Below are positions 1-64,000 of a stretch of 64,000 nt of DNA, one piece after another. Where the stretch lies: positions 2,729,504 to 2,793,503 of the forward strand of contig OZ241328.1 of assembly GCA_965199995.1 (NCBI GenBank). Direction: 5' to 3'. The notes beneath the pieces were generated by a model that was not told where the DNA came from, did not search any database, and was given only the letters and a program-made list of their open reading frames with translations. Source of the DNA: Dehalococcoidia bacterium. Its GTDB lineage: Bacteria; Chloroflexota; Dehalococcoidia; Lucifugimonadales; UBA3495. The position numbers were made by a program, and so were the translations under genes. Position 1 is the stretch's first letter, and the number at the start of each line of letters is the position of its first letter.

Positions 1-1287
<1,287 letters not shown>

Positions 1288-1290
1288 ATT

Positions 1291-1605
1291 ATGACCACCA
1301 GCGCAAACCCCGCTCCCCCACCGGCCGGCCCCGAGGCTTCCCCTTCTGAACTGTTTGAGATATGGCGGGCCATCGGACGGCTGGAAGGCACTGCCGCCGC
1401 GCTCCTCGAAGGACAGCGGGAACTGAAAGAAGGCTAGCAACAACTGCGCGCAGATATGGACGCCGGGTTTCGGGAAGAGAGAACCTGCACGGACGCCGGG
1501 TTTCGGGAAGTGAACCGCAGGATAGATCGGCTGTTTTACACCATCCTAGTCATCGGCGGCGCGATAATTGTGGCTGTGTTGGCCAGCAACTTTATTGGCA
1601 ACTAG
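1291..1605 (+). pseudogene. Small coiled-coil protein with a C-terminal TM anchor, one frame interrupted by an in-frame TAG at 1435-1437
   Basis: The ATG at 1291 lies 3 nt after the thrC stop, with AAGGAA upstream. The frame reads MTTSANPAPPPAGPEASPSELFEIWRAIGRLEGTAAALLEGQRELKEG*QQLRADMDAGFREERTCTDAGFREVNRRIDRLFYTILVIGGAIIVAVLASNFIGN*. Both halves are in frame 1. The coiled-coil pattern continues across the stop. Confidence 0.4.
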
Positions 1606-1706
1606 ACCATAATTCAACCAAGCGGCATAAATACGAAATTGGCGAAACCCGTTCTCCCTCGAGTTTCGCATTGCATATTCCTAACACACTGGCAGGAGTT
1701 TCCCTG

Positions 1707-1985
1707 ATGAGCGTTATGGTACGTATTCCCACCCCACTGCGGCGGATGACCAATGGGCAGGACAAGGTTGAAGTAGAATCCGGCAATCTAGGCGCCATGG
1801 TTGACGAACTGGAAGGCTCCTACCCCGGCTTCAAGGATCGACTGCTGGACGAAAACGGCGAACTTCGCTATTTCGTCAACATATATCTGAACGGCGAGGA
1901 TGTCCGCTTCCTCGACGGTCTAGACACCACCACCAGCTCCGGCGACGAGGTTAGCATCGTGCCGGCAGTGGCCGGCGGCCGCTAA
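1707..1985 (+). CDS. MoaD/ThiS-family sulfur-carrier protein, C-terminus ...PAVAGGR
   Basis: 92 aa. GGAG lies 8 nt upstream of the ATG at 1707. The beta-grasp pattern is visible (VRIP...LNGEDV...GDEVSIVPAVAGG). A diglycine is followed by a single Arg. Confidence 0.8.
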   Translation: MSVMVRIPTPLRRMTNGQDKVEVESGNLGAMVDELEGSYPGFKDRLLDENGELRYFVNIYLNGEDVRFLDGLDTTTSSGDEVSIVPAVAGGR

Positions 1986-2014
1986 CCCCCACTTCCGTAA
2001 GTCCGGGCTCGCAG

Positions 2015-2040
2015 GAGCGTCCGGTCAGGACGCTCTTTGC
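2015..2040 (+). terminator. Putative intrinsic terminator after the thrC/MoaD unit
   Basis: Stem gagcgtcc / ggacgctc (8 bp) with loop ggtca, followed by tttgc. Confidence 0.5.
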
Positions 2041-2093
2041 ACATTGTCTCCGGCCCGACCTCCACCCTACCCGCCATCCCCCTCCGCCCTACT

Positions 2094-2293
2094 CGTCATT
2101 CCCGCGCAAGTGGGAACCCTCGTCCTACCGACCATAATGCGCTTGCCGGGCCGGCCCCTATGGATTCCCACATGCGCGGGAATGACGGAGATTGCCAGCC
2201 CCCCGTCCAGTTATTCCCGTCCCTTACCACCCACGCCCCTACTCGTCATTCCCGCGCAAGCTTGTCCCCGTGAAAAAGGGGAGCGGAAACCCA
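2094..2293. repeat. Cluster of three copies of the dispersed palindromic repeat GTCATTCCCGCG(N)GGGAAyCC
   Basis: gtcattcccgcgcaagtgggaaccc at about 2094. An inverted copy ggattcccacatgcgcgggaatgacgg lies at 2161-2188. A long variant gtcattcccgcgcaagcttgtccccgtgaaaaaggggagcggaaaccc lies at 2245-2293. Confidence 0.8.
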
Positions 2294-2319
2294 GCCCTTA
2301 ACGCTGCCCTCGCTAACCC

Positions 2320-3510
<1,191 letters not shown>

Positions 3511-3567
3511 TTATCCCAGATTTCCTATATCATCCCATAGCCAAGCTCAGTATATCCCAGCGCGAAT

Positions 3568-3756
3568 ATGAACGAATTTCTGACAAGCCTCAGTTCCGGA
3601 CAACCCTTGCTTTGGGCGTTGTTCGTGCTGACCGCAGTGGCCGCCGCCGCGTTGTCTCTGACCCTCTTCTGGGGGGCGTTCTTCCGCGCGGCGGCGATGC
3701 TGCGGCGCGGGCCGGGGGCCGGGCCGCCGACGGAAGGGGAAGATGTACTTTCCTAA
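3568..3756 (+). CDS. Possible small membrane protein (weak call)
   Basis: 62-aa ORF with one hydrophobic helix (LLWALFVLTAVAAAALSLTLFWGAFF). It overlaps the next gene's start by 14 nt. No family recognised. Confidence 0.25.
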   Translation: MNEFLTSLSSGQPLLWALFVLTAVAAAALSLTLFWGAFFRAAAMLRRGPGAGPPTEGEDVLS

Positions 3757-4795
3757 CGCCGACGTTGTGGTTCATCCGGCCTTGCTGGTATTCCTCGGCC
3801 TTATCGTGGGGATGCTGGGCGGGTTCTTCGGCGTGGGCGGCGGATTCCTCATCACCGGCGGGCTGCTGGTCTTCGGGGTGCCGCCGGTTTACGCCGTGGG
3901 AACCGGCCTCACGCTGGTGATGGGCACATCCATCATCAACACCTTCAAGCATCGCAGCCTGGGCAATGTGGACTTCAAGCTGGGCGCGCTGATGGTGACC
4001 GGCACTATCCCGGCCATCTTTCTAGCCGAAGGGGTGAACTCCACGCTGGAGGCCGCCGGCATCGCCGGCCCGGTCATCCGCTATATCTATGTCGGCTTCC
4101 TGTCGGCCCTGGGCCTGTTCATCCTCTACGACTACTGGCGCACCCGGCGGCAGGGGACGAGGGGCGAGGAGGACATCTCCACCGCCGAACTCACCCAGCG
4201 AGTGCGTTCCCTCCGCATACCACCCCACCGGATAGGCATACCCGGCAGGGGCGGCTTCTCAACTTACGTTTCGCTTCCGGTTTCGGGAATTGAGCGCATA
4301 TCGGTCTTCGTTCCGGTGGGCATTGGCTTCGGCATTGGTTTCATCGCCGGAATGCTAGGCGCGGGCGGCGGGTTCATCCTGATGCCGGTGTTGATATACG
4401 TCCTAGGCATACCCACCACCATCGCCATTGGCACCGACTTGTTCCAGATAATCATAACCGGCTCGGTGGGGAGCTTCGCCTATGCCCTGTCTGACCGGGT
4501 GGACCCGACGATGGCGGTGCTAATGCTGGCGGCGGCGTCCATCGGCTCCCAACTGGGGGCCAGTGCCACCCGCCGCATCGAGCCGTCGCGCATCCGCTTC
4601 CTCTACGGCCTGCTTATACTGACCGGCGCCGTTGCGGTCGCACTGGAGGAAATATCTCAAGCCGCCGGAGCCTCAGCCCTGTCCATCGCCGCGTCGGCGG
4701 TCCTGTTAGGCAGCGGCGGCGGAATGTGCCTCCTGCTGCTGGGACTGATGGCGCGAGGGCGGGGGAGGAGAAAGCTCCCGCCGCCACTAGCCTGA
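3743..4795 (+). CDS. TSUP (TauE/SafE, DUF81) family membrane transporter
   Basis: 350 aa and polytopic. Duplicated G-rich motifs GGFFGVGGGFL and GMLGAGGGFILMP are typical of TSUP. Confidence 0.85.
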   Translation: MYFPNADVVVHPALLVFLGLIVGMLGGFFGVGGGFLITGGLLVFGVPPVYAVGTGLTLVMGTSIINTFKHRSLGNVDFKLGALMVTGTIPAIFLAEGVNSTLEAAGIAGPVIRYIYVGFLSALGLFILYDYWRTRRQGTRGEEDISTAELTQRVRSLRIPPHRIGIPGRGGFSTYVSLPVSGIERISVFVPVGIGFGIGFIAGMLGAGGGFILMPVLIYVLGIPTTIAIGTDLFQIIITGSVGSFAYALSDRVDPTMAVLMLAAASIGSQLGASATRRIEPSRIRFLYGLLILTGAVAVALEEISQAAGASALSIAASAVLLGSGGGMCLLLLGLMARGRGRRKLPPPLA

Positions 4796-4806
4796 AGGGG
4801 AGCCGC

Positions 4807-5214
4807 CTACCCGCCCTCCGTCAGCGGCTGCAGGATGTCCAGCAGTGTTTCCATATCATCAAGATTCGCTCCGATTATTTCCGGACGCAGAAAGCGCTTG
4901 CGGGTGTAAAAATATCCGTGCATCGTATTCGCGGTATTTCCCAGAGTACGCACCTGCTCATTGCCTGTCAGGTCCTGAGCCTGATACATCACGGTAAAGA
5001 ACTCATCGTGCCGGCGGTACTGCCAGCCCTGCGACTCCGCCACCGCCTTCGCCATCCACGCCGCCGCGCCCCAGCCCTTTTCCGACGCCTGATGCAAATC
5101 CCCCTCGGCTAAGTATTGCCGCGCCTTCCCCAAGAACTCCAGGGACTGCTGCCGGTAATCCCCCACCGCGTTCCTATCCTGTTCGTAAGGCTCCATTGGA
5201 GCGGCATCGTCCAT
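4807..5214 (-). CDS. PaREP1/HEPN-like helical protein, tandem copy A
   Basis: The ATG at 5214 is preceded by GGAGGA plus 9 nt. Motifs L.EGDL.QASEKGWGAAAW.AKAVA...GW and LH..FY.RK match my recollection of the PaREP1 family. It belongs to a 469-bp tandem unit. Confidence 0.7.
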   Translation of the reverse strand: MDDAAPMEPYEQDRNAVGDYRQQSLEFLGKARQYLAEGDLHQASEKGWGAAAWMAKAVAESQGWQYRRHDEFFTVMYQAQDLTGNEQVRTLGNTANTMHGYFYTRKRFLRPEIIGANLDDMETLLDILQPLTEGG

Positions 5215-5275
5215 TCGCAAGCATCCTCCGAAGAAAATTAACAGCGCAGGCCCGCGGCCAACAATTCCAGCGCGC

Positions 5276-5683
5276 CTACCCGCCCTCCGTCAGCGGCTGC
5301 AGGATGTCCAGCAGCAACGCCACCCGGTCGAGGCGCGGGCCAATATCATCAGGGTGAAGAAACACCTTGCGGGTGTAATAGAATTCGTGCAGCTTGCTGG
5401 CAGTATCCTCCAAGTCAATCAGCCTGCCGTCGCCGGATAGCTGCCTGGTCTGGCGCATCACTTTGTGAAATTCGTGGTGCCGGCGGTACTGCCAGCCCTG
5501 CGACTCCGCCACCGCCTTCGCCATCCACGCCGCCGCGCCCCAGCCCTTTTCCGACGCCTGATGCAAATCCCCCTCGGCTAAGTATTGCCGCGCCTTCCCC
5601 AAGAACTCCAGGGACTGCTGCCGGTAATCCCCCACCGCGTTCCTATCCTGTTCGTAAGGCTCCATCGGAGCGGCATCGTCCAT
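5276..5683 (-). CDS. PaREP1/HEPN-like helical protein, tandem copy B
   Basis: Same start context as copy A. The N-terminal portion up to ...GWQYRRH is identical to copies A and C. This is the only copy with an R-x4-H string (RKVFLH). Confidence 0.7.
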   Translation of the reverse strand: MDDAAPMEPYEQDRNAVGDYRQQSLEFLGKARQYLAEGDLHQASEKGWGAAAWMAKAVAESQGWQYRRHHEFHKVMRQTRQLSGDGRLIDLEDTASKLHEFYYTRKVFLHPDDIGPRLDRVALLLDILQPLTEGG

Positions 5684-5744
5684 TCGCAAGCATCCTCCGA
5701 AGAAAATTAACAGCGCAGGCCCGCGGCCAACAATTCCAGCGCGC

Positions 5745-6152
5745 CTACCCGCCCTCCGTCAGCGGCTGCAGGATGTCCAGCAGCAACTCCATGTCATCGA
5801 GACCTTCACCAATGGTATCGCCATACAGAAATATCTTGCGCTCGTAGAAATTCCCGTGGAGCGTTCCTGCCGTATCCGACAAGGTACGCAACCTACCGTC
5901 GCCGGATAGCTGCCTGGCTTGACGCATAACCTTGAAGAATTCGTTATGTCTGCGGTACTGCCAGCCCTGCGACTCCGCCACCGCCTTCGCCATCCACGCC
6001 GCCGCGCCCCAGCCCTTTTCCGACGCCTGATGCAAATCCCCCTCGGCTAAGTATTGCCGCGCCTTCCCCAAGAACTCCAGGGACTGCTGCCGGTAATCCC
6101 CCACCGCGTTCCTATCCTGTTCGTAAGGCTCCATTGGAGCGGCGTCATCCAT
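5745..6152 (-). CDS. PaREP1/HEPN-like helical protein, tandem copy C
   Basis: Same architecture. It carries the LHGNFYERK motif. It lies directly downstream of aroB on the same strand. Confidence 0.7.
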   Translation of the reverse strand: MDDAAPMEPYEQDRNAVGDYRQQSLEFLGKARQYLAEGDLHQASEKGWGAAAWMAKAVAESQGWQYRRHNEFFKVMRQARQLSGDGRLRTLSDTAGTLHGNFYERKIFLYGDTIGEGLDDMELLLDILQPLTEGG

Positions 6153-6198
6153 TCGCAAGCATCCCCCAGGGAGATTGTATAGCAGCCGGCGCCCGGCG

Positions 6199-7299
6199 CT
6201 ACCCCGTCAAATCCCGAACCGTGCGCTCCACCAGCTCCCACGGCACATCCTGACGCACTACAGAGCGGCCCACGCCTTCCAGCATCACCCAACGGTTGGT
6301 GCCGGACTGCACCTTCTTGTCCAGCGACATTGCCGTCAGCACGTCCTCGGCCGGTACGCCGGGCGCGCTGATGGGCAGGCTGAAGCGCTCCAGCAGACGC
6401 TGCTGCCGGTCAACGGCGGCGGGCGACAGCAAGCCCATCTCCGCGGCCATTCGGGCTGCGCCCATCATCCCCACCGACACCCCCTCGCCGTGGAGGAAGC
6501 GCCCATACTCGGTGGAAGCTTCCAGCGCATGGCCAATGGTGTGGCCGTAATTGAGCAGGATGCGAATGCCCAAGGTCTCGCGCTCGTCCTGGCTGACCAC
6601 TTCGGCCTTGATGGCCATGCTGCGCCGAATGACTTCGGCGGAAATTTCGGGGTCTATGTCCATAAGGGCTTCTGCGTGTTCCTCGAACACATCCACCAGC
6701 TCAGCGTCGAGGATGAACCCGTGCTTAATGGCCTCGGCCCAGCCCTCGGCCAACTCCCGCTTGCCCAACGTAGCCAGCGTAGCGGCGTCGGCAAATACTC
6801 CCCGCGGCTGATAGAAGGCCCCCACCAGATTCTTGGCCTGGGGCAGGTTGATGGCCACCTTGCCGCCGATGGAGGCGTCCACCATAGCGGCCATGCTGGT
6901 AGGCACTTGCACGAAGGCCATACCGCGCAGGTAGGTGGCGGCGACGAACCCGCCCAGGTCGCCGGGTACCCCGCCGCCGACGCTGACGATGGCGTGGCCT
7001 CGCTCCGCCTTGCGCTCGGCCAGCCATCCGTAGATGGCCTGGGCCAGATCGAAGCTCTTGCTGGATTCGCCGGACGGGATGATGAAGCAGTGCGCCGGAA
7101 TGCCCGCCGCCTGCAATGAACGCTGCACCCGCCGGCCGTAGGGGTTCATCACGTTGTCGTCGGTAATGATGTAGGCCGCGCCCCGGACGCCCACGTCCGC
7201 AATCTGCTGTCCTAGTTCATCAAGAATGTCCCAGCCTGCAACGACCGGATAGGAGCCGCCGGAGTGATGCACCATAGCGGCAAGGTTGGGATCGGTCAT
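6199..7299 (-). CDS. aroB: 3-dehydroquinate synthase
   Basis: 366 aa. GGGV.GDLGGF nucleotide loop. Metal ligands in NYGHT.GHA and H.GE.V..G. Confidence 0.93.
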   Translation of the reverse strand: MTDPNLAAMVHHSGGSYPVVAGWDILDELGQQIADVGVRGAAYIITDDNVMNPYGRRVQRSLQAAGIPAHCFIIPSGESSKSFDLAQAIYGWLAERKAERGHAIVSVGGGVPGDLGGFVAATYLRGMAFVQVPTSMAAMVDASIGGKVAINLPQAKNLVGAFYQPRGVFADAATLATLGKRELAEGWAEAIKHGFILDAELVDVFEEHAEALMDIDPEISAEVIRRSMAIKAEVVSQDERETLGIRILLNYGHTIGHALEASTEYGRFLHGEGVSVGMMGAARMAAEMGLLSPAAVDRQQRLLERFSLPISAPGVPAEDVLTAMSLDKKVQSGTNRWVMLEGVGRSVVRQDVPWELVERTVRDLTG

Positions 7300-7350
7300 A
7301 GTTAACCTCCATACATTATGCAGATTACAGCCAATAAAACCTGTTGGCTG

Positions 7351-8186
7351 TTATGAAATAAATTCGCTCCAATAGCGCAACGCGATGCTCAATCGCTCTT
7401 TAATCCAATCAGCAAATCTAGGTGCGACCGTCTCAGCAGCATCTTCCCAAGTGAAAGTAAATTGGTCAACGGTGCAATTCCTGAAATCGAGACCCGCGGA
7501 TTCTGTCAATCCATCGGAATCTGAGTAAAGCGGTGATGAAGCCACGCTGCTATTAGGAGGGGGTGGTAGACTGCTCCGGATTTCTGAAGTTCGTAGTACC
7601 AATTGATTAGACTATCAAGTTCGCTTTCAATTTGTATTGGCGAACAATACTGATGAATAAGGCCGTCTGCCCGTCGGGTTGGATTGTTTGGCAATTTCTT
7701 GAAGCTGCCTCGGTCTAGGGCAGCTTCAAATACCCTGCCGAACTGGTCAACGGCTGTGTAAGTTGGCTGGTTGCGAGTCAGGATTTGGTCCAGCTCTCGG
7801 ATATAGTGTTTGGAAAGCTTGGTCTCTCTCCTTATAGACTCAGTAACGAATTCGGCAGCATCTTGGTGGTCATTCAAGATTCTGACCAGTTCTTGAGGAT
7901 TGCCATTCGTGGACCCACGATCTATCAAGTCAACGATAAGCCCATTTTCTACTAAAGTTTGAGTCATGCACCGGTCTATGCTGTATATGCCTTCGATAAT
8001 CCCCGTCTCAATGGCCCAACGACGTTCTTGACGCTCCAAGAACGCCTTATAAGCATCCGGGTTTGAGGCCTCCCGCTGCTCTCGGAAACTAGCCCACTGA
8101 TGATGTAGCGAGTCGATTTCTTGGAAATCAACTCGCGCAGGCTCGGAATCCAGTCCCTCGATAGGTTTCCATCGGTACGAAGTCAT
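7351..8186 (-). pseudogene. Fic/DOC-family gene, frameshifted with a decayed active-site loop
   Basis: ORF 7506..8186 carries the inhibitory-helix motif TGIIEG ([ST]xxxE[GN]). It ends ...YHPLLIAAWLHHRFTQIPMD* exactly where HPFxDGNGR should follow. The next frame continues SDGLTESAGL... (ORF 7351..7602). The region is visibly AT-richer than its flanks. Confidence 0.6.
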
Positions 8187-8209
8187 CTAATTTATCCCCT
8201 AGTCAAATA

Positions 8210-8740
8210 CTACGTTATAGAATGGCAAACCCTCGTAATATGCGCCGCCACCCTTTCCGGGGTCAGCACGTCCGTATCCACAGTATAATGCGCCTGCGCA
8301 TAGGCCGAGGCGCGCTGGGCCAGCAACTCCCCGATGCGCGCCTCCGGGTCATCCACGGCCAGCAGCGGGCGTATGGGCCCTCCGGCGGCCTCTTCCCGCA
8401 CCCGGCGCAGGATGACGGTGGGGCTGGCAGAAAGGTAGAAGACTGTGCCGCCAGACAACATCGCGTTGCGGTTCTGAGGGTCTACGAAGGAGCCGCCGCC
8501 TGACGCTATGACCTGCCGTTCCCCGGCGCACAGGTCGGTGATTACCTGCCGCTCCAGCTCCCGAAAGGCTGGCTCGCCGTCTTCGCTGAAGATCAGATGG
8601 ATGGGCTTGCCGGCGCGGGCCACGATAACGTCATCAGCGTCTATCAGCGTCCAGCCGGTACGCCCGGCCAGCGCCCGGCCGACACTGGTCTTGCCCGAGG
8701 CCATGAAACCCACGAGGATGATGTTGCGGGGCTGTGTCAT
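8210..8740 (-). CDS. aroK: Shikimate kinase
   Basis: 176 aa. P-loop GFMASGKTSVGR. Typical length and the D.D motif are present. Confidence 0.9.
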   Translation of the reverse strand: MTQPRNIILVGFMASGKTSVGRALAGRTGWTLIDADDVIVARAGKPIHLIFSEDGEPAFRELERQVITDLCAGERQVIASGGGSFVDPQNRNAMLSGGTVFYLSASPTVILRRVREEAAGGPIRPLLAVDDPEARIGELLAQRASAYAQAHYTVDTDVLTPERVAAHITRVCHSIT

Positions 8741-9135
8741 ATTTCAAGTCCCCTACAGGAGAGGGGCAGAGCCTGCCCTGGCGAAAACGGAGCGAGGGTA
8801 ACCCGGCGCCGCGCCGCTCAGTCGGGCAAGGCGGAGCAAGGGCATCCGCGAGCCATGGCTGGTATCCGTATCGAAGTACCTCGTCTGCTGGCCGGTGGAG
8901 TTGGCGGCGGGCGCGCCGGCGATGAACCGCAGCCCCCGCCGCTGACCATCGGGATTACAGGCGGGGATGCCGCCAGGCGCGTATCCCCTGAGCCATCTCG
9001 TGAACGCCCTCGGAGATTCCGCAATGAGAAGTTCTCAGACAAGCGGCCCCGCCCCTCACTCCGCGAGAGAGGAACCTAGGGCCGCAATCGCTCTCTCCAT
9101 GTAGAGGAAGGATAGCTTTGAAGCTACCCAGTCGT

Positions 9136-9543
9136 CTAGCAGCTTGACGGCCGCGGCGGCGCCGGGGCATAGCCCGAGGTAGTGCAGAACTCGACGCGGT
9201 TACCGTCCGGGTCGTGGATGAACAAGAAGGCTTGGCCGTCGTAGCGCACGCCCTCTCGCTCTATCTCAAAACCGTTCTCCTCCAGCGTGGAACGGGTCCC
9301 CTCGAAGTCCTCTACCTCGAAAGCGTGGTGGATGCGATCGGGCTTGGCCGGCGCTTCCTGGGTCTCGATTAGATGCACCATGATGCCGCTTTCCAGTTGC
9401 AGCCAAGTGATTTCGGGGTTGTCCACCTGACTCTCTATCTGCTTGATGCCCAGCAGGTTGTTATAGAACTTCATGGCCCGGGCGGTGTCTTTGACCATCG
9501 TCGTCACGTGGTTAATCTTGTTGGTGGTAATCAGTCCGGGCAT
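9136..9543 (-). CDS. VOC / glyoxalase-family protein
   Basis: The ATG at 9543 is preceded by AGGAGGGGG. INHVT..V.D...A..FY...LG and H.AFEVED..................DPDGN.VEF are typical of the family. The track ORF's longer N-terminus was not used. Confidence 0.8.
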   Translation of the reverse strand: MPGLITTNKINHVTTMVKDTARAMKFYNNLLGIKQIESQVDNPEITWLQLESGIMVHLIETQEAPAKPDRIHHAFEVEDFEGTRSTLEENGFEIEREGVRYDGQAFLFIHDPDGNRVEFCTTSGYAPAPPRPSSC

Positions 9544-10322
9544 ACGCCCCCTCCTAAGAAGTCTCAAATTGCGCCTCCCGATTATGCCACAGCCGCCGGC
9601 GGCGGACAAAAACCCGCCCGGCCAATCCTATGCCTGCGTGTTTCACGGACGGGTAGGCCATGATATACAATGCCCTTGACAGGCATGAAATCCAAACTCT
9701 GTTGCGGTTTAGCGTAACTAGGGGTGTATCAGTGAATAGAAAAGGGAAGGGAGACTTTTCCTTGGTTCGCCCTTGATTCGCCGCCGGTAGCCAGCGGGGT
9801 ACTTGGCGTTCCCATTTCCATCTATTTGCTGACGGAAGCTGCTGGCAGTCCGCTGACGCAGACTATGGGTTACTTTTTGCCCCTTACTGTGCCTTAGCGG
9901 GCTTTCTAATCTTCCAGGCAATTACTTGGCTTGGGCCAAAGCTCTTCACGGAAAAAACCGAAGACCATGCCTAGCGGCCATCAGAGATGGGACTCCGCCG
10001 GCATCGGAATCACTACCTTCGTCACCATTCTGTCCGCGGCGGCCTCTGCCGGAATCTTTGCCATATCCGGCAGGCAGGAAAACTACCCCCCAATGGGCTC
10101 TCGTATTTTCAGGGGCTCTGGTTATAAGCAGCCTGCTGGCGTATTCGTTTGTGGTGGTCTTCAGCTTGGCAGGAATTTTCCGCGAATCTCAATCAGAGAA
10201 GGGGGAGCAAATCGTTCTGACTGAGGGCGCCGTCGTCTTTCAAACATATACTGCGGTGTTAGCCGTATTCCTGATACCCTACTCCCAACTGTTCTAGTGG
10301 AATCCGGCTCAATCCGCCTCCC

Positions 10323-11228
10323 TCACATCTGGCTCCCCAGCACTACCAGTGCCACGCCCGCAACGGTAACGATGATGCCCAACGCCAGCCAGCGGTTGAC
10401 GTTCTCCTGCCGGGACAGAAACAGCGCGGCCAACAGCAGCGTGAACAACGGGTTGGCCGACACGATGGGAGCGACTACCACCACCTCGGCCTGTTGCAGC
10501 GCAAAGTAGGTGCAGTTCACTCCCGTGGCCGCCGCCAGCCCCGACAGCGCGGCATACACCATGAACTCCGGCGAACGGCGCACCTCCCGCGTGGACGCCA
10601 GCGCCTGCTTACCCGCCACCGGCGCTACCAGCAATATCCCGAAGAAGAGGCTGATAGTGGCTACCACCAGCGGCGAGGTGTAGTCAATCGTCAGTTGCCG
10701 CACCACCACGTTGGTTGTTCCGTAACAGCAGGCGGCCCCGAAGGCCAGCAAATAGCCAGTGAAGGCCAACCGCCGGCCGGCGCTCGGATCCCCGGCGCTG
10801 TCCATAATGTTCTTGCCCAGCGCCGTGGCCAGCCCCGCCACCACTACCACCGTGCCCGCCAGCACGACCCAGTGGGGCCGCTCCCCGGTTACAGTGATGG
10901 CCAATATGGAAGCGAACACCGCCGACGTTCCCACGATGGCCCCCGACCGGGCCGCCCCGATGCGCCCCACGGCCAGGTACGACAGGTTACGCCCGCCCAG
11001 AAAGTTGAACGTCCCCAGCATCAGGCACCAGGCCACCACTATCAGCGGCAGCGTGATGAAGTCGCGGGAGGCGAAAATGACCGCCAATATCCCCGACGCG
11101 GCGAAGCTGAAGCACAGCGAGTAGAAGGTTACCGACATCGGCCCGGCCTTCGCCATCGCCAGCCGGGCGAAGATGGTCGCGCTGCCGAAGCCAATGATAG
11201 CGAGAAAAGAAAGCCCTATGGCCGTCAT
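10323..11228 (-). CDS. EamA/DMT-family transporter
   Basis: Ten-TM-type hydrophobic profile. The ATG at 11228 overlaps the upstream stop (ATGA). It is a paralog of the upstream gene. Confidence 0.85.
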   Translation of the reverse strand: MTAIGLSFLAIIGFGSATIFARLAMAKAGPMSVTFYSLCFSFAASGILAVIFASRDFITLPLIVVAWCLMLGTFNFLGGRNLSYLAVGRIGAARSGAIVGTSAVFASILAITVTGERPHWVVLAGTVVVVAGLATALGKNIMDSAGDPSAGRRLAFTGYLLAFGAACCYGTTNVVVRQLTIDYTSPLVVATISLFFGILLVAPVAGKQALASTREVRRSPEFMVYAALSGLAAATGVNCTYFALQQAEVVVVAPIVSANPLFTLLLAALFLSRQENVNRWLALGIIVTVAGVALVVLGSQM

Positions 11229-12118
11229 AGGCGTCCGCCCAGGGCGACGGCTATCACCCCCGCCACCGTCACCATCGTCCCGAGGGTCAGCCGCAGGGTT
11301 ATCTGCTCCAGCCGGGCAATGAAGATGTGCGCCAGCAACAGAGTCCACAACGGAAAGGTCGCCAGTATCGGCGCAACCACCACCACGTCGGCCCTCTGCA
11401 CCGCGAATATCTGAGCCACGATGGACACCGTCGTGCTAAGGCCGGAGAGACAGACGAAGCCCATGGGCTTCCAGTCAAATGCCCGGACAGCCGGATTTCG
11501 GAGAGTGATAATCCCCACAGCCGGAATAACTATGACCATGGCGGCCAGCATACCCAGGACCGAAATCGCCAGCGGCGAGGCATAGGCGCTAACGGCCTGT
11601 TTCGCCAGCACTGTGCTCGCGCCCGTGGCGGCTCCCGCCGTCAGACCGGCAATACATCCCAGGAGATAGCGGCGGTCCGTTCGCCAGCCTTGGGTCAGCG
11701 AGTCGCCGCTGGCCAGCAGCAACCCCAGCATCACGGCCGCCGTTCCCGCTCCTACCAGCGACCCCAGGGACTCTCCGGTGAAGGCTACGGCGAAGAACGC
11801 GGCAAAGGGAACCTGCGTGGATATGAACAGCGATACCCGCGCCGCCCCGATTATGCTCATGCTGGTATAGGCCGAGGAACGGCCAACGGCGAACTGCACC
11901 AGCCCGAAGGATACTATCCAAAGCAACGCCGTTTGCGGAACGGCAAACAGGGCGGAGGGATCTAGAATCAACGCTATGGCGCCTACGCCCACGAAACCGA
12001 CTCCGAGGGCAACCCCGATGACCGCAATGGGATGAACTCCCGTCATCCCGGCCCGGCCCGACACAGCTCCGCTGCCGAGAGCGATGGCAGACAACAGCGA
12101 GAGACCTACGGCTGCCAT
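11225..12118 (-). CDS. EamA/DMT-family transporter
   Basis: 297 aa and polytopic, with two EamA-like halves. It is translationally coupled to the downstream paralog. Confidence 0.85.
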   Translation of the reverse strand: MAAVGLSLLSAIALGSGAVSGRAGMTGVHPIAVIGVALGVGFVGVGAIALILDPSALFAVPQTALLWIVSFGLVQFAVGRSSAYTSMSIIGAARVSLFISTQVPFAAFFAVAFTGESLGSLVGAGTAAVMLGLLLASGDSLTQGWRTDRRYLLGCIAGLTAGAATGASTVLAKQAVSAYASPLAISVLGMLAAMVIVIPAVGIITLRNPAVRAFDWKPMGFVCLSGLSTTVSIVAQIFAVQRADVVVVAPILATFPLWTLLLAHIFIARLEQITLRLTLGTMVTVAGVIAVALGGRL

Positions 12119-12189
12119 CTCTTTCTCGTTGCCCTATTTCTCGTTGCCGAAACCGGCAATTCCGTCTTCCGGCGCAATCCCCTTCTCCC

Positions 12190-12536
12190 TATACGCGCTA
12201 TATGCGACAATATCGGGTGGCGAAAGGAACCTGCGCCGATATGAACGGGGCGGTACGGGAAACCCCAATGACGCTCCCGGCGAAGTAACCCAGCGAGCGC
12301 CCAGCCGGGAAATGCGCTACTCCCATCGCCAGGATCCAAGGTCAGACCGCCCGCGGGATTTCGCCGAAGGCAGAGTAGGCGAAGGACAAGGCCGCAATCA
12401 ACACGGCCGCAAAGCCGATAACTAAAGAAACGCCGATGGTAGGGTAGGGATGAACGCCGGGCATGGCGCCCTGGGCGGAAACCGCGCCGCCGCCCAGACC
12501 GATGGACGCCAACAGGGATAGAGCAAGGGCCGCCAT
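12190..12536 (-). pseudogene. Truncated and frameshifted third EamA paralog
   Basis: ORF 12342..12536 (MAALALSLLASIGLGGGAVS...) aligns to the N-terminus of the 11225..12118 protein. After a frameshift, LAMGVAHFPAGRSLGYFAGSVIGVSRTAPFISAQVPFA aligns to its FAVGRSSAYTSMSIIGAARVSLFISTQVPFA segment. The similarity then ends. Confidence 0.6.
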
Positions 12537-12544
12537 TGAAGGGT

Positions 12545-13297
12545 TTAATTCCGTACGATAGCCTCAGGATTACCGCCTGCCCCCGGCCTGTCGAAGGACG
12601 CTTTGTCATTGGATACGCTGTCAATAATCGACTGGAAAATCAGCGCCCCGTCCGCGCTCCCCAGCAGAACCTCGCAACTACGCTCCGGGTGCGGCATCAT
12701 ACCCAGCACATTGCCCGCCTCGTTTATGATGCCGGCAATGTTGTTGGACGAGCCGTTGGGGTTGGCCGCATCGGTAACCTCCCCGGCGGGGGCGCAGTAG
12801 CGGAACAGCACCCGCCCCTCGCGCTCCAGCATCGCCAGCGTTTCGGCGTCGGCGAAATAGTTACCCTCGCCATGGGATATAGGCACCTGTAGCCGTTGAC
12901 CGGCAGCGCAGGCGGCGGTGAAACGGGTATCGGCCCGCTCCACGCGCAGGGTGGTCCACTGGCAGCGGTACTCTAATTGGCGGTTAGCCCGCAATGCCCC
13001 GGGCAACAGCCCGGCCTCGCACAGAATCTGGAAGCCGTTGCATATCCCGATAACGGCGCCGCCGGCCTCCGCGAAGCCGTAGAGCGCCTCCATCACCGGC
13101 GAGAAGCGGGCCATCGCCCCCGGCCGCAGGTAGTCGCCATAGGAGAAGCCCCCTGGCAGAATCACGCAGTCAAACCCGTCCAGCGAAACGTCCTTGTGCC
13201 AGACGTATTCCGCCTGCTGTCCCAACACGCCGCTCACCGCATAGTGGCAGTCTCCGTCGCTCCAAGTTCCGGGGAACCGAAGAATAGCGAAACGCAT
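12545..13297 (-). CDS. purQ: Phosphoribosylformylglycinamidine synthase, glutaminase subunit
   Basis: 250 aa. N-terminus MRFAIL.FPG. Motifs LPGGFSYGDYLR and GICNGFQ (catalytic Cys) and the HPE triad end are present. Confidence 0.92.
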   Translation of the reverse strand: MRFAILRFPGTWSDGDCHYAVSGVLGQQAEYVWHKDVSLDGFDCVILPGGFSYGDYLRPGAMARFSPVMEALYGFAEAGGAVIGICNGFQILCEAGLLPGALRANRQLEYRCQWTTLRVERADTRFTAACAAGQRLQVPISHGEGNYFADAETLAMLEREGRVLFRYCAPAGEVTDAANPNGSSNNIAGIINEAGNVLGMMPHPERSCEVLLGSADGALIFQSIIDSVSNDKASFDRPGAGGNPEAIVRN

Positions 13298-13427
13298 AAT
13301 GCTTGCAACTCGTGTTCTTAGGGTTTATTTTGCCCCTTCTCTTAAGGCCAAGGGGGATGGAGAGGGCAAAATTTTTTCCGTCAACGCCCCCGCCTTTTAC
13401 CGGGGAAAGCCTTTGGCCTACCCTGAA

Positions 13428-13880
13428 TTACCCTAAAGAGTCGAGAATTTCCCCGGCTAGGCGGTTCACTTCCGCGCCGTCGGCCTTGCCGCGCACCTGC
13501 GGCATCAAGCGGCCCATCACCTTGCCCCGGTCTTGGGGGCCGGTGGCGCTCACTGCGTCCACTGTTTCACGGATGAGGGCGATGATTTCCTCTCCGCTGA
13601 GCTGGGGCGGCAGGTACTCTTCCAGCACCGCCAACTCGGCGGCTTCCTTATCCGCCAGCTCGGTGCGCCCGCCATCCCGGAAGGCCCGGACGCTCTCGCG
13701 GCGGTCGTTGGCCTGCTTCGATACCACCTCGACCATGGCCTGGTCATCCAGCGTTTTCCGCCGTTCTTTCTCCACAGCCTGCACCGCGAACTTGAGAAAC
13801 CTCAAGGCGTCCACCCGCGACTGGTCCCGCTGACGCATGGAATCCCGGATGTCTTCTTCCAGCCTGTCCCTCAGCGTCAT
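13428..13880 (-). CDS. GatB/YqeY domain protein
   Basis: The ATG at 13880 gives MTLRDRLEEDIRDSMRQRD..R...LR. C-terminal KGKADG..V...V...L pattern is present. Confidence 0.85.
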   Translation of the reverse strand: MTLRDRLEEDIRDSMRQRDQSRVDALRFLKFAVQAVEKERRKTLDDQAMVEVVSKQANDRRESVRAFRDGGRTELADKEAAELAVLEEYLPPQLSGEEIIALIRETVDAVSATGPQDRGKVMGRLMPQVRGKADGAEVNRLAGEILDSLG

Positions 13881-14092
13881 AATCAGCTCCCGCTCCCAAC
13901 AAAATGAATGCGCTTCCATCCCCTGTCTATTCTAACCTTTGCAAACCCCTTCGCGCGAATGCTGGCAAGAAAAGCGCGGGTTATGTTTTTCCTCTCCTTG
14001 TAATACAATGCCCGTAATACAATGTCTATATTCAGTCTATATTCAGCAGAACTGCGAAAACGGATATATGACGGGGATGGAGGCCCGATAGC

Positions 14093-15361
14093 ATGGTCAT
14101 CGCAAACGTTAACTCGTTGGTTGACATCGACCGGGGACTGATAAGCCCCCGCATATTCAGCGAACACGCCATCTACCAGGAAGAGCTGGAGCAGATTTTC
14201 GCTCGCTGCTGGCTCTTCCTATGCCACGAAACCCAAATCCCCAACCCCGGCGATTTCTTCACCACATATATGGGCGAAGACCCTGTTCTCGTAACCCGCG
14301 ACCGCCAGGGTCGAGTCAACGCCTTCCTCAACATCTGCCGGCATCGCGGCAACCGGCTCTGCCGCGCCGAAGACGGCAACGCTTCCGCCTTCATCTGCGC
14401 TTACCACGGCTGGGCCTTCGGCGCCGACGGCAATCTGCAAGCCGTTCCCAACCTGCAAGACGCCTACTACAACGAGCTGGACCAGTCCAAATGGGGCCTC
14501 ATCCCCGTGGCTCAGCTCGATAGCTACAAGGGCCTTATCTTCGCCACTTTCGACCCCGCCGCGCCCCCGTTGCTGGACTACCTCGGCCCCATGACCTGGT
14601 ATCTGGACACCCTCTTCGACCGGCGCGAGGGCGGCAGCGAGATTGTCGGCGGCGTGCACAAATGGGTCGTGCCTTGCAATTGGAAAATGCCCGCCGAGAA
14701 CTTCGCCGGCGACGCCTACCACGTCCAGTGGTCTCACCTGTCTCCCATCCGCGCCGGGTTCAGCGTCGGCGTCACCGCCCAGCCTAAGATGAAAGGCGGC
14801 CCAGTGGCTATGGGCAACGGGCACAGTATGATTGCCGTGGGCGCAGACCAGTCCGGCGCTCCCTTGCAGATACTGAAAGATTATGAAGACGATACCCGCG
14901 AGGAACTGGAAGCGCGGCTCGGCCCCCGCGCCGCCATGCTGAACCCGATAGTAGGCACCGTCTTCCCCAACTTCTCCATCCTGCGCGGCAGCTCCCACTC
15001 CTTCCGCGTTTGGCACCCCAAGGGTCCCAACAGCGTCGAGATCTGGTCATGGGCCTTCGTTGACAAGGCCGCGCCGCCCGAGATCAGAGAGGCTGTCCGA
15101 AAGAGCGCCGTCTGGGGCTTCGGTCCCTCCGGCACCTTCGAGCAGGATGACATGGACAACTGGCAGGAATGCACTGTCACCAGCCGCGGCGTGGTCGCCC
15201 GCCGCCAGATGCTCAACTACCAGATGGGCCTCGGCCGCGAGGCATACAATCAGGACTACGAAGCCGTAATCGCCGACTTCCGGTACAGCGACAGCAACCA
15301 GCGCTTCTTCTATCAGCGTTGGAGCGATCTTATGGCCGCCGAAAGCTGGGCTGGGCTGTAG
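14093..15361 (+). CDS. Rieske aromatic-ring-hydroxylating dioxygenase, alpha subunit (copy 1)
   Basis: 422 aa. Rieske motif CRHRGNRLC...CAYHGW. Mononuclear-iron region includes DAYH. Confidence 0.9.
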
Positions 15362-15434
15362 CGCGGCTTCGCCTCTAGCCGCAAAAGCGGGATGCGCTCA
15401 GACCTATCCCGCCCCGCAGCGGAAAAGCAGTTCC

Positions 15435-15839
15435 ATGACAACTCGCTATATTGACCAAATAGCCGACTACCAAGCTCAAGCCGAGGAATTCCTGGCCAAG
15501 AGCCGGGAATCCTTGGCCCAACGAGACTTTCATCAAGCACCGGAAAAGGGCTGGGGCGCGGTGGCCCCCATGGATAAGGCAGTGGCGGTGGCTCAAGGCT
15601 GGGCATATGACAGCCATTCAGACTTTTCCAGCGTGCTGTATCAGGCCAGACTCTTGGCCGGCAATTCCGGCTTGCTGGGTATGCGCGCCATCGCCAGCGA
15701 ACTGCACGCCAACTACTACCGGCGTAAAAGACACTTGAACGCGGAATCCATCCGCAAGGAAATAGAGAGTATCACCGAGATGCTGGCAATTCTCCAACCG
15801 CTGACCGGCATAAACCGTAACGGTGAGGCAATCCAGTGA
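15435..15839 (+). CDS. PaREP1/HEPN-like helical protein, fourth diverged paralog
   Basis: 134 aa. Motifs FLAKSRESLAQRDFHQAPEKGWGAVAPMDKAVAVAQGW, LHANYYRRK and a C-terminal LAILQPLTG are colinear with the tandem copies at 4807-6152. Confidence 0.65.
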   Translation: MTTRYIDQIADYQAQAEEFLAKSRESLAQRDFHQAPEKGWGAVAPMDKAVAVAQGWAYDSHSDFSSVLYQARLLAGNSGLLGMRAIASELHANYYRRKRHLNAESIRKEIESITEMLAILQPLTGINRNGEAIQ

Positions 15840-16000
15840 CTCTCTAACCGGACCGCCCCTAAGTGACCGGGCCGCGGGGCGATTTCGATGAAGAAGCGCT
15901 GTCACTAGGCGGACCGCCTCTAATCGACCGGGCCGCGGCCTTCCAGAAATCTGCCATCGCCGTCGGCGCAGGAACGGCAAGGGAGCAAAACGGGGTGAAA

Positions 16001-16453
16001 ATGCAATACGCGCGATTCTTTGCGGCCTTTCTGGTCTACGCCATCATCGACATAATCTGGAACATCTTGCCCCCGGTGCTGGCGATGTACGAAAATTTCT
16101 ACGAATCCACTGGACATGATGTCCTGCGGGACCAGTTCGGCCGGCCGGTGGACGAGTGGAGCGGATTGGTGCTGCTGGCCGCCCTGGTATTCTTCCTCCT
16201 AATCGGCCTGGCTAACAGCGTGCTGGCCATCGAACCGGCCCTGCGGGAGCAAAGCCTGCTGAAAGCGGCGCGAAACAGTTTCGTGTTCGGCTGCGCCGCC
16301 TATGCCACCTACGTAGTGCCTCAGTATATGGCTACGGCAACCTGGCCCGGCGTCCTAGTTCCTATAGACATCCTCATCGGTGGTATGCTGAGTCTAATCA
16401 CGTCATCGGCCATCACTTACGGGACCCTGCGGCTGCGGCGCCGCGCAGTATGA
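16001..16453 (+). CDS. Small polytopic membrane protein (DUF2177-like)
   Basis: The ATG at 16001 has a G-rich stretch upstream. Four to five hydrophobic helices. The N-terminus ...YAIIDIIWN resembles DUF2177 as I recall it. Confidence 0.5.
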   Translation: MQYARFFAAFLVYAIIDIIWNILPPVLAMYENFYESTGHDVLRDQFGRPVDEWSGLVLLAALVFFLLIGLANSVLAIEPALREQSLLKAARNSFVFGCAAYATYVVPQYMATATWPGVLVPIDILIGGMLSLITSSAITYGTLRLRRRAV

Positions 16454-16564
16454 GGCAGAGCCGCCTTGCTCCCGGGTATCATGGATTGACGGATACCCCG
16501 AAAATTCCATAATTACAGAAATCCCGGTTCAGACATAAGAATCCATTGAAGCTAGGAGTTTCTT

Positions 16565-17833
16565 ATGGCTACGATGCAAATGGCGACCCTGGCAGACCCC
16601 GACAACGGCGTTATCAACCCTCGCATTTTCAGCGACGAGGAAATCTATCAGCAGGAACTGGAGCAGATTTTCGCCCGTTGCTGGCTCTTGCTCTGCCATG
16701 AGACCCAGATTCCCAATCCCGGCGACTTCCTCACCACCTATATGGGCGAAGACCCGGTTCTGGTAGTGCGCGACCGCTCGGGCAAGGTTGGCGCGTTTCT
16801 GAACATCTGCCGGCATCGCGGCAACCGCCTGTGCCGCGCCGACAATGGCAACGCCGCCGCCTTCATCTGCGCCTACCACGGCTGGGCTTTCAGCAACGAT
16901 GGCTCGCTCCAAGCCGTTCCCAATCTTCAGGATGCCTACTACAATGAGCTGGACCAATCCCAGTGGGGCCTCATCCCCGTGGCCCAGCTCGACATCTACA
17001 AGGGCTTGGTCTTCGCCACCTTCGACCCTAACGCTCCGCCTCTGCTGGAATACCTCGGCCCCACCACCTGGTATCTCGACGTATTCTTCGACCGGCGCGA
17101 GGGCGGCGTCGAAGTCATCGGCGGCGTTCACAAATGGCAAATCCCCGCCAACTGGAAGATGCCCGCAGAAAATTTCTGCGGCGACGGCTACCACACCGGC
17201 TGGAGCCATCTGTCCGCCGTCACCAGCGGCTTCGGCGGCAGCTTCCGCTCTCGCCCTTCCCGCGAGGGCGCGGTCATCTCCCCGGCCAACGGCCACTGCA
17301 TCGTTGGTCTTGGCCCCGACGACCCCTCCGACCCGGCCGTTCCCGAGATTCTGGCCTACGAAGAGGAAATCCGCGAGGAAGTGGCCCAACGCCTGGGGGA
17401 GCGCCTGCGCCTGATTCGCCCCCACGCCGGCACCATATTCCCCAACCTTTCCCTGCTCCGCAGCATTTCCCGCACCTTCCGCCTCTGGCAGCCCAAAGGG
17501 CCCGGCAAAACCGAAATTCAGGCGGCGGTATACGTGGACAAAGCCGCCCCACCCGCCGTTAAGGAGGCTTTCCGCATCACCGCCCTCCGCACTTTCGGGC
17601 CGTCGGGCGTGTTCGAGCAGGACGATATGGATAACTGGGAAGGATGCAGCGTTGCCGGCCGCGGCGTTGTTTCCCGCAGGCATGACCTGAACATCGGCAT
17701 GGGCCTCGGCCACGCCCGCTATGATGAGGACTTGCTCGGTTGGGCCAGCGACTATCGCCTCAGCGAAAACAACCACCGCGCCTTCTACCGCCGCTGGATC
17801 CAGCTAATGGACTCCACCGGCTGGCCGCAATAG
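16565..17833 (+). CDS. Rieske aromatic-ring-hydroxylating dioxygenase, alpha subunit (copy 2)
   Basis: 422 aa and colinear with copy 1. The Rieske motif CRHRGNRLC...CAYHGW is identical. Divergence is mainly in the C-terminal catalytic half. Confidence 0.9.
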
Positions 17834-17871
17834 CCAAATCTTCCTGCCTAACCGTCATTCTGATTAACAAT

Positions 17872-17970
17872 CGTCCTTCCCGCGAAAGCGGGAACCCAGG
17901 AACTGCTGAGAAGAAGATAAGGCGGCCTGCCGACAACGCTTCTGGATTCCCGCGAAAGAGGGAAGGACGG
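17872..17970. repeat. Inverted pair of the dispersed palindromic repeat
   Basis: cgtccttcccgcgaaagcgggaaccc at 17872-17897. ggattcccgcgaaagagggaaggacgg at 17944-17970. Confidence 0.8.
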
Positions 17971-18010
17971 AAAACTTACGGGAATGCCGAAAATATAGAG
18001 GTAGCCTCAA

Positions 18011-18553
18011 ATGCGAGACGACACCCTGCGCGAGGTCGAGCAATTCCTGTACCGCGAAGCCAGACTGCTGGATGCTCGCAGGTTCGACGACTGGCTCGAC
18101 CTCTTGACCGAAGACCTGAAATACTGGATGCCCCTGCGCTCCAACCGCTACCCTGCCTACAGCAAGGCCATCTCCATCCTGGACGGGTCGCGCTACGAAG
18201 AGGGCGAAATCTCCGGCGAGGATGACCTGGCCATCATGGACGAAGACAAGGACTCGCTGACCCGCCGCGTCCGCCGTCTTGACACCGGCATGGCTTGGGC
18301 CGAAGACCCGCCGTCGCGTACCCGTCACTTCGTATCCAACATCGAGGTCGAGCCCGGCGGCCGGGAATCGGAGCTGAAGGTTTATTCCAACTTCATAATG
18401 TACCGCACCCGCGGCGAAACCGAGCAGGATTTCTATGTGGGCAGCCGCGAGGACATCCTTCGCCGGGAAGACGGCCAGCTCAAAGTCGCCTACCGCAAGA
18501 TAATCCTAGACCAGACCGTCCTCCTCGCCAAAAACGTCAGCAACTTCTTCTAA
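18011..18553 (+). CDS. Aromatic-ring-hydroxylating dioxygenase, beta subunit
   Basis: 180 aa. The N-terminus ...EQFLYREARLLDARRFDDWLDLLTEDLKYWMP is the classic SnoaL-fold beta-subunit opening. Confidence 0.88.
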   Translation: MRDDTLREVEQFLYREARLLDARRFDDWLDLLTEDLKYWMPLRSNRYPAYSKAISILDGSRYEEGEISGEDDLAIMDEDKDSLTRRVRRLDTGMAWAEDPPSRTRHFVSNIEVEPGGRESELKVYSNFIMYRTRGETEQDFYVGSREDILRREDGQLKVAYRKIILDQTVLLAKNVSNFF

Positions 18554-18734
18554 CCGGGCCGGGCAAGGTCAACAGGCGGTTGTAAAACTGCGTCTGCCTC
18601 TGTCATTCTGAGCGGAGCGAAGAATCCCACATCTGGCGTCAAACCCCTTCGCTTCGCTCCCTTCGCTTCGCTCAATGAGAAAAAGCGGCGCACCCAGGGC
18701 AGCGGCATAGCATATATATACTATAATCAATGCC

Positions 18735-19520
18735 ATGACTCCTAGTCGAAGAAGAAGGGAAACAACTCGCGAAGAAGCGGTTAACGGCGCCTTGGAACGG
18801 GTGTTGCGGTTACATGGCTTGAATGCCAAGGCGGAACGCCGCAGCAAGGAAGGGGCGCCCGACGCGAGAATTGAGTTGCGCAGCGGCGATTTGGTGTTGC
18901 TGGAATGCAAGTGGAAAAGCTCCGCCGGTTCATTGGACGAGCAGATTGCCGGCCGTCTGCAACAGTTCCCCGAAGCATTGGGAATCTTTGGAGTGCTTTA
19001 TCCGGAGAGGCTACACGGCGAAGATGACATCCAGGCGTCCCTATTAGCCGCCGGGGACTTGCGCTGGCGGCTGTACGGCTCCCGCGGGCAGCCGGTGACG
19101 GGAAGTCCGCTCCGCTCCGGCTCTGTGGCGGACCTGGCGGACCAGTTGCGCGTTCTCCCGCTGGAACTGGAGGGAGCCGACCGCGTTGACGCCGCTACTC
19201 AAGTTGTTGACTACGCTATTGAAAAGGCCGTTGAACCGATCAGACAGCATCGGCGCATTTCCCGTAGAATTGCGGACATAATCGCGGAAGCCGACAAAGA
19301 GAGCGACCGTATCGCCGCCCTCCGCATCGGCTGTCTTGTGCTGTTCAACGCCCTGGCTTTCCAAGACCGGCTGGCCGGGGCCGAGGAGGCACGGCGGCGG
19401 CACGAGGATGCCGGGGGCCGCGACGCCCCGGCCTTGCATAAGGCGATGGTGGAGCAGGCCATCCATGGCTACGATGTGCAGCTATCCGCCATCCAAAATG
19501 ATGCCATCGTCCGGTTCTAG
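18735..19520 (+). CDS. Hypothetical protein with an N-terminal PD-(D/E)xK-like motif, possibly a gene remnant
   Basis: PDARIEL-x8-LVLLECKW gives a D...ExK spacing. A later helical region ALRIGCLVLFNALAFQDRL follows. No family recognised with confidence. Confidence 0.4.
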   Translation: MTPSRRRRETTREEAVNGALERVLRLHGLNAKAERRSKEGAPDARIELRSGDLVLLECKWKSSAGSLDEQIAGRLQQFPEALGIFGVLYPERLHGEDDIQASLLAAGDLRWRLYGSRGQPVTGSPLRSGSVADLADQLRVLPLELEGADRVDAATQVVDYAIEKAVEPIRQHRRISRRIADIIAEADKESDRIAALRIGCLVLFNALAFQDRLAGAEEARRRHEDAGGRDAPALHKAMVEQAIHGYDVQLSAIQNDAIVRF

Positions 19521-19811
19521 GCGTATCGGATAAGCGAGCATCAGTCCAACCCTAGGTCTTTCTTGATTTTGGCAACCGGCCCTCTCCCAGTTCCTTCCTT
19601 CCGCCGGGCACCGGCAGTTTGAGTATTGTGGTCGCCCAGATGGACATTACATGCTCCCTTCCGTCCTTATGGTTCTCAAAAGGGCATCCTTGCGCTGGAA
19701 TCCACCTGCAAAGTTTGCTCAAGTTCATATCAATTGAATATGCCTTCCCGGCGTATGTTAGCATACGGAGCAAACTGCCGGGTCCAGGCGAAACGGCAAG
19801 GGAGGCAAGAC

Positions 19812-20753
19812 ATGAAGGTAGGGTTCATCGGACTGGGAACTATGGGGGCCAGCATGGCCTATAACTGCCTGCAGGGCGGCAACGAGATGGTGGTGCACGA
19901 CATCCGGCGAGAGGCGGCCACCCAACATCTTGAAGCCGGCGCGGCCTGGGCTGACTCCCCTCGGGAAGTGGCCGAAGCCTCGGAAATCGTTTTCACCTCG
20001 CTCCCCGGCCCCGTCGAGGTAGAGGCCGTGGGGCTGGGGGAAGACGGCATCCTCGAGGGGTTGAGCGAAGGCAAGGTTTACTTCGACCTCAGCACCAGCA
20101 CTCCGACTCTCATCCGGCGCATCCACGAGCAGGCCGCGGCCCGGGGAATCTCCGTGCTGGACGCGCCCGTCAGCGGCGGCCCCCGGGGCGCTGCTTCCCG
20201 CAACCTGGCCATCTGGGTGGGCGGCGATAAAGAAGTCTATGACCGCTGCAAGCCCGTGCTGGACAGCATCGGCGACAAGGCCTATTACGTTGGCCCCATC
20301 GGCTGCGGCGCCGTCGCCAAGCTGGTTCACAACTGCTCCGGCTATATCGTGCAGGCTGCCCTGGCCGAAGTGTTCACCATGGGCGTGAAAGCCGGCGTCG
20401 AGCCTCTCGCCCTCTGGCAAGCCGTACGCAAGGGCGCGCAAGGAAGGCGCGGAACCTTCGAAGGCCTAGCCGAACATCTACTGCCCGGAAAGTTCGACCC
20501 GCCCGACTTCGCCCTTCGCCTCGCCCGCAAGGATGTAGACCTCGCCGTAGGAGTGGGCCGCGAATACGACGTCCCCATGCGCCTAGCCCAACTAACCCTT
20601 CAGGAAATGACCGAGGCCATCAACCGCGGCTGGGGCCACCGCGACTCCCGCGTCGCCATGCTACTACAAGAGGAGCGGGCCGGCGTCGAAGTCCGCGTAG
20701 ACGAAGCCCTCCTAAACGCCGTCCTGGAGGAGGAGCGTCAGGCCGGCGGCTAA
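19812..20753 (+). CDS. NAD(P)-dependent 3-hydroxyisobutyrate / 6-phosphogluconate dehydrogenase-like oxidoreductase
   Basis: The ATG at 19812 follows AAGGGAGG. Rossmann motif MKVGFIGLGTMG. Motifs DAPVSGG and GAVAKL.HN are present. Confidence 0.85.
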   Translation: MKVGFIGLGTMGASMAYNCLQGGNEMVVHDIRREAATQHLEAGAAWADSPREVAEASEIVFTSLPGPVEVEAVGLGEDGILEGLSEGKVYFDLSTSTPTLIRRIHEQAAARGISVLDAPVSGGPRGAASRNLAIWVGGDKEVYDRCKPVLDSIGDKAYYVGPIGCGAVAKLVHNCSGYIVQAALAEVFTMGVKAGVEPLALWQAVRKGAQGRRGTFEGLAEHLLPGKFDPPDFALRLARKDVDLAVGVGREYDVPMRLAQLTLQEMTEAINRGWGHRDSRVAMLLQEERAGVEVRVDEALLNAVLEEERQAGG

Positions 20754-20820
20754 CCCCGCCGCATCGAGAGCCTGCCCGCGCAAGCTCCTTTCAGGCCGTA
20801 AGGGCGTCGCGCCCCCATCG

Positions 20821-20881
20821 TTCCCGCGACAGACCGCCCCCCTCGGGAAAACGGAGCGGGAAACCGGGGCGGGAATGACGG
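20821..20881. repeat. Dispersed palindromic repeat, long variant, inverted orientation
   Basis: ttcccgcgacagaccgcccccctcgggaaaacggagcgggaaaccggggcgggaatgacg. Confidence 0.7.
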
Positions 20882-20961
20882 AAGGCACTGAATTAAAAGG
20901 CCATTGCCCTGAACGGCCCCGTACCGGGCCTACTGCCCCGCCACTGGGCGGGGCGTTCCCC

Positions 20962-23892
20962 TTACGTCATCTGGCGCTGAACCAGTTCCCGGAAAGGCCC
21001 TTCGACGGCATAGAGTTCATCAAAGCTCCCCTGCTGGACAACCCGCCCGGCATCCAGCACATAGATGCGCCCGGCTTTGCGGATGGTAGAGAGGCGGTGG
21101 GCAATCACGATGCGGGTGGCCGACAGGCTTTCGATGCCGCTCATAACCTGCGCTTGGCTCCTGGCGTCGAGCCAGCTAGTGGCCTCATCCAAGAAAACAA
21201 TACTTGGGTTTCGCACCAGTGCCGCCGCGATTCTGATGCGCTGAACCTGCCCCCCTGAAAAGGTCGATGCGTTATCGCTGACCACCGTGAACATCTCCAT
21301 GGGCATCTCGGCGATGTCTTGGTCCACGTCCGCCAGGCGCGCAGCCTTCCAGGCGTCTTCAATGTCCAGGTCGCCCCCCATACCGATAATGCTGTCGAGG
21401 ATGCTCCCAGGCAACAAAGTTCCGTCCTGCATCACGACGCCAATCTGTCGCCGTACCGAGCGTCGGTCCAAGTTGGCCATATCCCTTCCGTCGTAGTAGA
21501 TGCTGCCCGAGACCGGATCTTCGAGTCCCAACGCCAAGCGCATAAGGGTGCTCTTGCCCGCGCCCGACTCGCCGATGATGGCGATGAACTCCCCCGGTTC
21601 GGCGTGAATTGATACATCGCTGATAATCTGCGGGCCGTCCTCGGTATAGCGGAAGCTAACGCGGTCGAAGCGAATCCTCCTGTTCAGTTGGACAGAATCG
21701 CCCTCCTCCGTCCGGCTCTCGGGAATAGCATCCAGGATGGGCTTCACCTGCTCATAGCTGGGGAGAAGGGCGGCCACAACCTGGAAAGAGTGTCCCAGCC
21801 CGGTAATCGCTGCGTAGAAGGTCATCGAGACGGCGTAAATCGCCAGGAAATCGCCCACCGAGATTTCGCTGGAGTTGCGGAGAAGCATGGCGGCGAAAAG
21901 GGCGGCACCCACCAGGACGGGCAAAGCGGCGCTGAAAGAAATGAGGTGTTCGTTCAAACGGGACACCGCTATTCCGTGGACGTGCTGCTCGCGGTAGTTC
22001 CGGGCCCAGGCGGCGAAGGCTGAAGCCTCGGACCCGGTGGCGCGGAGCTTGCTCATACCGTTGATGAACTGGAACAGCTCCCCCGTAAGGCGCCGCGACA
22101 CCTCATACCGGCGCCTCTGCGGGGCCAGTTGCAGAACCCCGATAACGGCGGTGAATGCCAACGCAAATAAGGCAATAGTGAGACTAACTAGGGCCAGAGC
22201 GGCATCATATACAAACAATATTGCCATAGTAGGCAAGAGAAAGACTAAAGACAGCAGGGCATTAGCCACCACCCCGGAAATCTGGTCCCGGATAACCTGG
22301 AAGACCACCATCCGCACGGCAATATCGCCGGCGGTGTAGTTCCTGAAGAAGTTGGAGGGAAGCCTTAGCAAGCGGTCCCAGGAGGCCGCCGCCAGTCGCG
22401 TCGCGCCCCGGCCCTCCAGCCGCATCATCGCCGTTCCCTGAAATATCTGGAGCAGAACCCCCACGGCGGCAAAGGCGGCCAGAGCGATGATAACCTGAAC
22501 CAGCATACCGCCCGCAGCCACCGGCAAAACCCGGTCGGCCAGTATGCCCACGGCGATGGCCGGAACCTGAACCAACAGGCTCGCCAGAAGCCCGGCCAGG
22601 ATGAAAAGGCCCAGATCCGTCTTTACCCCCACGGCGGCTAAACGGATGAGATGCTTTACCGATGCCGGGCTGTTTTCGGGCAGGGGCGCGTAGAACATCC
22701 AAGCTTCGGAGGCGATGTCTTGAGCGCGGGCGGCATCCACGCTGGCCGACTTCCCTGAAACCGGGTCTACTACCCGATAGCGGCCCCGCTTAGCGGGCAA
22801 TAGCGCCACCGGCTGCCCGCCCTCCTTCAGGAAGCCCAGCATGGCGCCGCTGTCGCCGAGCCACCACCGGTCTTCCGGCACCAGCCGCACCTTGCGCGAG
22901 CGAATCCCCGAAGCGGTCAGCACGCTCCGAAGAGTGGGGCTGCCGTCAGAGGAAGCGGGCCGCGGCGGCGCCCGGAAAACGATGCCTTCATGCTCGCCTA
23001 TCACGTTCAGGGCCAGCATCAGGGGCGGGGCGTCCGCCCTCTCCCGGGAGCGCCGGGAACCCAGAACGGTAAACAGTCTCTCGCGGGCGTGCTCCTCGTC
23101 CCGCCGGCGGTGGGTAGTCCGGGCAGTTACCTCATTCATCTCGTCGGCCAGCGACAAGAGACTGTTAAGCTGTTCCGCTCCGAGGGCCAACCCGTGAAAC
23201 TCGTCCAGAGCCTGGAGCAGCTTGCCTTCGCGTTGCAGGTCTGCCGAAAAAACTCCCTGCACCCGAGTGGCCCGAGAAAAAGTGGCCCAGGTATCCGAAG
23301 TAACCGGAACCAGACCCGTGCCGTCCGGAACCGTTTCCTCCGTGCCCAGATAGGCAGAACTGCCATCTTCGGCGGAGACCCACAAAAGGACGCCGGGCCG
23401 CGTGGAGAGGATGCAGCCACTTTCGGCTTCCAGCGTTTCCCCGGCCATCTCCGGCTCAATCAGCATCGTAGGACGGAAATACAGCTCTATCTGCTCCGCT
23501 ACGCTGGTGGCGAACTCCGACACCCACCAGTCTACCTGGCCGCTCAGTTCTTCGCCCGCATCGCGCTGCCAGAGTTCTTCCAGCTTCAGGCGATAGAGCC
23601 TGGTTCCCGGCACCCCTTTGGCGATGGCCGCCAGCGGCTGGTTCCGGTGCCCGATTCCGAAGACGAGGCGGCCCGGCCCGGCCCGTATCATGTGCTTGGA
23701 TTTCGAGGCCGCGACCCCGTCCCGGTGCTCAAAGAGAAATACGTCGAGGGCGCCTTCCTCGATATACCAGGCCACGCCCGGGTCGTCCAGGCGGATGGGC
23801 AGGTTAGCGCCCCCGGCGAAGGGTTCGCCTATCTCTGGCGCAGTTTCGGCTAACCGCGAGGGCCAGGTCAGGCTTTTTTCTGGCGCCGTCAT
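20962..23892 (-). CDS. Bacteriocin-type ABC exporter, second subunit, with a Cys-less C39-like domain and N-terminal beta-barrel (cNMP-binding-like) repeats
   Basis: 976 aa. C-terminal ABC ATPase has GESGAGKST, LSGGQ-type FSGGQVQR and FLDEATS. A six-TM exporter domain is present. The central region (...LALNVIGEHEGIVF...DRWWLGDSGAMLGFL...) resembles a C39 fold lacking the catalytic Cys. The cNMP-like assignment of residues 1-270 is tentative. Confidence 0.85.
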   Translation of the reverse strand: MTAPEKSLTWPSRLAETAPEIGEPFAGGANLPIRLDDPGVAWYIEEGALDVFLFEHRDGVAASKSKHMIRAGPGRLVFGIGHRNQPLAAIAKGVPGTRLYRLKLEELWQRDAGEELSGQVDWWVSEFATSVAEQIELYFRPTMLIEPEMAGETLEAESGCILSTRPGVLLWVSAEDGSSAYLGTEETVPDGTGLVPVTSDTWATFSRATRVQGVFSADLQREGKLLQALDEFHGLALGAEQLNSLLSLADEMNEVTARTTHRRRDEEHARERLFTVLGSRRSRERADAPPLMLALNVIGEHEGIVFRAPPRPASSDGSPTLRSVLTASGIRSRKVRLVPEDRWWLGDSGAMLGFLKEGGQPVALLPAKRGRYRVVDPVSGKSASVDAARAQDIASEAWMFYAPLPENSPASVKHLIRLAAVGVKTDLGLFILAGLLASLLVQVPAIAVGILADRVLPVAAGGMLVQVIIALAAFAAVGVLLQIFQGTAMMRLEGRGATRLAAASWDRLLRLPSNFFRNYTAGDIAVRMVVFQVIRDQISGVVANALLSLVFLLPTMAILFVYDAALALVSLTIALFALAFTAVIGVLQLAPQRRRYEVSRRLTGELFQFINGMSKLRATGSEASAFAAWARNYREQHVHGIAVSRLNEHLISFSAALPVLVGAALFAAMLLRNSSEISVGDFLAIYAVSMTFYAAITGLGHSFQVVAALLPSYEQVKPILDAIPESRTEEGDSVQLNRRIRFDRVSFRYTEDGPQIISDVSIHAEPGEFIAIIGESGAGKSTLMRLALGLEDPVSGSIYYDGRDMANLDRRSVRRQIGVVMQDGTLLPGSILDSIIGMGGDLDIEDAWKAARLADVDQDIAEMPMEMFTVVSDNASTFSGGQVQRIRIAAALVRNPSIVFLDEATSWLDARSQAQVMSGIESLSATRIVIAHRLSTIRKAGRIYVLDAGRVVQQGSFDELYAVEGPFRELVQRQMT

Positions 23893-23919
23893 ATCTCAGC
23901 TCAATTCAACAGCCTGATT

Positions 23920-26115
23920 TCAGTTGGCCTGAATAAGCTGGTAGTATAACCCCTGCTCATCGGCGATAAGCTCTTCGTGAGAGCCGCGCTGAACCGGACG
24001 CCCCCGCTCCATAACGATAATCTGGTCGCAGTCCCGTATGGTGCTGAGGCGGTGGGCGACGATAAGACAAGTGCAGCCCCGCCGGCGCAGAGCGTCATCA
24101 ATCTGCACTTCCGTCAAAGCGTCGAGGGTGCTGGTGGCCTCATCCAGGAACATGATGGAGGGATTATTGACCAGGGAGCGGGCAATTTCCAGACGCTGAC
24201 GCTCGCCGCCGCTGAAGTTGCGTCCCCCCTCCTCCACGCGAGAGTCGTAACCGGCGTTCCGGCTCATGATGGTATCGTGAATCAGGGCGTCCCGTGCGGC
24301 GTCCACCACTTGGCGCTCATGAACGGTCGGGTTCCACATAGTCAGGTTTTCGCGCACTGTGGCGTTGAACAGGAAAATGTGCTGATCCACCGTCGCCACC
24401 GAGCCGGTAATGACTTCCCGGGGTATCTGGTCCACCGGCGCGCCGTCGAACAGAATCTCGCCTGACCAGGGGGTGTATTCCCCGTTAACCACCCGGAGCA
24501 AAGTGGACTTGCCCGAACCCGTCGGCCCAATCAGGGCCACCCGCTGGCCGGGTTCAATGGTGAGGTTGAAGTTTTCTATCAGCGGCGGCCTGTTGGACTG
24601 GTAGCCGAAGGTAACGTTGCGCAGTTCGATATGTCCGGCGAGGCTCAGCCGTCCGTTCAGGGTTGCGGCCCCGCCGGACGGGGAGCCGGCATTGGCTTTC
24701 AGAGCCGGGGCTTCTTCCGCCGAGAGGACGTCGCTGATTCGTTGCAGGTCGGCCTCCAGAATTTGCAGCGAATCTGCGAAATACACGAAGCGGCCAATGG
24801 GAACGAGGAAGCTCCCGGTCAGCACATAGAATCCCATCAATGCGCCGAGGGTCAGGTCTCCTTCCATAACCCGCCATCCCCCGAAGCCTAGCACGGTCAT
24901 ACCACCCAAGAGCAGGAACAGCTTGGGCAAGGCATTGATAACATGGCTCAGCTCGATGAATTTCTGCCGGGCCAGAAGCTCCCGCGCCTGATAACCGGCC
25001 CACCGCACAAAAAAATCGTCCTCAGTGGCGGTGGCCCGCAAGGAGTCCATGCTGCGCAGACCGGAGGTTCCGGTGCTGAAGAGGAGCGCCTGCTCCCGCA
25101 GCATTTGCCGGTTTTCGTCGGTCCGCATCCGGCTGAAGATGCGCACCAATACTATGCTGAGAAGCCCAATAGCCGCCACCATCGCCGCCAGCAGCGGGTC
25201 GAACACGAACATCAGCCCCAAAAACAGGATGCTCACAAAGAGTTCAATTATGATGGCCGCCAACTGGCTGGAGGCCCCATTAGCAACCTGGTAGATAAGC
25301 TGAACCCGCGAAGTCAAGTCTCCCGCGTAGCGATGGGCGAAATACTGGGAAGGAAGCCGAAAGATGCGCCAGAGCATTTTCTCGGCGTTAACTACGGATA
25401 GCCGGATAGTGAGCTTTCTTAAAGTATATTGCTGTAACCAGGAAAGCAGGTAAACCAACACCCCGGCCGCGATGGCGGCACCCACCACAAACTTCCCCCA
25501 CTCCCGGTCTCCGCCGATGAGTATGCTGTCCACAAATATGCTCAGGAGGATGGGCAGCGCCAGCCCCGGCAGCGTAAGCAGAAGCCCCGCCGCCATGGCA
25601 TACGCCAGCGAGCTTAAGTCGCTGCGCAGCCAGGGCCAGAGTTCCCGGAAAACCGAGGGGGGCCGGCCGCCGGTCTCAAAATCAGGGCCGGGCTCCGCCA
25701 GCAGCACAATTCCGGTGAAAGCCTGGTCGAAAACTTCCGCGCTTACCGAACGGCGGCCGTTGGCGGGGTCGTTGAGATAAAAACGGTCCCGGCCCAAACC
25801 TTCAAGAATCACGAAGTGATTGAATTCCCAGAAAATAATCGCCGGCAGGGGGGTGTTTTCCAAGTCTTCAATCTGCTTGCGCCAGCCGGTGATGTGCAGT
25901 CCATATCGCTGCCCGGCCCGCAAGATGTCGGCTGCGCTGCTGCCGTCGCGGTTCACCCCGCAGGCCAGACGAAGCTCTTCAATCGGAACCCAGCGCCCGA
26001 AATAGGCCAGCAGAACACCCAAGCAAACCGCGCCACACTCGGTTGTCTCGAGCTGCGAGATAAGAGGGGTTCGGACACGCCTTCCAGCGAACCGTTTTAT
26101 GCCAACTCCCAACAT
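23920..26115 (-). CDS. Bacteriocin-type ABC exporter with an N-terminal C39 cysteine-peptidase domain
   Basis: 731 aa. C39 motif QLETTECGAVCLGVLL and the later FNHFVILEG His region. Six-TM domain. ATPase has GPTGSGKST, FSGGERQR and FLDEATS. Confidence 0.9.
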   Translation of the reverse strand: MLGVGIKRFAGRRVRTPLISQLETTECGAVCLGVLLAYFGRWVPIEELRLACGVNRDGSSAADILRAGQRYGLHITGWRKQIEDLENTPLPAIIFWEFNHFVILEGLGRDRFYLNDPANGRRSVSAEVFDQAFTGIVLLAEPGPDFETGGRPPSVFRELWPWLRSDLSSLAYAMAAGLLLTLPGLALPILLSIFVDSILIGGDREWGKFVVGAAIAAGVLVYLLSWLQQYTLRKLTIRLSVVNAEKMLWRIFRLPSQYFAHRYAGDLTSRVQLIYQVANGASSQLAAIIIELFVSILFLGLMFVFDPLLAAMVAAIGLLSIVLVRIFSRMRTDENRQMLREQALLFSTGTSGLRSMDSLRATATEDDFFVRWAGYQARELLARQKFIELSHVINALPKLFLLLGGMTVLGFGGWRVMEGDLTLGALMGFYVLTGSFLVPIGRFVYFADSLQILEADLQRISDVLSAEEAPALKANAGSPSGGAATLNGRLSLAGHIELRNVTFGYQSNRPPLIENFNLTIEPGQRVALIGPTGSGKSTLLRVVNGEYTPWSGEILFDGAPVDQIPREVITGSVATVDQHIFLFNATVRENLTMWNPTVHERQVVDAARDALIHDTIMSRNAGYDSRVEEGGRNFSGGERQRLEIARSLVNNPSIMFLDEATSTLDALTEVQIDDALRRRGCTCLIVAHRLSTIRDCDQIIVMERGRPVQRGSHEELIADEQGLYYQLIQAN

Positions 26116-26129
26116 AGTCCCAGACGGCT

Positions 26130-27026
26130 TCAGTTAACGCCCAGGGAGGTTATCAGACCCACCGGGCGCCCTTCTCCCAAGACAATTTGAAGGCTACACG
26201 GGGAGCCGCCGGTCAGGTGAGCCGGCGCGTCTGGCAAGGAAATGCGAACCAGATGGCTCTGCCCTGGCCCGTCGAGGCCCAAGACGGCCAGCCAGCCGGG
26301 CGCCGGGCCTGCCCGTTCCGCAATCTGAGTGACTGTTGCCTCCAGGGGCTGCGCCTCCCGTCCGGGCGATGACGCCACAACGCGGGCCTGCATACCGCCG
26401 GAGACTCGCCGGGCGTTCTCGGAATCCAGCAACGCCACGGCTTCCAATCCCGGCTGAGAGCCGGAGCGGATTACGGCAACCCCGTCTCCGGCGATAAGGC
26501 TTTGCCCGGGAACCAGCGTATGAGAGGCCAGCTCGCCCGAATAGGAGCTGACGATGAATTCGCCGGAAGCCTGAAGCGTTTCGATGCCGATTAGTTCGGC
26601 GCGAGCCGCAGCCAGCGCATCGGGGGACGTTCCCTCCATCTCTTCCAAGACGCTCAAGCGCGCGCGGGCAAGAGCCAAATCGCGGCTTAACTCCGGAACT
26701 CTAATCCGGGCTATAGCCTGACCCACCGCAACGGATTCGCCCGGCGAGGCTAGGACATCCATAACCTGGCCGCCGGATTCCGCAACCACCAAGTGCCGTT
26801 CGCCCGGCGACGCCAGCACGCACTGGACGGTGAAGCTCCGCTCGATGCTGCCAAAGATAACCCAAAGCACAGACCCCATCACCACAACTGCCAACCCGGC
26901 CAAAACCACCCACTCGTGCGGCGCGGTGACTCGCAACAGGCCATCCATAGGCTCCGCCTGTCCCTGACGGGAAAAGGCTGCTTCACGAAAGAGCGACCTG
27001 CGAGAAGACACTGTTTCCCGATTCAC
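26130..27026 (-). CDS. HlyD-family secretion adaptor of the peptide exporter
   Basis: 298 aa. N-terminus SLFREAAF...EPMDGLLRVT.PHEW followed by a single TM helix, then beta-barrel/lipoyl-like segments. GTG start is as in the track; the exact start is uncertain. Confidence 0.8.
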   Translation of the reverse strand: MNRETVSSRRSLFREAAFSRQGQAEPMDGLLRVTAPHEWVVLAGLAVVVMGSVLWVIFGSIERSFTVQCVLASPGERHLVVAESGGQVMDVLASPGESVAVGQAIARIRVPELSRDLALARARLSVLEEMEGTSPDALAAARAELIGIETLQASGEFIVSSYSGELASHTLVPGQSLIAGDGVAVIRSGSQPGLEAVALLDSENARRVSGGMQARVVASSPGREAQPLEATVTQIAERAGPAPGWLAVLGLDGPGQSHLVRISLPDAPAHLTGGSPCSLQIVLGEGRPVGLITSLGVN

Positions 27027-27171
27027 TCCATAAATACAGGTTTAAGGACATCACCGACAGTTACTGGTATTGCCGAATAACCTCGCGCATAACCCGGCAT
27101 TCCTGACAATCTTGCCCCCGCCCTTCCCTTCCCGCGAAGCTTGTCCTAATTAAAGCCGGAATTGGCGAAAT

Positions 27172-27221
27172 GACAAAAAGACTGAATGCCTTTCCCCAAT
27201 AGTATACGGAAAGGCATTCAG
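27172..27221 (-). terminator. Intrinsic terminator between the precursor peptide genes and the exporter genes
   Basis: On the minus strand there is a 14-bp perfect stem, ctgaatgcctttcc / ggaaaggcattcag (27182-27195 / 27208-27221). It has a 12-nt loop and is followed by TCTTTTTGT. Confidence 0.6.
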
Positions 27222-27296
27222 ATTTGCACGGGCTTTATTTTCATGAGGGGGCCGCTCATAGCAAGCGGCCTTTTTACTCCCCAAATTCTAGGAGGA

Positions 27297-27473
27297 TTAA
27301 CCCCTCATTATCCCCCTGGTCTCGGGCTTATTTGCATTGGCAGAGGATTCGTCATCAGAAGTCGAGCTGCCCCGCAATCCTCCGCCAGCGACATTCTCCA
27401 ACTCAGCGATGCTAAGCTGCCCTTCTTTCGATTCTTCGGCAGCCTGGGGTTCTACATTATCATTCTCAGCCAT
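27297..27473 (-). CDS. Double-glycine-leader precursor peptide 2 (58 aa, not in the ORF track)
   Basis: Hand translation gives MAENDNVEPQAAEESKEGQLSIAELENVAGGGLRGSSTSDDESSANANKPETRGIMRG*. The leader ends ELENVAGG. It is on the same strand as the C39 exporter and immediately upstream of it. Confidence 0.7.
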   Translation of the reverse strand: MAENDNVEPQAAEESKEGQLSIAELENVAGGGLRGSSTSDDESSANANKPETRGIMRG

Positions 27474-27520
27474 GATCTATTCTCATTCCGTAAAATTCTG
27501 CTACATCGAGGCTACGGGGG

Positions 27521-27697
27521 CTAGATGCTGTCCCTTGCGCTCTCCGATTGCATCTCGTTCTCGAGGTCGGAGATGACACTACTCGAGAACGGAGAGGACC
27601 ACCCACCAACGACTTCTTCCATCTCAGACGCCTCGAGCTGCCCGGTTTCCTCGCTTGCCTCCGCAGGGGTCTGCTGCTCTGTCTTCTTCTCCTCCAT
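27521..27697 (-). CDS. Double-glycine-leader precursor peptide 1 (58 aa, not in the ORF track)
   Basis: Hand translation gives MEEKKTEQQTPAEASEETGQLEASEMEEVVGGWSSPFSSSVISDLENEMQSESARDSI*. GGAGG lies 7 nt upstream of the ATG. The leader shares GQL-x3-E(L/M)E-x-V-x-GG with peptide 2. Confidence 0.72.
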   Translation of the reverse strand: MEEKKTEQQTPAEASEETGQLEASEMEEVVGGWSSPFSSSVISDLENEMQSESARDSI

Positions 27698-27816
27698 AAT
27701 ACCCCTCCATACTGCTCTATATCAATACCGTCGATACAGTTAATAGTATTCTGTAACACGATGCTACGGAATGTCAACTTCGGGACAATGGCATTTCGAG
27801 GCCGTTGAAAATACCC

Positions 27817-29277
<1,461 letters not shown>

Positions 29278-29319
29278 TTCTCAGCCCCACGCATTCATAT
29301 TTTTCAGGCTCCCGCGCAA

Positions 29320-30798
29320 CTACGCGGTCGCCAGCGCTGCCGCCAGTTGGTCAATTTCGTCCTTCGTGTTCATCTCGGTGACGCACAGCAATATCCCGTT
29401 GGGGTAGCGATCGCTCACGTCCAGCCCGCCCAGGATGTTCTGTTGCATCAACCGGCGGTTGATCTCGGCGGGCGGCGCCGGACACTGGGCCACGAACTCG
29501 CGGAAGAACGGGCCATTGTTGGCCACCGAGTAGCCAGGCAGCCCAGCTATTAGAGAGGCGGCGTACTGCGATTTCTGGTAGCACAGCTCCGCCACCTGCC
29601 GCAGGCCGGACTTGCCCAGCGCGGCGAGGTAGATGGTGGACGCCAAGGCGTACAACGCCTCGTTGGTGCAGATATTGGACGTGGCCCGCTCGCGCCGGAT
29701 GTGCTGCTCCCGCGTTTGCAGCGTTAGCACGTAGCCGGTCTCGCCATTGCGGTCCACGGTGCGGCCCGACAGCCGGCTGGGCATCTGGCGGATGTACTCC
29801 CCCTTGGTGGAGAACAGCCCTACGTAGGGCCCGCCATAGCTGGGAGGTATCCCCAGCGGCTGCCCCTCGCCGGTAACGATGTCGGCCCCATAGCGGCCGG
29901 GCGGCTGGAACATTCCCACGGCGATGGGGTCGCAGGACACCACCGCCAGCGCCCCCGCGCTGTGGGTCGCCTCCGCCAGCGCCCCCAAGTCCTCTATATC
30001 GCCGAAGAAGTTGGGGTATTGCATAATCAGGCAAGCAGTGCTGTCGTTCACGCCCGACGCAGCGTCGCTGACCGTCGCCACCTCCAGGTTCTGCGGGCGG
30101 CAGTAGGCTTCGATAACGGCCCGATAGGCCGGCGACACGGTGTCCAACACCGCCACTCGCTCGCGCCGAGTCACGCGGCAGGCCATCAACGCGGCCTCGG
30201 CCAGGCTGGTCGCCCCATCGTACATCCCGGCGTTGGCGACTTCCATGCCATACAGATTGCAGATCAGCGTCTGGAACTCGTAGATGACCTGCAAGGTGCC
30301 TTGACTGGCCTCGGCCTGATAAGGGGTGTAGGCGGTGATGAACTCGCCGCGGGTAACTAATGCCTTGACGATGGCCGGTATGAAGTGGTGGTATGAGCCG
30401 GCCCCTAGGAAAGACGGCCCGCTGCCCAGGGGACGGTTGCGCCCCGCCATCTCGCCCAACTCCCGCTGTATCTCCAGCTCGGGCATAGGGGCAGGCAGGC
30501 GCAGCGGGGGGTTGCGGTGTTCCGCCGGTATGTCAGAAAAGAGGCTGTCAATGGACGAGATGCCGAGGGACGCCAGCATTCCAGCCTGTTCATCCAGCGT
30601 GTTGGGAATATAGTGGGACTGGAAATACCCGTTCTCTCTACTGCTGTTCACTCCGCTACCATTGCTCCCGTCATTCCCGCTATGCGCGTCATCCAGGGGG
30701 TTCCCGCTGCTCCCGTCATTCCCGCCGCTCCCGTCATTCCCGCGAAAGCGGGAACCCGCGCCTTCACCTCTACCGTCGTTGACGGCAGCAGCGCTCAT
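29320..30798 (-). CDS. gcvPA: Glycine dehydrogenase (aminomethyl-transferring), subunit 1 (start ambiguous)
   Basis: The conserved body starts at ...HYIPNTLDEQAGMLASLGISSIDSLFSDIP. The ATG at 30798 overlaps the gcvH stop (TGATG) but adds 49 residues translated from palindromic repeat copies. An in-frame GTG at 30651 would give a conventional N-terminus. Confidence 0.88.
   Translation of the reverse strand: MSAAAVNDGRGEGAGSRFRGNDGSGGNDGSSGNPLDDAHSGNDGSNGSGVNSSRENGYFQSHYIPNTLDEQAGMLASLGISSIDSLFSDIPAEHRNPPLRLPAPMPELEIQRELGEMAGRNRPLGSGPSFLGAGSYHHFIPAIVKALVTRGEFITAYTPYQAEASQGTLQVIYEFQTLICNLYGMEVANAGMYDGATSLAEAALMACRVTRRERVAVLDTVSPAYRAVIEAYCRPQNLEVATVSDAASGVNDSTACLIMQYPNFFGDIEDLGALAEATHSAGALAVVSCDPIAVGMFQPPGRYGADIVTGEGQPLGIPPSYGGPYVGLFSTKGEYIRQMPSRLSGRTVDRNGETGYVLTLQTREQHIRRERATSNICTNEALYALASTIYLAALGKSGLRQVAELCYQKSQYAASLIAGLPGYSVANNGPFFREFVAQCPAPPAEINRRLMQQNILGGLDVSDRYPNGILLCVTEMNTKDEIDQLAAALATA
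30668..30757. repeat. Three partial or complete copies of the dispersed palindromic repeat inside the gcvH-gcvPA junction
   Basis: cccgtcattcccgc occurs at 30668 and 30712. cccgtcattcccgcgaaagcgggaaccc lies at 30730-30757. Confidence 0.8.
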
Positions 30799-31208
30799 CA
30801 GTGCAACCTGGCGATGTATGCGTCATAGTCTTCCGCCGACATCAGGGAATCCAGCTCCGACGGCTCGGCCATGGTGACCCGCAGCAGCCAGCCGGCTCCG
30901 AAGGGGTCGGTGTTGGTAAGCTCCGGCTGGTCAGCCAGTACCCCGTTGACTTCGATGACCTCGCCGCTCACCGGCGAGAATAGGTCGGATACGGCCTTCA
31001 CCGATTCCACCTCTCCCATCTTGCTCAGGTGAGCAAGCGAGTCTCCCACCTTGGGCAACTCGAAGTATACGATGTCGCCCAACTCGGATTGGGCGTAGTC
31101 GGTGATGCCTACCATCGCCCGGCGGGCATCGGCATCTTCTACGATAACCCATTCATGTTCTTGGGTGTAACTGCGGTCTGACGGGCTCAAGCGGTCCTCC
31201 GGTTCCAT
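30798..31208 (-). CDS. gcvH: Glycine cleavage system H protein
   Basis: The ATG at 31208 gives MEPEDRLSPSDRSYTQEHEWV. Lipoyl-lysine motif ESVKAVSD. The track's GTG at 31232 would add 8 residues. Confidence 0.9.
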   Translation of the reverse strand: MEPEDRLSPSDRSYTQEHEWVIVEDADARRAMVGITDYAQSELGDIVYFELPKVGDSLAHLSKMGEVESVKAVSDLFSPVSGEVIEVNGVLADQPELTNTDPFGAGWLLRVTMAEPSELDSLMSAEDYDAYIARLH

Positions 31209-31245
31209 TCTAATGCAGATTGAAAAAGCCACGTACCGGCATAGG

Positions 31246-32355
31246 TTACGAGGCCCGGCGAGGGCGGCGATAGTGAGGAAGGGCCGTAACGGTAATTTCC
31301 TCTATGAGGCCCCGTTTGTCCAGTTCGAGGACGGTTCCGGGGTGCGAGTATTCTGGGAAAACGTAGCCCATCCCCAAGCTCGTGTCAAGCGTGGGCGAGT
31401 AACAGCCACTGGTAACCTGGCCCGCCGGGGTTCCCAAAACGGTGAGGGCGTAAGTGGCCCGGGGGGCCGACCGGCCCGGCATTTGCAACCCCACCAGCAT
31501 GAACTGCGCGCCATTCTCCTTCTGCCGCAACAGCGCGTCGCGCCCCGCGAAATCCTTGCCGAAATCCACAAACCGCTCCAGTTGCGCCTCAACGGGGGTG
31601 GTGGACTCATCCAGCTCGTGGCCGTGGAGAGGCAGTCCTGCCTCCATCCGCAGCACATCCCGCGCTCCCAACCCGCAGGGCACGGCCCCGGCACCGGTAA
31701 ACGCCTGCCAGATGGCCGGGGCCGCCAACGCCGGAGCCAGCACCTCAACGCCGTCCTCGCCGGTGTAGCCCGTGCGCCCCACCAGCACAGGCGCGCCGCA
31801 AAGCCGCGCTTCCGTCCACGCGAAAGGGCGCAGGTCCAGCAGCCCGTCCTCGCACAGTGCGGCAGCCATGCGCAACGCTGCGGGACCCTGGCAGGCCAGC
31901 AGCGTGGTCTGCACCGTCTGGTCGTCTATGCTCACGCCGCCGGGAAACCGCTGCCCGATGACCCGGCCAAACCAGTCCAGCACCCGGTGGCGGTTGCCGG
32001 CGTTGGGTATCAGCAGGTAGCGGTCTTCAGCAAGGCGGTAGAATATGGTATCGTCTATAACCCCGCCCCGCTCGTTGCAAATCATGCAGTAGCGGGCGCG
32101 CCCCACCGGCAGCGTCGCCGCCGACCCGGTAAGGGCCCAGTCAAGGAAATCGGTGGCCGATGGCCCCGATATATACGCTCGCCCCATGTGCGAAACGTCG
32201 AACAGTCCGGCGCCGGTGCGCACCGCCCGCACTTCGGCGATGATGCCCCCAGGATACTGCACCGGCATATCCCATCCGCCGAAAGGCACCATCCGGGCCC
32301 CGGCAGCAACATGGATGTCATATAAAGGGGTGCGCTGATTAGTAGAGTCCATCAT
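31246..32355 (-). CDS. gcvT: Aminomethyltransferase (glycine cleavage T protein)
   Basis: 369 aa. N-terminus TPLYD.H...GA.MV.FGGW.MPVQY. Motifs FDVSHMG and GYTGEDG.E are present. Confidence 0.93.
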   Translation of the reverse strand: MMDSTNQRTPLYDIHVAAGARMVPFGGWDMPVQYPGGIIAEVRAVRTGAGLFDVSHMGRAYISGPSATDFLDWALTGSAATLPVGRARYCMICNERGGVIDDTIFYRLAEDRYLLIPNAGNRHRVLDWFGRVIGQRFPGGVSIDDQTVQTTLLACQGPAALRMAAALCEDGLLDLRPFAWTEARLCGAPVLVGRTGYTGEDGVEVLAPALAAPAIWQAFTGAGAVPCGLGARDVLRMEAGLPLHGHELDESTTPVEAQLERFVDFGKDFAGRDALLRQKENGAQFMLVGLQMPGRSAPRATYALTVLGTPAGQVTSGCYSPTLDTSLGMGYVFPEYSHPGTVLELDKRGLIEEITVTALPHYRRPRRAS

Positions 32356-32900
32356 TCTTCCTCGGCTGCCAAGGGCGCATCGTAAACGCCGGGGCGGCGA
32401 GATTTATAGCGAGTCTATCATTATAAGATAATGATTAACATAGGATAATGATTAACCAGAATGATAATCAACCCTTCCTGCTGCCACAACTTTGGCGCGG
32501 CGGGCGGCAATAAAGGCCGCCGTAAAAATGCATTTCACGGGATGGACAAACTGTCAATTATTCGATTTCGTGTCGTTGTGAGTCCTCGGGTTAAGGTCTG
32601 ATGGCAATCCGGCAAGGTAGTTCCTCTGCGCGGCAACGATAAACTCGGGGCTTAGCATTACGTATCTTTTCCTTACGATACCGGCGGGCAACCAGTTTGG
32701 CAACTTTGGGGTGGCGGGCCGCATAAAGCGCGGGGAAGCTGATTTACTCCGTTGCCGTCGGCTTTTGGCTTCGCCGGCCTGCTGCAAAACGACGCGTTTC
32801 CGCTCAATCTGCCGCCGGAAAGAGTCCGGCAGACCTTTTCCGTTCTCAGACCTGACGCTTTTCCGCTAGAACACGCCGCCCAAAGGATGCCGGAGACGCC

Positions 32901-34085
32901 CTACCCGGAGGGCTCTAGCCGGAAGCGCCAAAAAGCTACCGCCAGGAACACTACGGCAAACACCGCCAGCGCCGCCATCTCCGGCCCCACGTCAGTGAAC
33001 TTCGCGCCGAACAGCATCAGCTTATTCAATCCGCCGTTAGCCCACCCATGGGGAGTGGCGCGGGCCAGGGCCTGCATGAACGGCGGCGTAATGAATAGCG
33101 GCCACCAGCTACCCCCGAGGGGCGCCAGCACCAGCGAGGTCAGCACACCGGCCGCCGATGCCGTCCGCACGTTGCCCACGAAGCTGGCCAGCATCACTCC
33201 AAAGGCCGCCGACGCAACCACCATCAGCAGCGACAGCAATACCACGGCTGCCGGCGACGCTCCCAGGTCAACGTTGAACGCCAGCGCCCCCACCCCCCAC
33301 ATCACCGTCACCTGCGCCGCGCCGATAACCAGACCGCCCAAGAACTTGCCCAATATCAGCGACTCCCGCCGCACGCCGTTGGTCATCAGCCGCTCCAGCG
33401 TGTGCGTCTGCCGCTCCCGGGCCAGCGCCTCCGCTCCCATGGCGGCAGTGAAAAAGACGAACATCGTCAGGTAGCCCGGCAGGACGAAATTAGAGGAGTT
33501 AAACGGCGCAATCTCCCCCACTTGCTCTACTCTCAGACCCATAGCCGAGGCGCTGGCGCCGGAAAACAGTTCCTCCATCGCCTCCGTCGAGTCCTGGGGT
33601 TTCCCCAGGGCAACGACCGCCGAGAGGGTGGCCTGGGCCTCCGCGAACCCGACGGCGATTTCCTGCGCGAAACCCCGGAGCGCAACTTCGTCTGCCGCGG
33701 GCGCGTCGCCCGACACCACCTCCAGTGTGGCCGTTCCCCCCGACAGGAAACGCTGGGTGAAGTCGGGCGGGAAGGACACAAAGCCATATAGCTCCCCTGC
33801 CTCCACGGCCGCTAGGGCATCATCATAATCCCGTACCATCGCCAGCCCGTTGGCGGCGGCCACGATGGCCTCCATAGCCTGAGCGCTGACTCCGGCTGTC
33901 TCTTGGGTGGCGACGGTAAACCGCAAGGTTTCGTTTTCCGGCGCCACGTCCCGCAGCGCCAGCGAAAACCCGATGACGAACACGAAGGGCAACAGGAAGG
34001 CGAAGGTCAGCGCGGCCCGATCCCGGAAAAGTATGCGTGTGTCCTTCCATGCCAGCAACAACGCCTGGCGGGGGGTGGCGCTCAT
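32901..34085 (-). CDS. ABC-2-type exporter permease
   Basis: 394 aa. One N-terminal TM, a large extracytoplasmic domain, then a C-terminal five-TM bundle. ERE.GTLE-type motif ERQTHTLERLM. Confidence 0.8.
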   Translation of the reverse strand: MSATPRQALLLAWKDTRILFRDRAALTFAFLLPFVFVIGFSLALRDVAPENETLRFTVATQETAGVSAQAMEAIVAAANGLAMVRDYDDALAAVEAGELYGFVSFPPDFTQRFLSGGTATLEVVSGDAPAADEVALRGFAQEIAVGFAEAQATLSAVVALGKPQDSTEAMEELFSGASASAMGLRVEQVGEIAPFNSSNFVLPGYLTMFVFFTAAMGAEALARERQTHTLERLMTNGVRRESLILGKFLGGLVIGAAQVTVMWGVGALAFNVDLGASPAAVVLLSLLMVVASAAFGVMLASFVGNVRTASAAGVLTSLVLAPLGGSWWPLFITPPFMQALARATPHGWANGGLNKLMLFGAKFTDVGPEMAALAVFAVVFLAVAFWRFRLEPSG

Positions 34086-34091
34086 AGGCGG

Positions 34092-35297
34092 CTAACGTCC
34101 CTCCGGAGTGATTCTGAACAGCAGGCGGGCCAAGGTCAGCCCCGAGACGGCGACGCCCGCCATTACCGCCATCTCCAGCCCCTGCCCACCCAAATGCTCG
34201 CCCTCGGCAATGATGCTCTGCATCGCCTCGATGGCGTAGGCGTTAATGGTGGCCCTGGAGATGCTCTCCATCAAGCTGCCTTCCGTTATCACGAAGAAAG
34301 TGCCGCTGAACACCACCATCAGCAGAGTGAAGAATACCGCCGCCCAGGCCGCTTGGTTGCGCGTGCGAGCCACCGCCCCAATGACCAGCGACACGCTGGT
34401 AAAGGCCGCAGCGGCCAACAGCGCGAAGGCTAGCAGCTCCGCGAAGGCCAGCGGCCCGGCGGGCCGGAACACGACAAAGGCCAGCGACAGCATCACCACC
34501 GTCTGGAACATCGCCCGGGCGACGCCGGATAGAAACTTGCCCACGAAAAGCTGGTTAACGCCCAGCCGCGTCGTCATCAGCCGCTCCAGGGTGCCGGTGC
34601 GCCGGTCCTCCACCAGCGCCTGCGCCGACAGCGTAACCGAGAACATAACGAACATCACAATCAGCCCCGGCAACAACCGAGAGAACAAGTTATCGCCCGA
34701 TTCCTCCGTCGGCTTCTCTCCGGGCCGCCGAACCTCCACGGCGACGGGCGGACTGGCCCGCAGCGCCTCCATCCGAATATCCACCTCGGCTTTTATCCGT
34801 TCCGAGGCGATGCCAGAGTCCGACAAGGCTTGCCGCGTAAAGTTGAGCACCCGCGCATCGGTGGCCATATCGCGGGCGATGCCCCGCACGATAGCGGCGA
34901 CAATCTGTCCGGTGTCCCCGCCGTTGCCTCGCTGGCGAAACACCAACGGGGCCGGGCTACCTGCGTCCATCGCCTCGCTGAACCCGTCGGGTATCACCAC
35001 CGCGAACAGTATGGCCGAGCGTTCCAGCGCGCCATCGGCATCGGCTTCCGTGCGTTCTTCCACATCCACTTCGGGCAGGGAGTCCAGCCGCGCCACCAGA
35101 TCTCGGGCGTGAACCCCGCCGTCCAAGTCAACCACACTGGCCGGGGTAAAGACCTCGCTCTCGCTGCTCAGCGCGCCATACATCAGCGCGAAAAGCAGGA
35201 TAGGCAGCGCAACGCTGAAGGCCAGCTCGGCCCGGTTGTTCAAGAACATCTTGAGTTCCAGCAGGGAGATGTAAAGCGGGCGCAACATAACAGGCAC
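34092..35297 (-). CDS. ABC-2-type exporter permease (paralog)
   Basis: 401 aa with the same topology. Motif DRRTGTLERLM. Confidence 0.8.
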   Translation of the reverse strand: MPVMLRPLYISLLELKMFLNNRAELAFSVALPILLFALMYGALSSESEVFTPASVVDLDGGVHARDLVARLDSLPEVDVEERTEADADGALERSAILFAVVIPDGFSEAMDAGSPAPLVFRQRGNGGDTGQIVAAIVRGIARDMATDARVLNFTRQALSDSGIASERIKAEVDIRMEALRASPPVAVEVRRPGEKPTEESGDNLFSRLLPGLIVMFVMFSVTLSAQALVEDRRTGTLERLMTTRLGVNQLFVGKFLSGVARAMFQTVVMLSLAFVVFRPAGPLAFAELLAFALLAAAAFTSVSLVIGAVARTRNQAAWAAVFFTLLMVVFSGTFFVITEGSLMESISRATINAYAIEAMQSIIAEGEHLGGQGLEMAVMAGVAVSGLTLARLLFRITPEGR

Positions 35298-35561
35298 TAA
35301 TGCGAGTCAGAGTCTAATCTTCCTCTCATCCCAATGGAGAGGGGGCCGGCGGGAACAGAAGAATTGCATATCAACGGCAAGGCCGTTGCCCGCCCCTCAT
35401 TCCCGCCCTCAGTTTTCCCGCGGGCAGGGTTCTTTTGCGGGAATAACGCAGAAGCAATAGGAAGAATCCAGACGCGATTGGCCTAGCGGCGGGGATGAAA
35501 ACCATTGCCGTTGCAGTCATTCCTAGTTCGGGGACGCCTAGCGCCATAGCGGGGTGGGCGC

Positions 35562-36317
35562 CTAGTCTCGCAAACTGCGCCCGGTGAGTTCGAGAAAGAC
35601 GGTTTCCAGCGTCACTTCCTCGGGGCTGCCTATTTCCCCTTTTAGTTCGTAGGGGCTACCTAAGCAAATCAGTTGGCCGTGGTCCATAATCGCCAGCCGA
35701 TTACAGAGCCGGTCCGCCTCCTCCATGTAATGAGTCGTATAAAGAACGGTCATGCCGTCGTCCCGCAGGCCCTCGACGGTTTCAAAGATGTGGCTGCGCG
35801 ACTGCGGGTCGATGCCCACCGTCGGCTCATCGAGGAAGAGCAACTGTGGGCGGCTCATCAGGGCCACGGCCAGATTGACCCGCCGCTTCATTCCGCCAGA
35901 GAACTTATCCACCTTGTCGCGGGCGCGTTCGGTCAGGCCCACGGATTCCAGGTGTCTCGCAGCCTCGCTTTTGGCCTCGCGCCCGCTTAAACCGGCCATT
36001 CTTCCGAAGAACACCAGGTTGTCGATGGCCGACAGCTCGGGGTACAGCGCCAATTCCTGCGGACATACCCCCACCAGCCGGCGCACCACGTCACTCTCTC
36101 GCCGGGCCGAATGTCCGCCGATAACAACGTCGCCCTCGTCTGGCGCCAACACCGTAGACAGCATTCGTATCGTCGTGGTCTTGCCCGCCCCGTTGGGCCC
36201 CAGCAATCCGAAAATCTCCTGTCGGCGGATATGGAAGGAAACGCCGTCCACCGCATGCAAACCGCCGAAGGACTTGCGCAGGTTGCTGGCTACCAGGAAA
36301 TCAGTAGACTCGGACAT
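35562..36317 (-). CDS. ABC transporter ATP-binding protein
   Basis: The ATG at 36317 gives MSESTDFLVASNLRKSFGG. Motifs GPNGAGKTT, FSGGMKRR and FLDEPT are present. The track's longer N-terminus overlaps the upstream gene and was rejected. Confidence 0.9.
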   Translation of the reverse strand: MSESTDFLVASNLRKSFGGLHAVDGVSFHIRRQEIFGLLGPNGAGKTTTIRMLSTVLAPDEGDVVIGGHSARRESDVVRRLVGVCPQELALYPELSAIDNLVFFGRMAGLSGREAKSEAARHLESVGLTERARDKVDKFSGGMKRRVNLAVALMSRPQLLFLDEPTVGIDPQSRSHIFETVEGLRDDGMTVLYTTHYMEEADRLCNRLAIMDHGQLICLGSPYELKGEIGSPEEVTLETVFLELTGRSLRD

Positions 36318-36385
36318 CGGCGATCTCTCAGAAGGCTTGAACCCATTGTACACGGTCTTGCAGTCATTGATTACGGGGGCCTTCT

Positions 36386-37591
36386 CTATCGCCGGAAGGT
36401 TGTCGTAAGCGGCGTAACCAGCGGCTCCCGCGGATCGTAACCTACCAGCTCCACAAAGCCCCAACCCGTCACGGGCTGACCCTCGCGCTGCCCAGACACC
36501 GCCACTGCGCCCTCCCAGTAGGACACGCCGAGAATATCGCTGGAGGACTCCGCCTGCCGTAAGTAAGGCGTCAGATCCAGTTCCAGGGCCAGCGACTCGA
36601 CTTCCACCCGCCAGTCCATAGGAAACTCGACGCCGGTCTCCGGGCTGACCCACTCGCTCTGTGCAGTAATTGAAACATCATCACCCTCGAGGTAGGTTAC
36701 AGCGCCGTCCGGCTCGACGTAGGTGCCGTGCCCGGATAGCCGCCGGCGTCCATCGGGGTCCCACACCACTGCCACCATCAAGTCCGCGCCGTCATCGAAC
36801 TGCACGCTGGCCCAGTCCCAGCCGATACGCCCGCTGATTATCTCGCCCCACTGGTGGTCCATCCAGCCGGGGCCGGTCACCGGACGCCGCCCCTGGGAGT
36901 CCTCAATCCACCCGGTGACGTGCAGGCGCGGGCGCGAGTAGTAGTAAGTAGAGCCGGCTTCGGGGCCCATATGCACCAGACCCGTTTCGCCGTGCAGCAC
37001 CGGCTCGCGCTGGGGGACGGCCACCAGTTCCAGCCTAACCTCGCCTTCAGCATCGTTGAAGTGAAAGCGCATATCATAGCCTTTGGCGCCCGCCTTCATC
37101 AGCCATCCCCCCGTTTCCACGTCCACGCCCCGGGCCTCGGGCTGCTCTGGGGACAACACTCCCGCCTCCGCCGCGTAATGAACCCCGCGCCCATGGTCGC
37201 CCAGCGTTGCCTGCAATAGGTGCAGCGTAACCCCGGACACGCCCTGCGCCTGGAAGGTGACATAGTGATACCCGTATTCGTTCCCCGAGTCATCCCGCAG
37301 CATCCCGTTGAAGTACCACCATTCGATGGGGGCGTCGTGGGGAGCCTCGTCCGCCGGGAGGAACACCAGCGGCTCGGGTTTCGGCGTTACCTCAGGCTGC
37401 GGTGTCGGCGTTGCTGTTGCTGTTGGCGGAGGCGACGGCGCAGCCTGGGTAGGAAGGGGCGTTGGTGTAGGAGGCTGAGCTGTCGGCTCCGCCCCGCATC
37501 CTACGGAGAGCGCGAGAAATGCCAGAGGGAGGAAGGCAACCAAGGAGGCAAGGGGCGCCATTCGCTGGACACCGGGTATGCAAGAGAGCAT
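36386..37591 (-). CDS. Lipoprotein with a CrtC/AttH-like (lipocalin-like) domain
   Basis: Lipobox LALSVGC followed by a Pro/Thr-rich linker. PADEAPHDAPIEWWYFNG...YHYVTFQ matches the AttH/hydroxyneurosporene-synthase-like N-terminal motif as I recall it. It is the first gene of the ABC-2 operon. Confidence 0.65.
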   Translation of the reverse strand: MLSCIPGVQRMAPLASLVAFLPLAFLALSVGCGAEPTAQPPTPTPLPTQAAPSPPPTATATPTPQPEVTPKPEPLVFLPADEAPHDAPIEWWYFNGMLRDDSGNEYGYHYVTFQAQGVSGVTLHLLQATLGDHGRGVHYAAEAGVLSPEQPEARGVDVETGGWLMKAGAKGYDMRFHFNDAEGEVRLELVAVPQREPVLHGETGLVHMGPEAGSTYYYSRPRLHVTGWIEDSQGRRPVTGPGWMDHQWGEIISGRIGWDWASVQFDDGADLMVAVVWDPDGRRRLSGHGTYVEPDGAVTYLEGDDVSITAQSEWVSPETGVEFPMDWRVEVESLALELDLTPYLRQAESSSDILGVSYWEGAVAVSGQREGQPVTGWGFVELVGYDPREPLVTPLTTTFRR

Positions 37592-37786
37592 CGGGAATTG
37601 GAACTCCCTAAAAGTTTCCTAGAATTCCAGCATGGGGCAACCGGGATGCGGCGTCAAGCGGGATTAACACCGGCGGCAACTTCTGACAGTAGGCCATTGA
37701 CGGGGCGCAACTTCAACTGTAATGTCAATAACACGAACTCCCCCGCTCGCGAACCGGCGTAGCGGTATCAGGCTGGTGCTACCGAA

Positions 37787-38440
37787 ATGAATACTCCCGC
37801 AAACTCGGACAGCGAACGCCTCGAGCGGATTGAGAGTCTCGTAGAGATACTCGTCACCGAAGTAGGGAAAATCGCGGTCGCCCAAGCAGAGATGAAAACC
37901 AGCATCTCCGCATTGCAACACGACATGGGCGTGATCCAGAACATGGCCGCGATGAAACACGACATGGCCGTGCTGCAAAGTGATATGGGTGTAATGCAGC
38001 ACGACATGGGCGTGATTAAAGGCTGGCAGACCGAGCTGGTGGTCGAGCGGCGCGCTAGATCCGTCTTCCGGCGGCTGTGCGGCGGCAATCTGCTCCGTAT
38101 CTACCCGGACATAGAACTGCATCACTACATCAGCAACAACAGGAATGCCGGAAACCTTACGAGGGACGAGTCCAGTCGCGTCAGCACGGCAGATTTCCTG
38201 CTAGAAGGCACCGACTCCGAGGGCATGGCAGTGATGTATGCTGTTGAGGTCTCCTACACCATGGGCATTGGCGATACCGACCGCGCCCTTGATAAAGCGG
38301 CCCTGTTGACCCGAGCGTTGGGGCGGGATGTCCGGCCCGCGGTATTAGGCGAGTCTGCCATAGCCCAGTTCGAAGCCGACGCCGCGCGCCGCAGTGTTTC
38401 ATATGCTTACATCGGAAACGGACGCGGCATAACCCGTTAA
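37787..38440 (+). CDS. Coiled-coil protein with short Met/His-rich repeats and a C-terminal PD-(D/E)xK-like domain
   Basis: 217 aa. Repeats LQHDMGVIQ / MKHDMAVLQ / SDMGVMQ / HDMGVIKG. The C-terminal ADFLLEG-x8-YAVEVSYT...DRALDKAALL...PAV is colinear with the C-terminus of the 54684..55994 protein. Confidence 0.55.
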   Translation: MNTPANSDSERLERIESLVEILVTEVGKIAVAQAEMKTSISALQHDMGVIQNMAAMKHDMAVLQSDMGVMQHDMGVIKGWQTELVVERRARSVFRRLCGGNLLRIYPDIELHHYISNNRNAGNLTRDESSRVSTADFLLEGTDSEGMAVMYAVEVSYTMGIGDTDRALDKAALLTRALGRDVRPAVLGESAIAQFEADAARRSVSYAYIGNGRGITR

Positions 38441-38532
38441 ACCACCCTGCCCACGCCGGGCAGAGAGCCAGATCCCGTAAAGCCCGCCCGATGACGCCCC
38501 GGCCATGAACCTCAGACCGAAGGACAGACATT

Positions 38533-38952
38533 ATGGCTAACCTTACTGTCGAAGAGATTAACGCATTTCTGTCCCAGCCCCGGACGGCCCAGCTAGTTAC
38601 TCTACGGGCATCGGGAACTCCCCACGTCGCTCCGGTGTGGTTTCTGTGGGACAACGGGCAAGCACTAGTGATGGCTGATTCCGGCGCAATCAAGGTACGC
38701 AACATACGGCGCAACCCCGCCGTCGCCCTCTGTGTTTGCACCCCCGGCCATCCCTACGAATTCGTGACTCTGGAAGGCCGGGCCAACGTCTCTTCCGGTG
38801 GCCTGGACGATATGGTTCGCCGGACCTGCATCCTCTACGAAGGCCCCGAGCGCGGCGCGGAATTTGCCGGCCAATTGCTGAGCGACGAGCGGCTGGCGCT
38901 GATAACCATCTCCGTAGACCGCTTCATCTCATGGAAAGAAGACGACGAGTAA
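38533..38952 (+). CDS. Pyridoxamine 5'-phosphate oxidase-fold (PPOX/F420-class) protein
   Basis: 139 aa. Pattern L....TAQL.T....G.PHV.PVWF.WD.......D....K..N...NP.V. Confidence 0.78.
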   Translation: MANLTVEEINAFLSQPRTAQLVTLRASGTPHVAPVWFLWDNGQALVMADSGAIKVRNIRRNPAVALCVCTPGHPYEFVTLEGRANVSSGGLDDMVRRTCILYEGPERGAEFAGQLLSDERLALITISVDRFISWKEDDE

Positions 38953-38994
38953 TCTACGCTTCGACCACGCCCGCCAGGTTCACTCCCCCGACGG

Positions 38995-39687
38995 CTACGG
39001 CGAGGGCGCCCTCTGCGGCGGCAACACGTTGTTCATCCAAGCTACCAGGTCGCGTATTACCTCTCCGCTTATCTCGTGTCCCATGTCGTAGACATGGAAC
39101 TCCGGGGAGTATCCGGCCTTTTCCAGGTAGTCTTTCGCGGCATAGGCGGTGGACGAGGCAATCATCTGGTCATAGCGGCCATGGGCCACGAATATGGGCT
39201 GTGTGCGCTCGGCAGGCAAGCGGCTATCCAGTTCCTCAGCCCCAGGCAGCGTTGCACTCAGCACCGCCAGCCCGGCGAAGGTGTCCGCCCGGCCTAGCCC
39301 GCAACGGTAAGTCATTCCGCCTCCTTGCGAGAAGCCCAGCAACAGACAGTTGCCCGGCTCCACCTTGAACCTGGTCAATGCCTGCTCGAAGAAACCTGCC
39401 AGCAGCGCCTCCGAGTTGGCGATTTCCTCCGGCGTTGAGCCTCCGCGGGGCGTCATCCAGCCGAAACCGGCGTGTCCCAAACCCAGGTTGAAGGGGATAG
39501 GCGCGTTGGGGCAGGCATACACATAGCCGGTGGGGTTGATGGCCGGCGCCAGGTTCGCCAAGTCGTGCATATTCGCCCCAAAGCCGTGAAGCATTATCAC
39601 CAGCGGATAAGAAGCCTCCGGGTCGTAGTCATCGGGAAGAACCGTTAGATACGTCAGCCCCGGCCCTTCGTGAATTTCGCCTTTCAT
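38995..39687 (-). CDS. Alpha/beta hydrolase, phospholipase/carboxylesterase family
   Basis: 230 aa. LVIMLHGFGAN. Nucleophile elbow GFSQGG. C-terminal H in MGHEI. Confidence 0.85.
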   Translation of the reverse strand: MKGEIHEGPGLTYLTVLPDDYDPEASYPLVIMLHGFGANMHDLANLAPAINPTGYVYACPNAPIPFNLGLGHAGFGWMTPRGGSTPEEIANSEALLAGFFEQALTRFKVEPGNCLLLGFSQGGGMTYRCGLGRADTFAGLAVLSATLPGAEELDSRLPAERTQPIFVAHGRYDQMIASSTAYAAKDYLEKAGYSPEFHVYDMGHEISGEVIRDLVAWMNNVLPPQRAPSP

Positions 39688-39743
39688 CCCACCCCTCTAC
39701 CGTTGAGTTTGCCGCCCCATGGTAACACGAAGCCGGACAAAGA

Positions 39744-40112
39744 GTGGTGTACAATCCCGTAAACTCCATTCGGAGCATAGACTTGACCGTCATATATCAT
39801 CTGACCACTCCCGAAGCCTGGGGCGCCGCGCAGTCCGTCGGCGAGTATGCAGCCTCTAGTCTGACCGATGAAGGATTCATCCACTGCTCGGCAGACGAGG
39901 CGCAGACCCTCCGCGTCGCCGACCGCCTCTATCCCGGCGTATCCGGTCTGCAAGTCCTCGATGTGGACGTTGCCCGGCTCAATTCCGAAGTGAAACGGGA
40001 AGCCAGCCGCTCGGGCGAGATTTACCCCCACATCTACGGCAGGATAAATATCGACGCCGTCGTCCGCATCCGCGACCTGACGCTGGCCTCCGATGGCCGC
40101 CACCGGCTGTAA
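39744..40112 (+). CDS. DUF952 protein
   Basis: IYHLT....W......G.Y...SL..EGFIHCS...Q.......Y....L..L.....L......E......G..YPH.YG.I. An in-frame TTG at 39783 would give the usual short N-terminus. Confidence 0.75.
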   Translation: MVYNPVNSIRSIDLTVIYHLTTPEAWGAAQSVGEYAASSLTDEGFIHCSADEAQTLRVADRLYPGVSGLQVLDVDVARLNSEVKREASRSGEIYPHIYGRINIDAVVRIRDLTLASDGRHRL

Positions 40113-40170
40113 CCGCCTCCGTTCTTCCATTTTCGCGGGGGAATAGGGGTCGACGGCAAAGGCAGGAAAA

Positions 40171-41112
40171 GTGAGAGATTCCCCTCTTGGATACACCGAA
40201 ACCGAAGTAGCGCAAATTCACCGCGCCATAGCGCCCCCGCCGCCTTCCGCGCCGACGGAAATCTGGGCCGCGATGAACCCGCCTCCCCCGGAGGGGATGC
40301 GCCCCTTCTGGAAGCTGGCCGACTTGGAGCGGAAACTATTCCGCCGTCTGTCGGCAGACCCGTGGGTCGCGGCCCTGTCCCACTATGCTTTCTTCCCGGT
40401 GGTGATGGGCTGGCGGGCCGATGGCCGGGGCATTCCCGGCTTGCGGATTACCGGGCGGACTCGCGGCCCGGCGGCAATCCTGCGCTCCGGAACGGAGGCC
40501 ATCGTCATCAAGCCTTTTCAGAATACGCGGGAGGATGAAATCGCCGCAATCGCGGCCGCGGTTAACGCCGGGCCGGCTCAGTTAGCGTCGCTTCCCGGTT
40601 ACTTGACTGAGCGGTTCGCCGAAGGCGTGTTCTTCACCGATCTGCCCCAAGAGCGTCGAGACGACAGCACCATGCGCGCCGCCGGCCTGGCCTTGGGCGG
40701 GATGCTGCGGCGGCTCCACAACGCCGGAGTCTACTACAACGACGCCACCCTGGCCGACCCGGAGGGCCGCTCCCACCTCATCGTTGACAGCGACGGCGGC
40801 GGCACCCTGATAGATTTCGGCGTATCCCTGCTGGTGTCCCGCCACCCCCACTACACTCGCGAGGAAGTGCACAACTTCGTCCGCACCCTGCCGATGTACC
40901 GGTTAGTCGCCGGAATGGCCGAGAGCCGCGCCGAGATGGACGACTTCCTAACCCAGTACGCTCGCAGGATGGCCCAGTCCGCCCCCGAAGACATCCTCGC
41001 CCGCGACCTAAAGTTCGCCCAGCAGGGTCTGTCCATCGCCGCCCGCAACATGGGGGAAGAGATTATCCAGCCCATACGCGACGGCTTTCTTGAAGCCTAC
41101 CGGCCCGCCTAG
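40171..41112 (+). CDS. Atypical protein-kinase-like (RIO / Kdo-kinase-like) protein
   Basis: AIVIK (VAIK-like Lys). LHNAGVYYNDATL has the catalytic loop with YND in place of HxD. LIDFG matches DFG. The family call is tentative. Confidence 0.45.
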   Translation: MRDSPLGYTETEVAQIHRAIAPPPPSAPTEIWAAMNPPPPEGMRPFWKLADLERKLFRRLSADPWVAALSHYAFFPVVMGWRADGRGIPGLRITGRTRGPAAILRSGTEAIVIKPFQNTREDEIAAIAAAVNAGPAQLASLPGYLTERFAEGVFFTDLPQERRDDSTMRAAGLALGGMLRRLHNAGVYYNDATLADPEGRSHLIVDSDGGGTLIDFGVSLLVSRHPHYTREEVHNFVRTLPMYRLVAGMAESRAEMDDFLTQYARRMAQSAPEDILARDLKFAQQGLSIAARNMGEEIIQPIRDGFLEAYRPA

Positions 41113-41209
41113 TAAAGACGGTATCTCCTCAAGCGCAAAGCAGGGGCAGACGTAAAGCCTGCCCCTGCTTTGTCCTGTTTTCCCATCCTTTTGAGTAGGG
41201 ATCTGTACT

Positions 41210-42040
41210 TTAATTCAGCGTCTTGATGTACTCGATAATTGAGTCTATCTCCGCGTCGCTCAGACCTAGGACCGGCATCAGGTTCCCGTAGCCTTCCACC
41301 AGCTTCGCTGCCGGGTCATTGATGGATTCCCGGATGTAATCCCCATCCACCGTGGCCGAACCGCCGCCTTCCAGGGCTTCCTGGCTGCCGTAGATACCTT
41401 TCCATGACGGCCCTACCAGCGCGGTCCCGTCGGTGGAGTGGCAGGCGTTGCAGCCATACACTTCGTTTGCCAGCCGCTCGCCTTCGGCTGCGCTAGGCTC
41501 CCCGCTGCCTGGCCCATCGCCGACAGACGGGCTGGCGACAACCGGTGCGGTGATTGCCAGAGCTTCCAGCATGGGTGCCGGCGTCGAGGTCGCCTGCGGC
41601 GTCGGATCGGGGCAGACATTTTCCCCGTGCTTACCCAAATCGTGGTCGAAGGCGCAAGGCACGGCCACATCCGGTAATCGCGGTTCCCCTCCCAATGTTG
41701 GCTTCACTGCCGAGAATAGTCCAATGAGCGCCAGCCCTACCATCACCGCCAGCACCATTCCCGCTATAAATATCCAGAAGAAAAACTTGTTGTCAAACTT
41801 CAGGTGCATATAGAAAAGGATGACGATGGCGAACTTGATGCCCGACAGCAGGAAAAGAAGTATGGTCGTGGACGGCTCGCCGAGGGCGTCACCAATCACC
41901 TTCTCCCGCGGACCGGGGAAGTCCATGATGATGACAAACTCAACGATGGTGATGAGGAACAGCAGTATCGCTATAAATACGTACTGCTTGAGGGAAGGGT
42001 GCCCTCCGCCGCCGTGTTCAGTTTCGTGCGATGTAGCCAT
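41210..42040 (-). CDS. ctaF: Cytochrome c oxidase subunit IV fused to a C-terminal class I cytochrome c domain
   Basis: N-terminal COX4_pro-like region: HPSLKQYVFIAILLFLITIVEFVII...FYMHLKFD. A low-complexity linker follows. C-terminal CNACHS...GPSWKGIYG...MP. Confidence 0.75.
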   Translation of the reverse strand: MATSHETEHGGGGHPSLKQYVFIAILLFLITIVEFVIIMDFPGPREKVIGDALGEPSTTILLFLLSGIKFAIVILFYMHLKFDNKFFFWIFIAGMVLAVMVGLALIGLFSAVKPTLGGEPRLPDVAVPCAFDHDLGKHGENVCPDPTPQATSTPAPMLEALAITAPVVASPSVGDGPGSGEPSAAEGERLANEVYGCNACHSTDGTALVGPSWKGIYGSQEALEGGGSATVDGDYIRESINDPAAKLVEGYGNLMPVLGLSDAEIDSIIEYIKTLN

Positions 42041-42091
42041 CTGGGGAGATCTCCAGGTCTCGAAGCCGGGCCTGTTGAAGATGTGGTCTCT

Positions 42092-42781
42092 CTAATGACC
42101 GGCAACCGCCGGGCCGGCGTCAAATCCGCCCACCAGGTATAGCAGCGTAAAGATAACAATCCAGACTATGTCCACGAAGTGCCAATACAAGCCGCAGATT
42201 TCCACGTCCAGAGCCGTGCCGGGATGCAACCGTCCCTTAAAGGAAATTATGAACAACGAAACCAGCCAGATGATGCCCAGCGTAACGTGCGCCCCGTGGA
42301 AGCCTGTCAGGGTGAAAAAGGTAGCTCCGAACAGATTCTGGCCCAGGGTCAGCCCTTCGTTCTTGAACAGGTTGAACTCATAGACCTGAAACCCGATAAA
42401 GATGGCGCCTAGGATGGCCGTTGCCAGCAGCCAGATTTTTATTCCCCGCTGGTCGTTCTCGTTGGTGGCTGCCAGCGCCCGCACCATCGAGAAGCTGCTG
42501 CACAGCAACACGAAGGTGCTGATGGTGGTAATGGGAATATCGATAATGTCTACCGGGTAGGGCCCGGAAAGGCTCTGCCCCCGGTAGACCATGTAGGTGG
42601 CGATAAGAGAGCCGAAGAACAGGCAGTCCGACCCCAGAAACACCCACATCAACATCTTCCGGTGGTTGAGGCCGGTGGTGGTGTAGTCGTGGCCTATCGC
42701 CTCGTGGTGGCCCCCGGCGTCGTGCGCCCCTCCATGTCCGTGGGCCGGTTCGTGATGGGCCGTTTCAGGTACGTGGGCCAA
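42092..42781 (-). CDS. ctaE: Cytochrome c oxidase subunit III
   Basis: 229 aa. FFGS, GFHG.HV..G and WYWHFVD motifs are present. Confidence 0.9.
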   Translation of the reverse strand: MAHVPETAHHEPAHGHGGAHDAGGHHEAIGHDYTTTGLNHRKMLMWVFLGSDCLFFGSLIATYMVYRGQSLSGPYPVDIIDIPITTISTFVLLCSSFSMVRALAATNENDQRGIKIWLLATAILGAIFIGFQVYEFNLFKNEGLTLGQNLFGATFFTLTGFHGAHVTLGIIWLVSLFIISFKGRLHPGTALDVEICGLYWHFVDIVWIVIFTLLYLVGGFDAGPAVAGH

Positions 42782-42805
42782 AGTCCCGTCTCCTACCCGT
42801 CTCTC

Positions 42806-44644
42806 CTAGTGTCCTTCTTCGGCGGAGGCCGGCTCGTTGCTCCAGCCGATGACGCCGATGAAGGCTATCAGTCCGCCCAGGAAGCTCACGCCGTAGTGCG
42901 ACAACAGGCCGCCTCCAATCAATCCCACGCCAGCCGCCGTGATAATGGGCCAGTAGGACGGGCTGGGCATATGGATCGTCCTGGGGTCAACCGCCGCTTC
43001 CGGCTCCGTGATGGGGTTACCGGCCTCGCGGGCCTCGTCCTTCACTATCCAGTAATGGTCGCGGCCCCGGACGCGCGGCACCTCTGCGAAGTTATACGCC
43101 GGCGGCGGCGATGCGATGGTCCATTCCACTCCGGGGGCATCCCAGGGGTCGTGGCTCACGCGGCGGGCGTTACGATTCTGCCACACCGCATAGATGAACA
43201 CCAGCACCCCGATAAGGATGACAAAGTAGCCAAGGGTGGACAGCAGGTTGAGCGGCCCCCAGCCGAATTCCTCGGCGTAGGTATATATCCGCCGCGGCAT
43301 TCCGTTCATCCCTACGAAGTGCATCGGGAAGAAAGTGATGTTCATCCCGATGAACACCAGCCAGAAGTTTATCTTGCCCAGCGTCTCGTTCAGTATCTTG
43401 CCGGTCAGCTTGGGCCACCAGTAATAGATACCGGCGAAAATGCCCATTATCGAGCCACCGAAGAGCACGTAATGAATGTGGGCCACGACGTAATAGGTGT
43501 CTTGTTGCTGGAAGTCCGACGGCGATACTGCGTGGGAAACGCCGCTCAGCCCACCGATTATGAATAGGAACAAGAACCCTAGAGCATACATCATCGGTGT
43601 CGTAAACTCGATGCTGCCCTTCCACATCGTTCCCAGCCAGTTGAATATCTTCACGCCCGTCGGCACCGCTATGAGCATGGTCGTGATAGTGAACACCGAG
43701 TTGGCGATGGGCCCTAAGCCCACAGTGAACATATGGTGGCTCCAGACCGCCCAGCCCATGATGCCGATTACGATGCCGGAGAATATCACGAAGGGATACC
43801 CGAACAGCGGTTTCTTTGAGAAGGTCGGCAGAATCTCCGACACTATTCCCATTGGCGGCAGGATGAGGATATACACCTCGGGATGCCCGAAGACCCAGAA
43901 CAGATGCTGCCAGAGAATCGGGTCCCCGCCGCCCGTCGGGTTGAAGAAGTGCGTCCCAAAGTTGCGGTCCATCACCAGCTCGATCAGCCCGACGGTGATG
44001 ACCGGCATCGCCAGTATCAGCAGAATGGACGTTATCAGCGTCATCCACACGAACACCGGCATCCGCATCAGCGACATACCCGGCGCGCGCAGGTTGACGA
44101 TGGTCACCACGAAGTTGAGACCGCCCGCCACCGACGAAGTTCCCAGAACCAGCAGGCCGATGGCCCAGAAGTCCAGCCCCAGGTTATCGCTGAAGGGATA
44201 CTCTGTCAGATTGGCGTAGGAGAACCACCCCGCGTCTGGCACCTGATTAACGATGAAGCTGAAGTGCATCAGGATGGAGCCAAACAGGAATATCCAGTAC
44301 GACAGCGCGTTGAGCCTGGGGAAGGCCACGTCGCGGGCGCCGATGGCCAGAGGCACCACAAAATTGAAGAAGGCGACGCCCATCGGCATGATGACCATGA
44401 AAATCATCACCGTGGCGTGCATGGTGAACATCTGGTTGTAGCGATCCGGCCCTATCAGGTCGGTGTCAGGAACGGCGAGTTGCGTGCGTATTACGCCCGC
44501 CTCAATGCCAGAAAGCAGCATGAAGATGAAGGCGGTCACCCCATACATCACGCCTATGCGCTTGTGGTCAACCGTGGTTATCCAGCTCCAAATGCCGGAG
44601 GCGCCATACGTTGGTCGGGCTAGTACCTCGGTTATCGTAGCCAT
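42806..44644 (-). CDS. ctaD: Cytochrome c oxidase subunit I
   Basis: 612 aa. Motifs WFFGHPEVYILILP-type (LFWVFGHPEVYILILP), HHMF and VAHFHYV-type (VVAHIHYVLFGG). Confidence 0.95.
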   Translation of the reverse strand: MATITEVLARPTYGASGIWSWITTVDHKRIGVMYGVTAFIFMLLSGIEAGVIRTQLAVPDTDLIGPDRYNQMFTMHATVMIFMVIMPMGVAFFNFVVPLAIGARDVAFPRLNALSYWIFLFGSILMHFSFIVNQVPDAGWFSYANLTEYPFSDNLGLDFWAIGLLVLGTSSVAGGLNFVVTIVNLRAPGMSLMRMPVFVWMTLITSILLILAMPVITVGLIELVMDRNFGTHFFNPTGGGDPILWQHLFWVFGHPEVYILILPPMGIVSEILPTFSKKPLFGYPFVIFSGIVIGIMGWAVWSHHMFTVGLGPIANSVFTITTMLIAVPTGVKIFNWLGTMWKGSIEFTTPMMYALGFLFLFIIGGLSGVSHAVSPSDFQQQDTYYVVAHIHYVLFGGSIMGIFAGIYYWWPKLTGKILNETLGKINFWLVFIGMNITFFPMHFVGMNGMPRRIYTYAEEFGWGPLNLLSTLGYFVILIGVLVFIYAVWQNRNARRVSHDPWDAPGVEWTIASPPPAYNFAEVPRVRGRDHYWIVKDEAREAGNPITEPEAAVDPRTIHMPSPSYWPIITAAGVGLIGGGLLSHYGVSFLGGLIAFIGVIGWSNEPASAEEGH

Positions 44645-44727
44645 AATTTGCTATTCCAGCAGCGGGTTTCGTGGGTTGCCGCCCTCTCATCGCCGAAAGG
44701 CGAGGGCGGTGCCTTTGGGTTTGCAGT

Positions 44728-45927
44728 CTAACGCAGGTTCAACAGATACTCAATCAGAGCGTCTATTTGGTCGTCGGTCAATGTAGCGTCGCCCCCTTCT
44801 TCATAGAAGGCCGCCTTGTCATACATCCAGTTGCCGGGCTTGATATCGTCGGGATTCTTGATCCACGCCCGCAGATTCTCCACCGTCAGATCGGTGATGC
44901 CCGCGGCCAGCGTCTGCCTGGTGCGCAGGTCGGTCAGGTTAGGCCCCGGCACCGCCACCGAATCCTCGCCGGTGAGGAAGCTGTCCCGGCGGGACAGGGC
45001 CACCGCCTCGATTTCCGGGCCGTTGATAGTATGACACAGGGCGCAGTGGATCTGGAACTGCGTCTTCCCCTGCTGGGCGCGCGGCGTGAGGGCCTGCGGC
45101 GGGCTGTAGCTGGCAACCCAGTCCTGGTAACCTTCCTCATCCATCACGGTAACGCGGAAGCGCATCTGCGCGTGAGCTACGCCGCACAGCTCGGCGCATT
45201 GCCCATAGTAGGTCGCCGGCAAGGGCTGGTCGATCATGTTCGAGTCCGCCAGCAGCCACAACGTATTCTGACGCGCCGGCACCACGTCCACCTTGCCGCC
45301 CAGCTTAGGCACCCAGAAGCTATGCAACACGTCGTCGCTTTCCATTGTCAGCCAGATAGGCCGGTCCACCGGGATGCGCAACTCATTGGCCGTGCTGATT
45401 CGCTTGCCCTTGCCGTCCGCATCGGGATACTCGAACTCGAAATACCACTGATGACCGGTGACTGTCACATTCAGTATCTCGCCCCGGTCGGTGGGCGGCT
45501 GGTCCAGCTCGAACAGGGTGAAAACCGACCAGATTCCCAAGCCGAGAATCAGCGCGGTGGGTATGATAGTCCAGGTCACTTCCAGGGCGGTATGGCCATG
45601 AATCTGCGGCGGGCGCGGCTGTCCCGGCCGCCGGCGATAGCGAATGATGATGTAGAGCAGCGCGCCCTCCACCAGCACGAAGACGACCACCATCGTCCAC
45701 AGCAAGGCATTGAAGAGCTCTAACTGCTTATCCGCCACCGGGCCGACGGGATCCCAGGTGGACTGGAGTCCCTTGCTGCAAGCCGTTATCAGCAAGAAAA
45801 GGGCCGCCGTCGCTCCGAGAAAGGCTAACTTGATTAGCCTGTTTCGGCGCGGAGCGGGCCTCTGAATGTTTTCGTCAGGTGTGGGTTCCGGTGGGGACCC
45901 TGCCCTCTTTCCGGGCAACAACCCCAT
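44728..45927 (-). CDS. ctaC: Cytochrome c oxidase subunit II with a C-terminal cytochrome c domain (caa3-type)
   Basis: CuA site DVLHSFWVP...CAELCGVAHAQM. C-terminal heme site CALCHT. Confidence 0.9.
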   Translation of the reverse strand: MGLLPGKRAGSPPEPTPDENIQRPAPRRNRLIKLAFLGATAALFLLITACSKGLQSTWDPVGPVADKQLELFNALLWTMVVVFVLVEGALLYIIIRYRRRPGQPRPPQIHGHTALEVTWTIIPTALILGLGIWSVFTLFELDQPPTDRGEILNVTVTGHQWYFEFEYPDADGKGKRISTANELRIPVDRPIWLTMESDDVLHSFWVPKLGGKVDVVPARQNTLWLLADSNMIDQPLPATYYGQCAELCGVAHAQMRFRVTVMDEEGYQDWVASYSPPQALTPRAQQGKTQFQIHCALCHTINGPEIEAVALSRRDSFLTGEDSVAVPGPNLTDLRTRQTLAAGITDLTVENLRAWIKNPDDIKPGNWMYDKAAFYEEGGDATLTDDQIDALIEYLLNLR

Positions 45928-46232
45928 AGCTGGACTCCCTTCAGTCCATTAGCCTAGAGGACTTGTGCTTTTTTTCACTTACCGCGCGAAAGGTTAACAT
46001 AGCCATTTGTGGCTGTCAATTAAATTAGCGGCCCTTGCCGCGCTTTTTCGATTAGCCGCTCACCCTGCCCGCCCGCGTTGCTGCCCGTGGGCTGCCATGT
46101 CTGTATTACAATGCTTATACTACGCCAATGCTTATACTACAATGCCCGTAGACGCCGGGCCCGTAGACGAAAACCGGACGGCGGAAAACCGACCGGAAAA
46201 CCGGACGGCGGCATCGTTGCAGAGAAACCGCT

Positions 46233-46968
46233 ATGACCACCCAACCCAGACCCTCCATGATTCCTTACCAGCGGGAAGACCGCGACATCTATATCGGCCT
46301 GGAATTCGACCCCAACGACCCGGAGCCTCGGCCGGAAGCCATGTACAAGAACTGCCCCTCCGCGAATTCATCTACCTGCTACAGTATCATTTTGCCACCG
46401 CCCCAGGCCGGAGAGACGTGTTTATCAGCGGGTCTTCGTTCATCTGCTGCGACCGCAGCAACCTGAACGTGCGCATCGGCCCCGATTGCTACGGGCCCTC
46501 GGCGTGGACGCCCGCGCCATTCGCGACCGGCGGCTCTATCTGCCTTGGGAAGCGGGCAAGATGCCCGGATTCGCCTTAGAGATGGCCTCGGAAAGCGCCG
46601 CCGAAAACGACATCGGCGATAAGCGGGAAATCTACGAGCGGCTGGGCGTCGGGGAGTACTGGCGCTTGGATGCCTCCGGCGGCGGCTACTATGGCGAACC
46701 GCTGGCCGCCGAGCAACTGGTCAACGGCCGCTACCGGCCCAGGGAACTCGCCCAAGAAGCCGACGGATCCCTTCGGGGCTACAGTCCCGTCCTCGACTTG
46801 ATACTGTCCTGGGAGCGGCAGGAAGACGGCAATGGGTGGTTGTGTCTCTATGACCCCGCTAAGGGACAACGCCTGGAATCCTATGATGCGGTGACCGCCG
46901 CCCGCCTCGCCGCCGAGGCGGAAGCCAGGGAGCTGCGGGAACAACTGCGCCGCTTGCGAGGACAATAA
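46233..46968 (+). pseudogene. Uma2 (DUF820) family endonuclease gene with two frameshifts
   Basis: Three successive frames carry colinear Uma2 pieces. The first is MTTQPRPSMIPYQRED...PEAMYK (46233 frame). The second is ELPLREFIYLLQYHFATAPGRRDVFISGSSFICCDRSNLNVRIGPDCY (46007 frame). The third is LGVDARAIRDRRLYLPWEAGKMPGFALEMASES...EIYERLGVGEYWRLD (46486 frame). Confidence 0.65.
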
Positions 46969-46982
46969 ACCGGGCCGCCAGC

Positions 46983-47954
46983 CTACAGCACCCGGTAGAC
47001 CCCATCGGCCATCATCGCCCCGAACAGCAACGCCAGATACAGCAGCGAGTACAGGTAAAGGTTGCGGGCCTTCTTCCGGGTCTGCCCTCGCCAGAGCCGC
47101 CAGGCCATCCCGATGAACAACGCTCCCAGCACCGCCGCGGCTCCGAGATAGATGCCCCCCACCGCGCCGGTGGCCGCGAAAATCAGGGTCAGCGCCACCA
47201 GCACCAGCGAGTAGGCGAAGATGTTTTCCACCGTCTTCTGCTCTCCGGCCACCACCGGCAGCATCGGCACCCCGGCCCGCTCGTAGTCCCGCTGTATCAA
47301 CAGCGCCAAGGCCCAGAAGTGGGGCGGAGTCCAAAAGAAGATGATAGCGAACATATACAGCGCCGGCAGGTCGAAGCTGCCGGTCACCGCCACCCAGCCC
47401 ACCGCCGGCGGAATGCTTCCCGCCGCGCCGCCGATGACGATATTCTGCGGCGTGCTGCGCTTCAGCCATCCGGTGTAGACCAGCACATAGAACAGGGACG
47501 CCGCCAGCGTCAGAGCCGCCGCCAGCCAGTTCACCCAGTAGAACAGCACCCCGAAGGCCGCGACGTTCAGCGCGACGCCAAAGGCCAGCGCCATCCCGGG
47601 GCGCACCCGGTTCCCCGGCACCGGACGCCGCGACGTCCGCGTCATCAGGGCGTCGATGTCCTGGTCCAGGTAGTGGTTAATGGCGTTGGCTCCGCCGGCC
47701 CCCAAAGCGCCGCCGACGCACACCAAGAGCAGCGTCAACAAATCAGGCACTCTCTGGGCCGCCAGGAACATCCCCCCGATGGCCGTAACCAGCAGCAGCG
47801 ATATGATGGGCGGCTTGGTCAGCGCGATATAGTCCGCCGCCAGCCTCAGCAGGCCGCTCCGTTCGCGCTTCGCGGATTCCGCGCCCGCAGGCTCCTCGGC
47901 CTCCGCCCCAGCCTTTTCAATCTCTATAGGCCCAGCTTGCTCAACCATTCCCAC
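46983..47954 (-). CDS. ctaB: Protoheme IX farnesyltransferase (heme O synthase)
   Basis: 323 aa. UbiA-type motifs NHYLD.DID..M.RT..RP and WTPPHFWALA. Confidence 0.92.
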   Translation of the reverse strand: MGMVEQAGPIEIEKAGAEAEEPAGAESAKRERSGLLRLAADYIALTKPPIISLLLVTAIGGMFLAAQRVPDLLTLLLVCVGGALGAGGANAINHYLDQDIDALMTRTSRRPVPGNRVRPGMALAFGVALNVAAFGVLFYWVNWLAAALTLAASLFYVLVYTGWLKRSTPQNIVIGGAAGSIPPAVGWVAVTGSFDLPALYMFAIIFFWTPPHFWALALLIQRDYERAGVPMLPVVAGEQKTVENIFAYSLVLVALTLIFAATGAVGGIYLGAAAVLGALFIGMAWRLWRGQTRKKARNLYLYSLLYLALLFGAMMADGVYRVL

Positions 47955-47962
47955 GCTCTTAG

Positions 47963-48007
47963 GTCATTCCCGCGAAAGCTTGCCCCGGGAAACCGGGACG
48001 GGAATCC
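47963..48007. repeat. Dispersed palindromic repeat (long variant) between ctaA and ctaB
   Basis: gtcattcccgcgaaagcttgccccgggaaaccgggacgggaatcc. Confidence 0.8.
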
Positions 48008-48016
48008 TTCCCCCGT

Positions 48017-48985
48017 CTAGCTCCTGGTTTCCCGGGAATACGCCACTGTCGCCAGCGCAGCCATTACTCCCCAAACTCCGGATGCCAGGGCCAAATGCAG
48101 CGCGCGAACTTCGACGTCCTGCCCAAATCCGGCCCAGATGACGCCCGCTCCGGCCAGAACCTGCGCGGCGAACAGAGTCAGCGCCGCCATCGAAAGCCAT
48201 CGTATCACGGGCGGCTGGGTTCGTCCCCGGAATCCCAGATGCAGAGCGTAGATTATAAACAATCCGGCAATCAAAGCCACATATCTATGCGCCATATGAA
48301 TCAGGGCGAACTTGCCCCCTGGAAACACTCCGCCCCATTCGTTGCTGCACAGAGGCCACTGATTGCAAGCCCACGTGGCCGACTCAGTGTTGGTAAGATA
48401 GGAACCCGACAGCAGCAGGAGAAACAGCGCCGCCGCCGCCGACAGCGCCAGCAGCGGGAACCGCCGAAGCCTGCCTGCCACCCACGCCGCCGGGCCTTCC
48501 CGCATCCTGCCGCGATGGGACATCACCGCCAGCAGGACGCAACATGCCAGCGTCAACTCCGCCACCGCCAGATGCGTCATCACCACGTGGCCCGAAAGCT
48601 CGGTAGTAACGGTAAGCCCGCCCAGCAGCGCCTGCACGATGACCAGCACGACGGCGGCGAGGGCCGGCCAGATTATCCACGGCTCCCGGCGGTAGCGCAG
48701 CCAGGCTCCGATAAACGTCGCCACAATAAGCGGCCCCACCAGGAACGATGCCGCGACCCGGTGGGCGTATTCGATGATGGCTTTGCTTTCCAGCGGCGGC
48801 AGCCATTGCCCGGCGCATAGCGGCCAGTCGTCCCCGCAGCCCAAGCCCGATTCGGTGACTCTAACCACGCCTCCCAGTACCAGCATGGCATACACCGCCG
48901 CCGCCGTGACCCAGGCCAGCGTCTGGAACCACCGGTCCGTTCCCAGGCTGTCCGCCCGGAACCGCCCGCTAACGGCTACGGCCAT
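48017..48985 (-). CDS. ctaA: Heme A synthase (COX15/CtaA)
   Basis: 322 aa with eight TM segments. GLGCGDDWPLC pair, conserved His in EYAHR and HMAHR, and a second Cys pair (WACNQWPLC). Confidence 0.85.
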   Translation of the reverse strand: MAVAVSGRFRADSLGTDRWFQTLAWVTAAAVYAMLVLGGVVRVTESGLGCGDDWPLCAGQWLPPLESKAIIEYAHRVAASFLVGPLIVATFIGAWLRYRREPWIIWPALAAVVLVIVQALLGGLTVTTELSGHVVMTHLAVAELTLACCVLLAVMSHRGRMREGPAAWVAGRLRRFPLLALSAAAALFLLLLSGSYLTNTESATWACNQWPLCSNEWGGVFPGGKFALIHMAHRYVALIAGLFIIYALHLGFRGRTQPPVIRWLSMAALTLFAAQVLAGAGVIWAGFGQDVEVRALHLALASGVWGVMAALATVAYSRETRS

Positions 48986-49297
48986 GATTGTTCCTCGACC
49001 CTGGGATTGCGCTGAAAAGAAAACTCTCCGTCCGGCGGCGCCCAGCCACCGGCAAGGGGAAGTGAAGAGAAGGGGAAGCAGTGTGGGTCCATGACAAAGC
49101 CGACAGCAGAAGCTCCGTCCGGATGGGAATCGCGCCTGCCCCGGCCTGTTCAGGATCCGCGCAACGGCCGTTTAGCGCTGGAGTTCCGGCCTGCGCCGTA
49201 CCCGCCAGACCGAAATCGCCTACGAAAAACGTACCACCGCCCCCGCCGAATTGTCAATCTCCGCTAACCCGCCGTCATCCCAGGCTTACTCCCGCCC

Positions 49298-49382
49298 GTC
49301 ATTCCCGCGAAAGCGGGAACCCACGAAATACATAGCCCTGCCACTTTTCGGTTATTCGTCATTCCCGCTTTCGCGGGAACCC
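49298..49382. repeat. Two copies of the dispersed palindromic repeat, the second with an inverted loop
   Basis: gtcattcccgcgaaagcgggaaccc at 49298-49322. gtcattcccgctttcgcgggaaccc at 49358-49382. Confidence 0.85.
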
Positions 49383-49563
49383 GCTGCGATCCTCCAGCCT
49401 ACGGGGCGTCATAAGCAGCGCCGCCTCCGCTGCGGGGCGGTAATGCCCGGAGTGAAGGGAGGAGCTTCACCCAAGCCGACCCCGCAGGGAGGGGCAAAAG
49501 GATGGATGAGGGAAATCCCCCGCGGTTTCCTCATCCGATGGACATTGCGCGATAGACCTGGCG

Positions 49564-50415
49564 TCAGCGGGAAACCACGATGGGCTTGCCCGTTTCCGGG
49601 TGCTCCAGCACCAGCGTGTCCGCTCCGTATACCTGCCGTATCGCTGTTGGGTTCAGCGTTTCTTCCGGCGGGCCGCAGGCCACCACCCGGCCCTCACAGA
49701 CCAGCACTACGCTGTCGCAGAACTGACCGGCCAGCGTCAGGTCGTGCACTGCCGTTACCACCGTCTTGCCGGCTGCCGCCATTTCCCGCAGCAACCGCAT
49801 GATGACCGGCTGATAGGCCAGGTCCAAGTTCGCCGTTGGCTCATCCAGTAGGATCACCGGCGTCTGCTGCGCCAGGGCCATGGCGATGGCAACTCGTTGC
49901 CTCTCGCCGCCGGAAAGCTGATGCACCGGCCGCTCCGCCAGCTCCTGGGCATTGCTCAGGCGCAGGGATTCGAAAGCGATTTCCACGTCGGCGGCGGACT
50001 CCCAAGCCAACAGCCCCAGGTGGGGATTGCGGCCCATCAGCGTCACTTCCAGCGCCGTCGCGCCCCGGGGCAGTTCCGGGTTCTGCGGCACCATGGCCAC
50101 CAGCCGCGCCCGTTCCTTGCCGCTCATGGCATAAACATCGGCCCCCATTACCCGAACCTCGCCCCGGCTAGGACGCAAAGCTCCGGCCACCGCTCGCAGC
50201 AGCGTAGACTTGCCTACCCCATTGGGCCCGGCGAGCGCCATCACTGTGCCTTGCGCCGCCGCCAGATCCAGGCCGCTCAGCACCTGCCGCTCGCCATAGG
50301 CGGCGAACACGCCTCTCGCGGCGATGCCGGGAACGTCCGGACCAGCCTCTCGGTAGGTGTCATGCCCGTTGCGCGGCAACTCGGCGGTGGAATGCCCGTT
50401 TGTTCTCTTGAACAT
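49564..50415 (-). CDS. ABC transporter ATP-binding protein, FepC/BtuD-type
   Basis: The ATG at 50415 lies 5 nt after the permease stop. Motifs GPNGVGKSTLL, LSGGERQR and LLDEPT are present. The track's longer N-terminus overlaps the permease gene. Confidence 0.88.
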   Translation of the reverse strand: MFKRTNGHSTAELPRNGHDTYREAGPDVPGIAARGVFAAYGERQVLSGLDLAAAQGTVMALAGPNGVGKSTLLRAVAGALRPSRGEVRVMGADVYAMSGKERARLVAMVPQNPELPRGATALEVTLMGRNPHLGLLAWESAADVEIAFESLRLSNAQELAERPVHQLSGGERQRVAIAMALAQQTPVILLDEPTANLDLAYQPVIMRLLREMAAAGKTVVTAVHDLTLAGQFCDSVVLVCEGRVVACGPPEETLNPTAIRQVYGADTLVLEHPETGKPIVVSR

Positions 50416-50420
50416 TTCTG

Positions 50421-51473
50421 CTAAGTCCCCAAGCGCCTGCGCCGCAGTAGATACAGGAAGAAGGGGGCGCCGCAAAAGGCGGTTACCACTCCCACTGGCA
50501 GCTCCCCGGGCGAAACGACGGTTCGCGCCACCAAGTCGGCCAGCACCAAAAAGGTTGCCCCCACGATGGCCGACATCGGCAACAGGAAGCGGTAGTCCGG
50601 CCCCCAGACCAGCCGCACGGCATGGGGTGCCACCAATCCCACGAACCCGATAAGGCCAGAGAACGACACTGCTGCCGCTGTTATCAGAGTGGCCGCCGCG
50701 ATGAGCAGCAGCTTCACCTTCTCGACCGGCACCCCCAGCATCGCGGCGTGGTCTTCGCTCAGTTGCAGCACGTTCAGAACCCGCCCGAACCCCAGGAGTA
50801 CTAAGATGCCCGGCACGGCGTAGGCCAGAACGATGGCGCTCTCCTTCCATTCGGAGGATATGAAGCTGCCCATCAGCCAGCTCAGCACTGGGCGCAGTTC
50901 CGGGTCGCTGCGCATTATCAGCAGGCTGGACATTGCGCCGGCCAGCGAGGCAATGGCTACCCCCGCCAGTATCAGCGTAGTCGTCGGCGTGCCTTGGGAG
51001 TTGCGGGCGATGGAGTAGGCCATCACTACCGCGCCGGAGCCGCCAACAAACGCGGCCACCGGCAACAGGCTCACCCCCGCCAGATACATCGGCACTCCGG
51101 TCAGCAGCACCACTATGGCGCCCAGCCCGGCCCCCGACGCCACCCCTACCAGATAGGGATCGGCCAGCGGGTTCTTAAACAACCCCTGATACGCCGCTCC
51201 CGACATCGCCAGCGCCGCGCCCACTACGGCGGCTTGCGCCACTCTCGGCAGCCGCAACTGCCACATTATCGTGTCCCACGCCGCCGGAATGTCCGCCGAC
51301 AATTCCACGCCCGGCAGTCGCGCCGCTATTATCTCCACCACCGAACCGAAGGGCACATGAACCGACCCCAGGCTGGCGGCGAATATGGCGGCTAAGGCCA
51401 GCGCGGCCAGCCCCACGGCGATGCGCCACCACGGATAGCGCAGCCCCACTAGCCCGGCAGCGACCCTCAGCAT
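50421..51473 (-). CDS. FecCD/BtuC-family permease
   Basis: The ATG at 51473 gives MLRVAAG...LGSV.VPF. Typical motifs LPRV..A..VGA.LA.SG...Q...NPLA.P..LGV. The upstream part of the track ORF (MPRSDG x3) is a translated 18-bp tandem repeat. Confidence 0.88.
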   Translation of the reverse strand: MLRVAAGLVGLRYPWWRIAVGLAALALAAIFAASLGSVHVPFGSVVEIIAARLPGVELSADIPAAWDTIMWQLRLPRVAQAAVVGAALAMSGAAYQGLFKNPLADPYLVGVASGAGLGAIVVLLTGVPMYLAGVSLLPVAAFVGGSGAVVMAYSIARNSQGTPTTTLILAGVAIASLAGAMSSLLIMRSDPELRPVLSWLMGSFISSEWKESAIVLAYAVPGILVLLGFGRVLNVLQLSEDHAAMLGVPVEKVKLLLIAAATLITAAAVSFSGLIGFVGLVAPHAVRLVWGPDYRFLLPMSAIVGATFLVLADLVARTVVSPGELPVGVVTAFCGAPFFLYLLRRRRLGT

Positions 51474-51563
51474 CCCCTCTCCCAAAGGGCGCGGCCTTAG
51501 TCCCGCGCCGCTGCCCGCAACCGCCCCGCCGTCATCGCGTGCCTTACCGCCAGCGAGGGCTTC

Positions 51564-51665
51564 ACCATCAGAACGGGGCATACCATCAGAACGGGGCATA
51601 CCATCAGAACGGGGCATACCATCGGGGCATACCATCAGAACGGGGAATGGCATACCATCAGAACG
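51564..51665. repeat. 18-bp tandem repeat (accatcagaacggggcat), three perfect and about three degenerate copies
   Basis: Read directly from the sequence. It lies about 90-190 nt upstream of the permease start. Confidence 0.9.
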
Positions 51666-51862
51666 CCTTCCTCAAAGCGCGTTGCCTCATCAGCGCTAGT
51701 TACCCCGTCATCGCGCGTTACCCCGTCATTCGCGAACGGGGCATACCATCGGCCTGCGCTTCGACACCGGAATGGGCGCCTTCCTCAAAGCACGTTGCCT
51801 CATCAGCGCTAGTTACCCCGTCATCGCGCGTTACCCCGTCATTCCCACGAAAGCGGGAACCC
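51664..51862. repeat. About 68-bp direct duplication with a 113-bp period, the second copy ending in a palindromic-repeat element
   Basis: cgccttcctcaaagc(g/a)cgttgcctcatcagcgctagttaccccgtcatcgcgcgttaccccgtcattc occurs at 51664-51731 and 51777-51844. It is followed by gtcattcccacgaaagcgggaaccc (51838-51862). Confidence 0.85.
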
Positions 51863-52086
51863 ACGGCCCTCCAGCCTTTTAGGCGTATGCCAGCCATTTA
51901 TAGCGCCCCTAAACCTTCGCCCTGATATTGTGGTTGTGGTTCACCGGCGGCTAATCGCCCTTTCCCGAAGACTTGCCCTCCAGAAACCTGGGTCGGGAAC
52001 CCACGGGCCTCATATCCCGCCCTCAAGCGGCGAGATGCCGCTGAAAATCAGCCGGAACAGCGTTCTTCCTTGCCCCGGCGACGGGT

Positions 52087-53166
52087 CTATTCGCTGAACA
52101 GTTCCGGGTAAACCCAGGCAGCCATTTCCTCCACGGCGTCCATAAACTTCGGCCCGGCCACGCTGAAACTATTACCCGGGCTAAGGTTGAAAATGCGCTC
52201 CTCGGACACCGCTCTCAGGCCCGCCAGCGCCGCTTCGTCGGCCACGCTGTCCGGGTTGCCCATAATGATGCCGGGGTCGGCGGCAACTACCGCTTCCGGG
52301 CTGATTTGCTGGTAGCCATCGAAGTCGGCGACGTTTTGTAGCTTCAGCAGCTCAAACACGTCGTTGACCAGCGTATTCCTCCCTGGCGTCCACCACTGGA
52401 AGCCGTGGGAATATATCGTCTGTGTTTCCTCCACCAACTCCATCTTCTCCCGAATGGCGGCTACCCGGGCATCAAACTTGTCGGCGGCTTTATCAGCTTC
52501 CTCGGTCGCGCCCGTAATGGCGCCCCACATCCGCATCTGATTAGAAACGTCGGTGAAGCCGTGCGACAGGCTCTGGATGTACAGCACCTTCAGCCCGGCC
52601 CGTTCCAGGTCAGCGTTGAAGCGGTCGTAGAACACATACACCAAGTCCGGCTCTAGGGCGACGATGGCCTCGATGTCCATATTGAAGGCGTCGCCCACCT
52701 TGGCGATGCTCTCCGTCTCTGGCGGGTAAGTCACGTAGCTGTGCGTTCCGACGATGCGGTCTCCCTCGCCGATGGCGAACAGCATCTCCACCGCCGCGCC
52801 GTCATAGACCACCATCCGTTCCGGCGGGGCCTCAAACTCCACCACCTTACTACCGGTTCCGGTTACCACCACCTTCCGCGGCTGCGGCGTGGCCGTGGGC
52901 TGGGGCGTCGCGGTCACCACCACCGTCACCGGCGGTAACGGGGTAGGAGTCGGGCCGGGCGTCGCCGTAACTATCATCGGCTCGGGCGTCGGCCCTGGGG
53001 TGGCCGTAATAATTACCGGCTCGGGCGTCGGCCCCGGTGTGGCTGTAACGATTATCGTCTCTGGCGGCGGCGGCGCCGCTGTCGGGTCTGAGCTACAGGC
53101 CAGCAGAGCCGCGGCCATTGCGAAGAGAATGGCAACCATTGGTAGAAGGTATCGCGCTTTGGTCAC
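52087..53166 (-). CDS. Periplasmic-binding-protein (BtuF/FecB-type) lipoprotein of the ABC importer
   Basis: The GTG at 53166 lies 8 nt after AGGAG and gives MTKARYLLPMVAILFAMAAALLAC (lipobox). Three 13-aa PT-rich repeats follow (ITATPGPTPEP). The PBP type-2 body starts RMVVYDGAAVEMLFAIGEGDRIVG. Confidence 0.85.
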   Translation of the reverse strand: MTKARYLLPMVAILFAMAAALLACSSDPTAAPPPPETIIVTATPGPTPEPVIITATPGPTPEPMIVTATPGPTPTPLPPVTVVVTATPQPTATPQPRKVVVTGTGSKVVEFEAPPERMVVYDGAAVEMLFAIGEGDRIVGTHSYVTYPPETESIAKVGDAFNMDIEAIVALEPDLVYVFYDRFNADLERAGLKVLYIQSLSHGFTDVSNQMRMWGAITGATEEADKAADKFDARVAAIREKMELVEETQTIYSHGFQWWTPGRNTLVNDVFELLKLQNVADFDGYQQISPEAVVAADPGIIMGNPDSVADEAALAGLRAVSEERIFNLSPGNSFSVAGPKFMDAVEEMAAWVYPELFSE

Positions 53167-53284
53167 GAAATTTACTCCTGTGTTGAGATTAAAGTTTCTA
53201 ATTTCCCGATTCCGGTATTCCCCATTCTCAGAGGAACCCGGAGCCTTCCGGGCAACAAAAAAGCCCTGCCCAACTAAGGACAGA

Positions 53285-53475
53285 GCGCATTGCATTAGTC
53301 CGAACCATGCCGGCGCCTTTCCTCGAAGGCCGAAACATCGCCGGGAGCCGTAGACCGGACTCGCCTCGGTTGCATGACGCAACCGGGCCTACCGTTGCGG
53401 GACAGCGCTGGACTTTGACCAGCTTCCTCGTTTAACCCCTTTGAAGGGTACTCTCAGCGTCGGGTTATTCGGTTG
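53285..53475 (-). promoter_or_regulatory. Cobalamin (B12) riboswitch
   Basis: The minus strand reads GGTTAAACGAGGAAGCTGGTCAAAGTCCAGCGCTGTCCCGCAACGGTA. This matches the conserved AGGGAAGC.GGTGA.AATCC.GCGC.GTCCCGC.ACTGTA core. A B12-box-like GAGTCCGGTCTACGGC follows. It lies in the 5' leader of the BtuF-like gene. Boundaries are approximate. Confidence 0.75.
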
Positions 53476-54683
53476 TAAAGCGTGGGATTGCCGTTGTTCC
53501 TCCATAATGCACTATCTCCCGGCAATTGTCAAACCCATGGCTGGAAGGATGCCGCGTAGTTCGCGTGGTCATGCGGAACGAATCAGACTACACCTGTGAC
53601 GCCTGAGGAACCCGGTTCGAGACCATCGACAGTCTCCGGCTGCACCGGCTTTTAGACCCCTACACTATGGCTCCCCTGCCCCGTCCGCCGAGCCCAGCCC
53701 AGCGCCCGCTGAATCTGTTTCGCCGCATCCGGACGGCGCTGGCCCCGGGAGCCGCCCGCGATTGCCGTCAAGCCTACGCCATCCTGGAGAATTTGAGATC
53801 GATAGACGCCGCCCATGGCCCGGAGTTTGCGTCCCGGTTCCACGGAGAGCGCCTGGGGCTGATGCAAGCCTTGCTGGACCAGTCCGCCCGGCTGGAGCGA
53901 AGGAAGCAAGAAAGAAAGATACAGGTATTAGGAGGGGCGAAAGATGCTGACCGCAATAGAGAATGATCCTAGTAAGAGGATGATTCTAGTTAAGGAATGG
54001 CTCACAAAGAACCGCTGCCCCCAGCAACACCGGCCAGCCAACGTTGGAAGACACCGGATGCCGTTCCTCGCCATCCCTATGAACTGCCCGCTGCCCGCCT
54101 GCAAGGAGGACTGGCAAAGCTTTCGGCGAAAGAAACAGGAAAGACGGCTGCTTCAAGAAACTGGTAGGAGCACGAAAAGTAACCGAATTACTAGACGCGC
54201 CCGCAACCCATCCCCCGAACCGCCCCATGGATAATGTTCCGGCTGGGGACTGCCCTTAACGATGAATATAGCCTTCGACTAAATTTGGGGAAATCGAAGC
54301 TGCTTTGGAAATTACAGATTACATATAGCAATATAACAATATCGCTATATCTCTATACTGAATCTTGAACCGCTTCCCGCGCTGCCCTTAGGTCCTTGTT
54401 GCTTGCTGACGGCAAGCTTGTGTTTGGACATGCTCGCCCTGGCGTTCAGAATATCTTGAAACCTGGAACGCTCTACCAAGATGACCAGATTCGATGACCA
54501 GATTCGAATATCCACAGTCTTCCGTGCGCCTGAAATGAACTAGACCCTGTTACCTCAGCATGGTTACAACCTATCGGCAGCCCTGGTCCTTTTCGTTGGC
54601 AGGGCGCCGCCTGGCATCCGCCAACTGAGCCTAGGAAAATCCCTCCGTGATAAAATACAAAAGGCGGAACCCTGCCAGGCTGT

Positions 54684-55994
54684 ATGTTTACCGAGGACTG
54701 GGCGACAATGACCGATGACTTAGAGATCCGAACCATAGCCGACCTGGAGCGGATACTGGACGAAAACCCGGCCATCAGGGAGAGCATCCGCCGCAAACTG
54801 CTTACCGACGAAGAGCGGGCCTTGCCCCGGGTAGTCGCGGAACTAGCGGAACAGGTACGGGTGCTTACACACCAGGTTCAGGCATTGGCGGAACAGGTCC
54901 AGTTACTAACAGAACGGGTCCAAGCCCTAGAGGAACGGGTAGAAGCAGGCTTTGCCGAAGCCGCATCTGACCGGGCCGCCATTCGCCAAGAGATGGCTGA
55001 GGGCTTCGCCGAAGCCACATCTGATCGGGCTGCCATTCGCCAAGAGATGGCCGAGGGCTTTGCCGAAGCCGCATCTGACCGGGCCGCCATTCGCCAAGAG
55101 ATGGCCGAGGGCTTTGCCGAAGCCGCATCTGACCGGGCTGCCATTCGCCAAGAGATGGCCGAGGGCTTCGCCGAAGCCGCATCTGACCGGGCCGCCATTC
55201 GCCAAGAGATGGCCGAGGGCTTCGCCGAAGCCACATCTGACCGGGCCGCCATTCGCCAAGAGATGGCCGAGGGCTTCGCCGAAGCCGCATCTGACCGGGC
55301 CGCCATTCGCCAAGAGATGGCCGAGGGCTTCGCCGAAGCCGCATCTGACCGGGCCGCCATTCGCCAAGAGATGGCCGAGGGCTTCGCCGAAGCCGCATCT
55401 GACCGGGCTGCCATTCGCCAAGAGATGGCCGAGGGCTTCGCCGAAGCCGCATCTGACCGGGCTGCCATTCGCCAAGAGATGACTGAGGGCTTCGCCGAAG
55501 CCGCATCTGACCGGGCCGCCATTCGCCAAGACATCAAGCGGATTGAAGACAAGCAAGACAATATGTACGGCATACTGCTGGAGCAAACCGCCGCCCGCAG
55601 ACTGGTGCCGCGCGCGGCTCAGGAACTCCGCCTCCGGCGCCTTCGCCCCGTGAAGAGCCTGGACCTACCTTTCCCGGAGGAACTGGCCGACGCGCTGGAC
55701 GCTGCCGCAGACCAAGGCCTGATCACCGGCGAAGAGGCCGATGCCGTCGCCTTCGCGGACCTGATCCTGAACGGCCGGCCCCAATACGGCGGCGACAGCC
55801 GGGTCTATGTCCTGTTCGAGGTTTCAGGCACCCTCAACCATCCCGACATAACCAGGGCCAAGGCGCGGGCTCAGACTCTAGAGGCGGCCACCGGCCAAAG
55901 GACAATACCGGCAGTCGCCGCCGCCGTTATCCCCGAGCCGCAGACCGCCTTCGCCGCGTCAGAGAACGTGTCTCTCTTTCTACTTTCTCAATAA
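54684..55994 (+). CDS. Coiled-coil protein with eleven 18-aa repeats and a C-terminal PD-(D/E)xK-like domain
   Basis: 436 aa. The N-terminal heptad-like region is followed by (AEGFAEAASDRAAIRQEM) x11. The C-terminal ADLILNG-x10-YVLFEVSGTL..DITRAKARAQTL...PAV is homologous to the 37787..38440 protein. Confidence 0.65.
   Translation: MFTEDWATMTDDLEIRTIADLERILDENPAIRESIRRKLLTDEERALPRVVAELAEQVRVLTHQVQALAEQVQLLTERVQALEERVEAGFAEAASDRAAIRQEMAEGFAEATSDRAAIRQEMAEGFAEAASDRAAIRQEMAEGFAEAASDRAAIRQEMAEGFAEAASDRAAIRQEMAEGFAEATSDRAAIRQEMAEGFAEAASDRAAIRQEMAEGFAEAASDRAAIRQEMAEGFAEAASDRAAIRQEMAEGFAEAASDRAAIRQEMTEGFAEAASDRAAIRQDIKRIEDKQDNMYGILLEQTAARRLVPRAAQELRLRRLRPVKSLDLPFPEELADALDAAADQGLITGEEADAVAFADLILNGRPQYGGDSRVYVLFEVSGTLNHPDITRAKARAQTLEAATGQRTIPAVAAAVIPEPQTAFAASENVSLFLLSQ
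54943..55536 (+). repeat. 54-bp tandem repeat x11, in frame within the CDS
   Basis: Unit gaagccgcatctgaccgggccgccattcgccaagagatggc(c/t)gagggctt(c/t)gcc. Copies differ only by a few SNPs (A/T at residue 8; c/t wobble). Confidence 0.95.
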
Positions 55995-56424
55995 AACCAA
56001 GAGCGAACAAGACTTGGGAGTAAAGACCCAGCAAAACCGGTGTAGCGGCAATTGGAATAGTCCAGAATTCTGTGAAACTCCATATTGATTGCCATATTGT
56101 TATATAACTGCCGCCGCGCCGCAAAGGCAACGATGAAATGCCTTCCAGCCAACACGCCGGCGCTGACCGGCGGATCGCAAAACCTTGAAGAAGCGAGTCT
56201 TCGACTGGATCGTGCGGAACCGCAAAGCCACCCGAATCCTGGTGCTGGGAATCCCGTCCGTCTTGATAGAAGTTATTGACGAGAACCTCAAAATGGTCAA
56301 ATCACTCAAAGGCATAACCTGAACTGACCGGGCGAAGTTCCGATTCCCTAGCAATCGGAAGCATCAAAACCCATGACAACCCTTCGCGCGCCAATCCTGG
56401 CGACGTTCTCCGGCAGACTACGCC

Positions 56425-57738
56425 GTGCTGGACGACTTGCAGGGCCGCATCATGGACATCGGCCCGCAGGACGACGACAAGTTGGCTAGGCTGCGCACTT
56501 TCCTCAAAGGGACCTCCGGCGAAAAGGTGCTGATATTCAGCGAGGCTGAGACCACAGTTGACTACCTGTACGAACAACTGAACCCCAGCCAGCGGAACCA
56601 TACCATAGCCAAACTCAGCGGCAGCAACCGGGACCAGCGGGCCGCCATCGTCAGCCGTTTCGCGCCGCAGGCAAACTTGCAGGACAGGAATCAGATGCAA
56701 GGCGAGGAAATCCGGGTGCTGATTGCAACTGACGTGGTATCGGAAGGTCAGAACATGCAGGATTGCGCCCGAGTGCTAAATTACGACCTCCATTGGAACC
56801 CGGCCCGGCTTATCCAGCGCTTCGGGCGCGTGGACCGCATTGGCTCCCTGTACGAGGAAATCCACCTGCACAACATGATTCCCGACGCGAAACTGGACGT
56901 AGAGCTGGGACTCACTGCTACCTTGAGGGGCCGCATCCAAGCGTTCCACGACCTAATAGGACTGGACAACAAGGTGTTGTCAGAGGAAGAACAGTTGAAC
57001 GCCCAAGGCGTGGGAGTTATATACGACGCTCGGGAGCTACCGGAACTGGACGACGCGCTCGATGAAGTAGCAACGAACCAGCGGGCCATAGCCCTACTGC
57101 AAAACATACGCAGCAACGATCCTGACCTCTGGCGGACAATCCCTGAATTGCCGGACGGCATCCGGTCTGCGCTTACTTGTTCCAACAGCGGCACCGCTGA
57201 GGACGCCCCACGAGTCGGCGAAACCATGGTAATGCTGGCCGCTTCCGGCGCTGTGCGATGCTATGCAGTAGGAGACGCCCTGACGCCGCGGCCCATCCGT
57301 ACTGCCCAATTTATAACCGCTGCTGAGTGTGAATCTGACGCCCCAACGCAGCCTTTGCCGGAAAACACCAACGAGAGGGTCAATGCGGCTGCCGAGGTTT
57401 TCAGAAATGACCTCAGCCAACGTCTGGGGACAGTGCGCCGGCGCACTCCCGGCAACGCCCGGAACCGGAGCTTTATCCGACGGCAACTGAAAGGCGTCAG
57501 TGCCGGCATTGCTACGTCCCAACGGATTCACGCCCTGCAGCAAGCTTTTTCCGGCGACCTCCCCTCCGTCGTTGAAACCGAGTTGTCAGACTTACGCCGA
57601 ATAAACTTGGGCGGCCGCAAGCTGGTGCTTCGCTTAGAGCTGTTGCAAGAGCGATACCGCCTGAACTCCATCGAGCAAAATGTGCCTAGCACAATATTTG
57701 AACCAGCCCGGATCCTTTGCTCCGATGGATTGTTGTGA
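56425..57738 (+). pseudogene. SNF2/DEAD-like helicase, C-terminal half only (N-terminal ATPase lobe missing)
   Basis: KVLIFSEAETTVDYLY. Helicase-C motifs RVLIATDVVSEGQNMQD and LHWNPARLIQRFGRVDRIG are present. No DExx lobe is found upstream in any frame, only short fragments. Confidence 0.6.
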
Positions 57739-58381
57739 AGGCGGCAGCATCACCCTTTCTGCCGCAATGCGGACCGCCTAGCAATAAATCTCGCTGGCAA
57801 GAAACCCTATAGCGGATAGCGAATTCCCGCCGCACTATCCCAGCCTCAGCGGAAGCAAAAATCGGGTATCGGAATTTTCTCTTCTTAGCAGTGAATTGAC
57901 ATCATTTCTGTCTTTATCCTATTTTAGGCAAATCCCCCGGGAAAGGACAAAACTATGGAAATCAAGAAAAAGGGACTTATTGGGGACTAGGACCTCGACT
58001 CTCAACGTCGGCTGAAGGTAATCGCAGTTCTCAAAGGGGTGAGTATGCGCCGGTACCGCCAAACCACCATCGGTTGAGAGCTGACCAAAGACGAAGCCGA
58101 AGGCTTTTCAGTAAGCCCCTTTGACCGGCAATCCTTCAAGCGGGCCGTGGAGCGTCGAGAGGAGCTCTTCGGCGATCAGCCATTGCCTGGAGACTCCGCC
58201 GACTTGGTCCGGATGCCCATGATATCCGGAAGGCTGAAATTGAGAAGGGTCTTGAGCTAATTCGCCGCAGGGGATTCCAGCTTGGCCTTCCAGTGGCTGG
58301 GGAAAGAGGAGAACTCCAAAGGACCCCGCCACGACCACCGGCCAATTCCAGCCGCCGTCGCCACTGGACCGCCCTCCCTTA

Positions 58382-59326
58382 ATGGTTGAACCAAACTCAG
58401 TAACAAAGCAAAGCCGAACTACGGCCCAGCGCCCGGAGCTTATGGGCATAAGACCCCCAAATCCTGACCAGCACGCGATTGAGATCGCCGGCGCGATCCA
58501 GAAGGGCGTTGCCCCCAGCATAGTCATCCTTCACGGGTCCCGAGCCCGCGGCGACTACAGGCCCGATTCCGACCTGGACCTCCTCATTGTCTTGGCGCCG
58601 GACACAGACCAAAACGCCTCGGCTGGCCAAGCAGCGGCAACTTACATGCACAGCAATCCTCCGATCTTAGACCTCGACGCCGTATCAATCCCCCTCAAGG
58701 ACTTCCAGAGGCTCCGCCGCGCGAAACAACACATCGCCGGCCAAGCCGACCACTGGGGAATCTACATGAGCGGTTACATAATGGACTTCCCCTGCGACTG
58801 CCCCAGCGGATACCCGATGCACTGGCCGGCCACCCAACGGCGCTTGGAAAACGCAGCCGAATGGAGCAAGCAGTTCAACGACATGGTTGACGGGAACAGC
58901 TGGAACCAGAAGCTTCTGGGGTTCTCAGCTCAACAAGGGGTCGAGAACGCCCTGAGGGGAATCATCTCCGTTTACAACGACCCGGCTATCTTCCGACATG
59001 ACCTCAACCGCATCTGGAGCCACTACCTTGAAAACCACCATGACCAAGCTCACCCTCTATCCCAGGAACTACGCGAAGCTGTCGATGCCCTGCTGCAATA
59101 CACTGCGTACCCGGACCCGAACTCGCCCACCGGCTACGGCAACTGGCTCATCGATTACGCCACCGAATACCGCTACAATCGCGACCCTCGCCCCATGGGC
59201 CAGGACCAAAAAATAGAACTGAGAGTCTTGGTCAACGAAGCCATCGGCCGCTTGGCGGACATGACTCACCGGATCAGCGGAACATCGGAAGCTGACATAT
59301 TCCCTGACGGCAAGCCTTGGGAATGA
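58382..59326 (+). CDS. Fused minimal nucleotidyltransferase (MNT) and HEPN-domain protein
   Basis: 314 aa. MNT motif ILHGSRARGDYRPDSDLDLLIV. C-terminal HEPN-like helix pair ENALRGII......FRHDLNRIW. Confidence 0.72.
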   Translation: MVEPNSVTKQSRTTAQRPELMGIRPPNPDQHAIEIAGAIQKGVAPSIVILHGSRARGDYRPDSDLDLLIVLAPDTDQNASAGQAAATYMHSNPPILDLDAVSIPLKDFQRLRRAKQHIAGQADHWGIYMSGYIMDFPCDCPSGYPMHWPATQRRLENAAEWSKQFNDMVDGNSWNQKLLGFSAQQGVENALRGIISVYNDPAIFRHDLNRIWSHYLENHHDQAHPLSQELREAVDALLQYTAYPDPNSPTGYGNWLIDYATEYRYNRDPRPMGQDQKIELRVLVNEAIGRLADMTHRISGTSEADIFPDGKPWE

Positions 59327-59417
59327 TCCCTCGCCCCGGCCCGGCCTTCCTCTGCGTGAGCTTGCCCACTAAGGGCTACAGTTTGGCATCGCTCCGCATG
59401 GGAAAGGAAAATAAACC

Positions 59418-59840
59418 ATGGCCATCAACCCGGATTTCCTGGTACGCTGCATCAATACCCTGGAGTCGGCCTTCGAGCAACTGAGGCAGAGGGAAGCTGA
59501 TGACCCGCTTTACGACATTCTCCGGTCGGCTTGCATCAAGGAGTTTGAGCTGGTCCTGGAGCAATCCGGCAACCTGTTGAAAAAGCGTCTGCGGCCCTAC
59601 TTCGCCAGTAACCGGCAGGCGGACCGGTTGACTTTCAAAAACATTTTCCGGTACGCCGCCAAACATGACCTCATATCCGCAGCGACTTGTGAGCGCTGGC
59701 TCACTTACAGGGACAACCGGAACGATACCGCCCACGACTATGGAGCAGGATTCGCGGGAACTACGCTTTCTCCCCTGCCCCGTCTCATACCGGACACCCG
59801 GGAGCTGGCCAGGATCATCGCGGAGGGAAAGGATGACTGA
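59418..59840 (+). CDS. HI0074-family nucleotidyltransferase substrate-binding (HEPN) protein
   Basis: 140 aa. Motifs IKEFELVLEQSGNLLKKRL and the R-x4-H motif RNDTAHDY. Confidence 0.8.
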   Translation: MAINPDFLVRCINTLESAFEQLRQREADDPLYDILRSACIKEFELVLEQSGNLLKKRLRPYFASNRQADRLTFKNIFRYAAKHDLISAATCERWLTYRDNRNDTAHDYGAGFAGTTLSPLPRLIPDTRELARIIAEGKDD

Positions 59841-60168
59841 CCGCCTGCGCCTACCCTGCCGTTATCGGGAGAGGCTGGAAGCGCTGTTGCGTCAGCACGT
59901 GCCCGCCGCCGAGGTGTGGGCCTACGGCAGCCGGGTCAACGGACGGAGCCACGAAGGCAGCGACCTAGATCTGGCGCTGCGCAGCCCTACCCTCGAACCC
60001 CTAGGCGGCGAGTACCATGAACTAGTTGAGGCTCTGGAGGAGTCCAACATCCCTATTCTAATACAGGTCCACGACTGGGCTAGGCTGCCGGAGAGCTTTC
60101 AACGGGAGATTGAGCGGGATTACGTAGTGGTGCAGCGGGGAACTGTTCATCTAAAAATATCGTGCTAG
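59833..60168 (+). CDS. Minimal nucleotidyltransferase (MNT, HI0073-like), partner of the upstream HEPN protein
   Basis: The ATG at 59833 overlaps the upstream stop by 8 nt. Motif AYGSRVNGRSHEGSDLDLAL. Confidence 0.85.
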   Translation: MTDRLRLPCRYRERLEALLRQHVPAAEVWAYGSRVNGRSHEGSDLDLALRSPTLEPLGGEYHELVEALEESNIPILIQVHDWARLPESFQREIERDYVVVQRGTVHLKISC

Positions 60169-60177
60169 TCCCCCGGG

Positions 60178-60549
60178 ATGCGTAACCTGCTGACTATTAC
60201 GGCGCCTGCCTTGGACGCCTTCCCCAGCATCGAGAACTATGAGGCGGTAATTGAGGACGGCAAGATTGTGCTTACTCCGGTCAAGCTGCCTTCCCAAAAC
60301 GAGATGGACTGCCATTTCGCCAGCCTGAATTTGACCGAGGAAGACATTCAAAGACGCCGTTGCTTGGGGCCAGGACCGAAATGCGCCAGGAAAAACAAGC
60401 CAACCATGCGCGTAGTGATTGACACCAACGTATTGGTGCCGGTAATGGTGTTTCCGCTAGGGGCTATGGCTTGGGTTCGCGTTCCGGGTGGTCTGCGATG
60501 CGGCGGAGAGGATGGTGCTATCGCTGTTACGCCTGCATTACTGCACTAG
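60178..60549 (+). pseudogene. AbrB/MazE-like antitoxin fused by an apparent 1-nt insertion to a truncated PIN (VapC-like) toxin
   Basis: The N-terminal part reads ...YEAVIEDGKIVLTPVK...LTEEDIQ. A shifted frame gives DAVAWGQDRNAPGKTSQPCA*, whose stop overlaps the ATG of MRVVIDTNVLV (PIN N-terminus). The PIN part ends after about 50 aa. Confidence 0.5.
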
Positions 60550-60638
60550 TCTTAATTTACTTTCGCGTTAGCCTTTCGCTCCAGATTCCGGGCTGTGTGC
60601 TACCGGGTCTGACCTCTAGCACGGTCTGCAATGTCAGT

Positions 60639-62130
60639 CTATATTCTGAAAACCGTAGGAAATCTGTTTATCTGTTCGTCGAATTCCTCACTATGGTTAA
60701 TTGACACGACCCGATACCCTAAACCTTCAAGTTCGGAACGAACTGTAGCGTCTTGAGTACGTTATGCTTCGGAGCCGTGGCTTGGGCCGTTAATGAACAC
60801 ACAAACTCGGCCTCTTTCGTAGTAGAGTCAGTTTGAACATAGATTCCTTCCAAATGGCCGGTATTGAGTTCGGCTAGGCAGAACGTAGCTATTATCAAAG
60901 AGGTGCTGCAAGAAAGTCGGTGAGCAGAACAGCACGGGCAGCCGTCCCTCTCTAAAGCGTCGTTCTCTCTTCGCGGTCGCTGGTATCAACTTGGCCGGTA
61001 TGCTCGCGGGCGAGCATCCTTGTTCAATTCTCTACCGCGGTTTTGGTACAGTTTGACGAAGTATTTGTTGGCAGCGCGCTTTCCACGCTGTAGCACAGCA
61101 TGACGGGCACGCACTGGGTCCGGGCCAATTGGAACTCCGTTCCCAGGGTTCCAACGCAGCACGCTAGCTAAACCCGCACTCCCCGCTCTTGCCCTTTGTC
61201 GTCCGTTTCGACCCTCAGGATATGGCCCCGCAATGTTTTAATGATGTGCTGAACTAGTGCTTCACCTTGCTCCTGGGGGGTCCAACTGTGGGCTGTCCAT
61301 CCCCCATGTGCGCGGATTTCTCAAGTACCGAGATACTTGGCTACGGAGACCCAAGGATAAGGATAACGTCCTGTCTTCATTGCGTCCCCCGGTAACACCG
61401 GGAAGCAATGCTATCGCCTGTTCCTGCAACCGGTCGGTTTCTTCAACGGTTCAAGGTTCCCGGAGTACTGTAGCTGTTTGTTGCCGGACCGCTCAATGCC
61501 GTCCCGTTTCAGAATCGGGGCTTCTATGGCCAATTGCATCCGCAGGTAGTTCAGAAAGTCCGTAAGCACCCTGACGCGGGTTTCAGGAGTCGCGGCTTCA
61601 AATCTGGGGACACCGTTCCAAAACGAGTCATCATGGGTCAGTTCTTTCAGTCCGTCATAGCTGATGCTCAGCAGGCCGGTCTGCTCTAGGTTCGGTTTTA
61701 CAATACGCCAGCCCCGGCTCAAATCTTCCAAGGCGCGATATTGGAGCACTCCAGTGATGGCTTTCCTCCCTCTCGTCAGCCCTGGCCCTCTGGTCCCTGG
61801 TTCAGCCAGATAGTCGGCAGGCTCCAAGGCGAGAGCGTCAAATATGGCGTATCCGATGTCTTCAACGGGCAGAGGACCCTTAGCTTGCATTGCTGCCACC
61901 AGACCAGCGCGGATTTGAGCCGTCTGTACTAAGTCATTCAGGTGGCCAGCTTGCAGCGAAGCATCCTGGCGATTGTCAGTGAACAACAGTGCTTTGGCTT
62001 CCACCGGTGCTACTTGCTGTGCCAGCATACCCGAGACACCGGCATTGACTGCAATTGTCGTTGCAGTGGAGCGGCCGGTTTGCTGGGCGCGGGTCATGTC
62101 ATCATAGATTTCCAGAATCACCCGTTTGGT
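60639..62130 (-). pseudogene. Remnants of a large helicase-associated gene, including a C-terminal Vsr/DUF559-like endonuclease piece
   Basis: The second half of ORF 61411..62397 (ALLFTDNRQDASLQAGHLNDLVQ...) resembles the post-helicase region of DUF1998-type helicases. At 60639-60800 a frame reads VCVFINGPSHGSEA*RTQDATVRSELEGLGYRVVSINHSEEF, a Vsr-like pattern broken by a stop. The family call is tentative. Confidence 0.35.
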
Positions 62131-63420
62131 GCGGTATTCGTCGTATGCCTGTTCGTCGTCGCGGACGACGTCGGGGAAAGTGTCCATGATATAACCCACA
62201 TCGCCCCGGTCCAGATGGTACAGGTGAAACAAAGCGGCTTCCAGATCGCAGCGCAACAGGAACCGCCGTTCCGGCTCCCAGCGAAAGGGCGGGCCGTCAT
62301 AACTCAATCCTCCGCTAGGGACTGCAAGTCCCAAGCCGTGTAAGAGAGCTCCAGCACGCGGGGCACCACGAACTCCGCGTAGGTAAGGCCGGAACACAGC
62401 TCCGCCGCAAATTCCTCTGGCAGCAAAACCGGGAGCTGATTGATGATGAAATAGTTTAAGGCAATGCCGCCGGTAGCTGATCTAGTGGCGAAGTCCAGGG
62501 CGAAGCAGAGGAATGGCGCCATCAACAGCGTAGCTGCCTCAGCACCGGGGATATTAATCATTGGCGCGGTGTCGCTCATTCCGAGCCTCGAGGCGAACGC
62601 CGCGATACAGGTCCGCTGGTTGGTCGCTCTGGTAATGAGGCGGAGAGTGACGCAATAGGCCGGAGGCCGTATTCTATCGTCTATCTCTCCCTTGCAAGCC
62701 TTTTTGCCACTTCATTTTCGGAAACCCAGTAGTGGGGAATCACGACGGCGTTAGGGTCTCTTTTCATTTCCTGGCCGATGCCAGTAGCGTTCCCATTTTT
62801 GATGGAATCAACCCTTGCGCTGTCAAAGGTGGCGTGGCGGTGGCCGTACTGATGAAACAGTTTCGCCTCATAAAGCGGAACGTACCGCGCATCGCCCCGG
62901 ACAAACTCGTTGCCTTGCAACTGCCAGCCCTCCGGCTCCAGCTCTTTGCGGGTATAAAGCCAGCCGGAATCGCCGGACATATGAAACATACTCAAAAATC
63001 CCGCGCCCCACGGGTTTGATTCCAGTTCACCATTCTTCGCCTCCCGCCACAGCACGCCAGCGCGGCGGTACATTTTGCGAGCGATTTCCATATCGCGCTG
63101 GGCGCGGAACATGGGGCAGGTGCGGGTGTTGGGGTTGAACAGCTTGAAATCGTCCCCGGACAGTTCAACGCGCCAGTGGGCGTCGCTGATTTGACCAGCC
63201 TGATGCAAGAAGAAGGCGAACTGCGACGACTCCTGCGGCCGAGTGGCCCCGCTGACTGTCAGCAGGCAGAACTTAATCTGGCGGTGTATTCCTGGGAAAA
63301 CCTTTTCCCAGTTCTCGAAGTCATATAGGCTTACCAGGGAGTGGCGCTGCACTAGGCTGGAGAAGAATACTTTGGTAGTATCATCCGTGGCGATGCCGGT
63401 GGGAACGAGGAGATTAGCAT
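62130..63420 (-). pseudogene. C-terminal portion of a large N6-DNA-methyltransferase / type IIG-like gene, in three frames
   Basis: Three colinear pieces are present. The first is FNPNTRTCPMFRAQRDMEIARKMYRR... (62681..63544 ORF). The second is ...NYFIINQLPVLLPEEF...VLELSYTAWDLQSLAED (62304..62579). The third is GPPFRWEPERRFLLRCDLEAALFHLYHLDRGDVGYIMDTFPDVVRDDEQAYDEYRTKRVILEIYDDM. The catalytic N-terminal half is absent. Confidence 0.6.
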
Positions 63421-63421
63421 A

Positions 63422-64000
63422 ATGGCTACAACTCCCGATACTATCCGGGCCCAGATCCACCAAGATGCCATCAGCAGAGTAACCTGTTTCTACAGCGCCG
63501 CCCCCCGCGAAATTCTCAACGAGCTGCTCCAAAACGCTCACCACTCCGGGGCCACCCGCGTAAGCATAACCAGCGGTACCGAGGAGTCCACCGTAACTGA
63601 CGACGGCCGGAGCATCTTCAACCCCGCCGATCTGCTGGCCTTCGACCCCAGCGGATGGGAGGAACAGACCGTCCAGCGAGAGGAGGCCGCTGGCATGGGC
63701 TTATTTTGCCTGGCCTCCTGCCGGCACGTCACCATCCGCTCCAGCGACGGAACCCGCCCTTGGCAGGTGCGCCGCTCCCCGGAACATTTCACCGGCGAGC
63801 AGGAAGCCCCGGTGGAAATCCTGAACTCCGCCCAGACCCCGAAAGGAGGGAGCATCACCCTATCCACAAAACTCAGCCGGGCAATTGCAACGCCAGCCGC
63901 CCAATAATTCCCCCTGCCGGTGACCTTCGGCGGCGAAGAATTGCCGCGATGGGATTTTCTGTGGAACGCCGTGCGCATCGAGGAATGGCGCGGCCTCCGC
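63422..64000 (+). pseudogene. GHKL (HATPase_c-like) ATPase gene with an in-frame TAA at 63905-63907; 3' end outside the window
   Basis: Bergerat N-box ILNELLQNAHHSGATRV and G1-like VTDDGRSI. After the TAA the same frame stays open to base 64000 (FPLPVTFGGEELPRWDFLWNAVRIEEWRGLR). Confidence 0.55.

Follow-up and report, generated by a model that had tools for sequence, protein, structure and literature searches.

The question raised by this locus is what a peptide export cassette carries when the genes beside it are two ORFs of only 58 codons and tailoring genes are missing from the neighborhood. The locus lies in a window of 64,000 nt, the whole stretch of DNA analyzed here, on contig OZ241328.1 (GCA_965199995.1) of a Dehalococcoidia bacterium with a genome of roughly 3.07 Mb. 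We consider it probable, taking the explanation as a whole, that the two ORFs (pepA and pepB) are genuine genes encoding precursor peptides with double-glycine leaders, and that their products are leader-cleaved and exported by the neighboring cassette as linear, more likely unmodified peptides.

Organization of the locus

All five genes are on the minus strand in the order pepA, pepB, HlyD-like adaptor, ABC1, and ABC2, and the three export genes are adjacent and tightly packed, with spacings of 14 nt and then 27 nt. A gene scan of the window identifies gcvPB, gcvPA, gcvH, and gcvT upstream, and a convergent 3-hydroxyisobutyrate-dehydrogenase-like gene is located downstream, so that the locus sits between the gcv operon and a dehydrogenase gene as the first-pass annotation had placed it. 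The peptide segment is indeed AT-richer than its surroundings, with a GC content of 0.50 to 0.54 versus 0.60 to 0.70 in the flanks. Pfam scans of the called window genes, excepting the cytochrome-oxidase subunit genes at 42092-45927, identify no YcaO, LanM, radical SAM, histidine kinase, or response regulator proteins (with zero matches to HisKA, HATPase_c, and Response_reg), and there is no immunity candidate, nor any small membrane-protein ORF in or beside the locus, in agreement with the earlier claim that the 64 kb lacks tailoring, immunity, and two-component genes.

pepA and pepB

Both 58-aa ORFs have the coordinates and translations originally proposed. pepA (27521..27697, minus strand) codes for a 32-aa acidic double-glycine leader (ending in GQLEASEMEEVVGG) followed by a 26-aa core, WSSPFSSSVISDLENEMQSESARDSI; pepB (27297..27473, minus strand) codes for a 31-aa leader (ending in GQLSIAELENVAGG) and a 27-aa core, GLRGSSTSDDESSANANKPETRGIMRG. 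pepA is preceded by a strong ribosome-binding site, GGAGGGG, which contains the GGAGG reported previously but is positioned 6 nt, not 7 nt, 5' of the ATG. Its GC content at codon positions 1, 2, and 3 (0.56, 0.42, and 0.76) resembles that of the genome's genes, and gene calls on 22 Logan contigs include it. The coding signals of pepB are weaker, with no clear Shine-Dalgarno sequence and a GC3 of only 0.53. The alternative frames overlapping the two ORFs appear noncoding, and both reading frames are intact in every population contig; the sole population single-nucleotide polymorphism in the two cores is nonsynonymous (S37T in pepB). Neither ORF has homologues, for pepA among 5.8 billion proteins and for pepB in a word-index search and an exhaustive HMMER search of 1.84 billion representatives.

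The cores had been described as Cys-free and net anionic; both lack Cys, but the negative charge is confined to pepA (net charge, −4), the pepB core being neutral (net charge, 0). They are strongly hydrophilic (GRAVY values of −0.58 and −1.23), no hydrophobic run exceeds 2 residues, and there is no Tyr in either peptide. The calculated average masses of the unmodified cores are about 2,889 and 2,794 Da.

Double-glycine leaders

Both leaders contain the predicted common motif GQL-x3-E(M/L)E-x-V-x-GG. The Gly-Gly pair is at positions −2 and −1, and residues −4, −7, and −12 are V, M, and L in pepA and V, L, and L in pepB; together with the adjacent C39 transporter, these are the hallmarks of a bacteriocin-type double-glycine leader, and V-4, M/L-7, and L-12 correspond to the knobs that contact the LahT protease in its structure. 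When 1,651 six-frame segments of the window are searched with a leader HMM of 16 residues, for which peptides from other genomes were the sole input, pepA ranks first (E = 0.01) and pepB second (E = 0.37), with the next segment at E = 6.6.

Curated models are less receptive. Neither peptide matches the leader family TIGR01847 at E ≤ 1, although the peptide of one relative passes it (17.1 bits; cutoff, 15.7), and pepB has a weak, leader-only match to NF038167 (16.5 bits; cutoff, 32). For pepA, none of the leader models gives a match at E ≤ 1. Neither matches NHLP (TIGR03793) or Nif11 (TIGR03798) at E ≤ 1, consistent with the view that these 31- to 32-aa leaders are short and not NHLP- or Nif11-like. 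Peptides of relatives also have weak leader-level matches to the VP1, ComC, and EntF-inducer models. Because the leader is a generic bacteriocin-type signal, what is unusual is the cargo class alone, not the leader or the exporter.

The exporter

The HlyD-like membrane-fusion adaptor (26130..27026, minus strand) is 298 aa from a GTG start or 272 aa from an ATG at 26948. Its best family is TIGR03794, for which it scores below the cutoff (83.6 versus 156.2 bits), and its length falls some 120 aa short of the 421-position model; Pfam HlyD_3 matches at 3e−08, and the adaptors of relatives are comparably short (269 to 346 aa). ABC1 (23920..26115, minus strand; 731 aa) contains C39, transmembrane, and nucleotide-binding domains, with Pfam matches to Peptidase_C39 (PF03412; 8e−32), ABC_membrane, and ABC_tran, and it passes TIGR03796 with a full-length match (918.8 bits; cutoff, 853.3). 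Its C39 domain aligns with LahT150 (6MPZ; E = 8e−39), which makes the protease a close relative of LahT, and the alignment identifies Gln21, Cys27, His100, and Asp116, which are invariant in 11 relatives. ABC1 thus has the N-terminal C39 domain with catalytic Cys/His/Asp and oxyanion Gln that is characteristic of a PCAT, and its C39 domain is intact, as had been proposed.

ABC2 (20962..23892, minus strand; 976 aa) is a second ABC half-transporter with about 290 extra N-terminal residues. It passes TIGR03797 over residues 290 to 975 (747.3 bits; cutoff, 709.4), and its Walker A, signature, Walker B, and H-loop motifs are canonical. Residues 1 to 290 have no Pfam, PDB, or family match but are kept in relatives at 37 to 55% identity. 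The size and identity of this second ABC protein are therefore as first described, but the analysis could not confirm the Cys-less C39-like domain or the beta-barrel repeats assigned to its N-terminal region.

The three-gene NHLM export cassette (TIGR03794, TIGR03796, and TIGR03797) was described for NHLP and Nif11 precursors by Haft, Basu and Mitchell (2010; PMC2887384). The trio here has the same genes, order, and strand, and assignment to that cassette is sound for ABC1 and ABC2 but falls short for the adaptor; with the family and leader HMMs proposed as a check, the two ABC proteins pass and the adaptor and both peptides are below the cutoffs. The ends of the leaders also resemble the NHLP/N11P/TIGR01847 logo, and the same study argues that the leader end is constrained by the exporter rather than by tailoring enzymes (PMC2887384). 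The window differs from the NHLM cassette in that its leaders lack an NHLP or Nif11 domain, its cores are without Cys, no cyclodehydratase or LanM is encoded nearby, the adaptor is short, and ABC2 carries the additional N-terminal region.

Related cassettes and their cargo

In a neighbor-joining tree of ABC1 (without support values), the window falls inside a clade of 17 relatives, mostly from sponge-associated Acidimicrobiia. Short-leader, Cys-free, hydrophilic peptides, detected with a regular expression and a small HMM, are encoded beside the pump in 15 of the 17, and one further ENA contig has the same short-leader cargo. Overall, about 16 related cassettes, mostly of uncultured sponge-associated Acidimicrobiia, share this layout, with the cargo genes positioned as pepA and pepB are here, and the locus is thus best regarded as a real but modest variation on an established system for peptide secretion. 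All 17 cores compared are Cys-free, and the cores are rich in Ser and Thr, which are modifiable; GRAVY values are −0.22 to −2.46 in 16 and +0.38 in one, and no hydrophobic run exceeds 3 residues. Orthologous peptide pairs of the relatives, as distinct from the window cores, keep their frames with dN/dS values of 0.14 to 0.56. With two exporter models passed, an intact protease, leaders that fit the profile, and like cargo in most of the clade, the proposal that these precursors are cargo of an NHLM-type exporter holds up well.

The sister exporter clade carries NHLP precursors of the srp/proteusin kind, and NHLP arrays are found only there. The srp proteusins of sponge microbiomes combine an NHLP leader with a short, Cys-rich core whose last residue is Trp, and have an associated YcaO and brominase; the window peptides have no NHLP leader, Cys, or C-terminal Trp, and assignment to this group was rejected.

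Comparison with other double-glycine systems

Double-glycine leaders and C39 ABC exporters are both well-established elements, and the window system resembles several characterized ones without coinciding with any. It shares with the LahT/AMS/PCAT group (6MPZ, PCAT1, and ComA) the C39 domain, its catalytic residues, and the leader knobs. The substrates of LahT, however, are lanthipeptide precursors whose leaders are long and of the Nif11 type, and PCAT1 and ComA function without a second ABC protein, whereas the window has 31- to 32-aa leaders and encodes ABC2. The ComC/CSP, BlpC, and VP1 peptides, exported by ComAB or BlpAB, similarly have a short double-glycine leader and a C39 ABC transporter with an accessory protein, and the small, unmodified, linear product would be a further likeness if the window peptides are released as proposed. 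Gram-positive double-glycine pheromone loci of this kind (ComC/CSP, BlpC, and VP1) also contain the genes for a matching histidine kinase and response regulator; unlike ComCDE and BlpCHR, no such pair is present among the scanned genes of the 64 kb, and the cores have no similarity to ComC, BlpC, or VP1.

Class II bacteriocins and microcins likewise combine a double-glycine leader with export by a PCAT and a membrane-fusion protein, and their lack of posttranslational modification would be shared by the window peptides as we interpret them. These antimicrobials are amphipathic or hydrophobic and are accompanied by an immunity gene, and the window cores, with negative GRAVY values, minimal hydrophobic runs, and no immunity candidate, were not assigned to this class. 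RaxX of Xanthomonas, exported through RaxSTAB, is a hydrophilic, proline-/polar-rich, host-mimicking peptide that has a double-glycine leader and is secreted from a host-associated bacterium by a C39 ABC transporter (a PCAT) with an HlyD-like membrane-fusion partner. It requires the adjacent sulfotransferase RaxST and carries a sulfated Tyr, whereas the window peptides have neither a Tyr nor an adjacent enzyme and no apparent sequence similarity to RaxX.

Alternative explanations

The strongest alternative, although we consider it rather unlikely, is that pepA and pepB encode RiPP precursors whose Ser/Thr/Asp/Asn-rich cores are modified by enzymes encoded elsewhere, prior to cleavage and export; dehydration, glycosylation, epimerization, hydroxylation, and methylation are candidate modifications. 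The definition of the cassette family itself rests on a link to RiPP precursors, often encoded far from their enzymes (PMC2887384). The sister clade with its NHLP precursors and the abundance of Ser and Thr in the cores also speak for tailoring, and the 64 kb represent only a small part of the genome, such that tailoring enzymes or other cargo may be encoded remotely. Against this, a class-defining tailoring enzyme, which would mark a RiPP cluster, is absent both from the scanned genes of the window and, as a common gene, from the vicinity of the related loci compared; the sampled neighbors of loci with this same cargo class are housekeeping genes in differing contexts. Moreover, the leaders are so short that they offer enzymes little beyond the exporter-recognition end, and there is no Cys available for rings.

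It is very unlikely that the true cargo (NHLP/Nif11 peptides or larger double-glycine-leader proteins) is encoded elsewhere and that pepA and pepB are decaying or incidental leader-bearing remnants. Remote cargo does occur, as no peptide is detectable within 10 kb of the exporters of two clade members (L003 and L004) and of the Gemmatimonadota relatives, and the translation signals of pepB are weak. Nonetheless, neither ORF is broken in any population contig, the leaders retain every position that the protease requires, and most clade members hold like peptides beside the pump. That the ORFs are untranslated chance frames in an AT-richer intergenic spacer is scarcely credible: they are short and without homologues, and pepB has neither a clear ribosome-binding site nor GC3 bias, but two adjacent, same-strand ORFs take the top two ranks of an independent leader profile, lie exactly where relatives have their cargo genes, and include pepA with its strong Shine-Dalgarno sequence and coding-like GC3.

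Proposed export, products, and expression

We therefore return to pepA and pepB as precursors of secreted, more likely unmodified peptides. The amphipathic leader end (V-4, M/L-7, L-12, and GG) would fit into a hydrophobic groove on the C39 domain of ABC1, Cys27 would cleave after Gly-Gly, and ABC1, probably with ABC2, together with the short adaptor would pump out the 26- to 27-aa core. Short, hydrophilic, linear, and Cys-free, the products are probably disordered, and their release without modification seems more likely than tailoring. Membrane-active bacteriocins are an unlikely identity for them, which makes a signaling, host-directed, or other extracellular role more plausible. A broader proposal, which we offer as a doubtful one, is that the cassettes form a family of self-contained modules for secretion, specific to the symbionts of sponges and found for the most part in Acidimicrobiia, that release short, disordered, Cys-free, hydrophilic peptides with species-specific cores in unmodified form. 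The peptides would serve not as antimicrobials but, like RaxX or VP1, as signals directed at the host or the community or as factors that interact with the matrix, and the exporter clade would have switched to them from NHLP-type RiPP cargo.

The cargo is unlike a bacteriocin, a sensor-paired pheromone, or a typical RiPP precursor, and many uncultured sponge symbionts encode cargo of this type next to exporters of a single clade, in genomic contexts that are unrelated. Because the peptides match no curated model above its cutoff, RiPP and bacteriocin mining that depends on models of precursor families or tailoring enzymes would probably overlook such loci. If secreted unmodified, the peptides are easily synthesized and tested, and offer a possible handle on sponge symbiont-host or symbiont-symbiont communication; if modified, they point to unlinked tailoring chemistry on Cys-free cores.

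Transcription of pepA and pepB would begin from the gcvPB-pepA spacer, either at a promoter of their own or through transcription that runs on from the gcv operon. The TTGACA at 27777, previously suggested as a −35 element, is followed after 18 nt by CAGAAT (27748..27777, minus strand), giving a sigma-70-like site that matches the consensus at 10 of 12 positions and lies about 45 nt 5' of the pepA ATG; promoter-like sites are not more frequent in the region than in shuffled sequences (4 versus 2.0 ± 1.4), and it is a candidate only. A consensus scan identifies no terminator-like site between the gcvPB stop (27817) and pepA, and read-through from the gcv operon is thus also possible. An 8-bp GC-rich hairpin (GGCCGCTT..AGCGGCC; 27250..27270, minus strand) is directly 3' of the pepB stop codon, and folding of the 110 nt that follow pepB gives z = −3.5. 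Further on, between the peptide and exporter genes, is a 14-bp perfect hairpin with a 12-nt loop followed by AGTCTTTTTGTCATTT (27168..27221, minus strand; inverted repeat I8, 100% complementary), which the consensus scan missed because its loop limit is 8 nt, and which resembles a terminator or attenuator. Most transcripts would probably stop at the strong hairpin after pepB, with read-through feeding the HlyD-like/ABC1/ABC2 operon. Strong hairpins also follow the peptide genes in several relatives.

Two probable precursor genes precede a C39-type exporter

The genes pepA (27697..27521, minus strand) and pepB (27473..27297, minus strand) are 58-codon open reading frames (ORFs), the first of which lies 120 nt past the gcvPB stop, and the translations given for them in the first-pass annotation match the window sequence exactly. 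Both are predicted to code for double-glycine precursors with acidic leaders (32 aa in pepA and 31 aa in pepB) ending in GQL-x3-E(M/L)E-x-V-x-GG, followed by predicted Cys-free cores of 26 aa and 27 aa with GRAVY values of -0.58 and -1.23, respectively. The cores have no obvious similarity to each other, as had been noted, and of the claim that both are net anionic, the pepA part stands (charge -4) and the pepB part does not (charge 0). The peptide segment is indeed AT-richer than its flanks (GC of 0.50 to 0.54 versus 0.60 to 0.70 on either side); GC at codon positions 1, 2, and 3 of pepA is 0.56, 0.42, and 0.76, as in neighbouring genes, and GC3 in pepB is 0.53. A GGAGGGG sequence is positioned 6 nt 5' of the pepA ATG.

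A leader HMM of 16 columns, built from 13 peptides from other genomes with the window left out, was run against 1651 six-frame segments of ≥20 aa from the whole 64 kb, and ranks pepA first (E value of 0.01) and pepB second (E value of 0.37), the next segment having an E value of 6.6. The top two segments neighbour each other, share the exporter's strand, and occupy the position expected of cargo genes. The gcvPB-pepA spacer contains a promoter candidate, TTGACA-18-CAGAAT (27777-27748, minus strand), and pepB is followed by an 8-bp GC hairpin (27270-27250, minus strand) and then by a perfect 14-bp hairpin with AGTCTTTTTGTCATTT after it (27219-27184, minus strand), the latter resembling a terminator or attenuator. 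Strong hairpins are also present 3' of several relatives' peptide genes.

The export cassette

The HlyD-like adaptor gene (27026..26130) is tightly packed with those for ABC1, the C39-peptidase ABC transporter (26115..23920), and ABC2, a second ABC protein of 976 aa (23892..20962), all on the minus strand. The first-pass annotation assigned these to the NHLM cassette, the export trio for NHLP/Nif11 precursors (Haft et al. 2010), and TIGRFAM models bear this out for ABC1 (TIGR03796, 918.8 bits, curated cut-off of 853.3) and ABC2 (TIGR03797, 747.3 bits, cut-off of 709.4) but not for the adaptor, which scores 83.6 bits with its best family, TIGR03794 (cut-off of 156.2), and is ∼120 residues shorter than the model. 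The exporter is a member of this family with a sub-threshold adaptor; adaptors of relatives are similarly short (269 to 346 aa), and a short adaptor would suit a monoderm host such as Acidimicrobiia.

The ABC1 protease is LahT-like, matching the crystallised C39 domain LahT150 (6MPZ) with an E value of 8e-39, and is intact as proposed, with Gln21, Cys27, His100, and Asp116 present and invariant across 11 relatives. The final 13 to 14 leader residues are enough for cleavage by LahT (PMC6363468), and leader positions -4, -7, and -12, at which LahT binds hydrophobic residues, are V, M, and L in pepA and V, L, and L in pepB. Both ABC translations contain canonical Walker A, signature, Walker B, and H-loop motifs.

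A Cys-less C39-like domain had also been proposed in ABC2, but such a domain at residues 290 to 425 is without statistical support: BLASTP detects no C39-like similarity, and profile-profile comparison gives a collinear 105-column alignment at 0.5% probability. ABC2 residues 1 to 290 (22993-23892, minus strand) lie outside the TIGR03797 match, are 37 to 55% identical among relatives, and are predicted to be beta-rich with long helices. They have no Pfam or PDB match by single sequence or profile, and the AlphaFold2 model of the N terminus has a mean pLDDT of 46.7, too low for it to be usable. The region might act as a module for regulation or substrate binding. A cyclic-nucleotide-binding fold is not supported (hhalign comparison with E. 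coli CRP, ∼1% probability). The region is kept in short-peptide and NHLP exporter clades alike.

A short-leader cargo class in one exporter clade

Gathering relatives with ABC1, at one genome per species, returned 80 loci. Above ∼50% identity, nearly every one is a MAG from a sponge-associated lineage, among them Ca. Poriferisocius, Ca. Poriferisodalis, Ca. Aldehydirespirator, and other Acidimicrobiia, with further examples in Dehalococcoidia, Gemmatimonadota, Nitrospirales, and Binatia; Poriferisodalaceae and Aldehydirespiratoraceae include sponge-associated clades (PMC11706023). A scan of JGI metagenomes identified no exporter >70% identical to that of the window.

In a neighbor-joining tree of ABC1, the window falls within a clade of 17 relatives, 15 of which have one or two short-leader double-glycine peptides beside the cassette, encoded 5' of the adaptor gene, 3' of ABC2, or immediately beyond ABC2 on the other strand; an ENA contig supplies one additional example. 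No peptide is detectable within 10 kb in the other two or in the Gemmatimonadota branch, and the sister clade has NHLP precursors, often arrayed, in place of the short-leader peptides. Leaders in the window's clade follow the pattern (E/D)-L-(T/S)-x-x-E-L-x-x-V-x-G-G, and curated models match the leaders only, with TIGR01847 passing for one relative and all else below cut-off. The clade cores (n = 17) are 17 to 50 aa long, with Cys in none of the 17, a net charge of -7 to +5, GRAVY mostly between -0.6 and -2.5, and hydrophobic runs of ≤3 residues, and are rich in Ser, Gly, Pro, Ala, Thr, and Asn. They diverge between lineages, with conservation recognisable between sister species, and sister-species pairs of relatives' peptides (not pepA or pepB) have dN/dS values of 0.14 to 0.56 in small samples.

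The pepA and pepB leaders are a generic double-glycine signal, and what is new is the class of cargo together with its link to one exporter clade, mostly of sponge-associated Acidimicrobiia among the sampled loci. Searches of open-access literature on sponge RiPPs, srp proteusins, PCAT reviews, and an Actinobacteriota sponge comparison turned up no description of a short-leader Cys-free cargo class.

Hydrophilic Cys-free cargo is not confined to the short-leader class, since locus L078, from a cyanobacterial MAG, has six tandem Nif11-leader precursors (805-2670) with Lys/Ser/Asn-rich, Cys-free, hydrophilic cores of ∼12 to 23 aa. In sister-clade loci L011, L018, L021, L023, L024, L026, L036, and L080, NHLP arrays of up to ∼13 precursors lie downstream of ABC2, with cores of 5 to 19 aa that are Cys-free and mostly Trp-ended. 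These resemble srp proteusins, yet are not of the published LCCCW type. Cores HHTGLWG and GSHKGYYW are identical in a Nitrospirales MAG and Dehalococcoidia MAGs, and VFIWGYV and LSVIGTWN recur in several Dehalococcoidia MAGs.

Proposed export and alternative readings

Transcription of pepA and pepB would start in the gcvPB-pepA spacer at the candidate promoter or arise by read-through from the gcv operon; the hairpin after pepB would probably end most transcripts, with read-through supplying the exporter genes, as is frequent in bacteriocin operons. The leader would dock by its helical end on the ABC1 C39 domain, Cys27 would cleave after Gly-Gly, and the core would be exported by ABC1, probably with ABC2 and with help from the short adaptor. 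Judged from sequence, pepA and pepB are probably cleaved and exported by this cassette and, if so, the chances of their release in unmodified form are about evenly balanced. The hydrophilic, Cys-free, and probably disordered cores argue against a membrane-active bacteriocin role; the peptides might serve in signalling, be directed at the host, or have a matrix-related function.

Modification by enzymes encoded elsewhere in the genome is the strongest alternative, albeit an unlikely one. Pfam scans of the window's called genes, except the obvious cytochrome-oxidase subunit genes, agree with the first-pass annotation that YcaO, LanM, radical SAM, histidine kinase, and response regulator genes are absent, and no small membrane protein that could provide immunity was found in or beside the locus. 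Neighbour-gene clustering of 14 relatives with short-leader cargo identifies only the ABC proteins and adaptor as broadly common families and no common tailoring gene, other common families being limited to four near-identical genomes. Sampled upstream genes in relatives include CoA-transferases, MetRS, TatD, PurL/PurM-like proteins, a transglutaminase, and a Cys/Met PLP enzyme. Because the neighbours differ and only the export genes are common, the peptides and three-gene exporter look like a self-contained module in varying contexts.

That the peptides are a relic cargo is very improbable; both are called as genes on 22 Logan contigs 99.7 to 99.8% identical to the window, a set biased by retrieval with the exact pepA sequence, and the sole polymorphism in the peptides is S37T in pepB (ten same-species Logan contigs, 99.7 to 99.8% identical). 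It is equally hard to credit pepA and pepB as non-coding ORFs, the alternative overlapping frames being the ones that are non-coding in appearance. On the side of a non-coding reading, pepB has no clear Shine-Dalgarno sequence, a word-index search of 5.8 billion proteins found no homologues of either beyond the peptides themselves, and exhaustive HMMER searching of 1.84 billion representatives found none of pepB besides itself.

Other features of the window

Remaining functions recognised by Pfam are of the housekeeping kind and include threonine-synthase-like, ThiS, TGT, TauE, AroB, and AroK proteins, Rieske oxygenases, a dehydrogenase, the gcv operon, ABC-2 transporters, cytochrome-oxidase assembly, a B12-riboswitch-controlled uptake operon, and nucleotidyltransferase and helicase fragments. 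No meaningful direct repeats flank the cassette in the window to mark it out as an island. Just downstream of the cassette's neighbour are Rieske ring-hydroxylating oxygenase genes for two paralogous alpha subunits and one beta subunit (14093-15361, 16565-17833, and 18011-18553, plus strand). A 261-aa ORF without a family match (18735-19520, plus strand) is ∼430 bp shorter than its 404-aa counterpart on same-species Logan contigs, which shows an indel polymorphism a short way past the gene downstream of the cassette.

A periplasmic-binding-protein/FecCD/ABC-ATPase operon (∼49564-53382, minus strand), probably for B12 uptake, is preceded by a cobalamin riboswitch (RF00174, 53329-53470, minus strand, 50.2 bits). 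Because the riboswitch overlaps the mechanically assigned ORF start at 53382, translation probably begins at a more downstream position. A 469-bp tandem repeat (4807-6158, minus strand; 2.5 copies, 91% matches) makes up three tandemly arranged members of the archaeal PaREP1/PaREP8 family, paralogues with identical N-terminal ∼70 aa and diverged C termini, and a fourth copy is 9 kb away (15435-15839, plus strand). A 436-aa ORF without a Pfam match (54684-55994, plus strand) contains 10.8 near-perfect 54-bp repeats (54948-55531) coding for the 18-aa unit AEGFAEAASDRAAIRQEM.
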